NCBI GenBank assembly: GCA_035627515.1
Contig: DASPLQ010000012.1
Span: forward strand, 391,269-455,268
DNA length: 64,000 bases
DNA from: Vitreimonas sp.
GTDB lineage: Bacteria; Patescibacteriota; Microgenomatia; UBA1400; PJMF01
Direction of reading: 5' to 3'
The notes beneath the pieces were generated by a model that saw only the letters and a list, made by a program, of their open reading frames with translations, was not told the origin of the DNA and did not search any database. Made by a program: the position numbers and the translations under genes. This document shows, in pieces, positions 1 through 64,000 of the stretch (positions within the stretch are counted from its first letter, which is position 1; every line of letters begins with the position of its first letter).

Positions 1-899
1 TATTCAACGATTTTAAAAACTCCCACTTCATCAGTGGCACCAAAGCGGTTTTTGATAGCACGCAATAAACGAAGCTGTCCGGTGCGTTCACCACTTAATT
101 CTAAAACTGAGTCCACAATGTGTTCAAGAACCTTAGGCCCAGCGATCGTCCCCTCTTTAGTGACATGACCCACCAAAAACAATGGCACCCCTACGTGTTT
201 AGCGACAGTAGTTAAGCGCTCTGTGGACTCACGAATTTGGCCCACTGAACCTTCAGCACCCATTAAATCAGTGGTGCCCATAGTCTGGATACTATCTACA
301 ATAATCATAAATGGCTGGGTTTCACGGATGGCTGTCACTACTTCATCAACGTCAGTTGAAGTCATAAACACCATGTACTCACCCAAGGCCTTACCCAAAT
401 CTTTTCCAAAACTGCCATTTTTTAAATTGTGTTCATTATTAATAAATCGATTGATCCGTAGTGATATTTGATCTGGACTTTCTTCTCCACAAACATATAA
501 AATTGGTTTGACTTGATCACCACTTTTGAGCTGCTCTGATAAAACCCGAAGCACCATTTGCGTCAGCAAAGTACTCTTTCCAATGCCGGGTTCACCACCA
601 ATTAACATCACGGCACCGGGAACGATTCCACCACCTAAAACACGATCCATTTCCCCCATCCCCGTAGAAAAACGCTGTTTTGGCCGTTTAGCGAGATCGA
701 CCTCTGAAAGCTTAATCACACTTTTAGGATTAACTGGTTTAGCTTGCCCTCCCCCGACCTTGCTTTTAGTTTTTGGCTCGACGACTTTGATTTCTTCCAC
801 CAAGGTGTTCCATTGCCCACAGCTGGTACATTGTCCTTGCCATTTAGAATGACTCTCGCCACAGTTTTGGCAGACAAAAATCGTGGTTGGTTTTGGCAT
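1..899 (-). CDS. radA: DNA repair protein RadA/Sms. The C-terminal part runs off the window start; the N-terminal zinc ribbon and RecA-like ATPase are present.
   Basis: The reverse-complement translation starts MPKPTTIFVCQNCGESHSKWQGQCTSCGQWNT (C4 zinc ribbon). Walker A is GGEPGIGKSTLL, followed by KNRFGATDEVGVF. The ATG is at 897-899 on the minus strand. Confidence 0.85.
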   Translation of the reverse strand, partial: MPKPTTIFVCQNCGESHSKWQGQCTSCGQWNTLVEEIKVVEPKTKSKVGGGQAKPVNPKSVIKLSEVDLAKRPKQRFSTGMGEMDRVLGGGIVPGAVMLIGGEPGIGKSTLLTQMVLRVLSEQLKSGDQVKPILYVCGEESPDQISLRINRFINNEHNLKNGSFGKDLGKALGEYMVFMTSTDVDEVVTAIRETQPFMIIVDSIQTMGTTDLMGAEGSVGQIRESTERLTTVAKHVGVPLFLVGHVTKEGTIAGPKVLEHIVDSVLELSGERTGQLRLLRAIKNRFGATDEVGVFKIVE

Positions 900-956
900 G
901 CCAGCAGTATAGCACTGCCATCTTTAGTGAAGCGTTACAAAAAAGTAAAAAAATTA

Positions 957-1778
957 TTAATTACTACTGACCAGCAGCACTTGCCCCACTTGTAAGTAGT
1001 CTGCAGGTCCCAAACCATTGAGGTCTCGAAGCGTGCTCTCGGTGAGAGCATACTTCTGAGCCAAATACCGAACATTTTCACCTTTGCCGACCACATGGAA
1101 TTTAGAACCTAGAAATGTGTCTGCCCATGCAAACAACTCATCAGTGGCGATGCTACCCTGAGGTAAACGCGACCATTCTGGTTTTTTATTCAACAAATAA
1201 GCCATGAAGGCTTGTTGGGCAGCACTATCCATGCCTTTAACTTGAGCAACGGCTAAAATCACTGCACTATGATCTCCCCACGTTTGGCGACCTTGGCTGC
1301 GGGCTAGCTCAATGGCAGCGGTGATATCTAATGATTGTCCGACGCTAATTAAATCAGGATTGGACAACGTGTTGGCTTGAGCAATATCACGGGCAGTAAG
1401 ATTAAATAAAGCCGCAATCTTGGTTAAATTATCTCCAGGCTGAACAACATATATGGTGGATGGCGGTTTTACTTCCGGTTCTGAATCGGCTGCTTGAGCG
1501 GTACTTATTCCTACTCCAAGGGTTTCCAACCACTGGTCAGCTTGCCAGACTGCCGCACTTCCCTGGCGACTCCACCACTCTACTTCTCGCTCTAAATCAA
1601 AACCATGCCGGTGGGCATGAAAAGAGAGCGAGCTACCAACTGCAGATAAAAGTAATAAGTGGAAACAATAGCGAGCAAAATTGAGGTGCCTTTTGCCCCC
1701 AGAAAGTTCTGGCCCTCCTGTGACAGGAGCCAGTCGGGTAGGCAGCACTTCGCGACACCTCAGACTACTTATATTCAT
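957..1778 (-). CDS. LysM domain-containing secreted/membrane protein
   Basis: Two LysM-like modules (YVVQPGDNLTKIAALFNLTARDIAQAN...SVGQSL and VRYLAQKYALTESTLRDLNGL...VGQVLLV). There is an N-terminal hydrophobic segment. The true start may be internal. Confidence 0.6.
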   Translation of the reverse strand: MNISSLRCREVLPTRLAPVTGGPELSGGKRHLNFARYCFHLLLLSAVGSSLSFHAHRHGFDLEREVEWWSRQGSAAVWQADQWLETLGVGISTAQAADSEPEVKPPSTIYVVQPGDNLTKIAALFNLTARDIAQANTLSNPDLISVGQSLDITAAIELARSQGRQTWGDHSAVILAVAQVKGMDSAAQQAFMAYLLNKKPEWSRLPQGSIATDELFAWADTFLGSKFHVVGKGENVRYLAQKYALTESTLRDLNGLGPADYLQVGQVLLVSSN

Positions 1779-1852
1779 TAGTCCGGCTTTTTTGCCGATG
1801 AGGTATTCTACTGCCAGAAATTAATGTATGCAATAGATGAGTAAAAAAAGCC

Positions 1853-3133
1853 TTAATAAATGACTCTGACTTCTTTTTCTTTATCCATGACTTTAGGCGT
1901 CTGCTGATACACTACTGCTAATGCCCCACGGTAAACATAGTTTTCTGGTAAGTTGAGGGTAGAGGGTGTTTTCGTAAAGTACTCAGGTTCATACTTTCCA
2001 AAAAAGGCTACTAATTTTTGCCAGGCTCGGTGTTGATTCAGTTTGGTCGCCTCTACACGTTTCCCATGATAATACTCATACACCTGATAGACTCGGCATA
2101 ATTTAGTTACCTCATGGCGCAGATCTTGGCCCGGACTAAAAAGATACAAAGAAATATTGGCATTCGGAGGTAACGTATCTGTCCTTCTGAATTGATACTG
2201 TTCTACAGCGTGTTTGTGTAAGTCGTGTTTAATAACTTCATCAACTAAGAACTCGAAGAAGTCTCGTGCTGGTGTGTGTTCAACACCCTCGATCTGCACA
2301 TCACTGGGACCAAAATTAGGGCCGCTCAAGTCATTGAAAATGTCTCTCAATGGCGGTGGGAATTTTTCAATATGGTCAGCAGTATGTTCCACTACAAAAT
2401 GAAAAAAATAACTTTCCCAGTGGTCAAATTTTGATTTGACATCACTCCAATCATGATTTCGCAGGTTATCAGGCTTGGGTTTATATTTACCACGTCCCCC
2501 CTCAGTTTTAATCAAGTATTCTTCATCTTTTTCTAAGATATGAAAAACTACCTGCTTGAGTAATTCTGAAAATCTTTTCTCTGAGTTGTTCTGCTGGGAC
2601 TTTTCATAACCACTTCTAAATTCGGTGACGGCATTTTTGGCGGCTCTATTTACCCCTTGGCCAGCGGGTATCTTTTCAAAGGCCACAGAAAGTTCATCGT
2701 CTCCACTTGGTCGAGCATTTGCTTGAGCAGTAAGGACAGCAATGGGGGCGTGAAAGCGAGTTTCACCACCGGTCATTAGTTTAGCGAATTTGTCAGCCAT
2801 AGCAGTGGGCAAGAAACTATATGTTTTTTCAAGAGTGCTCGCAGTCAATGCCCATGCATCATCTACACCCACAACCCCAGTCATCATTTCATTAATCTGG
2901 GCCACTAATAACGCTTCCACTGCGTCACGCTCTGGTTGGTTACCAGGGTCGCCAAAATATAAGTTTGGTAAATAATAACTTATTAGTTCTGCTACCTGAG
3001 AAGTAACTTCGAGTTTGCCCTGGCTGACAGCAAATGACCAAAAAATAGCTTGTGATGTTTCGCGAACTTTTTTCTTGAGTTCTACTGCTGGATCATGGTC
3101 AGGTTGCTCTCCGACTTCATCTTCTTTAAACAT
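1853..3133 (-). CDS. hypothetical protein (426 aa)
   Basis: Long ORF with no family recognised from sequence. Confidence 0.5.
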   Translation of the reverse strand: MFKEDEVGEQPDHDPAVELKKKVRETSQAIFWSFAVSQGKLEVTSQVAELISYYLPNLYFGDPGNQPERDAVEALLVAQINEMMTGVVGVDDAWALTASTLEKTYSFLPTAMADKFAKLMTGGETRFHAPIAVLTAQANARPSGDDELSVAFEKIPAGQGVNRAAKNAVTEFRSGYEKSQQNNSEKRFSELLKQVVFHILEKDEEYLIKTEGGRGKYKPKPDNLRNHDWSDVKSKFDHWESYFFHFVVEHTADHIEKFPPPLRDIFNDLSGPNFGPSDVQIEGVEHTPARDFFEFLVDEVIKHDLHKHAVEQYQFRRTDTLPPNANISLYLFSPGQDLRHEVTKLCRVYQVYEYYHGKRVEATKLNQHRAWQKLVAFFGKYEPEYFTKTPSTLNLPENYVYRGALAVVYQQTPKVMDKEKEVRVIY

Positions 3134-3189
3134 ACTGTTAGTTTATTCCTTTCCTAGTCCGTGTTCAAATCCAAGCTCGTAATCCAGAT

Positions 3190-3230
3190 CACAAAAAACG
3201 CCCATCCGAAAATGAGCGTTTCTTTTTTTA
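3190..3230 (-). terminator. Rho-independent terminator after the 3246..4007 gene
   Basis: Stem AAACGC/GCGTTT with loop CCATCCGAAAATGA. On the minus strand the stem is followed by TTTTTTGT. Confidence 0.5.
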
Positions 3231-3245
3231 CGTGCTGTGTGCAAC

Positions 3246-4007
3246 TTAAATCGTCATCGCCAACGCAACTTCGGGCTCAGTGCCGTCGACATTGACGGTA
3301 TACACATTTTTGCCTTTAGCTAAGAGGTCGAGCGTGACGCCGGTTTGAGCATCGAGTGCAGCTAATAACTCGCCAGGGGTAAGAGCGATGCCTTGAGCCA
3401 TGATGAATTTTTCCAGCTCAGCTACCATTTTTTCATCTCGAGTGCGGTCATAAATAAAGAATTGGCTACTGGGTTCATCGGCATCCCAAGAGTTAACAGT
3501 TTTCTGCGTCCCCATGACTTGTAAAACTCCCACTTCGGCATGATCACCACCCAAGTTGACTAAGTGCGTAGGATGAGCCGCGCCATCTTCAATACTTTTG
3601 CGCAGGAGTGCTACTAATTGTTTGATGTCCTCAGCTTCTACTCCATAGCGATCAGCAAACATCACGGCTTTGGCACAGTGTCCACAACCGACAATTGGCC
3701 CCTCACCAGCGGCGTGGTGATCACTTTCAATCGGATCGACGTGTTGGTCAGTATGCCATGCATACTGGCGACCTTGGGATTGTGCAAAGTCATACACCCA
3801 TTGAAAAGCTTGATCCACACCGATATTTAGCTCTGGTCGATCTTTTTTAATCTTCAACAATGCTTCGCTGTAACCAGCATCCGCACCTGGTCGAGCCACG
3901 GCTCCCTGATCTTGATCGGTGGTGTAACGACCATCAACACACTTAATGACAGAGTTATTGGCAGGTACAGTGTTGCGAGCGATGTGATTTAAAACAGCTT
4001 GATCCAT
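3246..4007 (-). CDS. hypothetical protein (253 aa) with CVDGR and GCGHC motifs
   Basis: Long ORF. It has a CxDxR motif (IKCVDGRYT) and a Cys-His cluster (VGCGHCAKA). No confident family assignment. Confidence 0.5.
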   Translation of the reverse strand: MDQAVLNHIARNTVPANNSVIKCVDGRYTTDQDQGAVARPGADAGYSEALLKIKKDRPELNIGVDQAFQWVYDFAQSQGRQYAWHTDQHVDPIESDHHAAGEGPIVGCGHCAKAVMFADRYGVEAEDIKQLVALLRKSIEDGAAHPTHLVNLGGDHAEVGVLQVMGTQKTVNSWDADEPSSQFFIYDRTRDEKMVAELEKFIMAQGIALTPGELLAALDAQTGVTLDLLAKGKNVYTVNVDGTEPEVALAMTI

Positions 4008-4091
4008 AGAAGAGTTCCTTAGAGAGATATTTTATATTGGCTGAACACCGGCATTTTAACGCGTTCACAGATACAGTTCAATCTTGAGAAA

Positions 4092-4135
4092 CTAAAACCC
4101 CGACCATCCGCCAGCTGGTAGAAAATCGGGGTTCA
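4092..4135 (-). terminator. Rho-independent terminator after the 4151..5329 gene
   Basis: Stem CCCCGA/TCGGGG, followed on the minus strand by TTTTAGTTT. The loop again contains CCATCCG and GAAAAT. Confidence 0.5.
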
Positions 4136-4150
4136 GAAACAAACCAAAAA

Positions 4151-5329
4151 TTAAGCAGCAAAGGGCACAAACTCTGCTTGATTATCAGCCACATTCACTA
4201 GATAGATGCCACCAAAAACACTCAGTGGTTTCATTTCATTTTTAAATTGCGTTGTCTGCATTAGCTCAATAACATCTTGAGCATGCTGAGCATCGTCAAC
4301 GGCTACAATCACTCTTTCGGCACTCTTAAAGTTAGCATTATGAGCATGACCAAAGGTGTCAGGTTCTACGTGCTGAGCATTGTGGCTGATGGCATACCAG
4401 AGTTCACTGAAAGCTGCCATTAATCTGTCTTTACTCACTGCAGCAGCATTAAAATCGTTGTTATATCCCTCTCCCACTGTTCGATTTAAAATGACGCCAT
4501 CAGGATAGGATGCAACCTTGGGACCATATGACAACACAAGCGTAGCTGGATCTTGATGCTCATGTTTCCATTTTTCTATCTTAGGCATCTCGATTGAGGT
4601 AGTAATGGCCCCATCACCATTCTCAGCCAGATGAACCATCTTGGCTTTGTGGTCATAATAGCCACCAACTACGGGAATAGCTCCATAGCCCAACTTCGCC
4701 AGCATTTGTTGAGTTTGGAGTGTAGCTTGAATCTCATTTTCTAAAATGTCAGGCTGTAACTCCGCGACAGTCAAAATGAGCTGACGAGGAAAACCTGTCT
4801 GAGTCGATAACTCTGCTGCGTGCTGAGCTGCTTCTGGATCACCCACTAATCCCTTCAAACCAGGATTTTTGCGAGCGACTGCGCGAGCACCACACGTTTC
4901 GCCAGTTGAGGTGTCTCCCTGATTAACCCGAGCTTCAATTTCCTCTGTTGAGCCATGTTGGGTCACCATCACTACAAACTTATTATGATCAACACCTTCT
5001 TGAAGATAATTTGAAATCACAGCATGAAGCATATCTATAGAAGGTACACCGCCGCCAATGGCTGGAATGAATTGAAAAACAGTTTGTTTACCATCAACCC
5101 CATGGATGCCCGTAGGCACATCAACACGTGAGTCATCACAACCAATAAAAAACACTAACTTATCAGCACTTTTAGCTTGTTCAATATGTTTGCGCATTCT
5201 TTCATTTACTAAAGCAATTTCCCCGAGCAATCCAACTTCTTCTCGAATAACTGCGCCACGCTCATTTGTTCTTTGTGTTACTTGATGAAGATCATACGCA
5301 TCATGACCTGCTTCCGCTTTTGCCACCAT
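4151..5329 (-). CDS. hypothetical protein (392 aa) with a CDDSRVDVP motif. A beta-carbonic-anhydrase-like resemblance is weak.
   Basis: IGCDDSRVDVPTGI resembles the CxDSRVxPE zinc-ligand motif of beta-CA. The canonical HxxCG is absent. Instead there is VMVTQHGS followed 17 residues later by ETCGARAVA. Confidence 0.5.
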   Translation of the reverse strand: MVAKAEAGHDAYDLHQVTQRTNERGAVIREEVGLLGEIALVNERMRKHIEQAKSADKLVFFIGCDDSRVDVPTGIHGVDGKQTVFQFIPAIGGGVPSIDMLHAVISNYLQEGVDHNKFVVMVTQHGSTEEIEARVNQGDTSTGETCGARAVARKNPGLKGLVGDPEAAQHAAELSTQTGFPRQLILTVAELQPDILENEIQATLQTQQMLAKLGYGAIPVVGGYYDHKAKMVHLAENGDGAITTSIEMPKIEKWKHEHQDPATLVLSYGPKVASYPDGVILNRTVGEGYNNDFNAAAVSKDRLMAAFSELWYAISHNAQHVEPDTFGHAHNANFKSAERVIVAVDDAQHAQDVIELMQTTQFKNEMKPLSVFGGIYLVNVADNQAEFVPFAA

Positions 5330-5433
5330 AGTGCCTCCTTAAAAGTTAGTTGTGCGTCCGCATTCTACTTCACGGATACGCCACAAATCAACCCCAGAGC
5401 AGGTAAGAAATAATTCACACTAAAGAGGAAAAA

Positions 5434-6060
5434 TTACCCGGCGATGTAACCAAATTTTTCGAGCACAGCGCGGTTTTTGGCAGCGACTTTTTCACCGAGT
5501 TCGCCGGCTTCTTCAAAACCAATTTTGAGCTTTTCGCCTCGGTTAAGTTTGGTATAAAAATCAACTTGCGTTTTGATAATTTCTTCAGCCAGTTGTGGTT
5601 TGAGACTACTCACCCATTCAGCTGATATTACATAACAACCTAAGTTGTAGGTCTGTTCACCACCAGCTAAGGTAAAGCAAATTTTGTTAGCAATGTGGAT
5701 ACCACGAGGTCGCACCATGTGACCTTTGATACCTTCCACTAATTGTCGGGGATCAGCAAAGGGCAAAAAGCCCGCATAGGTCAATTTTTCTAAATCAGCT
5801 GAAGCTTGGACGTGTTGCTGCGCACTGGCATTGACTTGTTCCCAGTTGGAAAGCTCTAATTGTTCTTTAATCCAATCACTTTCCTCATGAGCAGCAATTG
5901 AAAGATCATCACCCAATAATTTTTTGAGTGCTGACACTATTTCTGAGAAACCTTTGAGACGGAAACCTGCGCCCACCACGCCTAATCGCGTTCCTTCGTT
6001 AATTTGTACACCTTCGTCACCACATGTAATTACGTATTTTTTAGGAGTATCCATAGACAT
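5434..6060 (-). CDS. hypothetical protein (208 aa)
   Basis: Long ORF with no recognised family. Confidence 0.5.
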   Translation of the reverse strand: MSMDTPKKYVITCGDEGVQINEGTRLGVVGAGFRLKGFSEIVSALKKLLGDDLSIAAHEESDWIKEQLELSNWEQVNASAQQHVQASADLEKLTYAGFLPFADPRQLVEGIKGHMVRPRGIHIANKICFTLAGGEQTYNLGCYVISAEWVSSLKPQLAEEIIKTQVDFYTKLNRGEKLKIGFEEAGELGEKVAAKNRAVLEKFGYIAG

Positions 6061-6124
6061 ATTATACCATAAATCAAGCTAATTTTAGCTTTTTTGCCTG
6101 GTAATTTTACGAAAGAAAGCTGTA

Positions 6125-6152
6125 AAAAAGCCCCGCAGAGCAGGGCTTTTTG
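6125..6152 (-). terminator. Rho-independent terminator (bidirectional-looking hairpin)
   Basis: AAAAAGCCCCGCAGAGCAGGGCTTTTT. A GC-rich stem is flanked by an A-run and a T-run, downstream of the small minus-strand ORF. Confidence 0.5.
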
Positions 6153-6172
6153 TCTTCTTCATTTACGAAAAA

Positions 6173-6343
6173 TTACTCGTCTTGACTTGCTAAATCGGTC
6201 ATCCCGCGCACCGAGTCGAGATAAGCACGCATGTCTTGCTCAACTTTTTCCCAATCGCCATTGGCTTCACGGATCGCGTTGAACAATAAATCCATGTCGA
6301 TTAACAATTGATCATCGGTCACAATCATTCTCTGTTTTGCCAT
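6173..6343 (-). CDS. small hypothetical protein (56 aa). It was missed by the 60-aa ORF track.
   Basis: The reverse-complement ORF reads MAKQRMIVTDDQLLIDMDLLFNAIREANGDWEKVEQDMRAYLDSVRGMTDLASQDE. It is followed by a terminator hairpin and fills the gap between flanking genes. Confidence 0.3.
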   Translation of the reverse strand: MAKQRMIVTDDQLLIDMDLLFNAIREANGDWEKVEQDMRAYLDSVRGMTDLASQDE

Positions 6344-6386
6344 GTGGTTCCTTATCTAGTGACTCACTTCTAATTAGTAGTACTGT

Positions 6387-7640
6387 TTATTTATACCCGA
6401 CTGGCAACTCAGTGAGAATCAGACTTAAACTCATCCGGCGTTGATCAGCATCGACACTTTCCACAGTCACGGTGACTTTGTCACTCTTTTGGAATGTCGT
6501 ATCAGGTGTCAATTTGCTGGAGTGAATCAAGCCGTCTACGCCTGGTTCCACATTTACAAATACACCGAAGGGCTCCACACGAGTGACGGTCCCTTCAAAA
6601 GTAGTGCCCACTGGGTAACGATCAGAAATACCTTGCCAAGGATCATTACTCAATTGTTTCATCGATAAGTTGAGCTTGCCAGTTTGGTCATCGACACCCA
6701 AGACTTTGACCTGAATGCGATCGCCAACCTTGTGATAATCTTTAGGATTATTGACTTTTTCCCAACTAATTTCAGAAATGTGGACTAAACCTTCGACTAA
6801 ACCATTGCTATCACTACCTTCGACAGGTACTTCTACGGTCACGAATAAACCGAAGTGCATCACACCCGAGACAGTACCCCAGTATGATTCACCAGATTTA
6901 ACTGATTCTAAAGCTTTAGCGCGTTGAGCCAATTCTTTAGCTTCAGAGACGTGACGTTCAGAAAAGATGAGGCGGTTTTTTTCACGATCAACTTCAATTG
7001 CTTTGACTTTGAGCGTCTCACCTTTAAGTTTATTGATGTTACCCATGAATTGTTTGCCAAATTGGCTGGAAGGCACAAAGCCTCGTACGCCATTGACGAC
7101 CACGATCAAGCCGCCCTTATTGACTTCTACGCCTTTGGCATCGAGGACTTCGTCCTTGGCCATGGCATCTAAGAAGTACTGCCACTTGGCATCCATGGCA
7201 GCTTGTTTGAGTGATAATAAAACTTGACCCTTATCATTTTCGGAAGATAACACGATGGCTTCGACTTTATCACCAGGCTTGAGCTGGTCGATGTAATCAG
7301 CAGCCATTTCGTATTCTTTGTCAGTGACGACACCTTCAGTTTTGGAACCAATGTCCACTAACAAGGTTTTCTTTTGTTTACCAGTCACAGCACCAACGAC
7401 GTTGGTACCTTTTTTGGGGACGATAATTTGGTAATTTGTACTGGCTAGGAGGTCAGCCATGGTTTGCGGCTTTTTGCTTAAGCTCTTGCTTGAATCCGCA
7501 GTCTTTTCAGTTTTTTCAACTTTATCAGCTTTGTCTGCTTTCGCGACTTTGTCGGCTGTAGGAGCCTTATCGGCTTTTTCAGCTTTGACGGTCTTGTCAG
7601 CAGCTTTTTTTGTTACTTTTTTGTCTTGTGCGTCTACCAT
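6387..7640 (-). CDS. rpsA: 30S ribosomal protein S1 with an N-terminal Lys/Ala-rich repeat tail
   Basis: Repeated S1 domains (GTTFEGTVTRVEPFGVFVNV and GESYWGTVSGVMHFGLFVTV). The start is taken at MVDAQDKK (7640) rather than the upstream in-frame ATG at 7685. The N-terminal tail is KKAADKTVKAEKADKAPTADKVAKADKADKVEKTEK. Confidence 0.75.
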   Translation of the reverse strand: MVDAQDKKVTKKAADKTVKAEKADKAPTADKVAKADKADKVEKTEKTADSSKSLSKKPQTMADLLASTNYQIIVPKKGTNVVGAVTGKQKKTLLVDIGSKTEGVVTDKEYEMAADYIDQLKPGDKVEAIVLSSENDKGQVLLSLKQAAMDAKWQYFLDAMAKDEVLDAKGVEVNKGGLIVVVNGVRGFVPSSQFGKQFMGNINKLKGETLKVKAIEVDREKNRLIFSERHVSEAKELAQRAKALESVKSGESYWGTVSGVMHFGLFVTVEVPVEGSDSNGLVEGLVHISEISWEKVNNPKDYHKVGDRIQVKVLGVDDQTGKLNLSMKQLSNDPWQGISDRYPVGTTFEGTVTRVEPFGVFVNVEPGVDGLIHSSKLTPDTTFQKSDKVTVTVESVDADQRRMSLSLILTELPVGYK

Positions 7641-8078
7641 AGGCACGAAATCCCCTTTCTTGAGAGATGGGAGGAAGTATATCACATCTGGTGGAGTTTG
7701 ATGCTGGGAGATTTAAAGCTGTTTCTGATAATCATTTAAGAAGTCTTGATTATTTACTGCGAAAAAATGCTGTAGCTGAACTCAAGCATGTGCACTTCCT
7801 GGAACAGATCTTGCTTCCAGGGGAAATGCTACTGTAAGGACTTTTAGTAATGATACAGTAAGCAACTACCTTGTGTTTATTTGTGTTGTCGCACAGCTAA
7901 ACCTTCAGAAAAAGCGGCTCAAGCTAAAACCCACAATACTGATCATTTTAGATATTCATCAAAGCAATTTAAGCCCTTCTACGCTTTAGTATATGACACC
8001 CCTGAAGTATGGGTGGAAAACATTGATCTAGAGTTCCCCCTATTAGACCCTACACACGAAATATGATAGTCTGAAGCG

Positions 8079-9359
8079 ATGCAACTTCGCCTTCCTCAAC
8101 CTCAAGATGTTCAGGGTAAAACCGTGTTGGTGCGGGTGGATTACAACGTGCCACTCGTCGAAGATCCAGATCACGCTGGACAGCGCCGAGTAGGCGATGA
8201 CCAACGCGTGCAAGCTTCGTTGCGCACCCTGCATTTCCTCCGCGAACACCAAGCCAAAATCATTCTTATATCTCACCTCGGTCGACCCAAAGGCGCACCT
8301 ACCCCAGAGTTTAGTTTGCAACCTGTTGCCCACCACTTAAGCGAGGTATTGACGCAACCAGTGGGTTTTGTGGATGACTGTGTGGGTGAAACAGTGACCA
8401 CTGCTGTGGGCGCGCTTCAACCTGGCCAGATCCTGCTTCTCGAAAACCTCCGCTTTCATGCTGAAGAAAAAGCCAACGACCCCAATTTTGCTCGCCGGCT
8501 TGTCAGTAGCACCGGGGCTGAGATCTATATCAATGAGGCTTTTTCCGCCTGCCACCGGGCGCACGCGTCCACCGAAGGCGTGACTCACTTGCTACCAAGC
8601 TTTGCCGGCTTTGCCCTCCAAGACGAAGTCACTGCACTCAGTACAGTTATCGACAACCCAGCCCGCCCGTTTGTGGTGGTCATTGGCGGTGCCAAAATCT
8701 CTGACAAAGTCGAGGCCGTGGTCAACCTTGCCCATCTGGCAGATGTTGTTCTCCTTGGTGGTGGCGTCGCTAACACCTTCCTCAAAGCTGACGGTCTCGA
8801 AATTCACAAATCATATCTCCAAGATGCTCCCGCTGATCTCAAGAAAAAAGGCATCGATTACGTCCACGTCGCTCAAGATTTACTCTCCGAAACCAAACTT
8901 GAAAAAGTCTGGTTGGATGGCTTTATTCCCCTGCCTAAAATTTTGTATCCGCTCGATTTAGTGGCCGCGCCAGCGCTCGACTCAACCACCACACAAACTG
9001 TCGATCTCACCCACGACGCCGCCGACACACCCAACGATCAAGAATTAATGTATTTGGATATTGGCCCTAAAACCATTCACCTCTACGAAGCGCTCCTCAA
9101 AGACGCTCAAACTATTTTTTGGAATGGCCCCATGGGGGTCTTTGAACAACCTCAGTTTGCAACTGGCACCAAAGCCATTGCGACCGCGATTGCCAACAAT
9201 CCTCACACCACTGTCTTGGGTGGAGGAGATACTTTGGCGGCCGTCGCTGCCACTGGGGTAGAAAGCAAGTTTAAATACATTTCTACCGCCGGCGGCGCCT
9301 CACTCGAGTTCTTAGCTGGTAAGCAGCTCCCTGGTTTGGCGCCCCTGCAAATCCAGTAA
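8079..9359 (+). CDS. pgk: phosphoglycerate kinase
   Basis: N-terminus GKTVLVRVDYNVPL, then ISHLGRPKG, and full-length collinearity with PGK (426 aa). Confidence 0.9.
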   Translation: MQLRLPQPQDVQGKTVLVRVDYNVPLVEDPDHAGQRRVGDDQRVQASLRTLHFLREHQAKIILISHLGRPKGAPTPEFSLQPVAHHLSEVLTQPVGFVDDCVGETVTTAVGALQPGQILLLENLRFHAEEKANDPNFARRLVSSTGAEIYINEAFSACHRAHASTEGVTHLLPSFAGFALQDEVTALSTVIDNPARPFVVVIGGAKISDKVEAVVNLAHLADVVLLGGGVANTFLKADGLEIHKSYLQDAPADLKKKGIDYVHVAQDLLSETKLEKVWLDGFIPLPKILYPLDLVAAPALDSTTTQTVDLTHDAADTPNDQELMYLDIGPKTIHLYEALLKDAQTIFWNGPMGVFEQPQFATGTKAIATAIANNPHTTVLGGGDTLAAVAATGVESKFKYISTAGGASLEFLAGKQLPGLAPLQIQ

Positions 9360-9406
9360 CCTGATTTCAAATTGCTCTCCACTCTCAAACCAGTCATAAT
9401 GATTAC

Positions 9407-10648
9407 ATGAGTACTATTGATCATTTAATTCACAAAGTTCATTTTGGTAGTGATAACGAAAGCCGCAGCGCAGCTCAAGAAATTCGCCAGCTCGCTGAAG
9501 CTCAAGGGGCTCGACCAGCTTCCATTCATGAACTTTATTTAGCCCGCGGCCGGGGTGAAATTCCATCTATTTTTACAGTGCCGGCTATGAATTTGCGCGG
9601 CTTATCGTATCTTACCGCTCAGGCAGCCTTCATCGCTGCCGAGCATACCAACACCGGACTCCTGATCTTTGAACTCGCCCGCTCAGAAATGAAGTACACG
9701 GCCCAGCCACCACATGTTTTTGCGAGTTCGATTTTGGCAGCGGCAGTCAAAACAGGTTGGCAGTTACCCGTCTTTATTCAAGGCGATCACGTTCAACCCA
9801 AGGCTGCTGCCCCAGGTCAAATCAAAGAGGGTGAACAAGCTGCTCTAGAAAATTTAATTAGAGAAGAAATTGCCGCTGGGTTTTATAACATTGATTTGGA
9901 TGGTTCCACGTTGGTTGATTCAAGCCAAACCTCACATTACGACCAGCAACGCCCCAACTACACCTATACTGCCAACATGGCTAAATTAGTCAGGTCACTG
10001 CAACCAAGTGGCGTGATAATTTCGCTCGGATGTGAGATTGCTGAAGTCGGCACTCACCTTTCCTCAGCTGAACAATTTGAAGGCTTTATGACTGGCTTTA
10101 CTGAATTGTTTGGTATCACCGATGGGCTCGCCAAAGTGGCCATTCAAACAGGCACCAGCCACGGTGGCTCAGTTAATCCGGATGGGACACCCGGACCGAT
10201 GAAAGTGGATTTTGAGACCATTAGAACCCTATCGCGCATGGCTCGCGAACGCTATGGTATGGCTGGTGGTGTGCAGCATGGGGCGAGCACATTGTCCGAT
10301 GAAATGTTTGCCAAGTTTCCTCAACATGAAGCTGCCGAAATTCATCTCTCTACCGGTTTTCAAAATGCAATTATGGATCATCCAGCCTTCCCAGCTGAGT
10401 TAAAACAACAAATGTATCGTTGGTGTGACGAGCACTGCGCTGATGAGCGTAAACCTGAGTGGACTGACGCTCAGTTTTACATCAAAACGCGTAAAAAAGC
10501 CTGGCAACCTTTTAAAGAAGCTACCTGGAATTTACCAGAAGCGACGTTGAGTGCTTTTCAGCAATCACTCATTGAAGAGTGTGCTCACTACTATCACCAG
10601 CTTAACGTCATCAATAGTCAGAAAACTGTCAGTCATTACTTGAGATAG
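9407..10648 (+). CDS. class II aldolase family protein, probably fructose/tagatose-bisphosphate aldolase
   Basis: IQGDHV and HGGS/GGVQHGAS motifs sit in positions analogous to the class II FBA metal ligands. It is adjacent to pgk. The assignment is tentative. Confidence 0.5.
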   Translation: MSTIDHLIHKVHFGSDNESRSAAQEIRQLAEAQGARPASIHELYLARGRGEIPSIFTVPAMNLRGLSYLTAQAAFIAAEHTNTGLLIFELARSEMKYTAQPPHVFASSILAAAVKTGWQLPVFIQGDHVQPKAAAPGQIKEGEQAALENLIREEIAAGFYNIDLDGSTLVDSSQTSHYDQQRPNYTYTANMAKLVRSLQPSGVIISLGCEIAEVGTHLSSAEQFEGFMTGFTELFGITDGLAKVAIQTGTSHGGSVNPDGTPGPMKVDFETIRTLSRMARERYGMAGGVQHGASTLSDEMFAKFPQHEAAEIHLSTGFQNAIMDHPAFPAELKQQMYRWCDEHCADERKPEWTDAQFYIKTRKKAWQPFKEATWNLPEATLSAFQQSLIEECAHYYHQLNVINSQKTVSHYLR

Positions 10649-10666
10649 AGCTGTTACAATAGGCCA

Positions 10667-11011
10667 ATGCATAAGCCTAAGTTACAGCAAGACCTGTCAG
10701 CCTGCCCTGTGGCCAAAGCTGCTCAACTGATTGGTGATATTTGGGTGATTTTAATCGTCAAAGAGTTACTAAATGGTCCTCGCCGCTTCAGTCAACTCGA
10801 ATCTGCCATCAACGGCACCGAACCCATTGGTGATATCAGCACTCGCACACTCTCTCAGCGCTTAAAAATGTTGGAAGAAATTGGCATTTTGAGTCGCATA
10901 ACCTACAAGGTCACTCCACCCCATTCTGAGTACTCACTGACGGACAAAGGCCAAGCGCTCTCTCCTGTCATCGATTCTATTCGGCAGTATGGACAAATGT
11001 TTTTAAGTTAA
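10667..11011 (+). CDS. HxlR-family winged-helix transcriptional regulator
   Basis: CPVAKAAQLIGDIWVILIVKELLNGPRRFSQLESAI...STRTLSQRLKMLEEIGIL is a typical HxlR/MarR-like wHTH. Length 114 aa. Confidence 0.7.
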   Translation: MHKPKLQQDLSACPVAKAAQLIGDIWVILIVKELLNGPRRFSQLESAINGTEPIGDISTRTLSQRLKMLEEIGILSRITYKVTPPHSEYSLTDKGQALSPVIDSIRQYGQMFLS

Positions 11012-11016
11012 TTTAC

Positions 11017-11445
11017 GTGCTCAATATGGCAAACCATTCACCTACCACTTACAAGTACATTGTTGTGCAAAAAGATCGGCCTTTTTCTGCCGCTCGCGGC
11101 TTGGCTTTACTCATTTCGGGACTGAGCATTTATGGTATGGTCATTCCCATTGCCTTTCTCGATCTATGCTTGTATTTTTATCAAGAAATTTACTTTACTT
11201 TAAACGGAATTCCCAAAATTCCTCGGAGCCGCTATGTGGTTATTCAACGTCATCGCTTAGGAAAACTCACTTTGCGTCAAAAAATTGGTTGCGCTTACTG
11301 TGAGTATGGAAATGGTGTCTTTGCCTGGGCAAAAGCAGTAGGAAACCAGACAGAAATTTATTCATGCGCGATTAAATACTCACATGACTATCCGGGACAA
11401 GAGTACCAAAAACAGTTTTATGATTCTGAGGTATTTAAGAAGTAA
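11017..11445 (+). CDS. hypothetical membrane protein (142 aa)
   Basis: ORF with hydrophobic segments (LALLISGLSIYGMVIPIAFLDLCLYF). No family recognised. Confidence 0.45.
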   Translation: MLNMANHSPTTYKYIVVQKDRPFSAARGLALLISGLSIYGMVIPIAFLDLCLYFYQEIYFTLNGIPKIPRSRYVVIQRHRLGKLTLRQKIGCAYCEYGNGVFAWAKAVGNQTEIYSCAIKYSHDYPGQEYQKQFYDSEVFKK

Positions 11446-11476
11446 TCTCTTAATTTAAGTACAAAAAAAGCGCTCT

Positions 11477-11597
11477 GTACTGGCCTCGAGCTATCTTCAC
11501 ACCCAGTTGCCCAGGCATTATTGTCACCGCTGAGGCGTTTCAAGACTCTGTTCGGGAAGGGAAGAGTTGGTTCCACCTCGCTCCAGAGACCAGTACA
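11477..11597 (-). rRNA. rrf: 5S ribosomal RNA
   Basis: The minus-strand sequence is TGTACTGGTC...CCCGAACAGAGTCTTGAAACGCCTCAGCGGTGA...GGCCAGTACA. The terminal helix pairs the two ends, and a T-run follows. Confidence 0.7.
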
Positions 11598-11699
11598 AAA
11601 CGCTTTTAATTAAGTAACTAAATTATTAACTAACTCAATTACTTGAGAATTACTCCTCAAAAAGTGAAGAAAATAAGTCATGAGCCAAAAGACTGGCTA

Positions 11700-14668
<2,969 letters not shown>

Positions 14669-14894
14669 ATATTTGTTTGAAATATTTGTTGTTGGATGCT
14701 ACCTACTTTGACAAAAATCAAAATAGGAATACGTCAGCCAATTGCTTTTGGCTGACATGACAATTTTCTTCACTTTTTAAAGAGCAATGCTTGGATAAAA
14801 TCCAAGTTTCAAAACTCAAATTTCACATTTGAAGTCTGGAACTCGGTTTCTAACCTTGTGGACCAAGCTGAGCTTGGTGTCACCCCAGCTAAGC

Positions 14895-14972
14895 TGGTGG
14901 ACCCTAAGGGGCTCGAACCCTTGACCTCCTCATTGCAAATGAGGCGCTCTAAGCCAACTGAGCTAAGGGCCC
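14895..14972 (-). tRNA. tRNA-Ala (anticodon UGC) with encoded CCA
   Basis: The minus strand reads GGGCCCTTAGCTCAGTTGGTTAGAGCGCCTCATTTGCAATGAGGAGGTCAAGGGTTCGAGCCCCTTAGGGTCCACCA. It has cloverleaf arms and a TGC anticodon in a 7-nt loop. Confidence 0.85.
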
Positions 14973-15203
14973 GCAAAAACCCACGGTCCTAACGGTTTTA
15001 TCTTTACTTGTGAATCAACTATGAAAATTACGGAGGGATTCTTCTGCCTGTTGGCGGAGAGAATGTCTCGATACTGTTATTTGACGCGCTTGATACGCAT
15101 CAGTCCCGAACAGAAACTATATTTTAAAGCGCAAACTCTCAAATTGCAAGCCGCAATTAGCGATCAATTTAAAGAGAGAATGCTATGCAATTAAATTTAA
15201 AAT

Positions 15204-15617
15204 TTACTCTTCTCTTTTCACTCGTCGAAACACCACCGGAGCATGTAAAGCAAAAACTGGTCCACCAGTTAAAATCAAAGCAATTGCCCAAGCGTAGTCA
15301 CGTTTTCGCTGTTGGGCTTGATAATCAAAGTTCTTTTGTTCTTCTTCCCAGCGTTTGTACTCCGCTTGCCACAGCGCCAATGATTCTTTTTGTTCAGCAG
15401 TGACATCGCGACCTTTCTCAAACTGGGTGGTATCAAAATAAGGTTGGGGCGGCATCGAGTAGCGAGGTTCTTCAACTTTGAAAAAACTCGACAGTAACCA
15501 CGTGTTCACCAGTGAGGAAATACCGATCACTAGGCAAATTAAACCAATCAGGGTCGCCAACACAAAATAGAGTTGGTTCCAGAGAGAAAGTTTGGGAGCA
15601 GAAGTTTTAGTGGCCAT
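15204..15617 (-). CDS. hypothetical membrane protein (137 aa)
   Basis: ORF with TM segments (LYFVLATLIGLICLVIGISSL and AIALILTGGPVFAL). Confidence 0.5.
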   Translation of the reverse strand: MATKTSAPKLSLWNQLYFVLATLIGLICLVIGISSLVNTWLLSSFFKVEEPRYSMPPQPYFDTTQFEKGRDVTAEQKESLALWQAEYKRWEEEQKNFDYQAQQRKRDYAWAIALILTGGPVFALHAPVVFRRVKREE

Positions 15618-15680
15618 ATCCTCCCATTCTACACTAAAAGACTTGCTTAGTACCAGCTTAACAGAAATAGATTTTAAGGC

Positions 15681-16889
15681 CTAAAGATCTTCAACTTGAA
15701 TGCCGTACTCTTTGAGTAATTGCTCTTCTTCTGGTGTGAGTTGAGTAGAACCTGATGGTCGAGTACCAGCTGGCATCTTGGGAGCAGGCACATCATCTTC
15801 ATCGGTCATCATAGTGGGCATGGTGCCGCTTGCGCCCATAGCTCCACCAAAGATACCTGAGAAGGCTTCTTGGAAGTCTCGAGCATCACTAGGAGCTTGG
15901 AAGGTAACTGGTTCATTAAATTTATCCATGTCCAGGCTAAACATGGCTTTGAGAGTTTGTACTTCTTCCAAAGCTGCCATCGCCGTGGCATTGGAACTAG
16001 ACTCAGCTTCAGCATTAGCACTCGCCATCAGCTGTTTCACATTCACTTGCAGTGGCAACGTCATTCTTCGAGTGTAGAAACTACTGCGATCAATATATAA
16101 CGTCGATTTCAGCTCGTCGGTAGCAGCCAAGAAGTCATTCAGTTGTTGAGCTTGTTGTTGCATTTCTTCGGCTGGGGTTTTTTGAATTTCAGCCATTTTC
16201 TTGACGTAGGCTGCGACAGCGGCGTCAGGTAAAGTCACATCAACTACGAAAACGCTGTGCTGATTGAGGTTCTCTTTGCGGGCATCACTGACTGTGGCTG
16301 CTTTCATTAATTCTTCAGTAGCTACCTTAGCTTCGGCTTTTTGCTCATCAGTCATAGCTGGCGTCTCTGCATCAGCCATCTCACTGGGGTCTAACTTCAG
16401 CCATTGGCCTTGTAATTGGGTCAAGTCCATAAATGGCATCGCTGGCAACTCATTGAACTTCAGGTAACTTGTTTTACCATCAATCTTCATATCCACATTG
16501 CCGCGCATGGTAGTGCCTTGCATCGTGAACTCACCGGCTAAATTCAAATCTTGTTGGGTAGCGGCTGGATCATACACATCGCTGGTTTTGACAGGACCGG
16601 CAAACTTGATGTTGCCACCAAACATTTTTTGGTCAGTGCTGCTTAACACTTCGCCATCTAACTTCATGTCCATATGAAATGACGTCACGCCTTCCATAGC
16701 TGTGGCTGACTGCATCAACACTGTTTGACCATCTTTAGTGCCGGGCAACATTAAGTACAAGCGATCAAAGCGTTGTTTAACGCCCTGGCGAAAGTTAGCA
16801 AACATACCGCCCTCGGCTGCTTGCGCTGGCGTGGCCATTGTTAAAGCCACCAGACCAATCATGCTAAAAGTCAGTAAGGTTTTTTTCAT
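15681..16889 (-). CDS. secreted hypothetical protein (402 aa) with an N-terminal signal peptide
   Basis: MKKTLLTFSMIGLVALTMATPAQAAEG is a signal peptide. No family recognised. Confidence 0.55.
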   Translation of the reverse strand: MKKTLLTFSMIGLVALTMATPAQAAEGGMFANFRQGVKQRFDRLYLMLPGTKDGQTVLMQSATAMEGVTSFHMDMKLDGEVLSSTDQKMFGGNIKFAGPVKTSDVYDPAATQQDLNLAGEFTMQGTTMRGNVDMKIDGKTSYLKFNELPAMPFMDLTQLQGQWLKLDPSEMADAETPAMTDEQKAEAKVATEELMKAATVSDARKENLNQHSVFVVDVTLPDAAVAAYVKKMAEIQKTPAEEMQQQAQQLNDFLAATDELKSTLYIDRSSFYTRRMTLPLQVNVKQLMASANAEAESSSNATAMAALEEVQTLKAMFSLDMDKFNEPVTFQAPSDARDFQEAFSGIFGGAMGASGTMPTMMTDEDDVPAPKMPAGTRPSGSTQLTPEEEQLLKEYGIQVEDL

Positions 16890-16989
16890 ATGTCAGCTCC
16901 CGGTGTTTGATATAAAAGTTATTTCTTAGCCCGTATCATACTCTACGACTAGAGAATCTAAAATAAGAAATTAGTAAGATCGGTGGAGC

Positions 16990-17292
16990 CTACTCGATTT
17001 TACCCACAAACAAGGTTTCACCACTATATTGACCAGTGATGGTAACTGTTTGTCCCACGTACTGTGATAAATCGACGCCATAACTATCGATATCCTCAGG
17101 TTGTTGGCCTGTAGCTTGAATAAAGTACTGCGTGCCAACTTGGGTAATTTTGCCGGTAATAATGGTGTCACCACTTTTTTGGGCGGCTTCACTGGGGACA
17201 GTAGGCGATGTGCTGTCGCTCTTGGTGCCAGTACACGCTGAGAAAACTAAACTGCTCATTACCATCAGTCCCAGCACAAAAGATTTTTTCAT
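16990..17292 (-). CDS. small lipoprotein (100 aa)
   Basis: MKKSFVLGLMVMSSLVFSAC has a signal peptide and a lipobox-like FSAC. Confidence 0.5.
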   Translation of the reverse strand: MKKSFVLGLMVMSSLVFSACTGTKSDSTSPTVPSEAAQKSGDTIITGKITQVGTQYFIQATGQQPEDIDSYGVDLSQYVGQTVTITGQYSGETLFVGKIE

Positions 17293-17323
17293 ACTTTATC
17301 CTAACGCAGATGCCCAGCCTACC

Positions 17324-17758
17324 TCAAGCCTTGGTTTGTTGTTGGAGCAGTTGGGTGGTAGAAACTGCGGGATTATGGTCATGAACCACCACTACCTGTC
17401 CCCCATACTTGGCTAACAAAGCTTGCTTCTTATCTAGGTGAGCAGTGTGGGAAGACACTGCTAAAAAATCAGGGTGATACTGCGCGATCAAGGCTTCATG
17501 GTGTTCTGGTTTATCAAAAGCTTCAGGCAATATAAAAACCTCATCTGCTAAGCCTAAATTTTCCAAATTTGTTTTTCTGATCGCGGCAGTGTTAATTGGC
17601 CGGCCTGGACCTTTGATAGCGGCCACGCGAACATCAGATTCAATGCCCACTACTAATTCATCACCCAACGCTTTCGCCTTCTGCAAAAATTCCACATGCT
17701 CATGGTGCAAAATATCAAACACACCGGTCACTAATACGGTTTTTTTAGCTTCAGACAT
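17324..17758 (-). CDS. cytidylyltransferase-like nucleotidyltransferase (HldE domain II / RfaE / TagD-like)
   Basis: KTVLVTGVFDILHHEHVEFLQKAKALGDELVVGIESD matches the G-x-FD-x-x-H-x-G-H and sD signature of the cytidylyltransferase superfamily. The start is taken at MSEAKK, 8 nt into the upstream gene. Confidence 0.6.
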   Translation of the reverse strand: MSEAKKTVLVTGVFDILHHEHVEFLQKAKALGDELVVGIESDVRVAAIKGPGRPINTAAIRKTNLENLGLADEVFILPEAFDKPEHHEALIAQYHPDFLAVSSHTAHLDKKQALLAKYGGQVVVVHDHNPAVSTTQLLQQQTKA

Positions 17759-18638
17759 GAGATTTCCTTTTCGATCGAGTATTTTGCGTTTGGGTCCACC
17801 GCTCTTCAATTAACCGCCGTGTATCACGCGGATGAAAAAAAGCTTCACCTTTTCCTACCTGCTCACGAGTCATGTGTGATTTCATGTACCAATGTTGAAA
17901 TTGGAATGCTGCGGTTTCTAACCAATCAATTAAAATATTGCCGCTGGTGGTTGAGGCCTTAACTTTTTCGTCAATTCGCAGCTCAGCATTAGGCAACCAA
18001 GTTGCCACCCATCTATTGATAGTGTGAAACTGAGTGGCAATGTTTTTTTTATCCAATACAAATTTGGCTTGGGTTACTTCGTAGGCCGTGTAGAGATTCT
18101 GCCGCGCGCGAGGCATCGCCAAATGATCCTCATCTAACCACAAATTAAAACACCAACTATCTTGTTCTTCCCCATGCCAAGTGCGGCGCTTGCCATACAA
18201 AACAGCAATCAGCGTCACGAGCAGCCTGGTTAACCACAACCGCCGAGGCTGCGTGATCATCATAAAGTCCACATCATCTTTCCCTACCGCGTTATTCATC
18301 GCCAGCGAACCCGTCACCGCCACTGCTGATAACCATGGAATGTACCTCGCCCAACGCAGAAAAGTTGTGACTTCCTTCCACTTCGGCTGGGACCACTTCT
18401 CCCGCTGCTGCCGAATCACAAAAAACGTTTCACCATTTTTAAGTGCATACGATTTGGTCGCTTTATGAAAAACAACGTTCTTACTCTCAATTAACTTTGC
18501 CAAAGCTGCTTTAAACTCAGCTTTTGTATATTTCTCTCCACTACCAATCAACCGCTGCCACAACTCAGTCTCGGTCAACGGATACTGAAATTGATGGGTA
18601 TAGGCCAAAGTCTGGACAATTGCGTCACGAATCGTCAT
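17751..18638 (-). CDS. nucleotidyltransferase-domain protein (minimal NTase fold), function unknown
   Basis: TGSLAMNNAVGKDDVDFMMI fits the GS-x(9-13)-D-x-D NTase motif. The rest is unassigned. Confidence 0.45.
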   Translation of the reverse strand: MTIRDAIVQTLAYTHQFQYPLTETELWQRLIGSGEKYTKAEFKAALAKLIESKNVVFHKATKSYALKNGETFFVIRQQREKWSQPKWKEVTTFLRWARYIPWLSAVAVTGSLAMNNAVGKDDVDFMMITQPRRLWLTRLLVTLIAVLYGKRRTWHGEEQDSWCFNLWLDEDHLAMPRARQNLYTAYEVTQAKFVLDKKNIATQFHTINRWVATWLPNAELRIDEKVKASTTSGNILIDWLETAAFQFQHWYMKSHMTREQVGKGEAFFHPRDTRRLIEERWTQTQNTRSKRKSHV

Positions 18639-18670
18639 CGGCTCTATTGTAATAAGTTTTAGCCAAAGGG

Positions 18671-19858
18671 CTAGCGAGAATTAAAAACTCGATCGATTTG
18701 GAAGTAGAGTTGCCGTTGACCCTCTAAATCAATATTCTGGGCACCTGTAAACACAATTCTGTGTCCTCTTCCTACGTAAATGGTGTGTTGTGAATCTAAT
18801 CGGTCAAGATAAGGCCCTTCATGAAAAGCAACCGCACTAGCGAATGGGGTATCTAAATACAAAGTAACTCTTACTGCTCGTTGACTAAGACCTTTATTGA
18901 ATGATTCCAAAACATATGTCACCTGAGGAAAATGGGCCGAATGATACTCAAACGTCCGAGTTACTACTAGATCTTCCGGCAAAATATCTTTCAGTAATTG
19001 ACCATCTAAGCTCATGTCAGCAATGCCTAACTCAGTTAAAGTGAATCTTTGCTGTGTTGAAGGTTCACTAGCTACCAGATCCAACTTTCCCAGCTGCCAA
19101 TTGCCCCCATCTAAAAGTGCTTGCCACAATACCGCGGCTCGGTCTTCATTTTCTACCGGGACTCCACCAACATCGAGAGGCGGCTCACCTGACTCAGCAT
19201 CTAACGTACCCCACCGATAATAAATTGCATAATACGGGAAGTCATCGTCATCAGATTGCTGACCCTTTTTGACTATCTCTGTTATGATCTGAAAATGAGT
19301 GTAGTTTTCCTCAATATATTTTCTAAACTCTGTGGAATGTTGAATAACATTCACAAAGTTAATAATTTCAATTGACAACTCCCGGCTGTCTCTCAAAATA
19401 GAAACCGCCACAAACAACTTGGGTAATAGTTCAACTAGCTGGGGAATAGTAATATTCCCCTCGCACCAATTTTCACTTAAGGTCTGCAAAATAGCTTCAA
19501 GTTGGCGCTGGGTGCTTTCAGAATCAAAAGATGGAAAGGAGTCTAATCGCTTTCGAAGCGCGATATATTCAACTGGATAACGAGACGTTTCTGAGTGCGT
19601 AACGGGAAGTGAATGATTATCTCGTCCTTCACCAACCACTCGTGCTCCAGCGGTTATAAAGGTTGTGAAGGCTAAAATTGCCGTCAAAAATCTCAATGAG
19701 CGATGAGTTCTTTTTCTCTGGGATAAAATTTGATGCTTTTCAATAGCTTCATGCCGCAATTTAAGCTTGGCAAGCGCTTGACTTAGAAATTCTGAGTCAC
19801 CTAAGCGACTATTATGCAACCTAGTTGCAACCACCACATTACTTTCAAGATTTTTCAT
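18671..19858 (-). CDS. hypothetical membrane-anchored protein (395 aa)
   Basis: ORF with a single TM near residue 60 (FLTAILAFTTFITAGARVVG). Confidence 0.45.
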   Translation of the reverse strand: MKNLESNVVVATRLHNSRLGDSEFLSQALAKLKLRHEAIEKHQILSQRKRTHRSLRFLTAILAFTTFITAGARVVGEGRDNHSLPVTHSETSRYPVEYIALRKRLDSFPSFDSESTQRQLEAILQTLSENWCEGNITIPQLVELLPKLFVAVSILRDSRELSIEIINFVNVIQHSTEFRKYIEENYTHFQIITEIVKKGQQSDDDDFPYYAIYYRWGTLDAESGEPPLDVGGVPVENEDRAAVLWQALLDGGNWQLGKLDLVASEPSTQQRFTLTELGIADMSLDGQLLKDILPEDLVVTRTFEYHSAHFPQVTYVLESFNKGLSQRAVRVTLYLDTPFASAVAFHEGPYLDRLDSQHTIYVGRGHRIVFTGAQNIDLEGQRQLYFQIDRVFNSR

Positions 19859-19924
19859 AGATGGGGTGTATTATAACTCCGCGTGTAAACAGGGCTTTGG
19901 GGAAATCAATTTTAGAAAGACCTC

Positions 19925-20908
19925 TCAGTTCCCAAAAAAGCGTTGTGAAATGTGGTCAACACCACCGGGGCTGCTTTGAAATTGCAACTGTGCAGACGTC
20001 CAGTGATGATCAGCAAATAGCTGCTCAATTGTCTCCCAGTCATAGCGTCCAAACACACGTAAATCAATGGCTTCACCAAAATTAGGTAAGCCTGATGAGG
20101 GAATACTAATAGAGTTCTCAGAGTTTTCACTCTCATTATTAGCCTCTAGGTTCTGCGCGTCAGCTTCAGCAGTTTCACTCACAGGGCGAGTAATCGCATC
20201 TTTCATAAACTGACTCCGCGAACTCACTCCCCACGACAAAATCATTTCATAACCTTGTCCGTCTTTTTCACCATTAAAAACAAAGCGGAAATTAATATAC
20301 CGTTCAGGATGTGCTTTAATAAATTGTTTGATTTGAGGTGAGGCTTCCAAAAACTTAAAAATATTAAAAAGATCATTAATAAATTGCTGGTTTCCCTCAG
20401 CAAACTGTGCCTGTTCAGGAAATTTTTCTATTAACGATATAAACTCATCTGGCGAGTGAGTACGACCATAGTCTTGAATAGCTTGAAATAACTCAGGATA
20501 TTTTTCTTTATTTCTAATCAGAAATCTGAAAATGATTAAATCGGCTTCGTTATCCCATTGCCCTGGATTGTAGTACACCTGTTCAGCATCACCACCTCGC
20601 TGCACTATCACATCTTCATGGTGACGAGTAGCAATAGTGGTCACCGCTACCGCCCCCAACATAACTCTCAAGACATTGCGCACAAAGCGGTGTTTAATAG
20701 GAAAGCTTTTTAAGCCATTTTCCAAAAAATCAAGCAGAGTGGTAAACTCGGCTTTGGCCTGATCTTGTTCTGGAGAAAAAGTGTTTGAGACTGAGTCCAT
20801 TCCAGCTAATCGGGCTTGCAATGCTTTGGCCTTTTCAGCAATATACTCTGGGTCACTTAATTGACTGAGGTGTGGCTCAGCTGGGGCAACTTGGTCTTTG
20901 TTAACCAT
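19925..20908 (-). CDS. hypothetical protein (327 aa)
   Basis: Long ORF with no family recognised. Confidence 0.45.
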   Translation of the reverse strand: MVNKDQVAPAEPHLSQLSDPEYIAEKAKALQARLAGMDSVSNTFSPEQDQAKAEFTTLLDFLENGLKSFPIKHRFVRNVLRVMLGAVAVTTIATRHHEDVIVQRGGDAEQVYYNPGQWDNEADLIIFRFLIRNKEKYPELFQAIQDYGRTHSPDEFISLIEKFPEQAQFAEGNQQFINDLFNIFKFLEASPQIKQFIKAHPERYINFRFVFNGEKDGQGYEMILSWGVSSRSQFMKDAITRPVSETAEADAQNLEANNESENSENSISIPSSGLPNFGEAIDLRVFGRYDWETIEQLFADHHWTSAQLQFQSSPGGVDHISQRFFGN

Positions 20909-20914
20909 ATCATC

Positions 20915-22855
20915 TTACCGCGCTGTAGTACCAGTGACCCCATACTGTCGCAACACCTGCGAAGTACCTTGATCCACAGTGGTTAAGGCCTCATCCGGGG
21001 CTTTACCAGCGACGACAGCGTTAATAGCATCTTCATAGTATTTAATGATTTGATCATTAATACCATTATCGTGAGTGGCGGAATTGAGGTACCAGCTGTC
21101 AGCATTAGGAGCGTCTTTAAGGTAGGGTGACACCAACGGATCACTGGCTAGTTCACTGGCTAAATCTACGCGTGAGTACGGTTCGCCAAAGGCACGGACT
21201 TTACTCTGTTCACTGTACATTTTTTTCATCACATCTTTAGAACTCATGTATTCCAATAACTTCCAGGCCACGTCTTTGTTTTTACTTTTGTTATTAACGC
21301 CTTCAGCCCAGTAGCTTGCCCAAGACGTCTTGCTACTTCCCAACTTTGGCAATGACGTAATACCGAACTGTAATGAGGGATTGAGAGCTTTCACTTCATG
21401 GGCTCTCCAAGATGGGGCAAACATCATGGCCACTTCACCGCGAGCAAACGCCACCGTCGAAGCTGGTAACGTGCTATCCCACACCTTGTCTGTCTTAGCA
21501 AAGTTAGTATAAAAGGTGAGCGCATCACGTGCTTCACTGGAAGTGGGCTTGGTTAAATCAGCGCCATTTTGGAGCATTAATAAACCTAAAATATCGGAAA
21601 AGTGCTCCACATTACTAGTGGTACCAATGGCTAATCCGCCCCGCTCAATTTTACCCGCACTTGAACGAACGGTTAATTGCGATGCCAATGTCCGCAACTC
21701 AGCCCAAGTGGTAGGCGGTTGGACGCCAGCCGTTTTGAAAATTTCTTGATTGTAATACAAAGCTAAGCCGTCATACATCAAGGGAATACCCACAATTTGA
21801 CCATTTACCTGTAATTGTTTGGTAGTCACTGGGTAGAACGTTTGTTGGTACTCGGTGGCACTCATCACTGAACTAGGCATTGGCGCTAGTTCATTAGCCA
21901 ACATTGGTACCCAACTGGCGTGGTAGCGGAAAACATCTGGCCCATTGGTAGAAGCAATGCCATTTTGTAAGCGGTCTCGGAAGTCTTTGTGAGATTGTTT
22001 GACGTAATTAACTTTAACGCCGGGATTAGCAGCCTCAAAATCTTGGAACACAGTTGCCAAGACTTCATTGGGTTCCCACAGCCCCCAGTACGTGAGGGTG
22101 GTTTGTGTGGATGGAACGGATGTCCGGCCAGCTTGAGAAGTATTGGTGTTGGGAGCGACACTAGCAGCTGGTTGATTAGGAGTAGTTGGGGTAGAAGTAA
22201 TCGGCGTCGCAGATCCACCACCTAAAAAGCGCGACAATATAAAACCAATCACACCCACAATCACTAATGCTCCTAATACAAATGGCAAAAAGCGTAACGG
22301 GGTTTTCTTAATACTGGCAAATTGAGGCGCAGCTTTGCCAGCTGGCGTGCTTGCCGCAGCAGGTGTTCCGGCCGGAGGTGCAGGGGGAGCTCCACCTGGA
22401 GGAGTAACTCCGGGCGGGGTACCGGCTGGCGGTGCGGCGGGTGGCAAACCTGCCATACCTGGTGGTCGAGGTGGCATTTGCGGAATGGTTGATGGAGCTG
22501 TTCCAGGTTTCCCGGGAATAGGCGCAGTCAAAGGAGCCATCGGCGCGGCGGGCTTAGGAATGGGGTTACTACCTCCGGGAGAAGCTACTGAAGGAGTCGG
22601 TGCTGCAGACAAAGCCGGCGGCGTAGCAGGCGCACTGGGTTTAGGTAACCCTGGTGCTGCAGATACTACTGGAGATGTGGCTGCCACTGGCATGGATGGG
22701 GTGGCCGGCGGCGTGTTAGGCTTGGGCAAACCAGTGGGTGGTGTTGAAGAAGGCACAGGTTGAGCTACCACTGGGGTAGCAGGTGCCACAGGTGGAGCCT
22801 TATGCGGCACGGCAGTTGGTGGTGGAGTGGGAGTGGGCAGTGGCTGATTTGGCAT
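20915..22855 (-). CDS. extracellular solute-binding protein (ABC transporter SBP family 1-like). It has a ~180-aa Pro-rich N-terminal extension and a TM anchor.
   Basis: After the TM segment (LRFLPFVLGALVIVGVIGFIL), TLTYWGLWEP...NGPDVF...the SBP_bac_1-like region runs to the end. No permease or ATPase genes are adjacent. Confidence 0.6.
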   Translation of the reverse strand: MPNQPLPTPTPPPTAVPHKAPPVAPATPVVAQPVPSSTPPTGLPKPNTPPATPSMPVAATSPVVSAAPGLPKPSAPATPPALSAAPTPSVASPGGSNPIPKPAAPMAPLTAPIPGKPGTAPSTIPQMPPRPPGMAGLPPAAPPAGTPPGVTPPGGAPPAPPAGTPAAASTPAGKAAPQFASIKKTPLRFLPFVLGALVIVGVIGFILSRFLGGGSATPITSTPTTPNQPAASVAPNTNTSQAGRTSVPSTQTTLTYWGLWEPNEVLATVFQDFEAANPGVKVNYVKQSHKDFRDRLQNGIASTNGPDVFRYHASWVPMLANELAPMPSSVMSATEYQQTFYPVTTKQLQVNGQIVGIPLMYDGLALYYNQEIFKTAGVQPPTTWAELRTLASQLTVRSSAGKIERGGLAIGTTSNVEHFSDILGLLMLQNGADLTKPTSSEARDALTFYTNFAKTDKVWDSTLPASTVAFARGEVAMMFAPSWRAHEVKALNPSLQFGITSLPKLGSSKTSWASYWAEGVNNKSKNKDVAWKLLEYMSSKDVMKKMYSEQSKVRAFGEPYSRVDLASELASDPLVSPYLKDAPNADSWYLNSATHDNGINDQIIKYYEDAINAVVAGKAPDEALTTVDQGTSQVLRQYGVTGTTAR

Positions 22856-22964
22856 GAAAAAAGTGAACCCTACAATTATGAGCTACAATCACTAGGTTTG
22901 TCTAGAAATGAATCAGGTAAACCCCTCATGACTAAACACAATACTATATAGTACCATAGACCCC

Positions 22965-24782
22965 ATGTCGTTTTCTGCTCCAGACTCCGCCGTTTCCACC
23001 CCTCGTCACCGTCTAACTCTGGTAGCGCTTGCTTTTGTAGTCAGTGTCATGTTGCTGGGTGTTGCCTATGCAGCTTTCTTATGGTCATATCAAGACCGTT
23101 TTTATCCGGGCATTTATATTGACTCACTTTACGTAGAAGGCTTGAAGCCCGCTGAAACGCTCACTGCCCTCCAAACAGCCAGCTCTCCCCTCCCCTTGAG
23201 TGAAATCACACTCTACTCCGAGGAACATACTTTGGCCTCTTCGGCTGCGGAGTTGGCCCTTCATCGCGAGCATGATCAAGCTGTCACTCAAGCTTTTGCC
23301 CTGGGTCGGAGTGAAAATTGGCTTACCCGCCTTACTACTCCCTTTAAATTACTTCTCCAGCCACAGCGCTTCACTTCGCAGCTCGCCTTTGATGAAACAG
23401 CCGTCAAAAACTTTGTGGCGGAGTTTGCCACCCTGGCTGATGAACCTGGAGTAGAACCTAGTGCTACCCTCCGGGTCGCTGGGGCGCCTGCCAGCTTAAC
23501 TATTAACAAAGGTGAAACTGGCATGATCGTTAACCAACCCGCTACTGTCCAAACAGTGCTAGGGTCACTTCATACCCAAACTGCGAGCTTATCGGCTTTA
23601 TTAACTACCAATACTCGCGCTCTCACTGAAGAAGAACTGCCCGCTGCTCAAGAACGTGCCGCTCGGCTCGTTAATCAAAAAGTGACACTCAAAAATGCTG
23701 AAGGCAGTATTAAACTCTCAGATCAAGATCTGGTGAATTTATTAGCCTTTCCGGTGGGTATTTCCGAAACCAAACTCAATGCTTTATTTGAAGAGTGGCG
23801 CCAGCGGCTGGAGCGAGCTCCTCAGGATGCAGAGTTCAGCTACGATCCTCAAACATTGGTCGTCACTAGCTTTAAACCTCACAAACCTGGGTTGACGATC
23901 GATCGTGTCCAAACCCAGCAAACCCTCCTCGAGTTATTTGAAAAAATTGATCGCGAAGTAAGCGCAGCACAAGCCGAAAATAAAACTCACGAACCCACCA
24001 CGTATGAAGCTGAACTGGCTCTAGAAATCACCCAACCTGAAAAAACCTTGGCCGGCACTAATCAGCTGGGGATTGAAGAGCGGATTGGGTTTGGGGAAAG
24101 TGAGTATGCACACTCGATCCCTAGCCGGATTCATAACGTAGCTCATGCTGCCAAAAAAATTAACAATTTTATTATCAAACCCGGTGAGGAGTTTTCATTT
24201 AATCGCGCTTTAGGCGAAGTTTCGCGCGCCACGGGCTATCAACCAGCGTATGTGATTAAGAGTGGCCAAACTGTGCTGGGCGACGGCGGTGGCGTTTGCC
24301 AAGTGAGCACCACTCTTTTCCGCTCTGTCCTCAACGCCGGTCTCCCAGTCACTAAACGTAAGCCACACAGTTATCGCGTCAGTTACTACGAACTTGATAC
24401 TAAGCCCGGCATTGATGCCACTGTGTATGCTGGTGACGTGGATCTGCGTTTCAAAAATGATACCGGCCACCACGTTTTAATCCATGCTAATACGGATAGT
24501 GAACACCTCTACATGACGGTCGAGCTCTACGGCACTTCTGATGGCCGCAGCACCCAAATTGTAGATCACAAAACGTGGGACTACCGCTCTCCCCCAGCTG
24601 CGGTGTACATCCCCACTGATACCCTTCCGTCTGGCCGGCTTAAACAAATCGACTGGGCTGCTAGTGGCATCAAAGCCAGCTTCAAAAACATTGTCAAAGA
24701 TAAAGATGGCAACCTGATTCGCGAAGAAGAATACTATTCCAATTACGTGCCCTGGAGCGCTAAGTATTTGCGGGGAATATAA
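22965..24782 (+). CDS. VanW-family protein with an N-terminal TM anchor
   Basis: IKPGEEFSFNRALGEVSRATGYQPAYVIKSGQTVLGDGGGVCQVSTTLFRSVLNAGLP is a VanW-domain signature. There is an N-terminal TM (LTLVALAFVVSVMLLGVAYAAFLW). Confidence 0.75.
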   Translation: MSFSAPDSAVSTPRHRLTLVALAFVVSVMLLGVAYAAFLWSYQDRFYPGIYIDSLYVEGLKPAETLTALQTASSPLPLSEITLYSEEHTLASSAAELALHREHDQAVTQAFALGRSENWLTRLTTPFKLLLQPQRFTSQLAFDETAVKNFVAEFATLADEPGVEPSATLRVAGAPASLTINKGETGMIVNQPATVQTVLGSLHTQTASLSALLTTNTRALTEEELPAAQERAARLVNQKVTLKNAEGSIKLSDQDLVNLLAFPVGISETKLNALFEEWRQRLERAPQDAEFSYDPQTLVVTSFKPHKPGLTIDRVQTQQTLLELFEKIDREVSAAQAENKTHEPTTYEAELALEITQPEKTLAGTNQLGIEERIGFGESEYAHSIPSRIHNVAHAAKKINNFIIKPGEEFSFNRALGEVSRATGYQPAYVIKSGQTVLGDGGGVCQVSTTLFRSVLNAGLPVTKRKPHSYRVSYYELDTKPGIDATVYAGDVDLRFKNDTGHHVLIHANTDSEHLYMTVELYGTSDGRSTQIVDHKTWDYRSPPAAVYIPTDTLPSGRLKQIDWAASGIKASFKNIVKDKDGNLIREEEYYSNYVPWSAKYLRGI

Positions 24783-24788
24783 ACCCTA

Positions 24789-25445
24789 CTATTTAGATAA
24801 TTGTTGTAGCGTCAAAGCCACATAGAACAAACGTTTTATACGCTCAAAAGTTGTATCGCCAATTCCTCTTCCTAAATCTGGTCTGTGCCCCTGATGCCCT
24901 TGTCGCGCTAACTCCTTTAATTCTTCGATGCCTTCAACTTCAATAATTATTTTAACTATTTCTTCAGTCAAAAATTCCACCTCAGCTCCCTCGTAACTCA
25001 TAAACAATCTCGAAACTTTGTTAAATGTATCAATACCCCCATACAACTCTTTGGAAAGTGTTTCTAAAAATGATTGGGAAATTCGTTGAGAAAGATAAGT
25101 ATTTAACCGCTGCTGAACAACTTCAATGGGAAGCTCGAGACCCTCTTTCAATACCTCTTGATATTCAGTGTGGCTTAACTCTGCTGTAAAACTATGATTA
25201 TCCTCAGACTTCACTTTAGCGATACTTACTTTCTTTGCCATTTCTAAAAGTCCCTTGATTTCCAACAAGGCTATGACCTTGCTCTCATCCAAAGCCAGAC
25301 TTAAAGTCATCATCCTGTGATCATCAACGGTAGTTTCTTCAGCAACAATGCTCTCAAATAAAGTGCGTTCGGTTAATAAGCCTTCCATGATCTTGAAAAG
25401 CTCCATAGGGAACGTAAGTGTGTGGGTAATCTCTCGTGATGACAT
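24789..25445 (-). CDS. hypothetical protein (218 aa)
   Basis: ORF with no confident family. Confidence 0.45.
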   Translation of the reverse strand: MSSREITHTLTFPMELFKIMEGLLTERTLFESIVAEETTVDDHRMMTLSLALDESKVIALLEIKGLLEMAKKVSIAKVKSEDNHSFTAELSHTEYQEVLKEGLELPIEVVQQRLNTYLSQRISQSFLETLSKELYGGIDTFNKVSRLFMSYEGAEVEFLTEEIVKIIIEVEGIEELKELARQGHQGHRPDLGRGIGDTTFERIKRLFYVALTLQQLSK

Positions 25446-25497
25446 AGTGGGGAGATTCTAACATGAGAATCCTCATAAAAATTGGTTTTTGTGTGGC

Positions 25498-25526
25498 TTG
25501 TATGATTTTTGCCAATATTCATACAA
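25498..25526. repeat. palindromic motif P, copy 1
   Basis: TTGTATGA-tttttgccaatat-TCATACAA has 8-bp inverted arms and a 13-nt spacer. A second copy at 41988-42016 has identical arms and the spacer inverted. Confidence 0.6.
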
Positions 25527-25580
25527 ACAAAAAAAATGATGCAAAATTCTAACCCACCGCGGAGCAGGTTTTGTCAGCAC

Positions 25581-25611
25581 TGTGCCAATATTAACAAAAA
25601 TCGCACAATCG
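25581..25611. repeat. motif M, copy 1
   Basis: TGTGCCAATATTAACAAAAATCGCACAATCG. It matches 63686-63717 (reverse orientation) at 27/28 positions and shares its first 17 nt with 41867-41883. TGTGC and GCACA form imperfect inverted half-sites 17 nt apart. Confidence 0.6.
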
Positions 25612-25701
25612 AAAAGAAACGTTGGCAAACTCTCACACCTCTCCCCCTCGTTTAACAAAATCATAATTTGCATACTCAACAATTATGTATTATGATAAGT
25701 A

Positions 25702-26097
25702 TTGAATATGTCGAAATACACAATAGAAAACGTTTTAGAACATCTTAATTCTTTTGAAAAACAATCTGAGCGAAATTGGTATCACACTTTTTTGATGGAA
25801 TTATCATTCAAGATCGCTTATCTGCGGCCGTTAACAACCACCAAATCAGATGAGTATCTTGAGCGTGAGGAAGAGTTAAAGCAGGATCTGGTGAAACGAG
25901 TAGAGTATTTTTCAAGTAACACTAAAGCTTATGAGTTTGCTAAAAGCCTGGTGGAGTGTTTAGGAACAAATGACCCCGAGCTAAGAATATTCCAGGCTAC
26001 CATGACGAAATTAATTCCACAGTTTCGCACCACTCTGGGTTTGACACTTTTAACCCAAGCCGAGGCCGAAGCCAAAGCTGCTCAAATCAAAGCTTAA
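25702..26097 (+). CDS. hypothetical protein (131 aa)
   Basis: ORF with no family recognised. Confidence 0.45.
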   Translation: MNMSKYTIENVLEHLNSFEKQSERNWYHTFLMELSFKIAYLRPLTTTKSDEYLEREEELKQDLVKRVEYFSSNTKAYEFAKSLVECLGTNDPELRIFQATMTKLIPQFRTTLGLTLLTQAEAEAKAAQIKA

Positions 26098-26127
26098 AAA
26101 GCGGGCTGATTTGCCTAAAACACTTCC

Positions 26128-26904
26128 CTACGCCGCCTTGCGTCGAGAGCTAGCTTGAGCAGCCATGAACTCATTCATGCCTTCCACAGCTCGCAGGATT
26201 TCCAATGGCACCGCAAAGACTACGGTGTTCGATTGATCTGAGGAAATATCATTGATGGAGTTGAGTGTTCTGAGGTGTAACGCACCTGGTGTACGAGCCA
26301 TCATCTCAGCAGCCTTGGCCAAGTTTTCAGCCGAAGCAACTTCACCTTCAGAGGCAATAATCGTGGCTTTCTTTTCCCGCTCTGCCTCGGCTTGCTTAGC
26401 CATCGTCCGGACCATAGATTCGGGCAACTCGATGTCTTTCAGCTCCACACTCTGGACATCTACTCCCCAACTGGTGGTGGCTTCTTCCACGTGCCTGAGA
26501 ATGTCTTTGGCAATCTTTTCACGGTTGGAAAGCAACTCATCTAACGTCGCTTCACCGGCAATACGCCGCATCGTCGTTTGAGCCAGCTGTGAGACCGCCC
26601 AGAACACGTTTTCGACTTCATTGATGGCTTTAGCGGCATCAGTGACTTTATAGTAAATAACGGCGTTCATTTTGCACGAGACGTTGTCACGAGTAATGAC
26701 TTCTTGTTTAGGAACATCGACGGCCTTAGTACGGATGTCAACTTTGGTAAAACTTTGAAAAATAGGGATCACAAACCGCCAGCCGGCCCCCACCACACCA
26801 CTAAACCGACCCATGGTGTAAATGACTCCCCGCTCATACTCATTAACTTGACGTAAGATCATGGGTAATAACACGACGGCAACGATTAAAAGGAAAATCC
26901 ACAT
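26128..26904 (-). CDS. SPFH/band-7 (stomatin/prohibitin-like) membrane protein
   Basis: An N-terminal TM is followed by YERGVIYTMGRF...VDIRTKAVDVPKQEVITRDNV...IYYKVTDAAKA and a coiled AEAEREKKA tail. This is a typical SPFH domain. Confidence 0.75.
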   Translation of the reverse strand: MWIFLLIVAVVLLPMILRQVNEYERGVIYTMGRFSGVVGAGWRFVIPIFQSFTKVDIRTKAVDVPKQEVITRDNVSCKMNAVIYYKVTDAAKAINEVENVFWAVSQLAQTTMRRIAGEATLDELLSNREKIAKDILRHVEEATTSWGVDVQSVELKDIELPESMVRTMAKQAEAEREKKATIIASEGEVASAENLAKAAEMMARTPGALHLRTLNSINDISSDQSNTVVFAVPLEILRAVEGMNEFMAAQASSRRKAA

Positions 26905-27013
26905 AAGCTCCTTGAGATGAATTTGTGACTAATGGTGATTGTATCACTCGGCTAAAATAACACCAGTGACTTCTGGTCTAGAGAAAACCTTGGCCTAGCA
27001 GTATAATTTCGGC

Positions 27014-29260
27014 ATGGATTCTCGCTATAACCACCTCGACCACGAAGATACTATTTATCAACAATGGCAAACTGCTGAAGCCTTCAACCCTGATAAGAAC
27101 AGCCGCTCAGTTGCTAAACCTTCTTCCAAAACTGATCAAAAGACATCGTTTAGTATCATGATGCCCCCGCCCAATGCCAACGATCCGTTGCACATTGGCC
27201 ATGCCATCTTTACCACCATTGAAGACGTTTTAATTCGCTACCACCGCATGTTGGGTGACGACACCTTGTGGCTACCCGGTACCGATCACGCCGGCATTGA
27301 AACCCAGTTTGTGTTTGAAAAGAAACTCAAAAAAGAAGGCAAATCTCGCTTTCAATTCGATCGTAAGACGCTCTACCAAATGATTTGGGAGTACGTTCAA
27401 GAAAACTCGGATATCGCTGTCAACCAACTCAAAAAAATCGGTGCTAGCGCTGATTGGTCACGCTTTAAATTTATGCTGGATCCCAGTATCGTTGAAGTGG
27501 CGCTAGCTACGTTTAATAAACTCCACACAGCAGGTTTGGTCTATCGCAATCAACAATTAGTGAACTTTTGCACGAGTTGTGGCACGAGTTACTCAGAGCT
27601 AGAAGTTAATTATGTTGATAAGGTGGACCCACTTTATTATGTGAAGTATCCTCTCGTCGGCCAACCAGGCGAGTTCATCGTGGTAGCCACGGTCCGTCCA
27701 GAGCCGATTTTTGTAGACACTCACTTGGCAGTTCATCCCACTAACCCCAAAACCAAACACTTAATTGGCAAAAAAGTTTTGAATCCCCTTACCGATGTAG
27801 AAATGGAAATTATTGCCGACGAGTTTGTCGATCCGGAGTTTGGCACCGGTATTGTAAAGTTGACACCCGCTCATGATCCCCATGACTATGAAGTCGCTAA
27901 AAAACATGGCTTGCCTTTGGTGTCAGCCGTGGACTTCAGTGGTAAAATCACTGCCGCTGGAGGCAAGTATGCCGGGCTCAAGGTCGAAGCCGCCCGCCAA
28001 CAAGTGGTGGCTGATTTGGAAGCCAAAGGCTTACTTGAAAAAGTTGATAGTAAGTATAACCACCGGATTGGAACGTGTTATCGGTGTGGGCGGGTGATTG
28101 AACCACTGCTGCGTCCCCAATTTTTTATTAAAGTTAAAGAATTGACTCAGCCTGTCTTAACCGCTCTCGATAATGGTGACGTCACCATTCACGGCGCTGG
28201 CCACGACAAAATCCTTCGCCATTGGTTAGAAAACTTGCGTGACTGGAACATCAGTCGTCAAATTGTATGGGGAATTCGGATTCCAGTTTGGTATCCAGTA
28301 GCCGGCAATGAAGATAAGTTAGTTGTCAGTTTTATCGATAACAACAAAACCTTCCACCAAGGTCCTTTATCTGAGTGGCTACCAACCTTTTCGCTATCAG
28401 AAATTGAGAGTGGTCTCCAGCAACTACTCGCGCTAGAGTCTCTCCCCTACTCTGTTTCACAAGACAAACCTCAAGACGGTCAAGAGTACTTGCCGGAAAC
28501 TGACACTTTTGACACTTGGTTTAGCTCCGGCCAATGGCCCTTTGCTACCCTCCAAACCACCCAACCCGGCGACTTTGACCGCTTCTACCCTACTTCAGTG
28601 ATGGAAACCGGCTATGATATCTTGCCCTTTTGGGTGATGCGAATGTTAATGCTCGGCACATTTGCTACTGGCCAAGTTCCTTTCAAAAACGTCTATTTAC
28701 ATGGCCTTGTCCGCGACCAAAAAGGTCAAAAAATGAGCAAAAGCAAAGGCAACGTCATTAATCCGTTGGAAATTATCGAGAAGTATGGTGCCGATGCTCT
28801 GCGAATGGCATTGGTAATTCGCTCTAGTGCCGGACTTGATAAGTCTGTGGGCGAGCCTGATTTCAAAGCCATGCGCAATTTGACTAACAAGCTCTGGAAT
28901 GCTGCTCGTTTTATTCACCAAAATCCAGATAAAGTTGCTGCTGCTGACCCGAAGTCAGGAGATGCAGCATTCATGGAGAGATTAGAAACTGTCACCACCT
29001 CAGTCACTCAACAATTAAATGATTTCAAGATTGGTCTGGCCGCTGAGACGCTTTATAACGAATTTTGGCATTGGTTTTGTGATGAAGCTATCGAACAAGC
29101 CAAGGCCGGCGAGTTGTCATATCAGACCTTAAACACAGGTTTAATTCGCTTTCTAAAGCTCTTCCACCCCTTTATCCCGTTTGTCACCGAGACCATTTGG
29201 CAAGCCTTTGAAAATCCCACTTTGCTTATCTTGGAGAGTTGGCCTACTATAGATGAGTAA
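27014..29260 (+). CDS. valS: valine--tRNA ligase (compact form without a C-terminal coiled coil)
   Basis: Class Ia HIGH region PPPNANDPLHIGHA. Also DTWFSSGQWPF, FYPTSVMETGYDILPFWVMRM and KMSKSKGN. Length 748 aa. Confidence 0.7.
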   Translation: MDSRYNHLDHEDTIYQQWQTAEAFNPDKNSRSVAKPSSKTDQKTSFSIMMPPPNANDPLHIGHAIFTTIEDVLIRYHRMLGDDTLWLPGTDHAGIETQFVFEKKLKKEGKSRFQFDRKTLYQMIWEYVQENSDIAVNQLKKIGASADWSRFKFMLDPSIVEVALATFNKLHTAGLVYRNQQLVNFCTSCGTSYSELEVNYVDKVDPLYYVKYPLVGQPGEFIVVATVRPEPIFVDTHLAVHPTNPKTKHLIGKKVLNPLTDVEMEIIADEFVDPEFGTGIVKLTPAHDPHDYEVAKKHGLPLVSAVDFSGKITAAGGKYAGLKVEAARQQVVADLEAKGLLEKVDSKYNHRIGTCYRCGRVIEPLLRPQFFIKVKELTQPVLTALDNGDVTIHGAGHDKILRHWLENLRDWNISRQIVWGIRIPVWYPVAGNEDKLVVSFIDNNKTFHQGPLSEWLPTFSLSEIESGLQQLLALESLPYSVSQDKPQDGQEYLPETDTFDTWFSSGQWPFATLQTTQPGDFDRFYPTSVMETGYDILPFWVMRMLMLGTFATGQVPFKNVYLHGLVRDQKGQKMSKSKGNVINPLEIIEKYGADALRMALVIRSSAGLDKSVGEPDFKAMRNLTNKLWNAARFIHQNPDKVAAADPKSGDAAFMERLETVTTSVTQQLNDFKIGLAAETLYNEFWHWFCDEAIEQAKAGELSYQTLNTGLIRFLKLFHPFIPFVTETIWQAFENPTLLILESWPTIDE

Positions 29261-29736
29261 TGACTCGTCTATTGCTGTTACCTTTTTTCCTACTCAATTT
29301 AGTAACTCGCGTCAGTCTCGATCTCTTAGGCTGGTCCCTCCAGTTGTTTCCTTTTTATAGTCTGGTGGGCTCAGCTTTCTTTTTAGTAGTGATTGTCTTT
29401 TCTTGGTGGCAAATGGCAACCACACTCGTGGTTACCTCTCCCCCACCCTCGCTAGCGGCTGAGGTCAGTGCTGCCTTAAATACCGCTCAAGTCCCAACGC
29501 TGACCCTTGCTACCGACGCCGATTATGAGGGCGTTATTAAAGAAATTAAGATCTGGGAAGAATACGCTGCTCTCCAACCAACTCACCGGGACGTCTTGAT
29601 CAATTTAGCTTTGTTGCACTTTTACTTAAATAACCAAGCTGGTGCTCAATGGTTCTGGAAACAAGCCGCCCAGATTGATCCCAACGCACCCATTTTCACC
29701 TCTCCCCTCCCCGCCTTTCAACCTGAGACCAAGTAA
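29260..29736 (+). CDS. hypothetical membrane protein (158 aa)
   Basis: The ORF's start overlaps the valS stop. It has hydrophobic N-terminal segments. Confidence 0.45.
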   Translation: MTRLLLLPFFLLNLVTRVSLDLLGWSLQLFPFYSLVGSAFFLVVIVFSWWQMATTLVVTSPPPSLAAEVSAALNTAQVPTLTLATDADYEGVIKEIKIWEEYAALQPTHRDVLINLALLHFYLNNQAGAQWFWKQAAQIDPNAPIFTSPLPAFQPETK

Positions 29737-29776
29737 CAAAAAACCCGCCGGTGGTGATCACGCGGCGGGTTGTTAA
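29737..29776. terminator. bidirectional Rho-independent terminator between convergent genes
   Basis: AAAAAACCCGCCG-gtggtgatcacg-CGGCGGGTTGTTAATTT. A 7-bp GC stem has a T-rich tail on the plus strand and TTTTTTGTT on the minus strand. Confidence 0.65.
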
Positions 29777-29791
29777 TTTAAAAAAGAGTTT

Positions 29792-30463
29792 TTACTCGGC
29801 TTTTTCTTCAGTCTTTTCTTCAGTTCCTTCAGTAGCAGGAGCTGCAGCTTCACCCTCTGTGCCTTCGGCTACTGGAGCTTCTTCAACTGGCTCGGCTTGT
29901 TCTTTGAACTCTTGGAGCATCACCACTGGAGATTCTTCTGTTTCTTCACCTAATACCAGGGTAACTTTGGTTTTGTCATACTTCAAATCAGCATAGGTAA
30001 TGGTCTGGCCAATTGCCGTCAAAGTACTAGCATCGATCTCGAATTTTTCTGGTAAATCAGTGGGTAAGGCCTCGACTTCGATGACGTCGTGTAAGGTCAA
30101 GAGCACTGATTCGGGCACTTCACTTTGACCAATGACTTCGACTGGGATCTCAGCTTTAAGCTTTTCTTTTAAGTTCACTTGGCGGAAAACAACGTGAATG
30201 GGGTGATTTTTGACTACATCAACCTGCAGATCTTCCACTAAGACTGGACGAGCAGTTTTTTCACCTTCAATTGTCAAATAAATTAAACCGTTATCCCCTG
30301 CTTTTTCATACAGCTTTAAAAAAGCTGCTTGGGGTAAAGCTAACATAATTGAGTTTTCGCCAGGAACGGAAACGTTGGCGGGAATCAAGCGTTGAGCCCG
30401 GACCGTTTTGACGGCTTTACCAGCAATAGTTCTGAGTTGTGCAGAGAAAGTAAGTTTTTCCAT
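29792..30463 (-). CDS. rplY: 50S ribosomal protein L25 / general stress protein Ctc, with a Glu/Ala/Thr-rich C-terminal tail
   Basis: MEKLTFSAQLRTIAGKAVKTVRAQRLIPANV... is an L25/Ctc N-domain followed by the Ctc C-domain. The acidic tail is EAPVAEGTEGEAAAPATEGTEEKTEEKAE. Confidence 0.7.
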   Translation of the reverse strand: MEKLTFSAQLRTIAGKAVKTVRAQRLIPANVSVPGENSIMLALPQAAFLKLYEKAGDNGLIYLTIEGEKTARPVLVEDLQVDVVKNHPIHVVFRQVNLKEKLKAEIPVEVIGQSEVPESVLLTLHDVIEVEALPTDLPEKFEIDASTLTAIGQTITYADLKYDKTKVTLVLGEETEESPVVMLQEFKEQAEPVEEAPVAEGTEGEAAAPATEGTEEKTEEKAE

Positions 30464-30648
30464 AAGTGCTTAAATGATTAATAGCTAAGAGCCGGATTAT
30501 AGAGGTTTTTGCCTCAGGAAGCAAGTTTAGACCAAACTTCACGTGATATAGGATATAATCGCCAAAAAGTAGAATTTTATCTCTGGAAAGTAGATTCTTT
30601 TCGGTGTATCAAATATGTGTTCAAAATTTATTTCTGTATAAATCTAGA

Positions 30649-33600
30649 TTAGCGAGACTTTTTAATTTCTACCCCTACAAAAGCGTGATTGTTAAAATCT
30701 CCTTTAAAAAGAATTTGGTTGTTTTGAACTTGTGCTTGAGGAGCAATTACCATGGGTTGTAAACCAGGGGAGAGAGCAAAAGTAATGGTTTTAGTGTCAC
30801 CACTGGTACCAGGTTGCTTTTGATCAAGGAAAGTATAAGCAAAGGCGTTTTCCGCGAGCAAAGGCTTGGTGTAGATTACTTCGATTTTAGTTTCTTGTTG
30901 AATTGGCGTCTCAGTTAAAAAGCCAATACTTTTTTTATCCTGCTCAGTTCCTACAATTAGCTGGTCGGGGGAGAGGGGAGTGCCATTGACGCTCACGGCT
31001 TGGACTTGGGTGTCAGTGGGTAAATAAAAACGCGTGTAGGTTTTATATGGTCCTTTGGGCCAGGCATTAGAGCTCGAAGTGTTTTTATAGACAATTGTAC
31101 GAACATGGCGAGCAGTTGTTGGCTCCAGCGTGACAGTATGAGCAATGCTCCGTTCTAAATGGTAGTTAGCTTTATTGACCCCCACATTGGCCTCCACTTG
31201 ATAAACTGAATCAACCACACACGGAACCCCAGAAAATTGGGTCGGGCACAACGGGGAAAGGACGCTTCCTGTCCAACCTAAAGTATTGAGTGTTTCATTT
31301 TGAGTAGGATCACTCATCGACAGTAACGCTTGATGTTCACCTAAAGACTGATTGAAGGCGGCCAAAACCGGCCCGACTTTTTCAGGGGGTAACGTGGTGA
31401 GTCTGACTAGGACACGATTGAGCAAGACTTCTGAATACTCTTGACGAGTGGGATCAGGAGTTAATTGAATTTCGGAGTGAAACTCCATCCGTTCAAACAG
31501 GTTGCGATCAGTAATCACTTCGTTGTACTCCGGTAACTCAACTGGTCCCAACGCTTTGATTAGCGTTTGCAAACTGTATAAGTTTATCCCGATTACACCG
31601 TCAGCTTTTTTGCCGGTCGCGCGCTCTATAAAATGAGCCACCTGAGCCGCTGTAGTGGGGAAATCCGGGTTCCAATTACTATCTCTCACGAACCATTGCT
31701 GTTCACCTAAAAACTGTTTAATTTCGTCGGGTGGTTTAATCGATCCACCTAGTTTTTGATCAAGCTCGTAAATATCAAAAACTTGGGTGTTGATGAGAGT
31801 TCCTTTATCGAAGGTCATTAAAGCTACGGCCTGAATAAAGCCACCAGTAGGGCGTAGCTCTTGGTTGTTTTGTAATAACACGGCATACGTTTTTTGTTGT
31901 TGATAGCCTAGCCATTCCAACAAATGAGGGGAGAGTTGTTGAAAACTGGCTAAATTGCGACGATTTTGCAGTAGTTGAGCTTGGTAATTTTTTATCACAT
32001 CCTCATCACTACTAGAGGTTGTCACGCTTTCTAGTTCTTTTAACTCAGCTTGGAGTTGTGAAAGATGATCGTAGAGTGCTTGCGTCTGTTGTTGGGATTG
32101 GGTATGAAGTGATGCCACTTCTTGCTCTCGTGCACCCAAGATACTTAAAACTAAGTTTTGCATATCTTGTTGCCAAGCAGAGTAGAGAGTCGCACTCGTC
32201 GTGACTTTTTGGGCCACGGTACTTACTAATTGGGCTTGATCTAGATACTGGTGAGTAAAAAGCGCTCCATACGCTTGAGTTTGGGTCGCTAGCCACTGAC
32301 CAGCCCATCCGGTTTGAGGGGCTTGGATGCTATTGGCGTCTTGGCGAGCTAGACTTGCGATTAAGGCTGCTTGAGTTCGGGAAAAACTGGCCCAAAACAC
32401 CACGCCTAAGACACCCATCGCTAATACGGCGCCAAAAACTCCGATGCCGCCATAAAAAATAGCTGTTTTTTTCTTTGATTTATGCGTAATTTTAAGAGTA
32501 TTCTTGGCAATGTCTTTGACCCGTTCCACTTTGTATTCTGAACGATTGACAGTAAATAATTGTGAAACAGCTTGATCAAGCTGAGACTCTGTCGAAGCTA
32601 CACGCTCCGGATGGTTATGCTTGGTGACAGATAGCTGGTGAGTCTGTGTTTTTTCTTCTGGCTGTGGTTTGGGCTGAGTGGCTGTTTTTGGTAGGGGAGA
32701 ACTCAGTTGCTCCACACTCGTTTTGACTACGGGCACCGACTTAATGGGAATTTTGATGTTTTTAGCTTCCCCATGGTGAGACTGGGGGGTTGGGCGAGGG
32801 CGGGCCTGTTTACTAGGAGTAGGCAAACTTTCTTTGAGAGCTTGTTCTGCTGCCGCTGCTTGAGTTTGTTGGTGCAGCTGGGTGGCGTTTATGAGTGGCA
32901 AGCTCCGTACGGCATTCTCCAGTTCAGCATCGACAGATTTTTCAGCTTTAACCTGAATTTCCAAAAAACCAACTGCACTGTGTAGTTGTGCCGCTAGGGG
33001 GACAATCTGCAGTTCCTGATCAAAGTATTGACGATATAAAAACTGCAGCGTTTGGGCAACACCGCTGGTGGCTTGTTGTTGACCCCTCAATAACAAACGT
33101 GGGTGGGGCCGCGGATGAAAAAGATGTTGCCGGACTTCACTCACAAATGAAGCCGTATTAAGCCAAGGTAGTACGAGTTGAGGGTCACGAATTTGTCCCT
33201 GATTAAAGTTGGCTAACATCAATCCCAACAGCGCAGACTCAGGCAGCGATTGTCCATGAATCAAGTTTTCGCCTATGATCCAGGTAGAGGCGGAGGCTTC
33301 TTGTTGCAGTTGTTCAAACCACTGGGCTTGGTGGTTTTGTGCTGATTGCCACGGTTGTTCAGTTGTGGTCAGAAAAGAAAGCGTGGAACCGATAATGACA
33401 CTCGGTTCAGTGCGCGTCTTCAACCAACTTAACAGCTGTTTATCACTGGCTGAAAAAGCCGTGGTAGATTCGACAACCCAGATAATTTTATAAAATTCAG
33501 GTAAAGTTGCCGGTTGTGTGCGGAGGATTTCACTAACTGTGGCAGTTTGCACTGCAAAGTGAGTGGCGCACTCTTTTTCCAGAGCCATGCGTAAAAAAGT

Positions 33601-33666
33601 CGGCGAACCAATCACTAAAACGCTGGGAGCCTCTTGATCGAGTTGCGTGATAAATAAATCTGACAT
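30649..33666 (-). CDS. large membrane-anchored protein (1005 aa). The C-terminal extracytoplasmic region resembles a DUF4012-type domain.
   Basis: Central TM (IFYGGIGVFGAVLAMGVLGVVFW), then NNQELRPTGGFIQAVALMTFDKG...VIGINLYSLQTLIKALGPVELP. The DUF4012 assignment is from memory and tentative. Confidence 0.5.
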   Translation of the reverse strand: MSDLFITQLDQEAPSVLVIGSPTFLRMALEKECATHFAVQTATVSEILRTQPATLPEFYKIIWVVESTTAFSASDKQLLSWLKTRTEPSVIIGSTLSFLTTTEQPWQSAQNHQAQWFEQLQQEASASTWIIGENLIHGQSLPESALLGLMLANFNQGQIRDPQLVLPWLNTASFVSEVRQHLFHPRPHPRLLLRGQQQATSGVAQTLQFLYRQYFDQELQIVPLAAQLHSAVGFLEIQVKAEKSVDAELENAVRSLPLINATQLHQQTQAAAAEQALKESLPTPSKQARPRPTPQSHHGEAKNIKIPIKSVPVVKTSVEQLSSPLPKTATQPKPQPEEKTQTHQLSVTKHNHPERVASTESQLDQAVSQLFTVNRSEYKVERVKDIAKNTLKITHKSKKKTAIFYGGIGVFGAVLAMGVLGVVFWASFSRTQAALIASLARQDANSIQAPQTGWAGQWLATQTQAYGALFTHQYLDQAQLVSTVAQKVTTSATLYSAWQQDMQNLVLSILGAREQEVASLHTQSQQQTQALYDHLSQLQAELKELESVTTSSSDEDVIKNYQAQLLQNRRNLASFQQLSPHLLEWLGYQQQKTYAVLLQNNQELRPTGGFIQAVALMTFDKGTLINTQVFDIYELDQKLGGSIKPPDEIKQFLGEQQWFVRDSNWNPDFPTTAAQVAHFIERATGKKADGVIGINLYSLQTLIKALGPVELPEYNEVITDRNLFERMEFHSEIQLTPDPTRQEYSEVLLNRVLVRLTTLPPEKVGPVLAAFNQSLGEHQALLSMSDPTQNETLNTLGWTGSVLSPLCPTQFSGVPCVVDSVYQVEANVGVNKANYHLERSIAHTVTLEPTTARHVRTIVYKNTSSSNAWPKGPYKTYTRFYLPTDTQVQAVSVNGTPLSPDQLIVGTEQDKKSIGFLTETPIQQETKIEVIYTKPLLAENAFAYTFLDQKQPGTSGDTKTITFALSPGLQPMVIAPQAQVQNNQILFKGDFNNHAFVGVEIKKSR

Positions 33667-33782
33667 AGGCAGGTCAAAACAACTGTCTTATTGTAGGAAA
33701 CAGCCGAAATGAAGTATAGCCCAATCTTGCAGGCAGGTTTAGAGTGAGATCAATACTAGAAGATGTAGAGAAGCGGCGTGAG

Positions 33783-34208
33783 TTAAACTTCTTGACCAAG
33801 ATCCAGCGCGCGATTGACCAAAGCATCAGCCACTTTATTTTCAGCCCGAGGGATATGAACGATATCCCAGTCACATGATAATTGTTGAAGTGATGCCCAA
33901 GCTTGCTGAGCGAGCGCTAACATCCGCGGTTCTTTAATTTGCCAATGCTTGAGAAGTTGTTCTACCACCAGTTTGGAATCAAGTTTCCAAATTACTTTTT
34001 GCGTTTGAGCTAACTGTTCAGAAGCTAATAACCAGCCTACTGATGTCACAAAAGCTTGATACTCGGCTTCGTTATTAGTACCAACTCCTAAAGGTTTCCC
34101 TAAGGAAAACACCGTTTGGCCGTGATCGTCTATGACGTGTACGCCCAACGCCGCCGGTCCCGGATTTCCGCGTGAACCACCATCGGTAAAAATAGTCAGA
34201 GTGGACAT
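33783..34208 (-). CDS. rnhA: ribonuclease HI
   Basis: TIFTDGGSRGNPGPAALGVHV...GTNNEAEYQA...VHIPRAENKVADALVN is the RNase H catalytic signature. Confidence 0.8.
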   Translation of the reverse strand: MSTLTIFTDGGSRGNPGPAALGVHVIDDHGQTVFSLGKPLGVGTNNEAEYQAFVTSVGWLLASEQLAQTQKVIWKLDSKLVVEQLLKHWQIKEPRMLALAQQAWASLQQLSCDWDIVHIPRAENKVADALVNRALDLGQEV

Positions 34209-34672
34209 TAATTACTATCCTTCAATCGAATCATCAGATAGCGATGAGCGCCTTCACCTTGAGAAACACTCTCCAAACTAGCAAAGTCAGGGTTTTCGGA
34301 AATGGTGGTGTGAATGACGAAGCGTTCGTTGGGTGGCAAGTACGCAAAGGTGTACGGTCGGCCACTTTCCAGCACTCGGCGGGCTACGTTTTCAGCCATT
34401 TCTTGTAATTTTTCCACGCGCTGTTCGCGATAGTTATTAATATTTAACACAATTTTTTTGTCGCCATGTTCTTTTTGAAAAATGATGCGGATCAAGCGCT
34501 GCAAGCTACTGAGGGTTTCGCCATGAAAACCAATAAATAAACCCGATTCTTCCTGGGGTAAATTAATATTTACCGTCACTTGATCTTCGGCTTCATCGAC
34601 GGAAACTTCGACTTGGCTTTGATCGATACCACTGTGTTTGCATAAGTTAGTGACGTAGCTTTGGATAGTCAT
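34208..34672 (-). CDS. jag: Jag/KhpB RNA-binding protein (Jag_N, KH and R3H domains)
   Basis: The R3H/KH region is KIVLNINNYREQRVEKLQEMAENVARRVLESGRPYTFAYLPPNERFVIH. It lies downstream of yidC. The start is taken at MTIQSY. Confidence 0.7.
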   Translation of the reverse strand: MTIQSYVTNLCKHSGIDQSQVEVSVDEAEDQVTVNINLPQEESGLFIGFHGETLSSLQRLIRIIFQKEHGDKKIVLNINNYREQRVEKLQEMAENVARRVLESGRPYTFAYLPPNERFVIHTTISENPDFASLESVSQGEGAHRYLMIRLKDSN

Positions 34673-34688
34673 AAAATAATCTCCTTTT

Positions 34689-35459
34689 TCAGTTGCGGGT
34701 GGTTTTGCCATCGAGGACGTTGAGAGCGCGTTGAGCATACAGCGTCAAGCCACCAGGTCCTGATAATACATATTGCTGAACAATACTAAAAACGGTGCTC
34801 ACCACCCAATATAAACCGAGCCCAGATGGGAACGAGAGCGCCGAAATACCAATTGTGATCGGCATGAGAAACACCATTTGTTGCTGCATGGTTTGAGCCA
34901 TTTCTGCCATGTCTTCTTCTTTTTTATTGGCTTCTTTGATTTCTTTAGGTAACGTTTTATTCGGGACAATGTCAGGAGTTTCAGTGGCGGGCAAGATCAT
35001 CAACGACAAAATGAATTGGGTCACAGCTGCTAACACCGGAATCACAAACCGCGGATCTGGTTGACTTAAGTTCATCCACAAAAAAGTGGGGTCAATGGTG
35101 ACGCCATTAACATCAGCTTGGTGTAAAAAGCGCATTAAAGCTCGATAGAGAATTAATAACACCGCGATTTGCAACAATTGAGGCAAGCAGCCACCGAGGG
35201 GATTAACGTTATATTTTTTGTAGAGCTCTAGCTGAGCTAATTGTAAAGCTTGTTTATCAGAACCATGTTTGGCTTTGAGTTTTTTGAGTTCCGGTTGGAG
35301 TTCTTTAAGTTGTTTTTGGGCTTTCAAAGAGGGGATAGTCAAAGGCACCAAAATTGATTTAATCAAAATGGTAAATACTATCAACGCTAAACCTAAGTCG
35401 CCAGTTAGTTTATATAACTCAACTAAAAAAGTAGAAAAAAGGTGAATAATACTATCCAT
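34689..35459 (-). CDS. yidC: membrane protein insertase YidC/Oxa1 (short Gram-positive-type)
   Basis: GGCLPQLLQIAVLLILYRAL and MFLMPITIGISALSFPSGLGLYWVVSTVFSIVQQYV. Five-TM YidC core. Confidence 0.8.
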   Translation of the reverse strand: MDSIIHLFSTFLVELYKLTGDLGLALIVFTILIKSILVPLTIPSLKAQKQLKELQPELKKLKAKHGSDKQALQLAQLELYKKYNVNPLGGCLPQLLQIAVLLILYRALMRFLHQADVNGVTIDPTFLWMNLSQPDPRFVIPVLAAVTQFILSLMILPATETPDIVPNKTLPKEIKEANKKEEDMAEMAQTMQQQMVFLMPITIGISALSFPSGLGLYWVVSTVFSIVQQYVLSGPGGLTLYAQRALNVLDGKTTRN

Positions 35460-35465
35460 ATTTTA

Positions 35466-35678
35466 TTACCAGCACTGGGCCACCCGCTTGAGTCCACGAA
35501 GGAACCCAGTGATTGTACCATGTTGCTGCATTTGCTGAAGAGTATATTGCGTACACGTCGGGCGATGTTTACAAGTAAATGAATAACCAAAGGCCGTGAG
35601 CAAGATTTGATGCTTGGCTTTTTCGTAAAAAAGAAAGAGCCAGATAAGGCTTTTTTTTAAGGCTCGGGAGACGGTCAT
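35466..35678 (-). CDS. yidD: membrane protein insertion efficiency factor YidD-like
   Basis: A small ORF between rnpA and yidC with FGYSFTCKHRPTCTQYTLQQMQQHG...LKRVAQCW (conserved Cys pattern). The start is taken at MTVSRALKK. Confidence 0.5.
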   Translation of the reverse strand: MTVSRALKKSLIWLFLFYEKAKHQILLTAFGYSFTCKHRPTCTQYTLQQMQQHGTITGFLRGLKRVAQCW

Positions 35679-36001
35679 TTTTTTATCTTGGCTAGACTTT
35701 TTAATAACTCTGATTTGAGCGTAGCACCATCTACCTTGGTGGCTGCGGGCTTTAGTGAGATCACCACTTGGCAATTTACTAGATCAGCTTGTAGTAAATC
35801 TGTCCAAATTTGTGCTAATCGCCGTTTGAGCGTATTGCGCTCCACTTGTGTCTGGGTGTTTTTGCGCGGCACGATGGTGGCCACAGCTGGGCGATCTGCC
35901 GGCACATAAAACAAGGTAAACAAGCTCGAAAAAACTCGCTGAGAGCGATTAAAAAAGTCTGGTTGTTGGCGAAGTTGCAACCGGTACTGGCGAGGCACCA
36001 T
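35675..36001 (-). CDS. rnpA: ribonuclease P protein component
   Basis: Basic 108-aa protein (VPRQYRLQLRQQ...TIVPRKNTQTQVERNTLKRRL) immediately downstream of rpmH. Confidence 0.8.
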   Translation of the reverse strand: MVPRQYRLQLRQQPDFFNRSQRVFSSLFTLFYVPADRPAVATIVPRKNTQTQVERNTLKRRLAQIWTDLLQADLVNCQVVISLKPAATKVDGATLKSELLKSLAKIKK

Positions 36002-36012
36002 ATGTGTTAAGA

Positions 36013-36165
36013 CTAGCGACCTTTACGGACTACTGTCAATTGCTTGCGACCTTTAGCGCGACGACGTTTTAAAACTTGTCGGCCAAAATAGGAAGCCATT
36101 CTCTTGAGGAAACCATGTTTGCGCATGCGTTTGTGTTTTTTTGGTTGCCAGGTGCGTTTCGTCAT
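36013..36165 (-). CDS. rpmH: 50S ribosomal protein L34 (50 aa; missed by the ORF track)
   Basis: The reverse-complement ORF reads [50 protein letters not shown], a near-consensus L34. Confidence 0.85.
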
Positions 36166-36279
36166 AAATTGTTTGTAAACCTTTTTCCAAGGTCGTAATT
36201 ATAACATAAGAGTAGAGTAAAATAAGTAACTGAAGTAATTGAATAATTAAAAAAGCGTGTCGGCTAATTACTCAATTAC

Positions 36280-37386
36280 TTAATTACTAACCCGGAACGG
36301 CATCACTACATAGCTATAGCCTAGTTGGCCTTCTGGCCGCAACAAGGCTGGCTTTAAGCTCTCAGTCATCCCTAGCCAAATTTTCTCGCCTTTGCTGGCA
36401 TTTAAAAAATCTTGCAGATACTTAGCGTTAAAAGCAATTTTCCCACCCTCGCCCTGAAAAGAATCGAGCATCATCTCACTTTCATGCTTACCTAAAGCGG
36501 GAGAAGTCGCCGAAATACTCGCCTTTCCATCACTTAAACTCAAATGAACAATGTTCGAAGCATCTCGAGCAAAGATAATGGCTCGCTTAAGGTGATGAGT
36601 CATTTCTTGGCTATCGAATAACACCTCAGTAGTGAAGCTACTGGGCATAATTTTTTGATACGGAGGAAACTCTCCATCCATCAACCGCACAAAAATCTTA
36701 GTCGATTCAAATTGAAATAAGAGTTGTTTCAGTTCTGGTGATAATGTCAGTGCTACTTGAGTTGCTTTAGTCTGAGCGCCAATTCTAGCCACTTCTTGGA
36801 GTGATTTGGCGGGAATCAAAAAGTTCTGAGTAAAAGCAAATGAAGACGGCATGTTCCAGACAGCGAGACGAAAGCCATCGGTGCACACAACATTGACGTT
36901 TTCTTGATTAAACTCAAACAGTACCGAGGTCAACACTGGCCGAGTGGTATCAAGTGAGGCAGCAAAGAGCACATGGCTGGTAATTTCTTCCAAAAAGGTA
37001 CTGGGCAACTCTTGAGTGTCACCGCTGACCTCAGGAAATGAGGGGAAGTCTTCAGCTGACTGGCATTGAAATGAAGTGCTACTGTCTTGAGAGGTAATAG
37101 TTAAGGTGGACTCTACCAGCTCCAACGTGACCTTGCCTGGTTTCAGGCTAGCAATGGTTTCATAAAAGACTTTACCAGGAATAGCAACTACTCCTGGAGT
37201 ATCGATGGTGCCTTCGACTCCAGTTTGAATACCTAAATAGAGATCTGTGGCTGATAAGCGGATTTCACCACTTTGAGTGTCAATGAGGATCGAACTTAAA
37301 ATAGGTAACGATGGTTTACTGGGAACAGCTTTTTGAACAATCCCAACCGCTGTTAACAGATTTTCTTGTAAAACAGTTATTTTCAT
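36280..37386 (-). CDS. dnaN: DNA polymerase III beta sliding clamp
   Basis: MKITVLQENLLTAVGIVQKAV..., a three-domain 368-aa protein downstream of dnaA. Confidence 0.85.
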   Translation of the reverse strand: MKITVLQENLLTAVGIVQKAVPSKPSLPILSSILIDTQSGEIRLSATDLYLGIQTGVEGTIDTPGVVAIPGKVFYETIASLKPGKVTLELVESTLTITSQDSSTSFQCQSAEDFPSFPEVSGDTQELPSTFLEEITSHVLFAASLDTTRPVLTSVLFEFNQENVNVVCTDGFRLAVWNMPSSFAFTQNFLIPAKSLQEVARIGAQTKATQVALTLSPELKQLLFQFESTKIFVRLMDGEFPPYQKIMPSSFTTEVLFDSQEMTHHLKRAIIFARDASNIVHLSLSDGKASISATSPALGKHESEMMLDSFQGEGGKIAFNAKYLQDFLNASKGEKIWLGMTESLKPALLRPEGQLGYSYVVMPFRVSN

Positions 37387-37662
37387 AGGTACGTAGTTAC
37401 CATACTAAATTATTAATATTAAATATAGTTGTAGTTAGTAATAGGCTTGTGAATAGGTGAACAACGAGCCAGTTCTAATCTGAAAACGCCAGCGCTTTTT
37501 TCTGTGTGTACCTGGTGTCTAACTCTGTCTAAAAATGGTGTGCATTTGTTCACAAAAAAGTCTTAGATTCACAAAACAAAAAAGTTATTCAGTTGAGTTC
37601 ACAGACTTTCCCGGGGCTTTTACACAAAGTTATTCACAATTGTGTAAAACTTCACCTCATTA
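37387..37662. promoter_or_regulatory. oriC: candidate chromosomal origin (oriC): DnaA-box cluster and AT-rich unwinding element between dnaN and dnaA
   Basis: TTATTCACA at 37629. Near matches to TTATCCACA are at 37448 (reverse complement), 37546 (TTGTTCACA), 37567, 37586 and 37597. The AT-rich stretch ATACTAAATTATTAATATTAAATATAG is at 37411-37437. Confidence 0.6.
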
Positions 37663-39327
37663 TCATCGTGAGACCGCTGTTAACGACATTCGCAAAGCGG
37701 AAATATCGCGACGCATCAATTCATCTTCAGCTAAAGATAGCGAGATTTTTTTAACAGCATGGATGACACTAGTGTGGTCACGATTGGAAAACCAACGGGC
37801 GGTTTCAGTTAGTGGCAACTTGAGGTCTTCGCGGAGTAAAAACATGGCTACATGCCGGGCTTTGACGAGGTGTTGAACGCGTTGCGAACCTTTGAGTGCG
37901 GCTTGTTTAACATGATAATGGTTGGCTACAGCACGCAAAACATCATTTGGCGATACTTTAAGAGCGGGTCGTTTCTTTTCACCCTCTGTTTTGAGAATTT
38001 CGTCAATCAACTCTAGAGTAATTGGGCGTTTTTTGAGCTCTACTTCTGATTTGATACTGGTAATAAAGCCCTCGATCTTGCGGGCACTATCGACTCGTGA
38101 GGCTACCACTTGAGCTAGTTCCATCGGGATAGAGATGTTGTGGGCTTGAGCCTTAATCAATAAAATAGCCGTTCGTAACTCAAAAGAGGGCTGCTGAATA
38201 TCGATCATTAAGCCAGCTTCAAACCGAGAACGCAAGCGATCCTCAAGTAAATTAATTTCATGCGGCGGCCGATCCGAGGTTAAAACAATTTGACTAGCTT
38301 GTTTAGTGAGGGCGTTAAACGTATGAAAAAACTCTTCCTGAACGGCATTTTTGCCCGCAATGAACTGGATATCATCAATCAACATCACTTGAGCAGTGCG
38401 ATATTTTTCTTTAAACTTAATGGCTTTTTTGTTTTGAATGGCGCTGACAATTTCATTGGTGAACTCTTCGCCTGTACAGTATAAAACTCGAGTATCGGGA
38501 TTATTTTTTAAAATATTATTCCCAATCGCATGCATCAAGTGAGTTTTGCCCACACCCACCCCACCATATAAAAAGAGGGGATTATAGGTATGTCCAGGGC
38601 GATTGGAGACAGCAGTCGCAGCGGCATGCGCCATTTCATTGGTAGTCGAGACAGCAAAAGTCTCAAAAGTGTAGTCAGTCCTCAAGCCCACTTGGCGAGC
38701 GACCACCACAGCTCTGTCTAAGGCCACCGAGTACATCGTTTGAGGAGAGAAAAGATCTTCGACTCGTGGTGATGAAGAACTCATTCGCGGTGAAGGCTGA
38801 GAAGGGAAGTGTGGTGAGGAAGCAGACGGAAAAGCGTTATCAAGTGAGTGTGAAGCACCGATGCCAGGGCTTTGTAAACGCGAAGACGGGGAAAAGGTAG
38901 TACTGGTAGGCTGAGGGGGGTGATGTCCAGCCTGTTCAGCGGAATGAAGAGAAGAACCGAGTGGAGCTGAAGAAGGCTGACCAAGGTGAGCACCAAGACT
39001 GGTAAAAGAACTCGCTTGTGGTTCATGCTGTCGTGGCACTTGCGGCGTACCGATCTTAAAATCAATCAGCGTATCTTTCTCTAAAATTTTATCTAAGGTT
39101 TGTTTGAGTTGAGTTCCTAGCAGCTTGCGAATATTGTTGACGTGGAAGGCTGTAGGGCTAGTAAAAATAGCTAACACTTTATCGTCACCTTCCAAGACCA
39201 GCTCGCTGAGAGGATTAGAAAGTATCCAGGTATTAAAGACCGCTTTCGTTAATTGAGGTTGTAACTCAGCACACATCTGTTGCCAAATGGCTTGAACTTC
39301 AGCTGGTGAGAGGGCGTAGGTACTCAT
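37663..39327 (-). CDS. dnaA: chromosomal replication initiator DnaA with a Ser/Pro-rich inter-domain linker
   Basis: AAA+ Walker A GGVGVGKTHLMHAIGN, a C-terminal DnaA-box-binding domain (RDHTSVIHAVKKI) and an N-terminal domain I. Length 554 aa. Confidence 0.9.
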   Translation of the reverse strand: MSTYALSPAEVQAIWQQMCAELQPQLTKAVFNTWILSNPLSELVLEGDDKVLAIFTSPTAFHVNNIRKLLGTQLKQTLDKILEKDTLIDFKIGTPQVPRQHEPQASSFTSLGAHLGQPSSAPLGSSLHSAEQAGHHPPQPTSTTFSPSSRLQSPGIGASHSLDNAFPSASSPHFPSQPSPRMSSSSPRVEDLFSPQTMYSVALDRAVVVARQVGLRTDYTFETFAVSTTNEMAHAAATAVSNRPGHTYNPLFLYGGVGVGKTHLMHAIGNNILKNNPDTRVLYCTGEEFTNEIVSAIQNKKAIKFKEKYRTAQVMLIDDIQFIAGKNAVQEEFFHTFNALTKQASQIVLTSDRPPHEINLLEDRLRSRFEAGLMIDIQQPSFELRTAILLIKAQAHNISIPMELAQVVASRVDSARKIEGFITSIKSEVELKKRPITLELIDEILKTEGEKKRPALKVSPNDVLRAVANHYHVKQAALKGSQRVQHLVKARHVAMFLLREDLKLPLTETARWFSNRDHTSVIHAVKKISLSLAEDELMRRDISALRMSLTAVSR

Positions 39328-39399
39328 ATAAAAACATCACAAGATAAACCAGGTGGCTACACACTGGTCTAGGCAAATACAAGCTCTTCGGCAGGAAAG

Positions 39400-39432
39400 A
39401 ACACTTAGTTATACACAGAATTTTCCACAGAA
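39400..39432. promoter_or_regulatory. two DnaA-box-like sites upstream of dnaA
   Basis: TTATACACA (39409) and TTTTCCACA (39421) lie in the 147-bp spacer between the virB4 stop and the dnaA start. Confidence 0.4.
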
Positions 39433-39474
39433 GACAAGGGGAAGAAAAGCTGGATCAATAGAGATGCTCTTGGA

Positions 39475-41508
39475 CTAAGAACCCGGAGGTTGATAGCTGT
39501 CGATTGAGTAAGGATCAAGTGGTGAGCCAGTTGCGGCTGGAGCTTTAGTACTGATTGGGGCAGGTGAGGATGTTGCTGCAGTATTTGAGCCAAGCGAGGC
39601 GTTAGGTGTCGGAGCGGCACCACGCAAAGCCCCATTAACCGTGGCCGGAGCTGGACCGGCTGCAGCGGCCGTGCGTGCTAATTGTTGCGCCACGCCGGCT
39701 TGGCGTTTTTTGAGGAGCTCTTCAGGGTTGGTAGTGATGACTTGATGTTCTACGTCACTAGCCACCACGCGCAAAGCCACGTGATTTTGGCCAGCGAAGA
39801 AAATGCCTTCACCGACATCAGCTGACACCAGCAACTGTCGTTCACCTTCGGATAAGTAAAACGTTTCTGCGAGCATCGGAATCGCAGCTGTAGATTGTTT
39901 CATCAAAAATTGAATCGAGGCGTTAGTGACAATAGCTTTGCCGTAGTCGCTGTGCAAGAAGTCTTCCACGTCTTGGGTGATGGTGGTAATACCTAAATAG
40001 TATTTCCGCGCGCGCTTGGCCATGGAGTGGATGAAAGAAGCCGAATCAGGATGCTTCATGAAGTACCACGCCTCATCAATAATTAACAACCGCTTTTTAA
40101 GCGTTTTTTTGATGCGGGTCCAAATGAAGTCTAAAATGATAAACATCGCAATCGGCCGCAGTTCTTCTTCCATTTCTCGGACGGAGAAGACAGTGAACTG
40201 ATTTTTGATGTCGAAGTTTGAAGGTTGGTCAAAAATCCCTCGGAAAGAACCGGTGATGTATTTTTCTAACCGGACTGCAATGTCATTAGCTTCAGCATTT
40301 TCCATACCAATTAACGCTTTGTAGAGGTCTTCCATTAGCGGGGGTTGATTGGTTTGCGTAGCTGGATCAGGAGTAATCCCTTTGGCTTTATAAGCAGCCA
40401 CCAAGGCTCGGTCGAGCATAGCTTCTTGAGAAGACGTCATGTTGCCCAACATCACTTTTAATAATGAATGGAGGGAAATGATCTTTTGACCAAGTTCATT
40501 TTCACCTTCTTCATATAGATTGGATAAATCAAAGGGATTAATTTTTTTATCAGAGTTAAAGGTAAAGTTAATGTACTCACCACCAACTGATTTGGCTAAG
40601 TCTTCATACTCATGTTCGGGGTCGAGCGCAATCACATCGATGCCAAACATTAATTGACGGAGAATTTCTAGCTTCACGGTGTATGATTTTCCGGCACCAG
40701 ATTTGGCGAACACGACCATGTTGGCGTTTTCCATCTTGAAGCGGTCGAAGATGACCAACGAGTCGTTGTGTTCATTGATACCGTAGACAATGCCAGTTTC
40801 CATAGTTAACTCGGACGAAGTGAACGGAAAAGTAGTCGCCAACGAAGTGGTGTCCATGTTACGGGTGACGAGTAATTTATCAACGCCCATCGGCAAGGTG
40901 GTTTTGAAGCCTTCATCCATTTGTAGCGTGGCTTTTTTAGAGACGATTAATAGAGAACCTAAAGTGGATTGAAGATTTTTAGTAACACGATCGAGCTCAT
41001 TTTTATCTTGAGCTTGAATGGTGACGTACAAACCGAATTGATAAAAGCGCTCGGCGCCTTTAGCGAGTTGCTCACGAATTATGCGGGCGTCTTCTAACTT
41101 AACTTCAGTGTTAATATTACTGATTTTTCCGGCCCGGATGTCAGACTGGATTTCAGCTTCCATTTCAGTGATCTTGCGCTTTAAGTTATCCAACACCTCT
41201 TTAACGTCGACTGGAAAAATAAACATCGAGATGTTGAGTTGGTGAGGAAAGTTGATCAAGGGTGACAACCAGTTAGCGGGCACCGTCCGAGGATAACCAG
41301 CCACAAATAAGGTCCGGGTGTAGGTGGAGTTAATTTTCTGATAGGTGAAATCAACCTCAATTGCTTCTGGAGCAATAATATCCTGAATCGTGACTAGACC
41401 CCGCGAAAATTCTTTCAGCTTCTCAACTTCTTGAGCTTCGGCATCTTGTTGTGGATCAGGTTGAGTTTTCTTATTGAAAAACGGCAACGGCAAATTAAAA
41501 CTGGGCAT
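39475..41508 (-). CDS. virB4: VirB4/TrbE/CagE-family T4SS ATPase. The core lacks the extreme N-terminal VirB4 segment and has an Ala/Pro-rich C-terminal tail.
   Basis: Walker A FAKSGAGKS. VirB4-specific Walker B LLIIDEAWYFM (DEAW). The Gram-positive VirB4 N-domain pattern YQKINSTYTRTLFVAGYPRTVPANWLSPLINFP...ISMFIFPVD is present. Confidence 0.75.
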   Translation of the reverse strand: MPSFNLPLPFFNKKTQPDPQQDAEAQEVEKLKEFSRGLVTIQDIIAPEAIEVDFTYQKINSTYTRTLFVAGYPRTVPANWLSPLINFPHQLNISMFIFPVDVKEVLDNLKRKITEMEAEIQSDIRAGKISNINTEVKLEDARIIREQLAKGAERFYQFGLYVTIQAQDKNELDRVTKNLQSTLGSLLIVSKKATLQMDEGFKTTLPMGVDKLLVTRNMDTTSLATTFPFTSSELTMETGIVYGINEHNDSLVIFDRFKMENANMVVFAKSGAGKSYTVKLEILRQLMFGIDVIALDPEHEYEDLAKSVGGEYINFTFNSDKKINPFDLSNLYEEGENELGQKIISLHSLLKVMLGNMTSSQEAMLDRALVAAYKAKGITPDPATQTNQPPLMEDLYKALIGMENAEANDIAVRLEKYITGSFRGIFDQPSNFDIKNQFTVFSVREMEEELRPIAMFIILDFIWTRIKKTLKKRLLIIDEAWYFMKHPDSASFIHSMAKRARKYYLGITTITQDVEDFLHSDYGKAIVTNASIQFLMKQSTAAIPMLAETFYLSEGERQLLVSADVGEGIFFAGQNHVALRVVASDVEHQVITTNPEELLKKRQAGVAQQLARTAAAAGPAPATVNGALRGAAPTPNASLGSNTAATSSPAPISTKAPAATGSPLDPYSIDSYQPPGS

Positions 41509-41590
41509 TGCTCCTTATTGTACGGTACTTTAGGGAGGAAAAGAAAGGGGTGGTGGAGTAAGAAGGGTATATAATGCCGACAAATAAAAG
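41509..41590. promoter_or_regulatory. divergent promoter region between virB4 and the small ORF
   Basis: A -10-like GGTATATAAT at 41560-41570. The RBS AAAGGTGA sits 8 nt upstream of the ATG at 41591. Confidence 0.35.
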
Positions 41591-41824
41591 GTGAAATATA
41601 TGGCAGAAAATGAACGAGAATTAGGGAAAAATGATGAAGCAGAATCAAGGACAGTGGGGCTGTTAAATTGGGAAGAGTTAACTCATGAATCTATCCTCAA
41701 CTTTTTAAGGCTTCAAGGAGGGGTAGAACTGGAAAATCTGTTAGCTCGCCGAACTGTATCTGAAAGACTCCAGATTAATGAGCGGGTAGTGCGACAGGCA
41801 CTTGAAAATGGAAGAAAAAGGTAG
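41591..41824 (+). CDS. small putative DNA-binding protein (77 aa) with a sigma-70 region-4-like HTH
   Basis: ILNFLRLQGG...RTVSERLQINERVVRQALENGRK resembles region 4.2 (LRFGL...TRERVRQIE). It has a good RBS and a -10. Confidence 0.4.
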   Translation: MKYMAENERELGKNDEAESRTVGLLNWEELTHESILNFLRLQGGVELENLLARRTVSERLQINERVVRQALENGRKR

Positions 41825-41866
41825 GTTTAGCGGAAAGGTTTGTTGAAAACACAATTTTTTCTATGC

Positions 41867-41883
41867 TGTGCCAATATTAACAA
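41867..41883. repeat. motif M, copy 2 (first 17 nt conserved)
   Basis: CTGTGCCAATATTAACAA is identical to the start of 25581-25611. Confidence 0.55.
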
Positions 41884-41987
41884 TTTTGAAACAATAAAAC
41901 AGACAATAATTGACAGCTTAAGAAAACAAGGCTTAGAGTTTTCATTGTTTTAAAGATGGTCTTCTTGTTGAGCACAGTTTTTCAGGC

Positions 41988-42016
41988 TTGTATGAATATT
42001 GGCAAAAATCATACAA
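41988..42016. repeat. palindromic motif P, copy 2
   Basis: TTGTATGA-atattggcaaaaa-TCATACAA. The arms match copy 1 and the spacer is the reverse complement of the copy-1 spacer. Confidence 0.6.
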
Positions 42017-42068
42017 ACTACACAAAAACCACTTTTTGAAGAAGAAATGATGAATCACAAACAAAAAC

Positions 42069-43409
42069 CTACAACTCCGCAATCGGCGGTAAATTGCTGG
42101 TTGGCCCAGGTGGGGTGATATCAGTGATAGCTGTTTTGGGATCGGTAGGGTGAGCTGGTTCACCCGGTGGAGTAGAGGATGCTGGTGGTGTGGGAGGCGC
42201 CTCTGCAGCTGGTAATTCACTAATCGTACTGGGTCCGGCTGGAGTGGGAGTAGGAACCGCTGGATCTGGCGCCAATGGTTCAACACTGGCTACAGAAGCA
42301 GTGGGTTGAGGCATGGCAGGCAGAGTGGGGGAGACAGGAGCTTCAACCGACATAACAGTTGTAGGAGCTACCGGAGTGGATGTCATGGCGGGCTGAGTTG
42401 GCGCCGGGGCCTGAAACACAACTTGGTTTTGCACTGGGGTAGCTGGTGGAGCTAGAGGAGTAGGGGAGACCGCTGGAGCAGGGGCAATCACTTCTACCGG
42501 CTGAGCAACAGGAACTTCTGGAACTGGAGTTGGCGCTGTTTCGGTTACAGGCGTAGTGGGAGCTGGCTCAGGTTGAGGTGCCACTGGTTGAGCGACGGCT
42601 TGAGGTTGTTGATAAGCCATAGGATCAGTCGCCGCCGCTTCAGGAGCATACGCTGGTTGAGGCAGTGGTTCCGGGGCTGGCGTAGGAGCTGCGGCCGCTG
42701 TTTGTCCTGTCACCAAGTTTTGCAACTGCATCCGCGCTGAAACTACAGGGGTGGTGTAACTGCGCGTATCAGTGACTTGTTGACCATCTGAAGCTTCAGG
42801 ATTGTAACTTAAGTAGAACAGCTGAATGATATCTTGGGTAGTGAGTTGTTTGGCAAATAAGCCGATGCGACCAAGTTGCGCCATTAAGTGATCGCGCTTA
42901 GGCTCTAAAATGTTACGAGCCTTCTCGATAATCAAACTACGTTCCACGGTACTGACATCAGTTTTTTTGACACCTGGAATCACTGAAGAAGGTGGTAACA
43001 AACCCATTTCCAAAGCACTGGCGGGAATGACCACATAGAATTTTTTATCTAAGACATTACGTTCACGAATTAAATCCGAGACAAAAGCGCGATATTGAGC
43101 AATTTGTTGTTTGCGCAAAGGCGATCCTGCTTGATCCTCCTGGTCTTTGAGGAGTTGTAAATATGAGGTGATATCTTTAGTTTGGGACCGAACCACGATT
43201 TGAATGGGATAGTTCAAAGAGTTAATTAAACCGGCATAAGCGTAAATGACTGCATCTTGTTCTTCCTCAGCAAACAATCCAAAGTTGATGGCGCTGACGT
43301 TGAGAACGAGCGCCACTGCACCATCCTTCATGATCAATAAATCATTGGTTATATCGTAAATATCGAGAAATTGTTGGGTAGTGGAGTGAATTTGGGCAGG
43401 AGTAGGCAT
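42069..43409 (-). CDS. VirB4 N-terminal-domain-like protein fused to a ~220-aa Pro/Ala/Thr-rich disordered tail
   Basis: LIMKDGAVALVLNVSAINFGLFAEEEQDAVIYAYAGLINSLNYPIQIVVRSQTKDITSYL follows the pattern of the first ~90 residues of Gram-positive VirB4 ATPases (dG.y..ilev.pINF.L.s.eEQ...i..y..fln.l....QI...s...d). That pattern is missing from the 39475..41508 ORF. Confidence 0.5.
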   Translation of the reverse strand: MPTPAQIHSTTQQFLDIYDITNDLLIMKDGAVALVLNVSAINFGLFAEEEQDAVIYAYAGLINSLNYPIQIVVRSQTKDITSYLQLLKDQEDQAGSPLRKQQIAQYRAFVSDLIRERNVLDKKFYVVIPASALEMGLLPPSSVIPGVKKTDVSTVERSLIIEKARNILEPKRDHLMAQLGRIGLFAKQLTTQDIIQLFYLSYNPEASDGQQVTDTRSYTTPVVSARMQLQNLVTGQTAAAAPTPAPEPLPQPAYAPEAAATDPMAYQQPQAVAQPVAPQPEPAPTTPVTETAPTPVPEVPVAQPVEVIAPAPAVSPTPLAPPATPVQNQVVFQAPAPTQPAMTSTPVAPTTVMSVEAPVSPTLPAMPQPTASVASVEPLAPDPAVPTPTPAGPSTISELPAAEAPPTPPASSTPPGEPAHPTDPKTAITDITPPGPTSNLPPIAEL

Positions 43410-43440
43410 GGTTTAAGTAACTGTGTAATGATATCAAATC

Positions 43441-44583
43441 TTAATTTAAACTCCTAATCTCTAATGGCTCGACCACGTTCCCACTTAAGACCAACTGCAG
43501 CGGCGTAAACTGCCAGCCGTCTTTATCGATCACCAGCGAGTACGTCCCGTTAGCCAACGGTGTCGTGATGAAAAATTGACCTAAGGCATTGGTTTTGACA
43601 GCCCGTGCGACCATTCCTGAAGCATCTTGAATTTCCACGATGGCATCATTGATTAAGTCATTTTTTGTCGAGAGCACCATGCCCACCAATTTATTTGGTT
43701 CGGTGGGTTTGAGAGGGAAGGGTAAGTTGGCATTCATAGCCGCCGCTTGAGTTTGGTTTAAGTTAAGCGCTTGCGTGGGGGCAGTGACAGTACTATAGAC
43801 TGCCTGACCCACGGTATGCACATACCCTTCTTGTGTCGCTTCTTCTTCAGCGATGCCTTTTTTAACATCGACGGTTTGCAGTTCAGGCACCTCGATGTTA
43901 TGGGCCACTTGATCTGTTTCTAAGACTTGTTTATTGACTGCTTCAGAGACGTGATGAGTTGCAGCCACTTCCATCGTGAAAACCGGTGTATAGGTAGCAT
44001 CGGTAGTGACAGCATCGAGTTGAGCTTCAGGCTCTTTCAAGCTGTGGGGCCGGACGACTAAAGAAGGACGATGAGCTTGTTGGACTGAATCAACTTGGGT
44101 GACGATGACTTCGCCAAAGCTGGCTAAAATGGCGGCCATGCGTTGGCGCTCATACGCTTCGTCGGGATCGACATAGCCCACCGATAACGAACCCAAATAC
44201 TCTTTGATGCGTTGGCGACGAGCGGGAGTCAAGTCGATTTCAACAGTATTATTGGTTTCACCTTGAGGTTTATATAAAAAAGGATCAGGAATTTTAGGAT
44301 CTTTGCGCCAAAAAAACTTGGTTGGTTTATAAAGGACACTGAAAAAAGTCACGATCCAGTGATCGAGAGGACGCTCCTCAAATGGCACAAAGGCAGCCAT
44401 CGCTCCCACAGCCACCGCCAAACCAATGAAGGGCCACTTGATTACATTTGGCAAATTGGTGGTGTGAATCATGAAACCCACCACACAGCCCGCTCCAACT
44501 TCGAGGAACTGTTTGAGGGTCATGTTACCGATAATATGAAACCGGTAACCAACCACGTCTTGAGGAATGGCGTGTTCACGCAT
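43441..44583 (-). CDS. VirB3/PrgI-like two-TM membrane protein with a C-terminal beta-sandwich (carboxypeptidase-regulatory-like) domain
   Basis: The N-terminus IPQDVVGYRFHIIGNMTLKQFLEVGAGCVVGFMI...WPFIGLAVAVGAMAAFVPF has two TM helices. It resembles the PrgI family and sits immediately upstream of the VirB4-N ORF. The C-terminal part is MVLSTKNDLINDAIVEIQD...GQFFITTPLANGTYSLVI. Confidence 0.4.
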   Translation of the reverse strand: MREHAIPQDVVGYRFHIIGNMTLKQFLEVGAGCVVGFMIHTTNLPNVIKWPFIGLAVAVGAMAAFVPFEERPLDHWIVTFFSVLYKPTKFFWRKDPKIPDPFLYKPQGETNNTVEIDLTPARRQRIKEYLGSLSVGYVDPDEAYERQRMAAILASFGEVIVTQVDSVQQAHRPSLVVRPHSLKEPEAQLDAVTTDATYTPVFTMEVAATHHVSEAVNKQVLETDQVAHNIEVPELQTVDVKKGIAEEEATQEGYVHTVGQAVYSTVTAPTQALNLNQTQAAAMNANLPFPLKPTEPNKLVGMVLSTKNDLINDAIVEIQDASGMVARAVKTNALGQFFITTPLANGTYSLVIDKDGWQFTPLQLVLSGNVVEPLEIRSLN

Positions 44584-44620
44584 ACTACTATGGTAGCAAA
44601 TTTCAGGCAGGAAAAGAAGT

Positions 44621-45643
44621 TTACAATGGTAAACCGGTGCGGACAGCTGGGGTTAAGACCTCAATCGTGAAACTGTCTTGAGTGGTGTTTTTGGCAGTGC
44701 CGGTAAAATGATAAAACGGATACGCCAAGTTACTCTTACTATCAGTTCTGTACTCCAAACTCACACTGGTCATTTCGCCATCGGCAACATCACGGATATC
44801 GAGTGGCAAAGCGGTGTCATCATAGGCAGCGATGATGGAGCCTTGGTTGCGGTTGGTTAAGTTTTCCAGGGCTTCATTAACGGAAATTAACTCCACATTT
44901 TGATTGGCACGAGTCAGTGAGTAACTAGGTGTGAATGTGGCGCTTTGGACTTGTTGCCGAGCATTGACTATTATTACCACTGGCGGATTAGCTTGATAAT
45001 TAAAGAATACCGGAATGTCCTCAAATACATAACTAAACGGCACCCGGGCCATTTGGGCTTGAGAGGAATCAACTTCTTCACTTTCCACCGCCGCTGCGTA
45101 ATAGGTGATTTGGTTTTCCAGCGCTTTCAGCTCGAGAGCGCTCAAATATTCATCTACGAAGCCCTGGGAAATATCTAAAGCTTCGGTTTTGGTAATAATA
45201 CCGGCGCTGTCGGTGGCGACCACGTCTTGAGTGAGGCTTAACTCACCAGTGTTTACGTCTTTGCTTAAACTATAGCGGTCGCCAACCCACAAACCTTTTG
45301 AACTTGGGTGGGGTTGGAGTTGGAAATCATTCACGATCTCGCTTTCGATCTCTGCGGTGGCAAACGGCGTAGCTGACAATAAGGGCAAAGTTGCCGGCTG
45401 AGTAAATGGCTCACCCACGTACCGAAAACCGGCAAAGTTAGTAGTGCTGCCGTCGGCATTGGCGGTAGTAAACTCAGTCGTGGGAACTTCGGAAATCGGA
45501 GGAGTCAATAACCGTAAGGTCAACGCAATGACGATGCCGACAAGCGCAAACGCCAGCAAATACCATAGCCAACGGCTACTGAACGGGTTCGGTGTAACAG
45601 GTTCGGACGGGATCGTAAAGTTTGACATCTTTATCAGGCACAA
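44621..45643 (-). CDS. bitopic membrane protein (340 aa). It could be the VirB8/TcpC-like component by position and topology.
   Basis: A single N-terminal TM (WLWYLLAFALVGIVIALTL) with the rest extracytoplasmic. No motif-level support. Confidence 0.35.
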   Translation of the reverse strand: MCLIKMSNFTIPSEPVTPNPFSSRWLWYLLAFALVGIVIALTLRLLTPPISEVPTTEFTTANADGSTTNFAGFRYVGEPFTQPATLPLLSATPFATAEIESEIVNDFQLQPHPSSKGLWVGDRYSLSKDVNTGELSLTQDVVATDSAGIITKTEALDISQGFVDEYLSALELKALENQITYYAAAVESEEVDSSQAQMARVPFSYVFEDIPVFFNYQANPPVVIIVNARQQVQSATFTPSYSLTRANQNVELISVNEALENLTNRNQGSIIAAYDDTALPLDIRDVADGEMTSVSLEYRTDSKSNLAYPFYHFTGTAKNTTQDSFTIEVLTPAVRTGLPL

Positions 45644-48600
45644 AGTTGCGAATGCGACTGCTGGAAGTATTATAGAACTGTCCGCTAGTATTAGAAACCT
45701 CGTAATGAAGGTGTGGTCCCGTAATCACAACCTTCGCTGAGCCACCGGTAGAACCAACTTCACCAATGGGATGTCCAGCGGGAATCTCTTTATCATTTGA
45801 TAAGCGCGAATCGATTTTACTTAAATGAGCAAACACGAATCGTTCACTACCGGTATCAAGCACGACATACTTGCCAAAAGAACCAAAACCACCCCCCAAA
45901 CTGTTAATCTTAACAGTTCCAGCAAACGGTGTATAAACAGGTACACCACGGTTGGCACCAATGTCAAAGGAGTCAGATTTGCCATGCGAGTGAGAGCCAA
46001 ACGGTAATTGCGTAATCCGACCATCAACTGGCCAGCAGCCGTTTTGATTTTGTGGACACTCACCAATACAAATCACCTCTGCGCCACTGGCATTCAAGTT
46101 CTCACCAGATTTGTTTTCTTCTCCTCGTTCTAACAGTTCCGGAGTAGCCTGAGCTGAGAATAAAATTTCTACTTTATTAGAAACGTTACTGTCTCTAAAT
46201 GCCGAGTCAAAGGTTTGAGAATACGGATTGAGCGTGATTTCTTCACCACTATTAAGAATAATTTCACCATCGACCAGCCGCTCAGCCGGCACGAGCTCGG
46301 CGGTAGTCCGGGTGGGAAGGGTCGGTGTGGGGTCAGAGCCGCGGGTCTCAGTGTTAAGTTTGACCGTCATTACGTCCACGACGTTGCGAATTTTTAAGTC
46401 ATAACCTTTGTTGGCTTTGATGGTAATCGAGTAATCTGCCGTGGCAGGCAGCTCAGCATTTTCGAATTTAATTTTTGGTGAGACGCGTTTTTCGATGGTC
46501 ACATAAGGAGAGAGTTCACCACTCGAATCAGTGGTTGGCAGAGGTTGCAAGGTGGTGGAAACAGTGGCGGCAGCAGTCATGAACGTAGTCACCCCAATGA
46601 TGCCAGCGCCCGCTACCGAAGCTCCCACTACACCAAAGCCACCCCCCCCGGCTGCAGCTCCAGCACCGCCACTACCCAAGATGCCCCCACCGCCACCTCC
46701 TGAAGCAGCACCGCTGCCAAAAGGGTTAGTCAGGATATTACCAGCGCCACCACCTCCCGTAAGAGAAGAGAAGGCGCCACTAATTGAATTTAAGCCATTT
46801 TGAATGAAGGAACCAATGCCGTAGCCGACTCCAGCTCCACCGATGGCACCACCTAGCGCGCCAAACGGACCTCCTACTGAACCTAAAAACGCCCCTACGC
46901 CAGCTCCCACCCCGGTGGTCAGCGCAATGATGGGTGATTTGTTCATCAACATCAAGAAGGCAGTAGTCAAACCTGTAGCACCTGCCGCCAGCCCCATCAG
47001 GATTTTTTCACGATTATTAAGGACCTTTTGGGCGATGCGCTCTACAGCGGCTCCTCCTACAGGAGTCATGTATGCCGAGGCCAATGTCCCCAGGGCTTTG
47101 GCAGCGACAGCGTCAGTAGCAGCGCGCAAACGATCATTGGCTGCCATGCCTTCTGGTTTACCACCCATTACGTATTGGCGAAGTTTGTCCACAGCACTGA
47201 GGCCTTTGGTGGCTGGGCCGCCCTCTCCGGCACCGGCAGCTCCTGGGCTTGTTTGGGCGCCACCTCCTAGAGTCCGGATGGTGTTCATTACCGAGTGCGG
47301 CACGAAGCCGTTGCCAGGGTTGCCACCCACTTGTTCGACTTCGACAGTGTTCAGGTGGAGCTCAGTAAAAATTTCATACCGGATTTCATAGGAAATCAGC
47401 AAATGAGCCGGAACTTCTTGACCACTTTTTTGTGCAGGGAGCGTATACGCATTGACTAGATCTTCAGCTGTGATGTGAGTTTGAAGTAACTTAGCTGGAG
47501 CCTGAGTCCGAGCTGCAGCTTGGTGAAACCACTGGGTGTGTTGCTGGGAGTCTTGAGTTTCGGCCGGAAAAATATGTTGAAACTGGGCTAAGCCCTTTTC
47601 ACCTTTAGGATCAAATTCTGCAAATAACTGTTGATAATACGTCGTTAGTTCTGGTCGGAGTTGGTCGAGCTCAGCTGGTTTAATCTCAAAGCCAAACAGC
47701 GTCTGAAAGTCTTTTGGTGACAAAAATTGAATCCAGTCATCAGAATGACCTGTAATCGCCAAGGCTTCTAATCGTGCTTTGGTGCTCCGTAGTTTACCTA
47801 AATCATTGGGATTGCCTGAAGCATCAAGCGTAATCAGGCCAGCTTCAGCCAGCTTTTGTTTCAGGTAAGAGGCTGATTTAGGTTCTTGGCCAATATTGGC
47901 TCCTACAGCCGGTGTCACTTCTGTGAACTGTGTTTGTGGTTGTGTAGTCTGGGGGAGTTGATAGCGAATGGCTACGTCGCTGACATTAAAGTAGGTATGC
48001 AGGTGTTGAAGTTCCCGCACCAGGCCGCTCATGTTGTTTTTGGTGAGCAATTTTTCCAGATCCGCTGGGTTAGTTTCTTGGAGACGACTCAAGTGGATAT
48101 CTACGTAGCCCGAGACTAAGCTCTCGAGGTCAGCCATCGGCATGGTGTTAATATCGAAGCCTTCATTGACCAGCTGCGCCTTCATGCTGGCCAGCAAGCC
48201 ATATTGGAGGGTCGTTTTGACGCGGGCTAGTTGTTTAGCGGCTTCTTCGGGAGCCATGGTGCCGGCTGCAATCTCGGCTGCAATTTCCGCAGCTCCCAGA
48301 GGTTTAGCAAGCTGGTTTTTGGTAATTTCTTCAGGTTTTTGTTCAGTCTGAGGTTCCTGGGTGGTTTTCGTCTCAGGTTTTTGGTCGTCATCGAGATCGT
48401 CCTCGGTCACCAGTTTCTCGTCGGCATCTTTTTCTTTTTGTGGTTGAGCTAATTTTTGCTCAGCCTCTACAAAGGCAGGGAGATTAGTAGCTAAAACCTG
48501 CAGCGCACTCGACAAACGCCCCAGATTAACGGGCGTCAAAAACGCGGCTTCATTAAAGCGTTCTGCAGATTGAGGATCTTGGCCCAAGCTCAAGAGTTCT

Positions 48601-49004
48601 TTTTCTGAAATGGATCCGAGGATTTGACTAGCTAATTGTTGGAGTTGGTGTTGCTTGCCAAACTGGTAGTTATATAAGCGCGAAATAAGGTCCGTGCAGA
48701 AAGCTGCCACGTCAGAGTAATACAGCGTCGTCCGATCAAAATTTGGACTGCGGCGACTGCGATGCGGTCGTTGAGGGAAAACTGAGCGTAACGTGCTGTT
48801 GCTATGGGTGTTGGCAAAGGGAACATTATGAAATTCTTTGTCAACATCTAAGCCAATGTCTTGGCGAAAAGCTTGGTTGAGTTCGGTTAAAAACGGCAGA
48901 ACTTGAGCCAAAGGAATATCGGAAGGAATTCGTTTGAGTTCGTCAAAACGCGTCAAAGTTTGAGCGTCCACGACAATTGGGGCAGGCATGACGGCGTCGA
49001 CCAT
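45576..49004 (-). CDS. giant membrane protein (1142 aa) with a polyglycine-rich TM region and a C-terminal M23 (LytM) metallopeptidase domain. Candidate T4SS-associated cell-wall hydrolase.
   Basis: The C-terminus HSHGKSDSFDIGANRGVPVYTPFAGTV...FGKYVVLDTGSERFVFAHLS...GEVGSTGGSAKVVITGPHLHYEV carries the M23 zinc-ligand motifs HxxxD and HxH. The Gly-rich hydrophobic block is GGGAGNILTNPFGSGAASGGGGGGILGSGGAGAAAGGGGFGVVGASVAGAGIIGV. Confidence 0.7.
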   Translation of the reverse strand: MVDAVMPAPIVVDAQTLTRFDELKRIPSDIPLAQVLPFLTELNQAFRQDIGLDVDKEFHNVPFANTHSNSTLRSVFPQRPHRSRRSPNFDRTTLYYSDVAAFCTDLISRLYNYQFGKQHQLQQLASQILGSISEKELLSLGQDPQSAERFNEAAFLTPVNLGRLSSALQVLATNLPAFVEAEQKLAQPQKEKDADEKLVTEDDLDDDQKPETKTTQEPQTEQKPEEITKNQLAKPLGAAEIAAEIAAGTMAPEEAAKQLARVKTTLQYGLLASMKAQLVNEGFDINTMPMADLESLVSGYVDIHLSRLQETNPADLEKLLTKNNMSGLVRELQHLHTYFNVSDVAIRYQLPQTTQPQTQFTEVTPAVGANIGQEPKSASYLKQKLAEAGLITLDASGNPNDLGKLRSTKARLEALAITGHSDDWIQFLSPKDFQTLFGFEIKPAELDQLRPELTTYYQQLFAEFDPKGEKGLAQFQHIFPAETQDSQQHTQWFHQAAARTQAPAKLLQTHITAEDLVNAYTLPAQKSGQEVPAHLLISYEIRYEIFTELHLNTVEVEQVGGNPGNGFVPHSVMNTIRTLGGGAQTSPGAAGAGEGGPATKGLSAVDKLRQYVMGGKPEGMAANDRLRAATDAVAAKALGTLASAYMTPVGGAAVERIAQKVLNNREKILMGLAAGATGLTTAFLMLMNKSPIIALTTGVGAGVGAFLGSVGGPFGALGGAIGGAGVGYGIGSFIQNGLNSISGAFSSLTGGGGAGNILTNPFGSGAASGGGGGGILGSGGAGAAAGGGGFGVVGASVAGAGIIGVTTFMTAAATVSTTLQPLPTTDSSGELSPYVTIEKRVSPKIKFENAELPATADYSITIKANKGYDLKIRNVVDVMTVKLNTETRGSDPTPTLPTRTTAELVPAERLVDGEIILNSGEEITLNPYSQTFDSAFRDSNVSNKVEILFSAQATPELLERGEENKSGENLNASGAEVICIGECPQNQNGCWPVDGRITQLPFGSHSHGKSDSFDIGANRGVPVYTPFAGTVKINSLGGGFGSFGKYVVLDTGSERFVFAHLSKIDSRLSNDKEIPAGHPIGEVGSTGGSAKVVITGPHLHYEVSNTSGQFYNTSSSRIRNFVPDKDVKLYDPVRTCYTEPVQ

Positions 49005-49060
49005 AGCCTACTATTATAACTCGAAAAGAGAGGGGCGCGGTCGGCAGTTAGATTTGGGTA

Positions 49061-50695
49061 TTATGCAGCGGCTGTATGGGCGTCGGAAGCTTGATAAAGA
49101 TCAACGATCGCATGGTCTTGACCGCTGAGCACTTGGCCTAAACCAACCGATAGTTTTGGTTGTGCGTTGTGTATGTTTTTTTTGTTTGATTGATCAACCT
49201 TTGTTTTAGACAAAGAACCCTTTTTGTCAGAGCTTGCTGAACTGTTCCATTGTTTATTAACCGATGTCCCAGGTACCCAACTACATACATGGCAAGAGGT
49301 ATCACTCAGACCGATCTTTGTGTTGCCACATTGTCGACAGCGTTTGACGGGACACAGCTCGCCGTTCGGCAAGCGTTCAAACAAGCCACTCGAGCCTTTG
49401 CCCATACCATGTTCTACAAAGCCACCAAAGTCAAAGTCGCCGCAGGGGATGACACCCATAATACGTTTGCCAATTGTGGGCAAAGCACCAGATAACGCGC
49501 GGTAGTAAGTATCAGCACTGCCGCCTTTCGTCAAAATATCGTATTTATCAGCTATTTCTTTACCAGGAACCGTCACTTGCCAACCGATGGCATTGCCGAT
49601 GGCGCCAAAGGCTTTTTGCAACCGTTCGGCTCTCCCAAAAGGGGTAGCCAGCAACTCTTTCACAAAAATAGCGAGGATGGCTTGGCGGGCAGTCAATAAA
49701 TCTTGGTTTTGTTTGGCTTGGCGATGGTCGGCTTTAGCGACGCGGGCAAATAACTCAGTATCACCAGCCAGCGCGCCCAACCCAAACAACACATCTCGAG
49801 GATCACTAGCTTTGAGATTATTTTTGCGATCTCGGCTCCAGTCTTCGCCTAAGGTCAGAATGCGCATCATAAACGCCATCTCATTCGTCGGAGAAAAATG
49901 ATCCGTTTGGTCTAAATTTAAAAATGTGTCTACCTGCGTTTGCCAATCTAAAGAATGTAGGTATCCCTTCGTTTCAATCACATAGCGCCAGCCGTCGTGC
50001 GAGTATTTATCTTTGACTGTTGATGGCACTGCAATTACCCGGTAAATATTTAAAAACGAGTCTTTGCCACCGTGAACCTGGTGGGGGGGCATTGCTAAGG
50101 CGTGCCAGTTACCCACCACCCCGGTGGTTTTCTGACCATCTGGCAAAGTCATATCGATGACGGGTAAGTTTTCAGCCAGGCTAGCCAATAGCGGCGGCGC
50201 TAACACTGGATCCGTGGGCAGCACTTCTGCAATGAGTTTTTTGATCTGCTCATACTCCAATCTATATCGCTCGATAGTTGAGTCAGGTGCGCCAATCTTG
50301 ATCGCATTTTCCCAACCGTATTTAGCACGACCAACTACATCTGGGCGCAGTGGATAATCAGGATCTTCCACGGTGAAGCTCCCGGCAGCATCCCAGATCA
50401 CATCATAGTAATCGGTGATCGTAAAAGGATGAACGATAAATTCTTGATGGAACGTCCGCAGTTGTTTTTCCAGTTGGGGACCCAGCGCCACTTTGGCAGC
50501 CTCAACTCCGTGTTTCTTCACCAATGTCTCGAACTCATCAAAGAGATGGGACATGTTGAAGGCTTGCTGAGAGGACTTTTCAGCTGATTTTTGGGATTTG
50601 CTCTCTTTGGAATTTGGAATTTTCCGCGACAAATCAGGCCGTTTCCACAACCACGGTTTAAACCAACGACTCGTTTCTTTGCGTAAAGCTCCCAT
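49061..50695 (-). CDS. hypothetical protein (544 aa; possibly 497 aa from MSHLFDE) with a C-terminal CxxC...CxxC zinc ribbon
   Basis: CPVKRCRQCGNTKIGLSDTSCHVCSW. No other family recognised. It contains a G7 tract at 50083-50089. Confidence 0.45.
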   Translation of the reverse strand: MGALRKETSRWFKPWLWKRPDLSRKIPNSKESKSQKSAEKSSQQAFNMSHLFDEFETLVKKHGVEAAKVALGPQLEKQLRTFHQEFIVHPFTITDYYDVIWDAAGSFTVEDPDYPLRPDVVGRAKYGWENAIKIGAPDSTIERYRLEYEQIKKLIAEVLPTDPVLAPPLLASLAENLPVIDMTLPDGQKTTGVVGNWHALAMPPHQVHGGKDSFLNIYRVIAVPSTVKDKYSHDGWRYVIETKGYLHSLDWQTQVDTFLNLDQTDHFSPTNEMAFMMRILTLGEDWSRDRKNNLKASDPRDVLFGLGALAGDTELFARVAKADHRQAKQNQDLLTARQAILAIFVKELLATPFGRAERLQKAFGAIGNAIGWQVTVPGKEIADKYDILTKGGSADTYYRALSGALPTIGKRIMGVIPCGDFDFGGFVEHGMGKGSSGLFERLPNGELCPVKRCRQCGNTKIGLSDTSCHVCSWVPGTSVNKQWNSSASSDKKGSLSKTKVDQSNKKNIHNAQPKLSVGLGQVLSGQDHAIVDLYQASDAHTAAA

Positions 50696-50723
50696 ATGCT
50701 CGTCGGTGCGAGCACTGGACGGT

Positions 50724-50845
50724 AAAATAAAAAAGGTCCGATGCTCGCGGTACTCCCAGCGCTAGTGTGTGAACACGAGACAGGCTGGGCCTCCTTGAAG
50801 ATCGGACTTACTGGTAGGTGGCACTCACTCAACACGAGCCCATTT
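50724..50845 (-). ncRNA. candidate structured leader or small RNA ending in an intrinsic terminator. It has a weak resemblance to the SRP RNA apical region.
   Basis: The minus-strand RNA is GGGCUCGUGUUGAGUGAGUGCCACCUACCAGUAAGUCCGAUCUUCAAGGAGGCCCAGCC...GCUGGGAGUACCGCGAGCAUCGGACCUUUUUUAUUUU. Nested complementary segments are GUCCGAU/AUCGGAC and CCCAGC/GCUGGG. The T-run ends about 25 nt before the ATG at 50695. Confidence 0.3.
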
Positions 50846-50925
50846 TTTCTACCAGATCACCGTTGCGGCACAGTTCCGGGTTTTCACCGGATTCCACAAG
50901 TAGGATTTGTCGGATACACTCATAG

Positions 50926-53900
50926 TTGTATCACTATAGTAGTAATAACACACCCTTGCGTAAAAGGCCAGTGGATCACTACAATGGATTTATTATGGCT
51001 GAAACTGCATTAATGATTACTGGTCAAGTTGTTGAAAATAAAGATAAAAAACGCTTTGAAATACCTAAATGGAGTGATCTTTTACAAAGAAAGGGAATTC
51101 TGGGTTCAGTAGCACGGTTAACAGAAAAAGTCAGAACTTTCTTTTCTCGAGAACGCAAAGACAAAGAACTGCCCAAAGCTACTCCCACAACTGAAGCTCG
51201 AGCAAAGTTAAATAATGCTGGCTACTGGGCAATTTTGGTAGAAGCACAAAAAGCTCGTAATGAAGACAAACCTGTCACTAAAGACCTTCCTATTTTAGAT
51301 GGTCAAAATCCAAATCCTGATTTAGTGGCCGCTCATATCATTCAACAAATTTGTGAGGCAGCTTATAAAGGTAATAATATAAATTTCGAAGACACCTTTG
51401 CGGCACAAACAATTAAAGAGTATTTAACAGCCAATAATAAAACAATCTACGAATATTTAGCTGAAAATGGTTATCCAATTACTAAGCTTGCGGATACTAT
51501 TGCGGCTTTGGCTAGCGAAGCAGCTGGAAATGAAGTTCCGGAAAACCAACAAGAAACTACAACCCCTGCTCCGGAGGTAATTGATGCTAATGTGGCTGCC
51601 GAGCGCGAAAAGTTTAAAGCTAAAATCTTTAATAACACACCTACACCAACTTCATATTGGAACTTGTTCAAGCGAGCCCACAACACACATCTCATAGGCA
51701 AAATTGACTGGGTTTATACCCCAGCTATTAACACAGACAACCCCGACATGGCTGATGTAGCAGCACGGTTAATTTTAGCTAAGTTAACAAACAATGATGC
51801 TCTGAAGAAGACTGCTTATGATGAATTAGCAAACTATTTGAAATTTACCGTTAACAAAGATAAAACAGTTCAAGAAAGAGCTCAAATCACCATTTCTGAT
51901 ACTGACATCGACGCCTTTATCGAACAAGGTGGTTATAAAGATGAGCTTATTAACCAAATCGTCGAGCAAGTTAAAAAAGAGGCTGAGGTTAAATCTGAAC
52001 AAATTCGCTTCAAGATTGAAAACTCTTCACATTGGCCAAAAATTCAAGCCAATATTGATACCAACAAACCACTCAATGAGGGTTTGGCTATGGATGCAGA
52101 TCCTACTGCGACGTCACTCGATGACGCAGTCGTGATGGCCATGAGTTACATCGAGGGTAGTAATCCCAGTTATGGCACGATCAAAGAGGGGTTGAAGTTG
52201 CATGACATGGATGATGAAGCGACATTGCGTCGTCTAGCAGCGGAGTGGAAGAAAGAGCGTCAAGAAAAATACATCAAAGCCAGATTAGAAGTTGCTCGCG
52301 CTCGGTTAAGTGACTTGGGTTACTGGAAATTAATTGATCAACGCAGAGCTTTTAAGACTCCAAGTGAGGAACAAAAGAATTCCGACGAATACAAAGCATA
52401 TGCCAAAGAACTTCAGGATTTGAAAACAGCGTTCGCAGAAAAGAAAGCCACTCCTGAGCAAGTCTTAATTTTAGTCTTGTTAGGCGAAGTCCCCTATCGC
52501 AAACGCGAAGTGAAACAAGCCTTGGATGCCGCTGATTATCCTGAGGATGTCATCATCTTGTTGGGTAAAGAAGCTGGAGTGACGATTGATCGCCAACCTC
52601 TGTGGAAAGCCGCCATTAATGGTACTTCAGTTGAAGACTTAGCTGATAAATATGGTATGGATCCTGAGGAAGTAAGAAGGCATTTACGGAGTAAGGTACC
52701 TGCTAACGGTTTGTTGATGTTTGGTGGCAGTTTGGCCTTCAGAGCTGGTTTGACTGGAGCGGCTGGTCTTAATCCTTTGGTGTCTGGAGCTGCCGCTGGA
52801 ATAGCAGTTGATGCTTATCGCGTTGCAGCTGGTGGAGCAGATGTTTTCTTCGATAATGCAGCTCAAAATACCAGTGCAGCTTTATTTGGTGGTAAGGATG
52901 AATCGTTAACTGAGCGCATTCGTAATGAGCGCCGATCGGGCATTGGTGGTGCAGCGATGTGGGCACTACGCAAGCTTGGTATTTTATTCAACGCCCCAGG
53001 TAGTGCTTTGACTCAGGTGGTAATTGGTGTAACACGCCACCGAGCTGAAGCTTCAAACTTAATAGATAAGATGGGCATTTCAGTTGATCAACAAACAAAA
53101 GATATTGACTCAATTCAATTAGAAACCATTGTTAAAGAAGCCATTAATAGCGGCAATTTCCGTCAGGTGCAAAAGCTGGCTAATGAACTTGCTACTTTGG
53201 CCCGCTATCAATATGGAGCATCAGACGTTTATGGTGAGACAGGCAGTCGGCCGAACAAAGAAGCTAATGGTCTTTTAGATCGGTTTAGACATTATGTGAA
53301 CCCTGAGCATGGTGCAGAGCAATTAGCCCAGCTTCATGAAAAATTAGTTGCCACAGTGGACAAACTTCTGGATGAAAGTCCCAAAATTCAGACGATGCGC
53401 GAACATCGAGCAGCCAACACACTGACTGCAGAAGATATGCCACGCTTGGCTTTAGAAAATGAGTGGAAACGCACTAAAGATCGTGCCAAGACTATAGGTG
53501 TGTTAGCCTTGGGAACCGCAGTTGTCTTCAGAACAGTCACCAACGTAGCTAGTGGAATGGCATTTGTAGAAGCTGGTAAAGTTGCAGTAGATTTAGGTCG
53601 TGATGTGGTTCGAGGTATTGGCTATGTGGCAGAGCGAGGCATTGATGCTTTGCGAGGTCGTAATGAAGCTGAAGCCTTCAATCCCGCTTTAGATGGTATG
53701 AGAGTCCAAACCGGTGTTCGCCAAGGCGTGGAAGCAGCTCGTAACCAACCACCAGCCCCTGGTAGTTGGGCCGCTGCGCGTGAAATTTTGAATAATGCTC
53801 GTCCAGGTCGCAGCATAATCGAGGACGCAAACATCAAACCTGATGGCGGCATGTTGTGGACACACTATCAAAATATGGGGCTTCCCGGCCGAGGTGTGAA

Positions 53901-54234
53901 TGTGGCCAATGATGTTACTCAAGCAGTTAACAAAGTTATTAACCCTGACTGGAGTGCAAATGCAATTGGCCCACGTCAAACCTTTGATTTCTTAAACCGT
54001 GTACCATCTTCACAAGAACTGCAAGGTATGTCTGGTCAATTCTTATTGAAGCCTGAACAAGCCCAACGCTTAAGTGAAGCTGTCCAAAACTATAATAACT
54101 ATAGTGGTGAAACCAGGACTTTATTGGAAGGTTTATATAAAGGGACCGTGGACACCGACAACTTAGTTAATAACCCAGATGACTTGCAAAAGTTATTAAG
54201 AATCGCAGTAGAAACCAATGGCGCTCAAGTTTAA
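50926..54234 (+). CDS. giant hypothetical protein (1102 aa; alternative start MAETAL at 50995)
   Basis: An uninterrupted 3.3-kb ORF. It has internal Gly/Ala-rich hydrophobic segments (LLMFGGSLAFRAGLTGAAGLNPLVSGAAAGIAV and IGVLALGTAVVF). No known domain recognised. Confidence 0.5.
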   Translation: MYHYSSNNTPLRKRPVDHYNGFIMAETALMITGQVVENKDKKRFEIPKWSDLLQRKGILGSVARLTEKVRTFFSRERKDKELPKATPTTEARAKLNNAGYWAILVEAQKARNEDKPVTKDLPILDGQNPNPDLVAAHIIQQICEAAYKGNNINFEDTFAAQTIKEYLTANNKTIYEYLAENGYPITKLADTIAALASEAAGNEVPENQQETTTPAPEVIDANVAAEREKFKAKIFNNTPTPTSYWNLFKRAHNTHLIGKIDWVYTPAINTDNPDMADVAARLILAKLTNNDALKKTAYDELANYLKFTVNKDKTVQERAQITISDTDIDAFIEQGGYKDELINQIVEQVKKEAEVKSEQIRFKIENSSHWPKIQANIDTNKPLNEGLAMDADPTATSLDDAVVMAMSYIEGSNPSYGTIKEGLKLHDMDDEATLRRLAAEWKKERQEKYIKARLEVARARLSDLGYWKLIDQRRAFKTPSEEQKNSDEYKAYAKELQDLKTAFAEKKATPEQVLILVLLGEVPYRKREVKQALDAADYPEDVIILLGKEAGVTIDRQPLWKAAINGTSVEDLADKYGMDPEEVRRHLRSKVPANGLLMFGGSLAFRAGLTGAAGLNPLVSGAAAGIAVDAYRVAAGGADVFFDNAAQNTSAALFGGKDESLTERIRNERRSGIGGAAMWALRKLGILFNAPGSALTQVVIGVTRHRAEASNLIDKMGISVDQQTKDIDSIQLETIVKEAINSGNFRQVQKLANELATLARYQYGASDVYGETGSRPNKEANGLLDRFRHYVNPEHGAEQLAQLHEKLVATVDKLLDESPKIQTMREHRAANTLTAEDMPRLALENEWKRTKDRAKTIGVLALGTAVVFRTVTNVASGMAFVEAGKVAVDLGRDVVRGIGYVAERGIDALRGRNEAEAFNPALDGMRVQTGVRQGVEAARNQPPAPGSWAAAREILNNARPGRSIIEDANIKPDGGMLWTHYQNMGLPGRGVNVANDVTQAVNKVINPDWSANAIGPRQTFDFLNRVPSSQELQGMSGQFLLKPEQAQRLSEAVQNYNNYSGETRTLLEGLYKGTVDTDNLVNNPDDLQKLLRIAVETNGAQV

Positions 54235-54245
54235 GGAGTTAATAC

Positions 54246-54683
54246 ATGTCTACACCTGTCTCTGATCAGTTACTCAAAGTGAATATTAAAACTATTTATG
54301 GTCCAGATCTCAGCAATGAAGGTTTCGAAGTCAATCTGGAAAACATGACAGAAATTAACTTCATGGATTTCCTCGATGAAGAAACTGATGCTCTCAATGA
54401 AGAGCAAATGCAAACTTTGTCAGATCTGTTCTCTCGTGAAGATGCCAAACCTGAGGATTTAGCGCGCATTTTTCGTCTCGCCATCCCAGATTTAGATAAC
54501 AAGTTCAAAACCAAGATGCTTGCTGTCAAAGAAGAACTCATTCGGGCTCGTATCGAGCAACTGGCCGACGAGCTCAAAGAGCCAGAGTTTGCTACCAAAA
54601 TTACAGCCGCTCGCCAGGCTGCAGATGTAGGTCAGTGGTCACAAGTTGAGCAAATTATTGCTGAGTTGAATCAAGAGTTGTAG
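54246..54683 (+). CDS. small acidic protein (145 aa)
   Basis: Starts 12 nt after the giant ORF. Highly acidic and helical (EETDALNEEQMQTLSDLF...). Shaped like a chaperone or immunity protein, but unsupported. Confidence 0.45.
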   Translation: MSTPVSDQLLKVNIKTIYGPDLSNEGFEVNLENMTEINFMDFLDEETDALNEEQMQTLSDLFSREDAKPEDLARIFRLAIPDLDNKFKTKMLAVKEELIRARIEQLADELKEPEFATKITAARQAADVGQWSQVEQIIAELNQEL

Positions 54684-54746
54684 GTTTTCTTACCAACAAA
54701 AAATTCAAAGTTAATCTCAAAAGAATAGTTTTCAAACCTGTCAGTT

Positions 54747-56201
54747 CTAAGCTGCAGCTGGTTGAGGCTGAAGGGGTTGTTGCTGCTGCTGAGCCAACTC
54801 TGCTTGTTGTGCAGCTACATCACGTTGCTGACGAGTTAACTCTTGTTGCTGATGGCGACGTTTTTCTTCTTCATCCATGTAGCGGTCATACCCTAAGAAC
54901 CATTCGCGATTACGGGGTCCATATCCACCATGCATACCATTCATATATGACATGCCTCGAGGATCGCCTTTGAAAGCTAGGTACTGGTAGTAAACTTGTT
55001 CGCCAGTATGAGAAATTTCTACTAGGCTACTTAACAAAGATTGTTGACCCGACATCTTAGCAATCATCGAATCACTCATTAAAAAGAGGAGAGCCATACA
55101 ACCAAATAAGGTGGCTTTACCTTTGAGAATATTACCATCTTGGTCACGAAGACCTAAGAAGTTTAAAACATCAAAGCCAGTTTCTTGATCAGTTTCCACT
55201 TTTAAATCAGGCTGCTTGTTTAACTCCACCGCCATTTGTTCACCTTTTTTAGTCGGATCAAAATCTTCGATGCCTAGGGCCTTTGCTTGCTCCATCAGGC
55301 GAGCTACTGCTTGAGAGTCTTCAGGATTAGTTTTTTCTGCTAATTCCTGTAACCACAGCTTGCCTTGCATCTGAGCTTCTTGTTTGGTTTTGTCTGAAAT
55401 AGCAGGGTCACTAAATGTCTCGACTGCAAATGAGACACCTTTTCTGCGTGAATCCATGAAAGCCTCGAGCTTAATGGTTTCAAGTTCTTGTTGGTAGGCA
55501 GCAAAGGCTTCTGGGTTTTGGGTTTTAAGTTGAGCCACTTGTTCAGGAGGTAATAAATTGGGAGCATCGTGATATTGAGCATGATATTCACGAACCGCTT
55601 TTTGAATATTTTCCGTACCCATGTTAGCAACGTTAGTTTGGAACGCTTCGATAGCGCCTTTTTGTTTGACACGATCTTGATAGATTTCATCAACTACAGC
55701 TTTCACAACGTCATTATTGGGGAATTTTTCAGCAATGGCACCCAAATTTCCGTCCTGATCGGCATAGGCAATGATGGTTTTGCGGAGATCATCAGGACCA
55801 GCATTTGCGACTACTTTTTCTCCTAACCGAGTCATTAAATTTTGTTGTTTATCTTGTTTGTCGAGGAACTCAGCATATTGATCAGCTCGCTCTTTGCCAG
55901 ACTTAGGATCAACGATTTGCCCCTGTGTTTCTTGCAAAGGAGCTGGTGTTTGAAGGGCGGCATCAATAGCTTTGTCGATATTGGGATTGGCACTGGGTTC
56001 GGTGGCACGATCCGCACTGGGCTGAGGAGGGCGCAGCAGAGAACGATGGTCAGCCAGGGGAATTGCTCCTACTGTTTTCAAAATGGGGACTTCTGCAGCT
56101 TTATTTTCTTGAGGTTTAAGAGGTAGAGTGCCGATAGGACTTAAGCCATCGGGCTGGCTATTAGGGTTCATTGTAGATATTTGGGGATTTTCAGTAATCA
56201 T
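54747..56201 (-). CDS. hypothetical protein (484 aa) with a Gln-rich C-terminal tail
   Basis: Long ORF with a possible TM (LFGCMALLFLMSDSMIA). The tail is RRHQQQELTRQQRDVAAQQAELAQQQQQPLQPQPAAA. Confidence 0.45.
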   Translation of the reverse strand: MITENPQISTMNPNSQPDGLSPIGTLPLKPQENKAAEVPILKTVGAIPLADHRSLLRPPQPSADRATEPSANPNIDKAIDAALQTPAPLQETQGQIVDPKSGKERADQYAEFLDKQDKQQNLMTRLGEKVVANAGPDDLRKTIIAYADQDGNLGAIAEKFPNNDVVKAVVDEIYQDRVKQKGAIEAFQTNVANMGTENIQKAVREYHAQYHDAPNLLPPEQVAQLKTQNPEAFAAYQQELETIKLEAFMDSRRKGVSFAVETFSDPAISDKTKQEAQMQGKLWLQELAEKTNPEDSQAVARLMEQAKALGIEDFDPTKKGEQMAVELNKQPDLKVETDQETGFDVLNFLGLRDQDGNILKGKATLFGCMALLFLMSDSMIAKMSGQQSLLSSLVEISHTGEQVYYQYLAFKGDPRGMSYMNGMHGGYGPRNREWFLGYDRYMDEEEKRRHQQQELTRQQRDVAAQQAELAQQQQQPLQPQPAAA

Positions 56202-56230
56202 TATAGTGTCACTCTACACTACTTCTCGAC

Positions 56231-59200
56231 GTGATTTCAAGGGAAAAATGGTATAATATGGTCACTGTGTCAAAAGGCCATGAACAAGAACAAGTTAATA
56301 TCAGCGAAATCTCGCAAAGGCAGCGTGATGTAATTGATATTTCTAAGTACTTAGATACAGCTCCTCAATCTCAAGTTAAACCCGTCATGGCAACACTTCG
56401 TGAAGTCATGAAAGGCGATGGGATTTCGTATGCTGAAAAGTTGAGATTAATGGTTCGAGAACTATCTGGAGTGTTAAAAAGAACTGATGCTAAGAAGCGT
56501 GAAGCCTTGCTTAAAATTGAAAATGATATTTTACATGAGCTAGGCACCATTGCTTTTGACATTGATCTTGAGGATGATCAAGATAAACAACTGGTGTTAC
56601 TTCAACAATACGCGGAGTACGTTTACGTGATGGAAGAAGTAATTGTTCCTGCCTTAAAGCAAGAAACAGCTGTTGATAATGCCTTATTGGCTCAGAAAAA
56701 AACCGGTGAGACAGACCTTTTAACAACAGTAGCTGAGAATCCACCAGAGGCTACTGATGACCCTGCGATATGGAATGCAGCTATTACTCAAGTCACCGAA
56801 AGAATTACTAAATTCCATGAGACCTTGCAAAAGGTATTAAATGCCCCCGATAGAAGAGTTGCTTTGGAAGAGCATTCAGATGCCTTGATTGAGTTACAGT
56901 ATGAAGCACAGAACGCCATTAGTTTTATTTTGTTGTCTAATGTCATCCAATCTACTCCAGACAGAGATAAACAAATAAATAATTTAAACAAGGCCTTTGA
57001 GGGGTTAAAACAAAGCTTTGAAAAGTTAAGAAGTGAAAGAGTCACTGCTGAACAAGCAGTTACTGGTCGAGACAAATCAAGTGTGGAAGACTGGGAAAAA
57101 AATCCAGAATTACATCCTGATGCGGCTAAAAATGTAAGACGAGCAATTGTTGCTGCTCAACCTAATCTTGAAAGCTTAGTAACTAAAAAACCTCAGGCAA
57201 AATGGTCCCCCAAACAGTTTGATGAACGAATCGATCTAATTGATCAAGTTGAGGCCCAGCTTCAGAGACCAGCTCAAAGATTGTTGGTTACCATTGAAGC
57301 ATATCAAACGGCTCCAGAGCCCCACCCTGATAAAAAGGCCAGCAACACTGAAAAAGCTAATTTCTTACAATGGCATTATTATGATAATCCCGCCTCTGGA
57401 GAAAAAGGTAAACCCAAATTTGAAGAAATGGGTGTAGGAGTAATTCTTAAGTTTTTGAGTGAAATGCGTCAATACACGTGGGAAATGAAAGCTGAAAAAC
57501 GTTTCCCTGAATTAATGAAAGATATTAGTCGATTTGTAGATCGTGAAAAAGAGCCGAAGCCACCTAAGAATGTGGCTGAAGTAGGTGGTTATTATCTTCA
57601 GTTACAAAAAGATATCACTGACCTGAGACAACTTTTAGATGCAGCTATTACTGTAGTTCAAGAAGACGATAAAATCCAACCTGAAGAAAAAGAGTTCTTA
57701 TTGAAAAACCTTTTTGAAAAATATGATCAAGAGCTTAATCGTCGGATTGAAAAAATTTATGCCTTTTGGACGGGAAAAACCGGCGAAGAGTTTAATATTG
57801 AAATCTTGTATCCTGAACTTACTGAGCTAAGAAAAAACGCTAAAAAATGGAAGAGTGAACATGGTCATGAAAGTAAAAATGCTAAGTTATTGGCTGATCT
57901 GATCCCCCGAGCAAGGCATGCCGTCCTCGCTAATCCCACGTATACTTACCCTGGTGATGACGGTCGTTATGGAGCTTTCTTAGATGAGCGCTATTTTGGG
58001 CCAGCAACCGAAGCGTATAAACATATTCACGAAAATATACACCATCCTCATGGTTATGAAAAATTAATTATCGATTTCTTTGAACAGCAGTCTGGCAAAC
58101 ACCATCATCCTGAACTAATAAACGAAGGCTGGCGTGATGCTGCGCCCGAAGTGTTAGCTGATGCTTTGTGGCAATATATTCGTGTGTTTTTGTTTGATAT
58201 TGTGGCCAGTCGGGCTCAAAACAACTTTTTTCCGGTCAAGATTCATCACTTTGAAGTCCCCTTGCATGACCATGATCATAGTCATATGTCGCAAGTCATT
58301 GGTTCTCTGGGCGCATTAGGATCATATTTTAAGTTGCATGGTGAAGCAGAAAAAGGACAAAAGTTGATTGAGGCTGAAGGTCGGATGTTCTTGGACTGTA
58401 GTCAAATTGAGTTTGTGATGAATTTTGGTCATGATCTCTTTAGCAAATCTAAAGACATGGAAGGCATTAAAAAGTTACTGGGTAGTAATGCCTATGATAA
58501 AGATGATTTAGAGCGGATGTTTATTATTGGGAGAGACTTTGAAACCGGAGTCTACACAGGAACCAGAATAGGTAGAGCTTGGCAAGCAGTTTATGCCATG
58601 AATGAACCAGTTATTCATGAAATTGCGTTAAGATCTGGGGAACTTAAGAACGTAGGAGATCCTACAACTCACTTGCGTTTTGTACGAAATGTTAAAGAAA
58701 AGAATGCATTAGCCTTTTTCCCATGGGAAGATGTTAATAAAAATCCTGAAAAAACTCAGTTAGCATATGTAAAAAGCGTTTTAATTCAAATTATTGCCGG
58801 TTCTGAAGAAGAACCCCCTTGGATGATTAGCAAGAACTATGAAGAAAGAATGAAGTTTTCGCAAAATTATTTGCAATGGCGATTGTTTGGTGACTATGAT
58901 TCCAGTAAACCTCTAAATGAACAAGGCAAAGACATAAGAGGAATTATGGATGGCAGTGTCCCTCGAGGTGGAGATCAGAAAAAGCCACACGAACGAAGTT
59001 TGTGGGCGCGTTTTCTAGCAGCCGGCGGTAAAGTGGGCACAAAAACTACAGATAGAAATATTTCACTAGGAGATGGGGCACCGTCTGAATTTTTAACGGC
59101 TGAAGAAGACACATTAAGAGACAAAGGTTTCTTAGCCCAGAAAGTGGCTACTAACTTCTATTACATTAGTATGGATCATGCTCGAGCTTCTGGGGGTGGC

Positions 59201-60571
59201 ATGGTCAAAGGTGAGAAAGCCGATGAGTATGTTAGAGCTATCAGTGCTGCTCGCGGCATAAATGGGCGTAACTATGAAGCACGCAAAGATTCTAAAGGAT
59301 ATCTAGAAGTTAAAGTTGGTAATAACTGGTATAAAGTCCATGATACTTCTATGGGAACACTTGGAGAAAATATGGGTGATCGGCCTGCCAACGCCGGGAC
59401 CTATCGTTCCAAGCTCAAGAGTGGCACCGGAGCTGATGGTGCAATTGGTCCTTTTATCAGTATTGATTATTTCTACGAAACCCTACCTTCTGCCACCGCT
59501 ACATATGCATCGATGACGGCAGAAAAATCTTACTTTGGTAAAACATTAGCACAAGAGTTATTCTTAGCTAACGATGGCCAATTTGATAAGATTCCGTTCC
59601 AAAATTATATTGCTGGAGAAGATAGAGCGGTCCGTTATAAAGATACTGGCAGTCTAGGTGTAGAAATGTACGAAAAGATTGTCGGTGGACTTGGTATCAA
59701 CTGGGCCTCAATTGCAACCGCAATGAAAGGGGCTGCTACTTCGCCGATCTTTAACTTTAGAGAGTTAGAAAAAGTGCAAAAGCTTTCTCGAAATGTTTAT
59801 TATTTACTCACACGAGATTATGGTGGTGAGCTGCACAAATGGCCTACTAAAGAGCAATATTGGCGCTATCGTATTATTGAACAATATTGGCAAAATAATG
59901 ATCGCGACTTTGCTAAGATTCCTGTCGGAGCAAAAGTCACTTCCGCTCCAGGGGGATTACCAGCCCGTTATAACGGTTTAGTAGTGGAGGTAACAGATGA
60001 AGACCGCAAAACCATCCTCAAAGCCAATCGCCGATATGATAAGACGTATGAGCTATTCGACGCTCGACCCACAAAAGATGAATCAGAGATGTCTCCTGAT
60101 GAAGTAAATGATTTCGATGACAGTGATGGCGGTTATTCTCGATATATTTCTAATGTTCACAACGCCTATCGAATTGCGAAGTTTTTGCCTGATGAAGCAC
60201 CTAAAAATGAATTCGAGAGAACAGTGATACGCAATGAGACAGATGGCTACATGATGCGCAAAAAATTGATTTTAGGACTATTACTTATCAATGACATTTC
60301 AGTTTCATCATTAACAGGTATTAGCTGGGATGACATTGTGGTAATTGTTGAGTTCTTAAGTAATGAATATTGGCAAGCACGGAATGCCAATGAATTTAAT
60401 ACTTTTATTGGAGATCTCTTCGGTAGACCGAAACGAATTTACAACGGTTTGGGACTCTTTTCTCGCGAAGAAGCTTTTGCGCTGTTGCGTAGCGCGGGTG
60501 TTGATACTAGTGTTCTCTCACGCATTACTGCGATGTCAGAACGCTTATCCCGTGTGCCGGGTGTGAAGTAA
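56231..60571 (+). CDS. giant hypothetical protein (1446 aa), with no signal peptide or domain recognised
   Basis: An uninterrupted 4.3-kb ORF, preceded by TGGTATAAT. It has repeated E(Q)YWQ(N/A) motifs and a His-rich stretch, HHPHGYEKLIIDFFEQQSGKHHHPE. Confidence 0.5.
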   Translation: MISREKWYNMVTVSKGHEQEQVNISEISQRQRDVIDISKYLDTAPQSQVKPVMATLREVMKGDGISYAEKLRLMVRELSGVLKRTDAKKREALLKIENDILHELGTIAFDIDLEDDQDKQLVLLQQYAEYVYVMEEVIVPALKQETAVDNALLAQKKTGETDLLTTVAENPPEATDDPAIWNAAITQVTERITKFHETLQKVLNAPDRRVALEEHSDALIELQYEAQNAISFILLSNVIQSTPDRDKQINNLNKAFEGLKQSFEKLRSERVTAEQAVTGRDKSSVEDWEKNPELHPDAAKNVRRAIVAAQPNLESLVTKKPQAKWSPKQFDERIDLIDQVEAQLQRPAQRLLVTIEAYQTAPEPHPDKKASNTEKANFLQWHYYDNPASGEKGKPKFEEMGVGVILKFLSEMRQYTWEMKAEKRFPELMKDISRFVDREKEPKPPKNVAEVGGYYLQLQKDITDLRQLLDAAITVVQEDDKIQPEEKEFLLKNLFEKYDQELNRRIEKIYAFWTGKTGEEFNIEILYPELTELRKNAKKWKSEHGHESKNAKLLADLIPRARHAVLANPTYTYPGDDGRYGAFLDERYFGPATEAYKHIHENIHHPHGYEKLIIDFFEQQSGKHHHPELINEGWRDAAPEVLADALWQYIRVFLFDIVASRAQNNFFPVKIHHFEVPLHDHDHSHMSQVIGSLGALGSYFKLHGEAEKGQKLIEAEGRMFLDCSQIEFVMNFGHDLFSKSKDMEGIKKLLGSNAYDKDDLERMFIIGRDFETGVYTGTRIGRAWQAVYAMNEPVIHEIALRSGELKNVGDPTTHLRFVRNVKEKNALAFFPWEDVNKNPEKTQLAYVKSVLIQIIAGSEEEPPWMISKNYEERMKFSQNYLQWRLFGDYDSSKPLNEQGKDIRGIMDGSVPRGGDQKKPHERSLWARFLAAGGKVGTKTTDRNISLGDGAPSEFLTAEEDTLRDKGFLAQKVATNFYYISMDHARASGGGMVKGEKADEYVRAISAARGINGRNYEARKDSKGYLEVKVGNNWYKVHDTSMGTLGENMGDRPANAGTYRSKLKSGTGADGAIGPFISIDYFYETLPSATATYASMTAEKSYFGKTLAQELFLANDGQFDKIPFQNYIAGEDRAVRYKDTGSLGVEMYEKIVGGLGINWASIATAMKGAATSPIFNFRELEKVQKLSRNVYYLLTRDYGGELHKWPTKEQYWRYRIIEQYWQNNDRDFAKIPVGAKVTSAPGGLPARYNGLVVEVTDEDRKTILKANRRYDKTYELFDARPTKDESEMSPDEVNDFDDSDGGYSRYISNVHNAYRIAKFLPDEAPKNEFERTVIRNETDGYMMRKKLILGLLLINDISVSSLTGISWDDIVVIVEFLSNEYWQARNANEFNTFIGDLFGRPKRIYNGLGLFSREEAFALLRSAGVDTSVLSRITAMSERLSRVPGVK

Positions 60572-60724
60572 CTAGGTTTCTGAAATCCCTGAGAAAAAAA
60601 ACGCTATAAATATCCTCTACCAGGATAGTAAAACTATTGCACAACAATTATTGTGATAGGTGAATAACAATTTGTAATTGCCATTTTAATTTGAGTATAT
60701 AAGGGAAGTACTGCTTGAGTTACC

Positions 60725-62503
60725 TTAAGCATCAGGGAAATTTTTAGGAGTGCTTTCGTCAGATCTTGGAACATGTCCATGGTTATCTGGTGTATCTCCC
60801 ACAGTTTCTTGACCCGGTGTAGTTGGGCCTGTGGAATCTCCGGGCTCAGTACCCACCGCAGTTGTCCCAGGGCGACGACGAGCGCCATTACCCCAATTAC
60901 GAATGTTGTTAAGTGTTTGAGAAGCTGTAGCACCAATGTCACCGGTATCTTTTCCAAATGCATCTGCAAAGGCTGCCCAGTTACGAACAAAGTTTCCAGT
61001 ATTATTGACCACACGAGCTCCTCTTCTAACTATAGGTATAGCTAATGGTAACGCAGCCCCAACTGCAGCACCAGTGCCAGCATAGCTGAAATTACTGCTC
61101 CGAGGCACGGCATCTTCACCTTGTGCTCGTCTTCTACGTTGAGCTAATAGATATCCTGCCCCTGCACCAAGAGCAGCTCCACCCACACCAAGAGCGGCAC
61201 CGCCGACCATGGCGGTAGCAATACCACGTCTATCTGCTACCTTCTTATACGCAGCTCCCATCAACTCTCCAAACACGCCACCATCGCCAGCGCCTAAAGC
61301 CTTCTTCACTTTATCAACTACCTCTGGTAAAGCTAAGACTAAACCTAAACCGATCAAGACTGTGAGGGCGTCACCAGTGCCAGAACCGAACAAGTATGGT
61401 GGTAAGAAGCCAGTGCCTTCAGCGCCAATGGAGTCGCCGGTGCGGGCATCGATTAAGTGGGAGTAAACGATCAAAACCATCAAGACAGCGGGGAAGACAG
61501 CTAAGTTACCAACTAACGATTTGATCCAACCAGTAAAAGTACTGCCTCGACCAGGAATGGCCGTGGTCATGAGTAATAATGGTGACAAGGTAATAGTCAT
61601 GATGATGGTGATATACGTTTTGAGCAGTGAGAAGAAGAGTTTCATCATCGAGAAAATGATGACGACTAAAATGATGATTAAAAGAGTGATTTCTGATAAC
61701 CAACTGACAGCATTGGAAACCACACCACCAAAACCATTGAGGCTACCATCAATAAAGTCGCCAATGGCATCGACACTGGAGAGCGTGCCGTGGGTGAGAA
61801 TATATATGGTCAACTGGACGATGTTTTTATCAATTAAGTTAGTTTCTTGGCCAAAAACGCCGACGAGTAAGAACATGACTACATACATTAAGTCGATCAA
61901 TAAGCCTGCAATAGCATACGAAAAAGTGACAGCAAATAAAGCTAAAATGACGTTAGGGATGGCTTGCTGAGCAGTGACAGCGCTGGAGCCCATTTTTTGA
62001 CGGAACATAATCAAGAAACCGATAGCTAACATCACTAAAATTAAGAACAAATAGGCGAGGTTGCGGAATAATTTCCAGGCTTGAAGCACAGGTGATAGTG
62101 AGGCAAAACCTAAACCTTGGGCATAAGCTTGAGGAACGATATGCGCGGAGTTGAGGACATCAGCGACGTAGGTAGCGGTATCAGCCGGTGGGTTTTCATA
62201 CATGGCGACGACAGCACGGTTAATCCCGCCGATTGCGCCACCGCCATAAGCGACGCCAATTGAGTTACTTTTACACTCAGGACTAGCCATAGTGCCGCCG
62301 AGCAAACAAACCGTGGTACCGAGAAAACTGGTTTCGAGGAGATAACTGCCCGTGTGAGCTAGGTTGGCACGGACTTCGTTGTTGGCAAGGTCATTGCCTT
62401 CGTTGGTTTCTCTAATGATGTCATTAGCAGTGTTAGCATAAGCTGGCACAACCACTAATAACACTAAGACTAAACCGGCGAGCAGCTTTTTGAGCATATG
62501 CAC
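60725..62503 (-). CDS. VirB6/TrbL-like polytopic membrane protein (592 aa) with a signal peptide, at least six TM helices and a Gly/Ala-rich C-terminal tail
   Basis: MHMLKKLLAGLVLVLLVVVPAYA is a signal peptide. An extracytoplasmic domain of about 130 aa is followed by TM clusters (LAYLFLILVMLAIGFLIMF, LALFAVTFSYAIAGLLIDLMYVVMFLLVGVFG, LLIIILVVIIFSMMKLFFSLLKTYITIIMTITLSPLLLMTTAI, LAVFPAVLMVLIVY). The assignment rests on topology only. Confidence 0.45.
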   Translation of the reverse strand: MHMLKKLLAGLVLVLLVVVPAYANTANDIIRETNEGNDLANNEVRANLAHTGSYLLETSFLGTTVCLLGGTMASPECKSNSIGVAYGGGAIGGINRAVVAMYENPPADTATYVADVLNSAHIVPQAYAQGLGFASLSPVLQAWKLFRNLAYLFLILVMLAIGFLIMFRQKMGSSAVTAQQAIPNVILALFAVTFSYAIAGLLIDLMYVVMFLLVGVFGQETNLIDKNIVQLTIYILTHGTLSSVDAIGDFIDGSLNGFGGVVSNAVSWLSEITLLIIILVVIIFSMMKLFFSLLKTYITIIMTITLSPLLLMTTAIPGRGSTFTGWIKSLVGNLAVFPAVLMVLIVYSHLIDARTGDSIGAEGTGFLPPYLFGSGTGDALTVLIGLGLVLALPEVVDKVKKALGAGDGGVFGELMGAAYKKVADRRGIATAMVGGAALGVGGAALGAGAGYLLAQRRRRAQGEDAVPRSSNFSYAGTGAAVGAALPLAIPIVRRGARVVNNTGNFVRNWAAFADAFGKDTGDIGATASQTLNNIRNWGNGARRRPGTTAVGTEPGDSTGPTTPGQETVGDTPDNHGHVPRSDESTPKNFPDA

Positions 62504-62582
62504 CTGTTATTGTACCTGATTCAGGCTCGAGGTCAAAGGAGGAGTTTTTTTATATGTATTACTCAGTTACCACGCTACTTAC

Positions 62583-63626
62583 TTGTTGACTCTTGCGGAA
62601 ACAGCCACCTTTTTGGTATACATTTGGGTAATGATAACCAGTGAACAACAGCAACAATTGAAAGATTTATTAGCCGCCGCTCACCAAGTGACAGTCGTGA
62701 TTGGCGCTGAGCCCACGTACGATCAGGTAGCAACAGGCTTGGCTTTGAGTCAAGCTTTAGTGCAGGCAGGTAAGGAAGTCTTGACTGTGGCGCCCCGAGC
62801 TTTGGGTGAGAGTTTTGAAACCTTGACTGGTTTGGAGTTGGTGCGTCACGAACTCGGTCACCAGAATTTGAGTATTAGTTTTGCCTATCAAGAAACAGCA
62901 GTGGATAAAGTTAGTTACCATATCGATGATCAAAACCAGCGGTTTTATTTGGTAATCAAACCTCAACAGGGAGCTCAACCGTTGGATGCCAATTCAGTTG
63001 AGTTTTCGTATACCGGTGCGGGGGCTGATTTGGTGTTTTTGGTGGGCATTCATGCCTTGGAATCATTGGAACAACTTTATTTTGGCTATGAGGATTTTTA
63101 TCAAACCACGACCGTGGTGACTTTCCATACCTTTGATGCTGCGATTGGTAATATTAAACTGAACGTGGGTGAGAAGAGTAGTTTGAGTGAGGGGATGTGG
63201 GAGTTGTTGCAGGGAGTGGAGTTGCCTATCGATGGTAACATGGCCACTAATTTATTGGCGGGGATTGAAGAGGCAACTGATGGTTTTAGGTCATTGGCGG
63301 TGACTGCTGAGACATTTGAGAGTGTGTCACAGTTGATGAGAATGGGGGCGCGCCGCGTGCGGCGCGCACAAAAAGAAGCCAGTCCTGTGTATGGCAATGG
63401 GATGAGTAAAGGAGCATCAGCAGTCAGTCCTAAATTCATTCAAGCCTTTAGCAAAAAAGCTCAGTCCGCTCCAGCGGATGCAGAAAACAGTGACTTGCCC
63501 ACTGCGGCTGATGGTCTCGAGGGGGAAGTCTCGGTGAGTAAGCCTCCTAAGCGAGGCAAAAAAACTCCTCAGCCTGGTGATTTAGATTACCAACCAGGTG
63601 TTTTTGGACCTGGTGGGAGCGGTTAG
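62583..63626 (+). CDS. hypothetical protein with a degenerate DHH-phosphoesterase-like N-terminal region
   Basis: VTVVIGAEPTYDQVATGLALSQALVQAGKEV parallels the NrnA-type ITIxxHxNPDGDAxGSxLAL motif, but the catalytic Asp/His residues are replaced. GADLVFLVGIHAL sits at the DHH position. Low confidence. Confidence 0.35.
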   Translation: MLTLAETATFLVYIWVMITSEQQQQLKDLLAAAHQVTVVIGAEPTYDQVATGLALSQALVQAGKEVLTVAPRALGESFETLTGLELVRHELGHQNLSISFAYQETAVDKVSYHIDDQNQRFYLVIKPQQGAQPLDANSVEFSYTGAGADLVFLVGIHALESLEQLYFGYEDFYQTTTVVTFHTFDAAIGNIKLNVGEKSSLSEGMWELLQGVELPIDGNMATNLLAGIEEATDGFRSLAVTAETFESVSQLMRMGARRVRRAQKEASPVYGNGMSKGASAVSPKFIQAFSKKAQSAPADAENSDLPTAADGLEGEVSVSKPPKRGKKTPQPGDLDYQPGVFGPGGSG

Positions 63627-63685
63627 TTTTAAATTCTTTTTTATATAGTAATTGTCTCAGTCTCCCAAAGTGTATTTTCTGTGCG

Positions 63686-63717
63686 TTGTGCGGTTTTTGT
63701 TAATATTGGCACAATCG
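63686..63717. repeat. motif M, copy 3 (reverse orientation)
   Basis: TTGTGCGGTTTTTGTTAATATTGGCACAATCG. Its reverse complement matches 25581-25611 at 27/28 positions. Confidence 0.6.
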
Positions 63718-64000
63718 AGAGAGAGGTGCTTCACTGTGGTTGGTGGTATGTGTACAAAAGCTAGCCTGGATGATGTGCAAAATGTACGTTTTGACTGCAA
63801 TGACTTCTGTCCAGGGGAACTTCTGCAGTGATGGTGATTAAGAGTGCTTATCGTCACCTTATAAGAAGGATAATTCTGAAGCGTTAAAGCGACGTCTTCA
63901 TTTTAGCTCCCACCTCACCGTCGGTACCTTTCCTTCAAACACTCATTTTTACAGTGACATAAATAGTGCATGATCGTGGCACAAATATGCCACTCGATTT

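Follow-up and report, generated by a model that had tools for sequence, protein, structure and literature searches.

The locus raises the question of what an M23 peptidase does at the end of a giant membrane protein encoded among T4SS genes. In the 64,000-nucleotide stretch of DNA analysed here (the window), the gene occupies positions 45576..49004 of the minus strand and encodes 1142 aa, an ORF already listed in the initial annotation, and its product matches GenBank protein HYD34878.1 exactly. An exhaustive HMMER search recovered 170 cluster representatives at E<=1e-10, so the ORF is a real protein and not a chance one. The family is widespread yet undescribed, and its members bear different cutting enzymes on a common scaffold. 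We consider it reasonably probable that this protein is a membrane-tethered, active M23 wall peptidase belonging to the T4SS of an ultra-small Patescibacteria (CPR) bacterium, with the architecture and function proposed below.

The link of the giant protein to a T4SS is strongly supported. In 80 Patescibacteria loci the genes follow one order, with the giant protein first, then a TM-anchored partner (g340 in our sequence), PrgI, TrsD-like, VirB4, dnaA and dnaN, and the same seven genes share one strand in the window. VirB4 was counted in 80 loci, dnaA in 76, the TrsD-like gene in 75, PrgI in 71, dnaN in 69, g340 in the same slot in 47 and the giant protein in at least 43, all counted neighbours being on VirB4's strand. 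Wherever a locus had enough sequence, the giant gene kept its position and strand with respect to PrgI, TrsD and VirB4. The VirB4-like ATPase of the window, a T4SS signature protein (39475..41508, minus strand; Pfam TraG P-loop, AAA_10 and CagE_TrbE_VirB), shows 72-85% identity to VirB4 in the 80 Patescibacteria MAG loci, and its gene lies directly upstream of dnaA (37663-39327), with dnaN (36280-37386) in the same neighbourhood. The 446-aa TrsD/TraC-like protein (42069..43409, minus strand; Pfam PF26593 TraC-like) resembles the N-terminal part of VirB4, and the PrgI-family (VirB3-like) protein (43441..44583, minus strand; Pfam PF12666, 27.7 bits) carries a C-terminal CarboxypepD_reg-like domain. 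The T4SS is chromosomal, origin-proximal and of the MPF-FATA (Gram-positive) type, and the Gram-positive-type connection suggested in the initial annotation is found both in the window and in the 80 loci. Among T4SS partners in Patescibacteria, TrsD has been described as the most abundant, and VirB6 homologues are reported to be scarce in Microgenomatia (PMC12102498). The Patescibacteria T4SS is essential for growth as an epibiont and has no relaxase (PMC10633639, PMC12102498). We also observed a polytopic protein with at least six TM segments, a VirB6 candidate, at 60725-62503.

The M23/LytM peptidase head (aa 986-1138; 45591..46049, minus strand) was delimited from Pfam, PDB alignments, orthologue alignments and Foldseek. 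As had been proposed, the C-terminus is indeed of the M23 type: the Peptidase_M23 HMM matched aa 1011-1106 with 54 bits (E=2e-14; Pfam cutoff 28.7 bits), and the AF2 model of the ectodomain has a pLDDT of 80-95. The head is more conserved than any other part of the protein (38% identity vs 16% for the N-terminus). Cysteines C990 and C1136 are invariant, and C979 and C983 are likewise conserved. The full ligand set claimed earlier is only partly there: the HxH pair (H1098/H1100), the catalytic His (H1060) and the canonical Asp (D1014) are present, but every alignment puts Ser1010 where the canonical motif-1 His should be. Of the three zinc ligands, this one fails on alignment. The HxxxD previously read here is H1007...D1011, shifted by three residues from the canonical motif, and D1011 figures among the key residues of the head. 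H1007, D1014, H1060 and H1098 are each found in 40/40 M23-bearing orthologues and H1100 in 38/40, with Asp in the remaining two; the same five residues are invariant across 29 full-length sequences. Family-wide, the motif-1 His is present in only 3/150 members, and an invariant His (H1007) precedes the canonical Asp (D1014) by 6-16 residues. We propose that this His replaces the motif-1 His as zinc ligand; the role is a hypothesis, since H1007 falls on the "RxHP" His, which is not a ligand, when the profile is aligned with canonical M23B enzymes. In M23A enzymes, for example LasA, the His and the Asp are likewise far apart.

The slot occupied by the head is not reserved for M23. In positional orthologues we found M23+NAGPA heads (Pfam), heads with an intact HExGH motif (11 loci) and heads with a Cys/His-type motif (4 loci); when the loci were crudely clustered by VirB4, HExGH heads were mixed in with M23 ones. 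Since positional orthologues bear other hydrolase-type heads, catalysis seems to be what selection keeps in this slot. In S. epibionticum, SEML1_0007 (1113 aa) adjoins virB4, is essential and carries an M15-like Hedgehog/DD-peptidase head, and its top structural matches include one CPR "Peptidase M23" protein; it lies inside the T4SS cluster that is defined as an essential unit.

A catalytically dead head, serving as a peptidoglycan-binding or protein-docking module in a giant protein that is a structural or scaffolding T4SS subunit, is unlikely, although it accounts for several of these observations. Ser1010 stands in place of the motif-1 His at a position that is unconstrained family-wide, and H1007 aligns with a His that is not a ligand. 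Bacillus subtilis SpoIIQ, with Ser at exactly this position, is inactive and binds no Zn, yet is a channel component, and the H120S form of C. difficile SpoIIQ lost Zn binding (PMC4982068). The LytM domain of PrgK is degenerate, inactive and only regulatory (PMC11323569), and PrgK being the closest functional analogue, this counts against an active head. Foldseek gave a probability of 1.0 to the active enzymes LytM, lysostaphin, EnpA, Csd3 and LasA, and EnvC, DipM and SpoIIQ scored just as high. However, few or no catalytic residues are left in the known degenerate LytM domains (EnvC, DipM and PrgK), whereas here four of the five canonical residues and the extra His are invariant across sequences that are ~30-38% identical, and H1100 changes only to Asp, another metal ligand. 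Full degeneracy is disfavoured because H1007 and all the other catalytic residues are conserved family-wide. Moreover, the alternative heads keep catalytic-type motifs (HExGH, M23+NAGPA), and the giant protein contains no partner hydrolase domain that a dead head could regulate.

The N-terminal region (aa 1-660; 47025..49004, minus strand), examined by Pfam, word search, jackhmmer, AF2 and Foldseek, is predicted to be cytoplasmic, all-alpha and partly disordered. It is nearly cysteine-free and fast-evolving, with a mean identity to relatives of 15.6%, and is conserved only at its extreme N-terminus, where "M[AVTS][DE]" followed by "LK[RK]L...FLxxL" was seen by eye in ~140 sequences. The absence of recognizable domains noted in the initial annotation holds for all 660 residues: there was no Pfam match in the window protein or 28 relatives, a word search of 5.8 billion proteins gave no homologue and nor did jackhmmer, and no PDB fold matched significantly (best Foldseek E-value 0.2). 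AF2 produced only helices, at a mean pLDDT of 50, and the giant protein has no signal peptide.

The Gly/Ala/Ser-rich block that follows (~aa 667-825) is hydrophobic, as reported, and charge-free, with 34-46% glycine within aa 701-800 and hydropathy segments at 667-688, 689-712 and 784-819, but it is not uniform and is made of four parts. A first TM helix (aa 667-688; 46941..47006, minus strand; hydropathy) is preceded by a K/R-rich flank (NNREK). A conserved glycine-zipper helix, which forms the core of the block (aa ~691-738; 46791..46934, minus strand), has the family motif GxxxG...GGPxGxxxGAxxG, with glycine columns in register across an alignment of 29 sequences. It contains 11 GxxxG pairs against 5.2+-1.6 in shuffles, a number reached in 2/5000 shuffles; Pfam Gly-zipper matched weakly in two relatives, and the AF2 helix at 691-738 is of low confidence. 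The most Gly-rich stretch is the third part, an uncharged Gly/Ala/Ser linker (aa 739-791; 46632..46790, minus strand) defined by composition and not conserved in the alignment. The last TM helix (aa 792-816; 46557..46631, minus strand; hydropathy, alignment and an AF2 helix at 793-816) is followed by a conserved "AFLxxxP" exit motif. TM segments are therefore present and conserved, although their count is uncertain, AF2 confidence in the block being low. Beyond the membrane lies a conserved beta-sandwich spacer (aa 831-985; 46050..46514, minus strand), all beta-strand at an AF2 pLDDT of 80-95, with the family motif SxYVxIEK...YxIxIxPK...D and phmmer matches in 31 related loci (mean identity 30.5%); it belongs to no Pfam family, and its PDB matches are weak Ig-like or arrestin-like ones only.

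The distributions of charges and cysteines support an N-terminus in the cytoplasm and, beyond the TM block, a hydrolase outside the cell. Family-wide, the flank before the TM block averages 3.4 K+R and the one behind it 1.1 (n=105, p=3e-13), and there are 0.10 Cys per 100 aa in the N-terminus vs 1.91 in the ectodomain; positive-inside and cysteine statistics thus agree on the N-in/C-out topology that we infer. A zipper hairpin at the central GGP, if formed, would give an even pass count, at odds with C-out. We propose that the helical, fast-evolving domain of ~660 aa is kept in the cytoplasm, and that a three-pass block (TM helix, glycine-zipper helix, floppy Gly/Ala/Ser loop and last TM helix) would set a disulfide-bonded ectodomain of spacer and M23 endopeptidase outside the membrane. 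The tethered head would then locally cleave the peptide stems or cross-bridges of peptidoglycan, allowing the T4SS channel or pilus to cross the wall. The cytoplasmic domain and the zipper, which may drive oligomerisation, would link the enzyme to the membrane complex of VirB4, TrsD and PrgI.

The same wall-opening job is done by PrgK, TraG and CwlT of Gram-positive conjugation systems. PrgK has its N-domain inside the cell, then a TM helix, and LytM, MUR and CHAP domains outside, and it binds PrgL, the product of the adjacent gene (PMC11323569). The topology of the giant protein would match it, with the N-domain inside and the hydrolase outside; the likeness to PrgK is one of working mode, while VirB1 is not homologous. 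All characterised T4SS wall hydrolases have a glycosidase domain, whereas we found none (SLT, muramidase, lysozyme) in the giant protein. The PrgL-like docking partner, on the outer face, could by analogy be the product of g340 (335 aa; 44621..45628, minus strand; ORF and gene call), a candidate whose start overlaps the 3′ end of the giant gene by ~53 nt and which has an N-terminal TM anchor at aa 21-51. The g340 product had no PDB or Pfam match and no detectable VirB8 or PrgL similarity. The size of the gene at this position varies with the head type of the giant protein, and a g340 profile weakly detects TM-anchored downstream proteins across head types.

Such variation would also be expected of a host-directed weapon or translocated component, not acting on the cell's own wall, whose head attacks the host wall where epibiont and host touch while the zipper block oligomerises into a conduit possibly replacing VirB6; were this so, head diversity would mirror the variety of host walls to which the protein has adapted, in the manner of polymorphic toxins. 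We regard this reading as improbable. It would explain a conserved scaffold with variable C-terminal heads, HExGH interspersed among M23, and a downstream gene that differs with them. The zipper is conserved in the giant-protein family, and such zippers are typically found in proteins that form oligomeric pores. The scarcity of VirB6 in Microgenomatia and a T4SS essential for epibiotic growth yet devoid of relaxase are in line with it, and the PDB matches include M23-domain phage ejection or internal proteins. However, a TM tether, a short linker and a single spacer probably limit the reach to the cell's own wall, and even PrgK reaches only to mid-wall (PMC11323569). No secretion-signal domain or release site was recognised, and a VirB6 candidate is encoded separately. 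The gene sits among structural genes with overlapping frames, and the TM-anchored downstream protein resembles a machine part and not an immunity protein.

It is very improbable that the protein is a hydrolase with a housekeeping role in wall remodelling or division, like MepM, ShyA or EnvC-FtsEX, that lies beside T4SS genes by chance. In favour, M23 proteins are common housekeeping autolysins, the generic M23 matches are annotated MepM/NlpD, many housekeeping genes lie in the origin region, and M23 or papain-like heads are also joined to a membrane scaffold in another Patescibacteria operon (bioRxiv 10.1101/2025.01.14.632903). Against it, the gene's place and strand with respect to PrgI, TrsD and VirB4 are fixed, its 3′ end overlaps the gene that follows in the operon, its product showed no FtsEX, coiled-coil or LysM features, and the S. 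epibionticum counterpart lies within an essential T4SS cluster.

The homopolymer pointed out in the initial annotation is a C8 run at 46642-46649 of the plus strand, that is, G8 on the coding strand, within the linker at ~aa 786. It is built from the codons GCC GGG GGG GGT and is the sole G/C run of at least 8 in the window. A one-base shift at this run, in either direction, leads to a stop at aa 792 or 826, and the ectodomain would therefore be lost.

The minus-strand ORF at 45576-49004 does encode a protein of 1142 aa (hereafter the giant protein), as the initial annotation had it, and an identical protein is deposited in public databases under the accession HYD34878.1, encoded on a contig of 1.41 Mb. 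On the same strand, the giant gene is followed by g340 (44621-45628), which overlaps its 3′ end and encodes a TM-anchored protein of 335 aa, and then by genes for a PrgI-family (VirB3-like) protein, a TraC/TrsD-like protein and a VirB4-like ATPase, by dnaA and dnaN, and by rpmH-rnpA-yidC-jag. The window VirB4 is 72-85% identical to the VirB4 of 80 Patescibacteria MAG loci (from Pacebacteria, Woesebacteria, Microgenomates and other groups), where order and strand are kept for the TrsD-like gene in 75 loci, PrgI in 71, g340 in 47, dnaA in 76 and dnaN in 69. In every locus with enough upstream sequence, the slot of the giant gene holds a protein of 1100-1680 aa with the same architecture. The proposed association with a T4SS was thus borne out by an operon found in the window and in 80 Patescibacteria loci, and the locus is the origin-proximal, relaxase-less, MPF-FATA-like Patescibacteria T4SS of PMC12102498. 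T4SS-linked membrane-anchored hydrolases and the Patescibacteria T4SS are already known; the latter is essential for the epibiotic growth of S. epibionticum, and no T4SS before it had been shown to be indispensable to the survival of its carrier bacterium (PMC10633639; PMC12857230). The giant-protein family itself is new, as is its constant position within the core operon, and it is described neither in the 2025 survey (PMC12102498) nor in the literature found by targeted searches. A giant membrane-tethered putative peptidase is fixed in the core operon of many Patescibacteria genomes.

When we queried word-index databases with the full-length protein or its N-terminal part, nothing but the giant protein itself was returned (the Gly-rich block probably swamped the full-length search), while the C-terminal part retrieved generic M23 matches only. 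An exhaustive HMMER search was required to detect the family, which comprises 170 cluster representatives at E≤1e-10. The predicted C-terminal M23 peptidase was confirmed: Pfam Peptidase_M23 (PF01551, curated cutoff 28.7 bits) is the sole domain found (aa 1011-1106, 54 bits, E=2e-14), and it also matched 28 of 29 full-length relatives. The M23 beta-sheet fold is present in the AF2 model with a pLDDT of 80-95 over aa 990-1138, and Foldseek matched this C-terminal enzyme domain, or head, at probability 1.0 with LytM, lysostaphin, EnpA, StM23, Csd3 and LasA. In a BFVD structure search the M23 head alone was matched.

The metal site of this head has a peculiar organization. Four kinds of alignment agree on the register of its motifs, namely HMMER pairwise alignment with solved M23 structures, MAFFT alignment with 13 generic M23 proteins, the orthologues, and the family profile against the PDB. 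In this register D1014, within 'SFDIG', is the canonical motif-1 Asp, H1060 ('FAHLS') is the canonical catalytic His and H1098-L-H1100 is the canonical HxH, but Ser1010 occupies the canonical motif-1 His site, four residues ahead of D1014. The full set of zinc ligands claimed by the initial annotation thus holds for the HxH, H1060 and D1014 and not for the motif-1 His; its HxxxD had been read as H1007...D1011, which is off by three residues from the canonical register. The giant protein belongs to the M23 fold family, yet it lacks the canonical HxxxD. Among 40 M23-bearing orthologues, D1014, H1060 and H1098 are invariant, H1007 is kept in all 40 and D1011 in 38, and H1100 is retained in 38, with Asp taking its place in two.

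Motif 1 of the orthologue family reads (S/T)H - variable loop - D-A-F/Y-D-I. Of the 150 family members in which the motif could be recognised, 78 have their nearest upstream His 6 residues ahead of the Asp and 56 have it 8-16 residues ahead; only three show the canonical His-Asp spacing. Across the family, A, V, S, L, E or T stands at the canonical His position. Profile alignment to NMB0315 indicated that a 7-residue segment with the canonical ligand His is missing from the family, so that the His of an upstream 'RxHP' is brought beside the Asp strand. The invariant H1007, 6 residues ahead of the Asp, is a candidate replacement ligand. This variable-spacing metal motif is new and, if activity is confirmed, would widen the set of sequence rules known to be compatible with an active M23 site. 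Long His-Asp spacings, of about 12 residues, are found in M23A enzymes such as LasA. Indeed, M23A enzymes (LasA/staphylolysin, beta-lytic protease) resemble the giant head in having an M23 fold with a long, non-HxxxD spacing between the Asp and the first His, a putative ligand in the giant head, and 3it5 and 8af1 were among its Foldseek matches; however, they are secreted soluble enzymes, and the giant head is nearer in sequence to M23B enzymes (StM23, NMB0315, Csd3).

With Ser1010 in the place of a ligand, the head could be a catalytically dead scaffold in the manner of SpoIIQ or of the LytM domain of PrgK. The precedents against activity are strong: Ser at the motif-1 position inactivates B. 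subtilis SpoIIQ, C. difficile SpoIIQ no longer binds Zn once the H120S substitution is introduced (PMC4982068), and the LytM of the T4SS hydrolase PrgK is degenerate too (PMC11323569). SpoIIQ of B. subtilis is likewise a membrane-anchored LytM/M23 protein with Ser at the motif-1 His site and is a component of the SpoIIIAH-SpoIIQ trans-envelope secretion-like channel (PMC4982068); it was both a Foldseek and an HMM match to the giant-protein head. However, SpoIIQ is small, has a single TM helix, belongs to a sporulation machine and has no compensating upstream His described. What speaks for activity is how selection has acted: LytM domains that are truly degenerate have lost most of their catalytic residues, but in the giant protein only one of the five canonical residues is gone (Ser1010). 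The other four are invariant or nearly so over phylum-scale divergence and, together with the extra H1007, are retained at only 30-38% sequence identity, in a head that is the most conserved portion of the protein. We regard a dead head as unlikely, even if it deserves to be taken seriously.

The initial annotation had described a polyglycine transmembrane block upstream of the peptidase. A charge-free, Gly/Ala/Ser-rich hydrophobic block is indeed present at about aa 667-825, with a glycine content of 34-46% across aa 701-800, and is conserved in relatives, but it is not uniform. The alignment of 29 full-length relatives resolved four parts: a TM helix of the ordinary kind (aa 667-688), a glycine zipper (about aa 695-735) that is conserved in register and has the family motif GxxxG...GGPxGxxxGAxxG, a poorly conserved Gly/Ala/Ser linker (aa 739-791) and a conserved last TM helix followed by 'AFLxxxP' (aa 792-816). 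The zipper contains 11 GxxxG pairs against 5.2±1.6 in shuffled sequences, and 11 was reached in 2 of 5000 shuffles; this conserved glycine zipper is new. The AF2 confidence is low for the TM block. The C8 homopolymer noticed in the Gly codons is real (46642-46649) and is the sole G/C run of at least 8 within the 64-kb window. It reads as G8 on the coding strand at about aa 786, within the linker, where the codons are GCC GGG GGG GGT. Slippage by one base there would lead to a stop at aa 792 or 826 with loss of the ectodomain. The in-frame version was found in two independent assemblies, and phase variation at G8 is possible.

Hydropathy analysis revealed no N-terminal signal peptide in the giant protein. 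Across 105 full-length family members, the 20 residues ahead of the first TM segment contain on average 3.4 Lys and Arg, against 1.1 past the last one (Wilcoxon p=3e-13), and Cys rises 19-fold, from 0.10 per 100 aa over the first 600 aa to 1.91 over the last 310 aa, where C990 ('GCWP') and C1136 form an invariant pair. These statistics fit a protein whose N-terminus would be cytoplasmic and whose C-terminus would be extracytoplasmic and disulfide-bonded, an arrangement that requires an odd number of membrane passes. In the AF2 model, the ectodomain consists of a beta-sandwich (aa 835-985) and the M23 domain (aa 990-1138), both with a pLDDT of 80-95.

The N-terminal part is as devoid of known domains as had been stated, with no Pfam match in the giant protein or in 28 relatives. 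We found no word-level homologue of it among 5.8 billion proteins, jackhmmer with the N-terminal 660 aa gave no match against 142 family N-termini, and AF2 gave it helices only, with a mean pLDDT of 50-58; the model used for the fold search, of mean pLDDT 49.9, had no significant Foldseek match (best E-value 0.2). Its mean identity to relatives is 15.6%, and its length is maintained at 650-1100 aa in the family. A short motif discerned by eye, 'M[AVTS][DE]' and then 'LK[RK]L...FLxxL', is kept family-wide at the extreme N-terminus, where the region is homologous across the family.

When we compared the heads carried in the 60 loci with an upstream gene, we observed 45 of M23 type, 11 with an HExGH motif and four of a Cys/His type. 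Five of the 45 M23-type heads (in L006, L007, L013, L017 and L034 of the VirB4-related loci) carry a NAGPA phosphodiester-glycosidase domain as well, which Pfam confirmed for L007. The HExGH heads (L003, L009, L014, L019, L020-L023, L040, L051 and L057) have an intact 'HELGHxID...GEAFAE', and the Cys-type heads (L062, L067, L068 and L071) have 'GCGATSC...GHYYVITC'. Since no Pfam model matched either type above threshold (weak ATLF and M57 matches only, at E about 0.04), these assignments stay motif-level calls, and both may be undescribed hydrolase domains. In a UPGMA tree of VirB4 identities, which is not a phylogeny, the HExGH loci fall in at least five places among the M23 loci, and this scatter suggests recurrent head exchange. 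Exchangeable heads are a new feature of this family; a separate Patescibacteria operon has already been noted to combine a shared membrane scaffold with M23 or papain-like heads (bioRxiv 10.1101/2025.01.14.632903).

The gene directly after the giant gene always encodes an N-terminally TM-anchored protein, and its size tracks the type of head: M23 heads go with about 335 aa, HExGH heads with about 190-220 aa and Cys heads with about 135 aa (non-M23 downstream genes in L003, L009, L014, L019, L023, L040, L051, L057, L067, L068 and L071). The g340 profile weakly detected five of the eight HExGH-linked downstream proteins examined. The same profile gave no meaningful match against the PDB and Pfam and no detectable similarity to VirB8/PrgL, so the label 'VirB8/PrgL-like' is not established for g340.

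Variable heads on same-sized scaffolds (the rest of the giant protein) in one operon slot correspond to a polymorphic-toxin-like layout, and Pfam revealed no known trafficking domain in the giant protein or in 28 relatives. The giant protein might then be a host-directed or channel-forming component, which we consider quite improbable. A bolder version makes it the core oligomeric conduit of the T4SS, with the zipper as a channel replacing the 'missing' VirB6, the N-domain docking VirB4/TrsD and the exchangeable head opening the host wall. We give this idea slim odds, and if it were true, the type of head would decide which hosts an epibiont feeds on. That the giant protein is an unrelated housekeeping autolysin is very improbable indeed, and we dropped it as the main explanation because its synteny with T4SS genes is fixed.

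Given the observed domain content, operon membership, family conservation and topology statistics, we rather favour a membrane-tethered wall peptidase of the T4SS, working like PrgK. PrgK (Enterococcus pCF10) and TraG (pIP501) also lie within MPF-FATA-type T4SS operons and have an intracellular N-domain without a signal peptide, a TM anchor and one or more extracellular wall-hydrolase domains. PrgK also contains a LytM/M23-fold domain, and a neighbouring gene, placed much as g340 is here, encodes its VirB8-like partner PrgL (PMC11323569). By analogy, the giant protein would combine a cytoplasmic N-domain, a TM anchor and an extracellular hydrolase with a partner from the adjacent gene; it would be catalytically active on a wall substrate and would contact VirB4, TrsD, PrgI and g340. 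It would depart from PrgK by its peptidase-only head, its glycine-zipper anchor and a far larger cytoplasmic domain. Indeed, unlike PrgK, it has neither SLT/muramidase nor CHAP, the M23 domain being its sole head, and its cytoplasmic domain spans about 660 aa against about 250, while a three-segment block with a glycine zipper stands in the place of a single helix. The LytM of PrgK has lost both HxxxD and HxH, whereas the giant M23 keeps four of the five catalytic residues as well as the invariant extra His. We detected no sequence homology between the two proteins outside the M23 fold.

A probable counterpart exists in Saccharibacteria. SEML1_0007 of Ca. Southlakia epibionticum ML1 is a 1113-aa 'hypothetical' protein encoded next to virB4 in an origin-proximal T4SS cluster, it has a C-terminal LAS-type zinc peptidase head, and it is essential for epibiotic growth by Tn-seq; its best whole-structure matches include CPR proteins annotated as Peptidase M15B and Peptidase M23 (PMC10633639). 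However, its head is Hedgehog/DD-peptidase (M15-like) rather than M23, and its gene sits on the downstream side of virB4 with a lysozyme/CHAP protein gene after it, whereas the giant gene is upstream of PrgI. We infer that the scaffolds of the two proteins are homologous. The idea of a wall peptidase is directly testable because SEML1_0007 sits in a genetically tractable strain.

The role presumed here, local opening of peptidoglycan for T4SS assembly, is that of VirB1 (Agrobacterium) and of the proteins behind the MPF-FATA VirB1 profiles TrsG/CD419. VirB1 is defined by a lytic transglycosylase/lysozyme-like fold; no glycan-cleaving domain (SLT, muramidase, lysozyme-like) was found by Pfam in the giant protein or in 28 relatives, nor as a fold match in the PDB, and the giant protein is thus an analogue of VirB1 and not a homologue. 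In the 2025 survey, most VirB1-type hydrolases had no linkage to virB4, and some VirB1 homologues of Patescibacteria bore an added Peptidase_M23 domain; the survey concluded that a VirB1 hydrolase may be dispensable for pilus biogenesis while leaving it possible that other enzymes fill the role (PMC12102498). The giant protein is a strong candidate for the wall-opening enzyme of these T4SSs, where VirB1 is mostly unlinked. It was also considered as an extended VirB6, for which at least five hydrophobic helices are required and large hydrophilic domains are optional (PMC12857230); we rejected this because only three, at most four, hydrophobic segments are present in the giant protein and its relatives.

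Elsewhere in the window, the minus-strand ORF at 60725-62503 encodes a protein of 592 aa with a signal-like N-terminus, at least six hydrophobic segments and no Pfam match, of which a counterpart was found in three loci, about 10 kb upstream of virB4. It is a candidate divergent VirB6-like channel subunit, a type reported as 'scarce' in Microgenomatia. Directly upstream of the giant gene, the ORF at 49061-50695 (minus strand, 544 aa) has no Pfam match and carries a C-terminal, zinc-ribbon-like Cys cluster, CPVKRCRQC...CHVC; a counterpart occurs in only one of the 80 loci. Three large ORFs lie just beyond the operon, at 50926-54234 (plus strand, 1102 aa), 54747-56201 (minus strand, 484 aa) and 56231-60571 (plus strand, 1446 aa). 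All three have no signal peptide, no Pfam match and a single hydrophobic segment near the C-terminus. Almost no equivalent of them occurs among the 80 related loci, and they could represent cargo or surface proteins specific to the lineage. Other envelope-related genes nearby encode a LysM protein (957-1778, minus strand), a VanW and PG_binding_4 protein (22965-24782, plus strand) and a DUF4012 protein of 1005 aa (30649-33666, minus strand); their presence points to peptidoglycan-related functions in the organism itself.

The minimum of the cumulative GC skew lies at about 29-30 kb of the window (region of about 28000-31000). The whole T4SS operon, dnaA, dnaN and rpmH-rnpA-yidC-jag (together 33783-49004) are on the minus strand and point toward this minimum, an unusual orientation relative to the presumed origin. 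The 23S rRNA, 5S rRNA and one tRNA gene were found at 11478-14972 (minus strand), with the next ORFs from 15204, and the window as a whole showed no detectable 16S rRNA gene, so the rRNA genes may be unlinked. Finally, HYD34878.1 and many records of the related loci (L002-L081) are labelled 'Vitreimonas sp.', 'uncultured Pseudomonadales' or 'candidate division TM6'. Since these records share with Patescibacteria MAGs the full operon and a VirB4 at the same 72-85% identity, the labels look like taxonomy errors.

Follow-up and report, generated by a model that had tools for sequence, protein, structure and literature searches.

The SEML1_0006-0019 cluster of Southlakia epibionticum adjoins dnaA, lacks a relaxase gene and encodes VirB4, TrsD-like and PrgI-like proteins, wall hydrolases and a pilin array, together with several proteins of about 1000 aa of unknown function (PMC10633639). 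Structure comparison linked two of its products, 0011 and 0013, to a T4SS protein or TrbL/VirB6, and they also carry a KEGG permease assignment (PMC10633639). No substrate is known for Patescibacterial T4SS, and adhesins of the PrgB type have not been found there (PMC11665869; PMC12102498). The locus studied here, part of a window of 64,000 nucleotides (the whole stretch of DNA analysed), shares with the Southlakia cluster the dnaA neighbourhood, VirB4, the TrsD-like and PrgI-like proteins, the wall hydrolases, the pilin array, the proteins of about 1000 aa and the absence of a relaxase. Its layout also agrees with published CPR T4SS loci (PMC12102498). It is a Patescibacterial locus (Microgenomatia-type, from an ultra-small CPR bacterium) with a monoderm-type T4SS adjoining dnaA. 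The comparison with S. epibionticum, made by description only, also brings out differences: the large proteins there lie on one strand, and a soluble, convergent, hypervariable slot of the kind presented below is not described for that organism (PMC10633639).

The T4SS core run (39475-49004, minus strand) comprises H1142 (45576-49004; 1142 aa, with TM segments and a C-terminal M23 peptidase), I340 with a single TM segment, the PrgI/VirB3-like J380, the TrsD-like K446 and the VirB4/TraG P-loop protein L677 (39475-41508), followed by dnaA and dnaN. Pfam and NCBIfam matches bear out the T4SS context proposed in the first-pass annotation, and the ORFs it listed are present where it placed them. 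Core gene order is identical in relatives, whose loci also contain six-gene arrays of divergent T4SS_pilin genes. The locus is chromosomal and adjoins the origin; neither relaxase nor integrase was seen. Pfam gave no coupling-protein (VirD4/TcpA) match for the ORFs scanned, those of 150 aa or more from 29.8 to 63.6 kb; CPR T4CP genes are reported in the literature to lie far from virB4.

E592 (60725-62503, minus strand) had been called VirB6-like. Topology (a signal peptide and about 6-7 TM segments) and context agree with that name, but a family match is lacking: E592 did not match Pfam PF04610 at gathering score, had no PDB sequence match, and a TrbL/VirB6 match below threshold (E 0.003) was seen in only one of 35 members of its family. 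It is VirB6-like by context only. We collected 581 homologues, all named ones Patescibacterial; 211 genomic loci were confirmed, and synteny with T4SS genes was found in 80 loci. F347 (62583-63626, plus strand), divergent from E592, is a conserved partner gene present in 58 of those 80.

A variable island extends from the polytopic E592 at one end to a cobalamin riboswitch at the other. It was first described as two giant ORFs flanking a small acidic protein, B145. This arrangement has to be corrected: C484, on the opposite strand, sits between B145 and D1446, and the two giants therefore do not directly flank B145. That the island proteins carry no recognisable domains was upheld by searches of Pfam, NCBIfam, PHROGs, PADLOC and PDB sequences, none of which gave a significant match. 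The absence of any family assignment holds for curated libraries, but A1102/B145 and D1446 each belong to a small uncurated family. ORFs of 1100-1450 codons in DNA of 40-46% GC cannot be random, and A1102, B145 and D1446 all have intact relatives.

The slot beside E592

D1446 (56231-60571, plus strand) is a giant acidic protein of 1446 aa as an ORF and 1434 aa in the public call (P0001). As had been noted, it has no signal peptide; an N-terminal hydrophobic segment is absent. For D1446, as for the two largest of the other slot families, searches found neither an enzymatic or toxin domain nor a related fold or PDB entry. When the sequence was read through, no Walker A motif (GxxxxGK[ST]) was seen, nor an LPXTG motif in its C-terminal part. 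The model of residues 560-1446 was mostly helical at low confidence (pLDDT 33) and is unusable. A word-indexed search returned only the protein itself. Relatives of D1446 were found in three related loci, L055 (E 1.7e-28), L001 (E 1.8e-25) and L066, and all three occupy the same slot.

This slot is a constant feature of the related loci. In 59 loci the sequence continues for at least 5.5 kb past the E592 homologue, and 55 of these have a convergent ORF of at least 600 aa directly after that gene (630-1830 aa, median 1091). In the L038 lineage the slot holds only a degraded remnant. The occupants also resemble each other in kind: an N-terminal hydrophobic segment was found in none of 64 slot proteins, 55 have no hydrophobic segment anywhere, the median pI is 5.5, and none carries a signal peptide, wall anchor or lipobox.

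Their sequences, by comparison, fall into at least ten families without detectable mutual similarity. BLAST clusters of slot proteins stayed unconnected in hhalign apart from c1-c3 (96.8%), and the L082 type was linked to c1 (99.2%); a negative hhalign result, obtained from small alignments without secondary structure, is no proof of non-homology, and extreme divergence of one ancestral gene is possible for some pairs of families. Turnover reaches close relatives. Only seven of 20 locus pairs with at least 70% E592 identity have slot similarity of any kind, and in the five syntenic pairs examined the slot ORFs had no match between flanks (F, E and H/I/J) that are 46-80% identical. Seven slot pairs are alike only over the N-terminal 60-150 aa. 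As far as sequence comparison can tell, we show that the slot occupant has repeatedly been swapped for unrelated sequence, even among close relatives.

The A1102/B145 module, the orphan genes and the riboswitch

A1102 (50926-54234, plus strand) has 1102 aa when read from its TTG; the public call (P0122) begins at the ATG at 50995, the probable start, and has 1079 aa. Only 11 relatives were found among 1.84 billion representative proteins, matching residues 581-871. The N-terminal half is variable, and what the relatives have in common (family alignment A4) is a Gly/Ala-rich core at about residues 607-811 and a C-terminal domain of about 130 aa, with a hydrophobic segment at 857-875 between them. 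The AF2 model was all-alpha and unusable (pLDDT 49.5), and no fold or PDB match was found. The description of A1102 as fast-evolving suits the variable half but not the conserved, membrane-associated core; because of this core and the hydrophobic segment, the protein is not fast-evolving throughout. The segment probably spans the membrane. A1102 would then be anchored in the membrane: its variable N-terminal region would lie in the cytoplasm, followed by a membrane-proximal core, one span and a C-terminal domain across the membrane, a topology based on hydrophobicity and on Pro/Thr/Glu-rich linkers in homologues only.

B145 (54246-54683, plus strand) starts 12 nt past the A1102 stop and is highly acidic (pI 4.28, 21.4% Asp+Glu), both as first reported. 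BLASTP matched it (E 1e-11) to the 153-aa gene after the A1102 homologue in L081, and phmmer linked it (E 6e-11 to 3e-16) with the immediate 3' neighbour of the A1102 homologue in L081, L086, L087, L088 and L089. The proposal that B145 is a partner of A1102 is strengthened, since in each of the five further contigs examined, which represent four distinct loci, the A1102 homologue has a small acidic B145 homologue immediately after it. The proposed tie between A1102 and the T4SS is not supported by the comparison. In three loci the pair lies beside tsaD, sua5/tsaE and yidC, with groESL beyond them in one, and in another locus a B12-dependent ribonucleotide reductase (RNR) is just upstream. No A1102-family gene was found in 84 related T4SS loci; a set of 80 T4SS loci lacks it, as do the closer relatives L082-L085, in which E is followed by a big ORF, the G-slot gene and H. 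By these comparisons A1102 and B145 are shown to form a separate, rare, conserved two-gene module, which would have been inserted into the island here. The pair is unlikely to be T4SS cargo.

Small acidic secretion chaperones and adaptors are known from several systems, including T3SS class I chaperones, VirE1, IcmS/IcmW and CagF. B145 shares with them its size of about 145 aa, a pI of 4.3, its position directly after a large partner and a conserved pairing; it differs in having no sequence match, in that A1102 is probably membrane-anchored, and in that the pair is usually remote from any recognisable secretion gene. B145 may be a small acidic cytoplasmic partner of A1102, acting as a chaperone or regulator.

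Two further genes are, from sequence comparison, lineage-specific orphans of the same island. C484 (54747-56201, minus strand), divergent from D1446, is the 484-aa protein with a Gln-rich tail already noticed in the first-pass annotation. It has a P/Q-rich N-terminus, a single hydrophobic segment at 363-381 and the Gln-rich stretch at its C-terminus. No relative was found in 89 loci, and hhalign gave no match to positional neighbours. G544 (49061-50695, minus strand), a basic protein with a C-terminal Cys cluster, occupies a variable position, the G-slot, which precedes the M23 hydrolase gene. It is not similar to its positional counterparts in relatives; these have no Pfam match, and two of 18 have a hydrophobic segment.

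The element at 50788-50913 on the minus strand, in the divergent intergenic region between A1102 and G544, is a cobalamin riboswitch with an AdoCbl-type aptamer (Rfam clan CL00101), supported by covariation. It scored 38.7 bits against Rfam AdoCbl (RF01482; E 8e-6), below the gathering score of 50, and 66.8 bits with our own model (R1). R1 also matched in 20 related loci, 17 of which have the element at the same place, and AdoCbl-II (RF01689) exceeded its gathering score at this position in L082, L084 and L057. The window copy differs from the orthologous copies by an inserted hairpin of 47 nt. In the alignment of 21 copies 95.7% of cells are paired (35-52% in slid controls), a level reached by none of 500 shuffles, and 10 pairs have changed on both sides. 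We also observe that the riboswitch lies upstream of G544, the first gene past it, which opens a same-strand run (M23 hydrolase, VirB3-like, TrsD-like) ending in VirB4.

Candidate T4SS cargo and competing explanations

Some T4SS effectors are encoded in or beside the secretion locus, such as the antibacterial X-Tfe of Xanthomonas and Helicobacter CagA with its partner CagF. The slot proteins resemble these in being large, lacking a Sec signal, adjoining T4SS genes and differing between lineages. They differ in that no XVIPCD, BID, charged C-terminal signal or catalytic domain was found, the scanned part of the locus showed no coupling protein and no immunity gene follows D1446; moreover, the T4SS here is the monoderm type of an epibiont and has no known substrate. 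No translocation signal such as a positively charged C-terminus, XVIPCD, BID or E-block was recognised, and Pfam gave no domain. The C-terminal net charge of slot proteins was not distinguishable from that of neighbouring proteins (p = 0.12-0.24), in a weak test with no reference signal for monoderm T4SS. What D1446 has in common with effectors is that it is encoded within the T4SS locus, with the VirB6-like gene on one side and the VirB4 run on the other, and that it is without a Sec signal. Fast-evolving, domain-less proteins beside secretion machinery had been taken as typical of effectors or adhesins. For D1446 this holds in kind, given the hypervariable slot and the lack of Sec signals, and translocation is what we infer. 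A fixed slot, a giant protein without an export signal and swapping among close relatives together make D1446 a candidate T4SS cargo.

Our best overall explanation, held tentatively and with less than even confidence, is that two different things, the D1446 slot and the A1102/B145 module, share one variable island. Conjugation-derived clusters can also have variable hot spots that carry cargo unrelated to secretion. We consider it unlikely that the whole island is such a recombination or insertion hot spot, derived from a conjugative element, in which D1446, C484, A1102/B145 and G544 are arbitrary cargo with no role in secretion. The occurrence of A1102/B145 among housekeeping genes elsewhere and its absence from the 84 related T4SS loci would fit, as would the orphan status of C484 and G544 and an island that, across related loci, measures anything between 2.7 and 9.8 kb and holds 0-3 extra genes. 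However, arbitrary cargo would not yield one giant, convergent, acidic, signal-less ORF in 55 of 59 loci when E is only 30-50% identical across lineages, and no flanking repeats, mobile-element genes or defence-system, phage or plasmid matches were found for the island. Hot spots of this sort are familiar from ICEs (SXT/R391), and polymorphic toxin loci keep a constant N-terminus and swap the C-terminus. The slot shares with both a fixed insertion point between transfer genes and non-homologous replacement, and the seven pairs that retain only N-terminal similarity recall polymorphic toxins. Unlike in either, the position is always taken by a single giant ORF of similar kind, neither a toxin domain nor an immunity gene could be recognised, and the site is chromosomal and origin-adjacent; D1446 is followed by the convergent E592 and not by a small gene. 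A1102 shows the reverse of the toxin pattern, its N-terminus being variable and its C-terminus conserved.

The slot proteins might instead belong to the machine. In extended VirB6 and F-type TraG proteins, for example the VirB6 paralogues of Rickettsiales, a polytopic VirB6-like domain is joined to a hydrophilic one that is large and variable and makes contact with the recipient (PMC12857230). The slot likewise ties a giant variable hydrophilic polypeptide to a VirB6-like membrane component, but D1446 is encoded by its own gene, on the other strand, and has no polytopic domain, and E592 itself resembles TrbL/VirB6 weakly. The slot proteins could be cytoplasmic accessory parts, for example a scaffold or substrate receptor that stands in for the missing coupling protein; in that case they would be fast-diverging versions of one ancestral component and not cargo. 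Their fixed position by the polytopic gene, the lack of Sec signals and, mostly, of hydrophobic segments, the failure to find a coupling protein in the scanned ORFs and the profile links among clusters all speak for this. Yet contacts with the machine must persist, and slot similarity is undetectable where E, F, H, I and J remain 45-80% identical; the length spread, the lack of a visible Walker A motif in D1446 and the lineage left with a remnant point the same way. We judge this improbable. Sec-independent surface adhesins or pilus-tip proteins, functionally analogous to PrgB or VirB5 and binding the host surface without entering the cell, seem very doubtful. Receptor-binding proteins are typically hypervariable, slot turnover could mirror the divergent pilin arrays of relatives, and Patescibacterial T4SS loci have so far yielded no PrgB-type adhesin (PMC12102498). 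Against this, the slot proteins have neither the export and anchoring signals of surface proteins nor Ig-like or beta-rich repeat domains, Pfam found no glucan-binding domain of the PrgB/aggregation-substance type in D1446, and its low-confidence model is mostly helical. Such an adhesin would still need the T4SS for export and thus overlaps with our main explanation.

As slot proteins have no Sec signals, T4SS-dependent export is favoured over a Sec-dependent surface filament or adhesin, and it is possible, though we put it below an even chance, that D1446-type proteins are exported by the T4SS to interact with the host. After synthesis in the cytoplasm they would leave through the T4SS and work as effectors, or as factors for target-cell contact, on the surface of the host bacterium or inside it, and slot turnover would track host specificity or an arms race. 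D1446 is thus a candidate for the so far unknown cargo of the Patescibacterial T4SS.

Gene content around the secretion locus

The four ORFs described in the first-pass annotation were all recovered at the coordinates claimed for them. A1102 (1102 aa) lies at 50926-54234 (+), although the public call P0122 begins at the ATG at 50995 and is 1079 aa long. B145 (54246-54683, +) starts 12 nt past A1102, with a pI of 4.28 and 21% acidic residues. C484 (54747-56201, minus strand) carries a Gln-rich tail, and D1446 (56231-60571, +) is called publicly as P0001 with 1434 aa. The statement that no family assignment exists for these proteins was borne out, since none gave a significant match in Pfam, NCBIfam, PHROGs, PADLOC or PDB sequences. 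Likewise, no N-terminal hydrophobic segment was detected in D1446, in agreement with the remark that nothing pointed to a signal peptide on it.

On the minus strand, G544 (49061-50695) is a basic orphan with a C-terminal Cys cluster (CPVKRCRQCGN...SCHVCSW), and domain searches of Pfam, NCBIfam, PHROGs and PADLOC gave nothing significant for it either. To its left on the same strand come H1142, which combines TM segments with an M23 peptidase domain at the C-terminus; I340, a single-TM protein; J380, whose domain is PrgI/VirB3-like; the TrsD-like K446; and L677, a VirB4. dnaA and dnaN lie beyond L677 on this strand, with yidC further on. On the other side of D1446, E592 (60725-62503, minus) encodes a polytopic membrane protein with a signal peptide and about six to seven TM segments. 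Its naming as VirB6-like is plausible but weakly supported: one of 35 family members matched TrbL, below threshold. A protein of about 1157 aa that comes after pilin arrays in relatives was considered as the true VirB6 and rejected, as it has one N-terminal hydrophobic segment and its counterpart in locus L001 ends in an SLT_3 lysozyme-like domain. Those arrays comprise six tandem divergent T4SS_pilin (PF18895) genes with an ECF sigma factor gene upstream (L082, 2343-5421; L084, 2228-5323; L085, 2387-5209).

The public organism label of the source record, "Vitreimonas sp." (an alphaproteobacterium), is almost certainly wrong. Gene content points to Patescibacteria (Microgenomatia-like), and the named sequences among 581 E592 homologues come from Woesebacteria, Pacebacteria or "Patescibacteria group". 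In addition, the T4SS matches the type that published accounts describe for Patescibacteria, which is likewise origin-proximal, relaxase-less and monoderm-type (PMC12102498, PMC10633639). Many related MAG records carry "uncultured Pseudomonadales" and look similarly mislabelled. Elsewhere in the window, 5S rRNA, 23S rRNA and tRNA-Ala genes lie at 11478-14972 (-) and no 16S rRNA was detected in the 64 kb, so the rRNA operon seems to be split. A 1005-aa DUF4012 protein (30649-33666, -) and a LysM-domain protein (957-1778, -) are envelope-related. A number of 200-430-aa ORFs, located at 1.8-6 kb and 15.7-18.6 kb, had no Pfam match. The window ends 374 nt beyond F347, and no ORF runs on there in either minus-strand reading.

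Slot proteins opposite E592

A pattern scan for the E592 family in species-representative genomes gave at least 211 confirmed loci. We fetched 80 of these, with 10 kb on either side where the contig was long enough, and added four closer metagenomic relatives. With ORFs defined stop-to-stop, 55 of the 59 loci with enough downstream sequence had an opposite-strand ORF of at least 600 aa directly past the E592 homologue, the position that D1446 occupies here and that we call the slot. Slot ORFs had a median length of 1091 aa (range 630-1830). The four exceptions were one intervening small gene, two split ORFs and a degraded remnant in L038. In the last case (11368-14966) just a 289-aa remnant resembling slot family c1 stands in place of the giant ORF, and it thus appears that the gene degraded in that lineage.

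The occupants of this conserved position are mostly unlike each other. D1446 had detectable relatives only in L055 (E 1.7e-28), L001 (E 1.8e-25) and L066, and the remaining slot proteins fell into at least ten BLAST clusters. Profile-profile comparison, run with hhalign on small alignments without secondary structure, detected no similarity among these clusters other than between c1 and c3 and between c1 and the L082 type. Phylogenetic distance alone does not explain this, because at an E592 identity of at least 70%, only 7 of 20 locus pairs had detectable similarity in the slot. In five syntenic pairs compared gene by gene (L010/L026, L020/L050, L046/L058, L005/L010 and L039/L055), the flanking F, E and H/I/J genes run at 46-80% identity and the slot ORFs do not match. 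Slot proteins that do show homology have diverged further than the other genes of their neighborhood, with 64% identity vs 91% for E and 81% for F in L014/L015, and 44% vs 62% (E) and 60% (F) in L082/L084. Moreover, similarity is confined to the first 60-150 residues in seven slot pairs, which points to mosaic replacement of these proteins.

Their general properties are more uniform. None of 64 slot proteins had an N-terminal hydrophobic segment, 55 lacked any TM-like segment, and they are acidic (median pI 5.5). Pfam searches with eight cluster representatives and with the L082 slot protein gave no domain, and profiles of c0, c1 and the D1446 family had no match among PDB sequences, with only helical-bundle noise for c0 and c1. 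D1446 itself had no tblastn match in plasmids, and a word-indexed protein search gave only the self-match, also with the four-member family profile. A single-sequence model of its residues 560-1446 (pLDDT 33) was unusable. D1446 contains two His-rich stretches, HIHENIHHPHG...GKHHHPE and HHFEVPLHDHDHSH (window 57950-58300, residues about 575-690). Both fall within or adjoin segments where some family members have gaps; L001 and L055 lack the first, and family members do not conserve the His residues. This region may be a metal-binding insert.

The A1102/B145 pair and the variable island

Exhaustive HMMER searching of 1.84 billion representative proteins yielded only ten relatives of A1102 (E 1e-13 to 5e-4), all aligning to residues 581-871. 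The alignment shows N-terminal regions that are unrelated between members, often repetitive and acidic, followed by a core with the conserved motifs TGSESxxExxKN, LLRKVG..NAxRS..QV..GVTRDRS and YGDxDVYGxEGS. A hydrophobic segment (857-875 in A1102) comes after the core. It is followed by a variable linker, Pro/Thr/Glu-rich in several members, and by a conserved C-terminal domain of about 130 aa. In the family member at L081 2-3340, the hydrophobic segment and the C-terminal domain enclose an approximately 60-aa module (FLSNLRAGILP...DLDG.PDL...) that occurs three times, with Pro/Thr/Glu-rich linkers between the copies, a layout that supports an extracytoplasmic location for this part of the family. 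The AF2 model of A1102, built from an 11-sequence alignment, is all-alpha with a low pLDDT of 49.5 and exceeds about 60 solely at residues 440-500, 670-800 and 970-1070. Foldseek found no match for it in the PDB at E<1. PDB sequences searched with single proteins and with profiles A4 (the A1102-family alignment) and A2 gave only helical-bundle noise, and tblastn found no match to A1102 in phages.

The proposed partnership with B145 was strengthened. An acidic gene of 145-153 aa homologous to B145 directly follows the A1102 homologue in 5/5 other contigs examined (L081, L086, L087, L088 and L089; L087 and L088 share one protein), with BLASTP values of 1e-11 and phmmer values of 6e-11 to 3e-16 against B145. 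The suggested tie to secretion machinery was not sustained. Elsewhere the pair neighbors housekeeping genes (tsaD, sua5/tsaE, yidC, Band_7, groESL and a B12-dependent ribonucleotide reductase), and HMMs of the A1102-family core and C-terminal domain found no member in 80 T4SS loci. In L082 and L084, the order is E, big ORF, the gene preceding the M23 hydrolase gene, and H, with no A-, B- or C-like gene between. Constant adjacency, housekeeping neighbors and absence from T4SS loci together argue from gene order that the pair is real and functionally coupled, and that its position in the T4SS locus is not conserved. A1102 would be a membrane-anchored envelope protein captured in the island, the variable stretch bounded by E592 and a cobalamin riboswitch, and B145 its cytoplasmic acidic partner, either chaperone or regulator. 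They make up a small uncurated two-gene family of proposed envelope proteins in these organisms.

The island measures 9.8 kb in the window, the largest seen, vs 2.7-7.7 kb in relatives. Relatives of C484 and G544 were not detected in any fetched locus, and a relationship of A1102, B145, C484 or G544 to genes at equivalent positions was rejected (hhalign probabilities of 2% or less). The gene preceding the M23 hydrolase gene is itself variable: G544 is not detectably similar to its counterparts (219-727 aa from the first Met), which have no Pfam match and a hydrophobic segment in 2 of 18. BLAST similarity was absent between A1102 and D1446 as possible paralogues and within them as internal repeats. 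Mobile-element boundaries or DGR-like repeats flanking the island were also sought; just short repeats at chance level were present.

A cobalamin riboswitch and the proposed role of the slot

G544 and A1102 diverge from a 300-bp intergenic region, in which a cobalamin riboswitch aptamer was located at 50788-50913 (minus). The aptamer lies upstream of G544, which opens a same-strand run that continues with the M23 hydrolase, VirB3-like, TrsD-like and VirB4 genes; a long hairpin and then a U-run separate it from the G544 start. The aptamer scored 38.7 bits (E 8e-6) against Rfam AdoCbl and did not reach the gathering score of 50. At the equivalent place, L082 (16328-16406), L084 (16381-16459) and L057 (15512-15589) have AdoCbl-II matches above gathering score. 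The window copy shares their core and bears a 47-nt inserted hairpin, which accounts for its lower score. With a covariance model made from those four copies, 21 were found in total, every one on the strand of the E and H genes. In the window and in 17 of 20 relatives, the copy is upstream of a variable gene (219-727 aa) preceding the T4SS core genes; the gene context in L071, L075 and L054, which are outside the 17, is unconfirmed. Covariation is strong, with 95.7% pairing and compensatory changes in 10 of the 18 pairs, a level that none of the shuffles matched; slid controls reached 35-52%. The riboswitch is a candidate regulatory input to the T4SS operon.

What, then, might the slot proteins do? 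Our tentative reading, held at somewhat short of even odds, is that they would be made in the cytoplasm and then exported through the T4SS to act at or in the host cell. It fits best with their fixed place by a channel-like component, their presumed cytoplasmic synthesis and their wholesale replacement beside a constant machine. The rivals are a rapidly diverging cytoplasmic part of the machine, against which the replacement next to constant machine genes speaks, and arbitrary hot-spot cargo, against which the fixed place by the channel-like protein speaks. An adhesin exported by the T4SS overlaps with the main reading; a PrgB-like Sec-dependent adhesin was rejected, as signal peptide and anchor are missing. 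A charged C-terminal secretion signal was not enriched in slot proteins, and no ORF of at least 150 aa scanned at 29.8-63.6 kb had a Pfam match to a coupling protein. Among known systems, the nearest are T4SS effectors encoded at the secretion locus, the variable hydrophilic domains found in extended VirB6 and in F-type TraG, the variable hot spots that integrative conjugative elements carry, and small acidic secretion chaperones; none is a match at family level.

T4SS are conserved across Patescibacteria and, in the single species where this was tested, essential to epibiotic growth, according to published work, which calls their role "completely unknown" and identifies no substrate or adhesin (PMC11665869, PMC10633639, PMC12102498). 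The searched portions of the CPR T4SS literature cover gene sets and pilin arrays and mention neither the slot nor a cobalamin riboswitch in the T4SS locus, and no paper came up in a full-text search that combined "cobalamin riboswitch" and "Patescibacteria". Against this background, the slot, with one signal-less giant beside a channel-like protein and turnover by non-homologous replacement, supplies a short, concrete set of candidates for cargo or for host-specificity factors. A fuller and considerably less likely proposal is that slot giants would be T4SS substrates, host-specific effectors or contact factors, whose cassettes would be exchanged as lineages change or chase hosts, and that the cobalamin riboswitch gates the secretion operon. 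If so, the epibiont would adjust its secretion to a host-derived cofactor.
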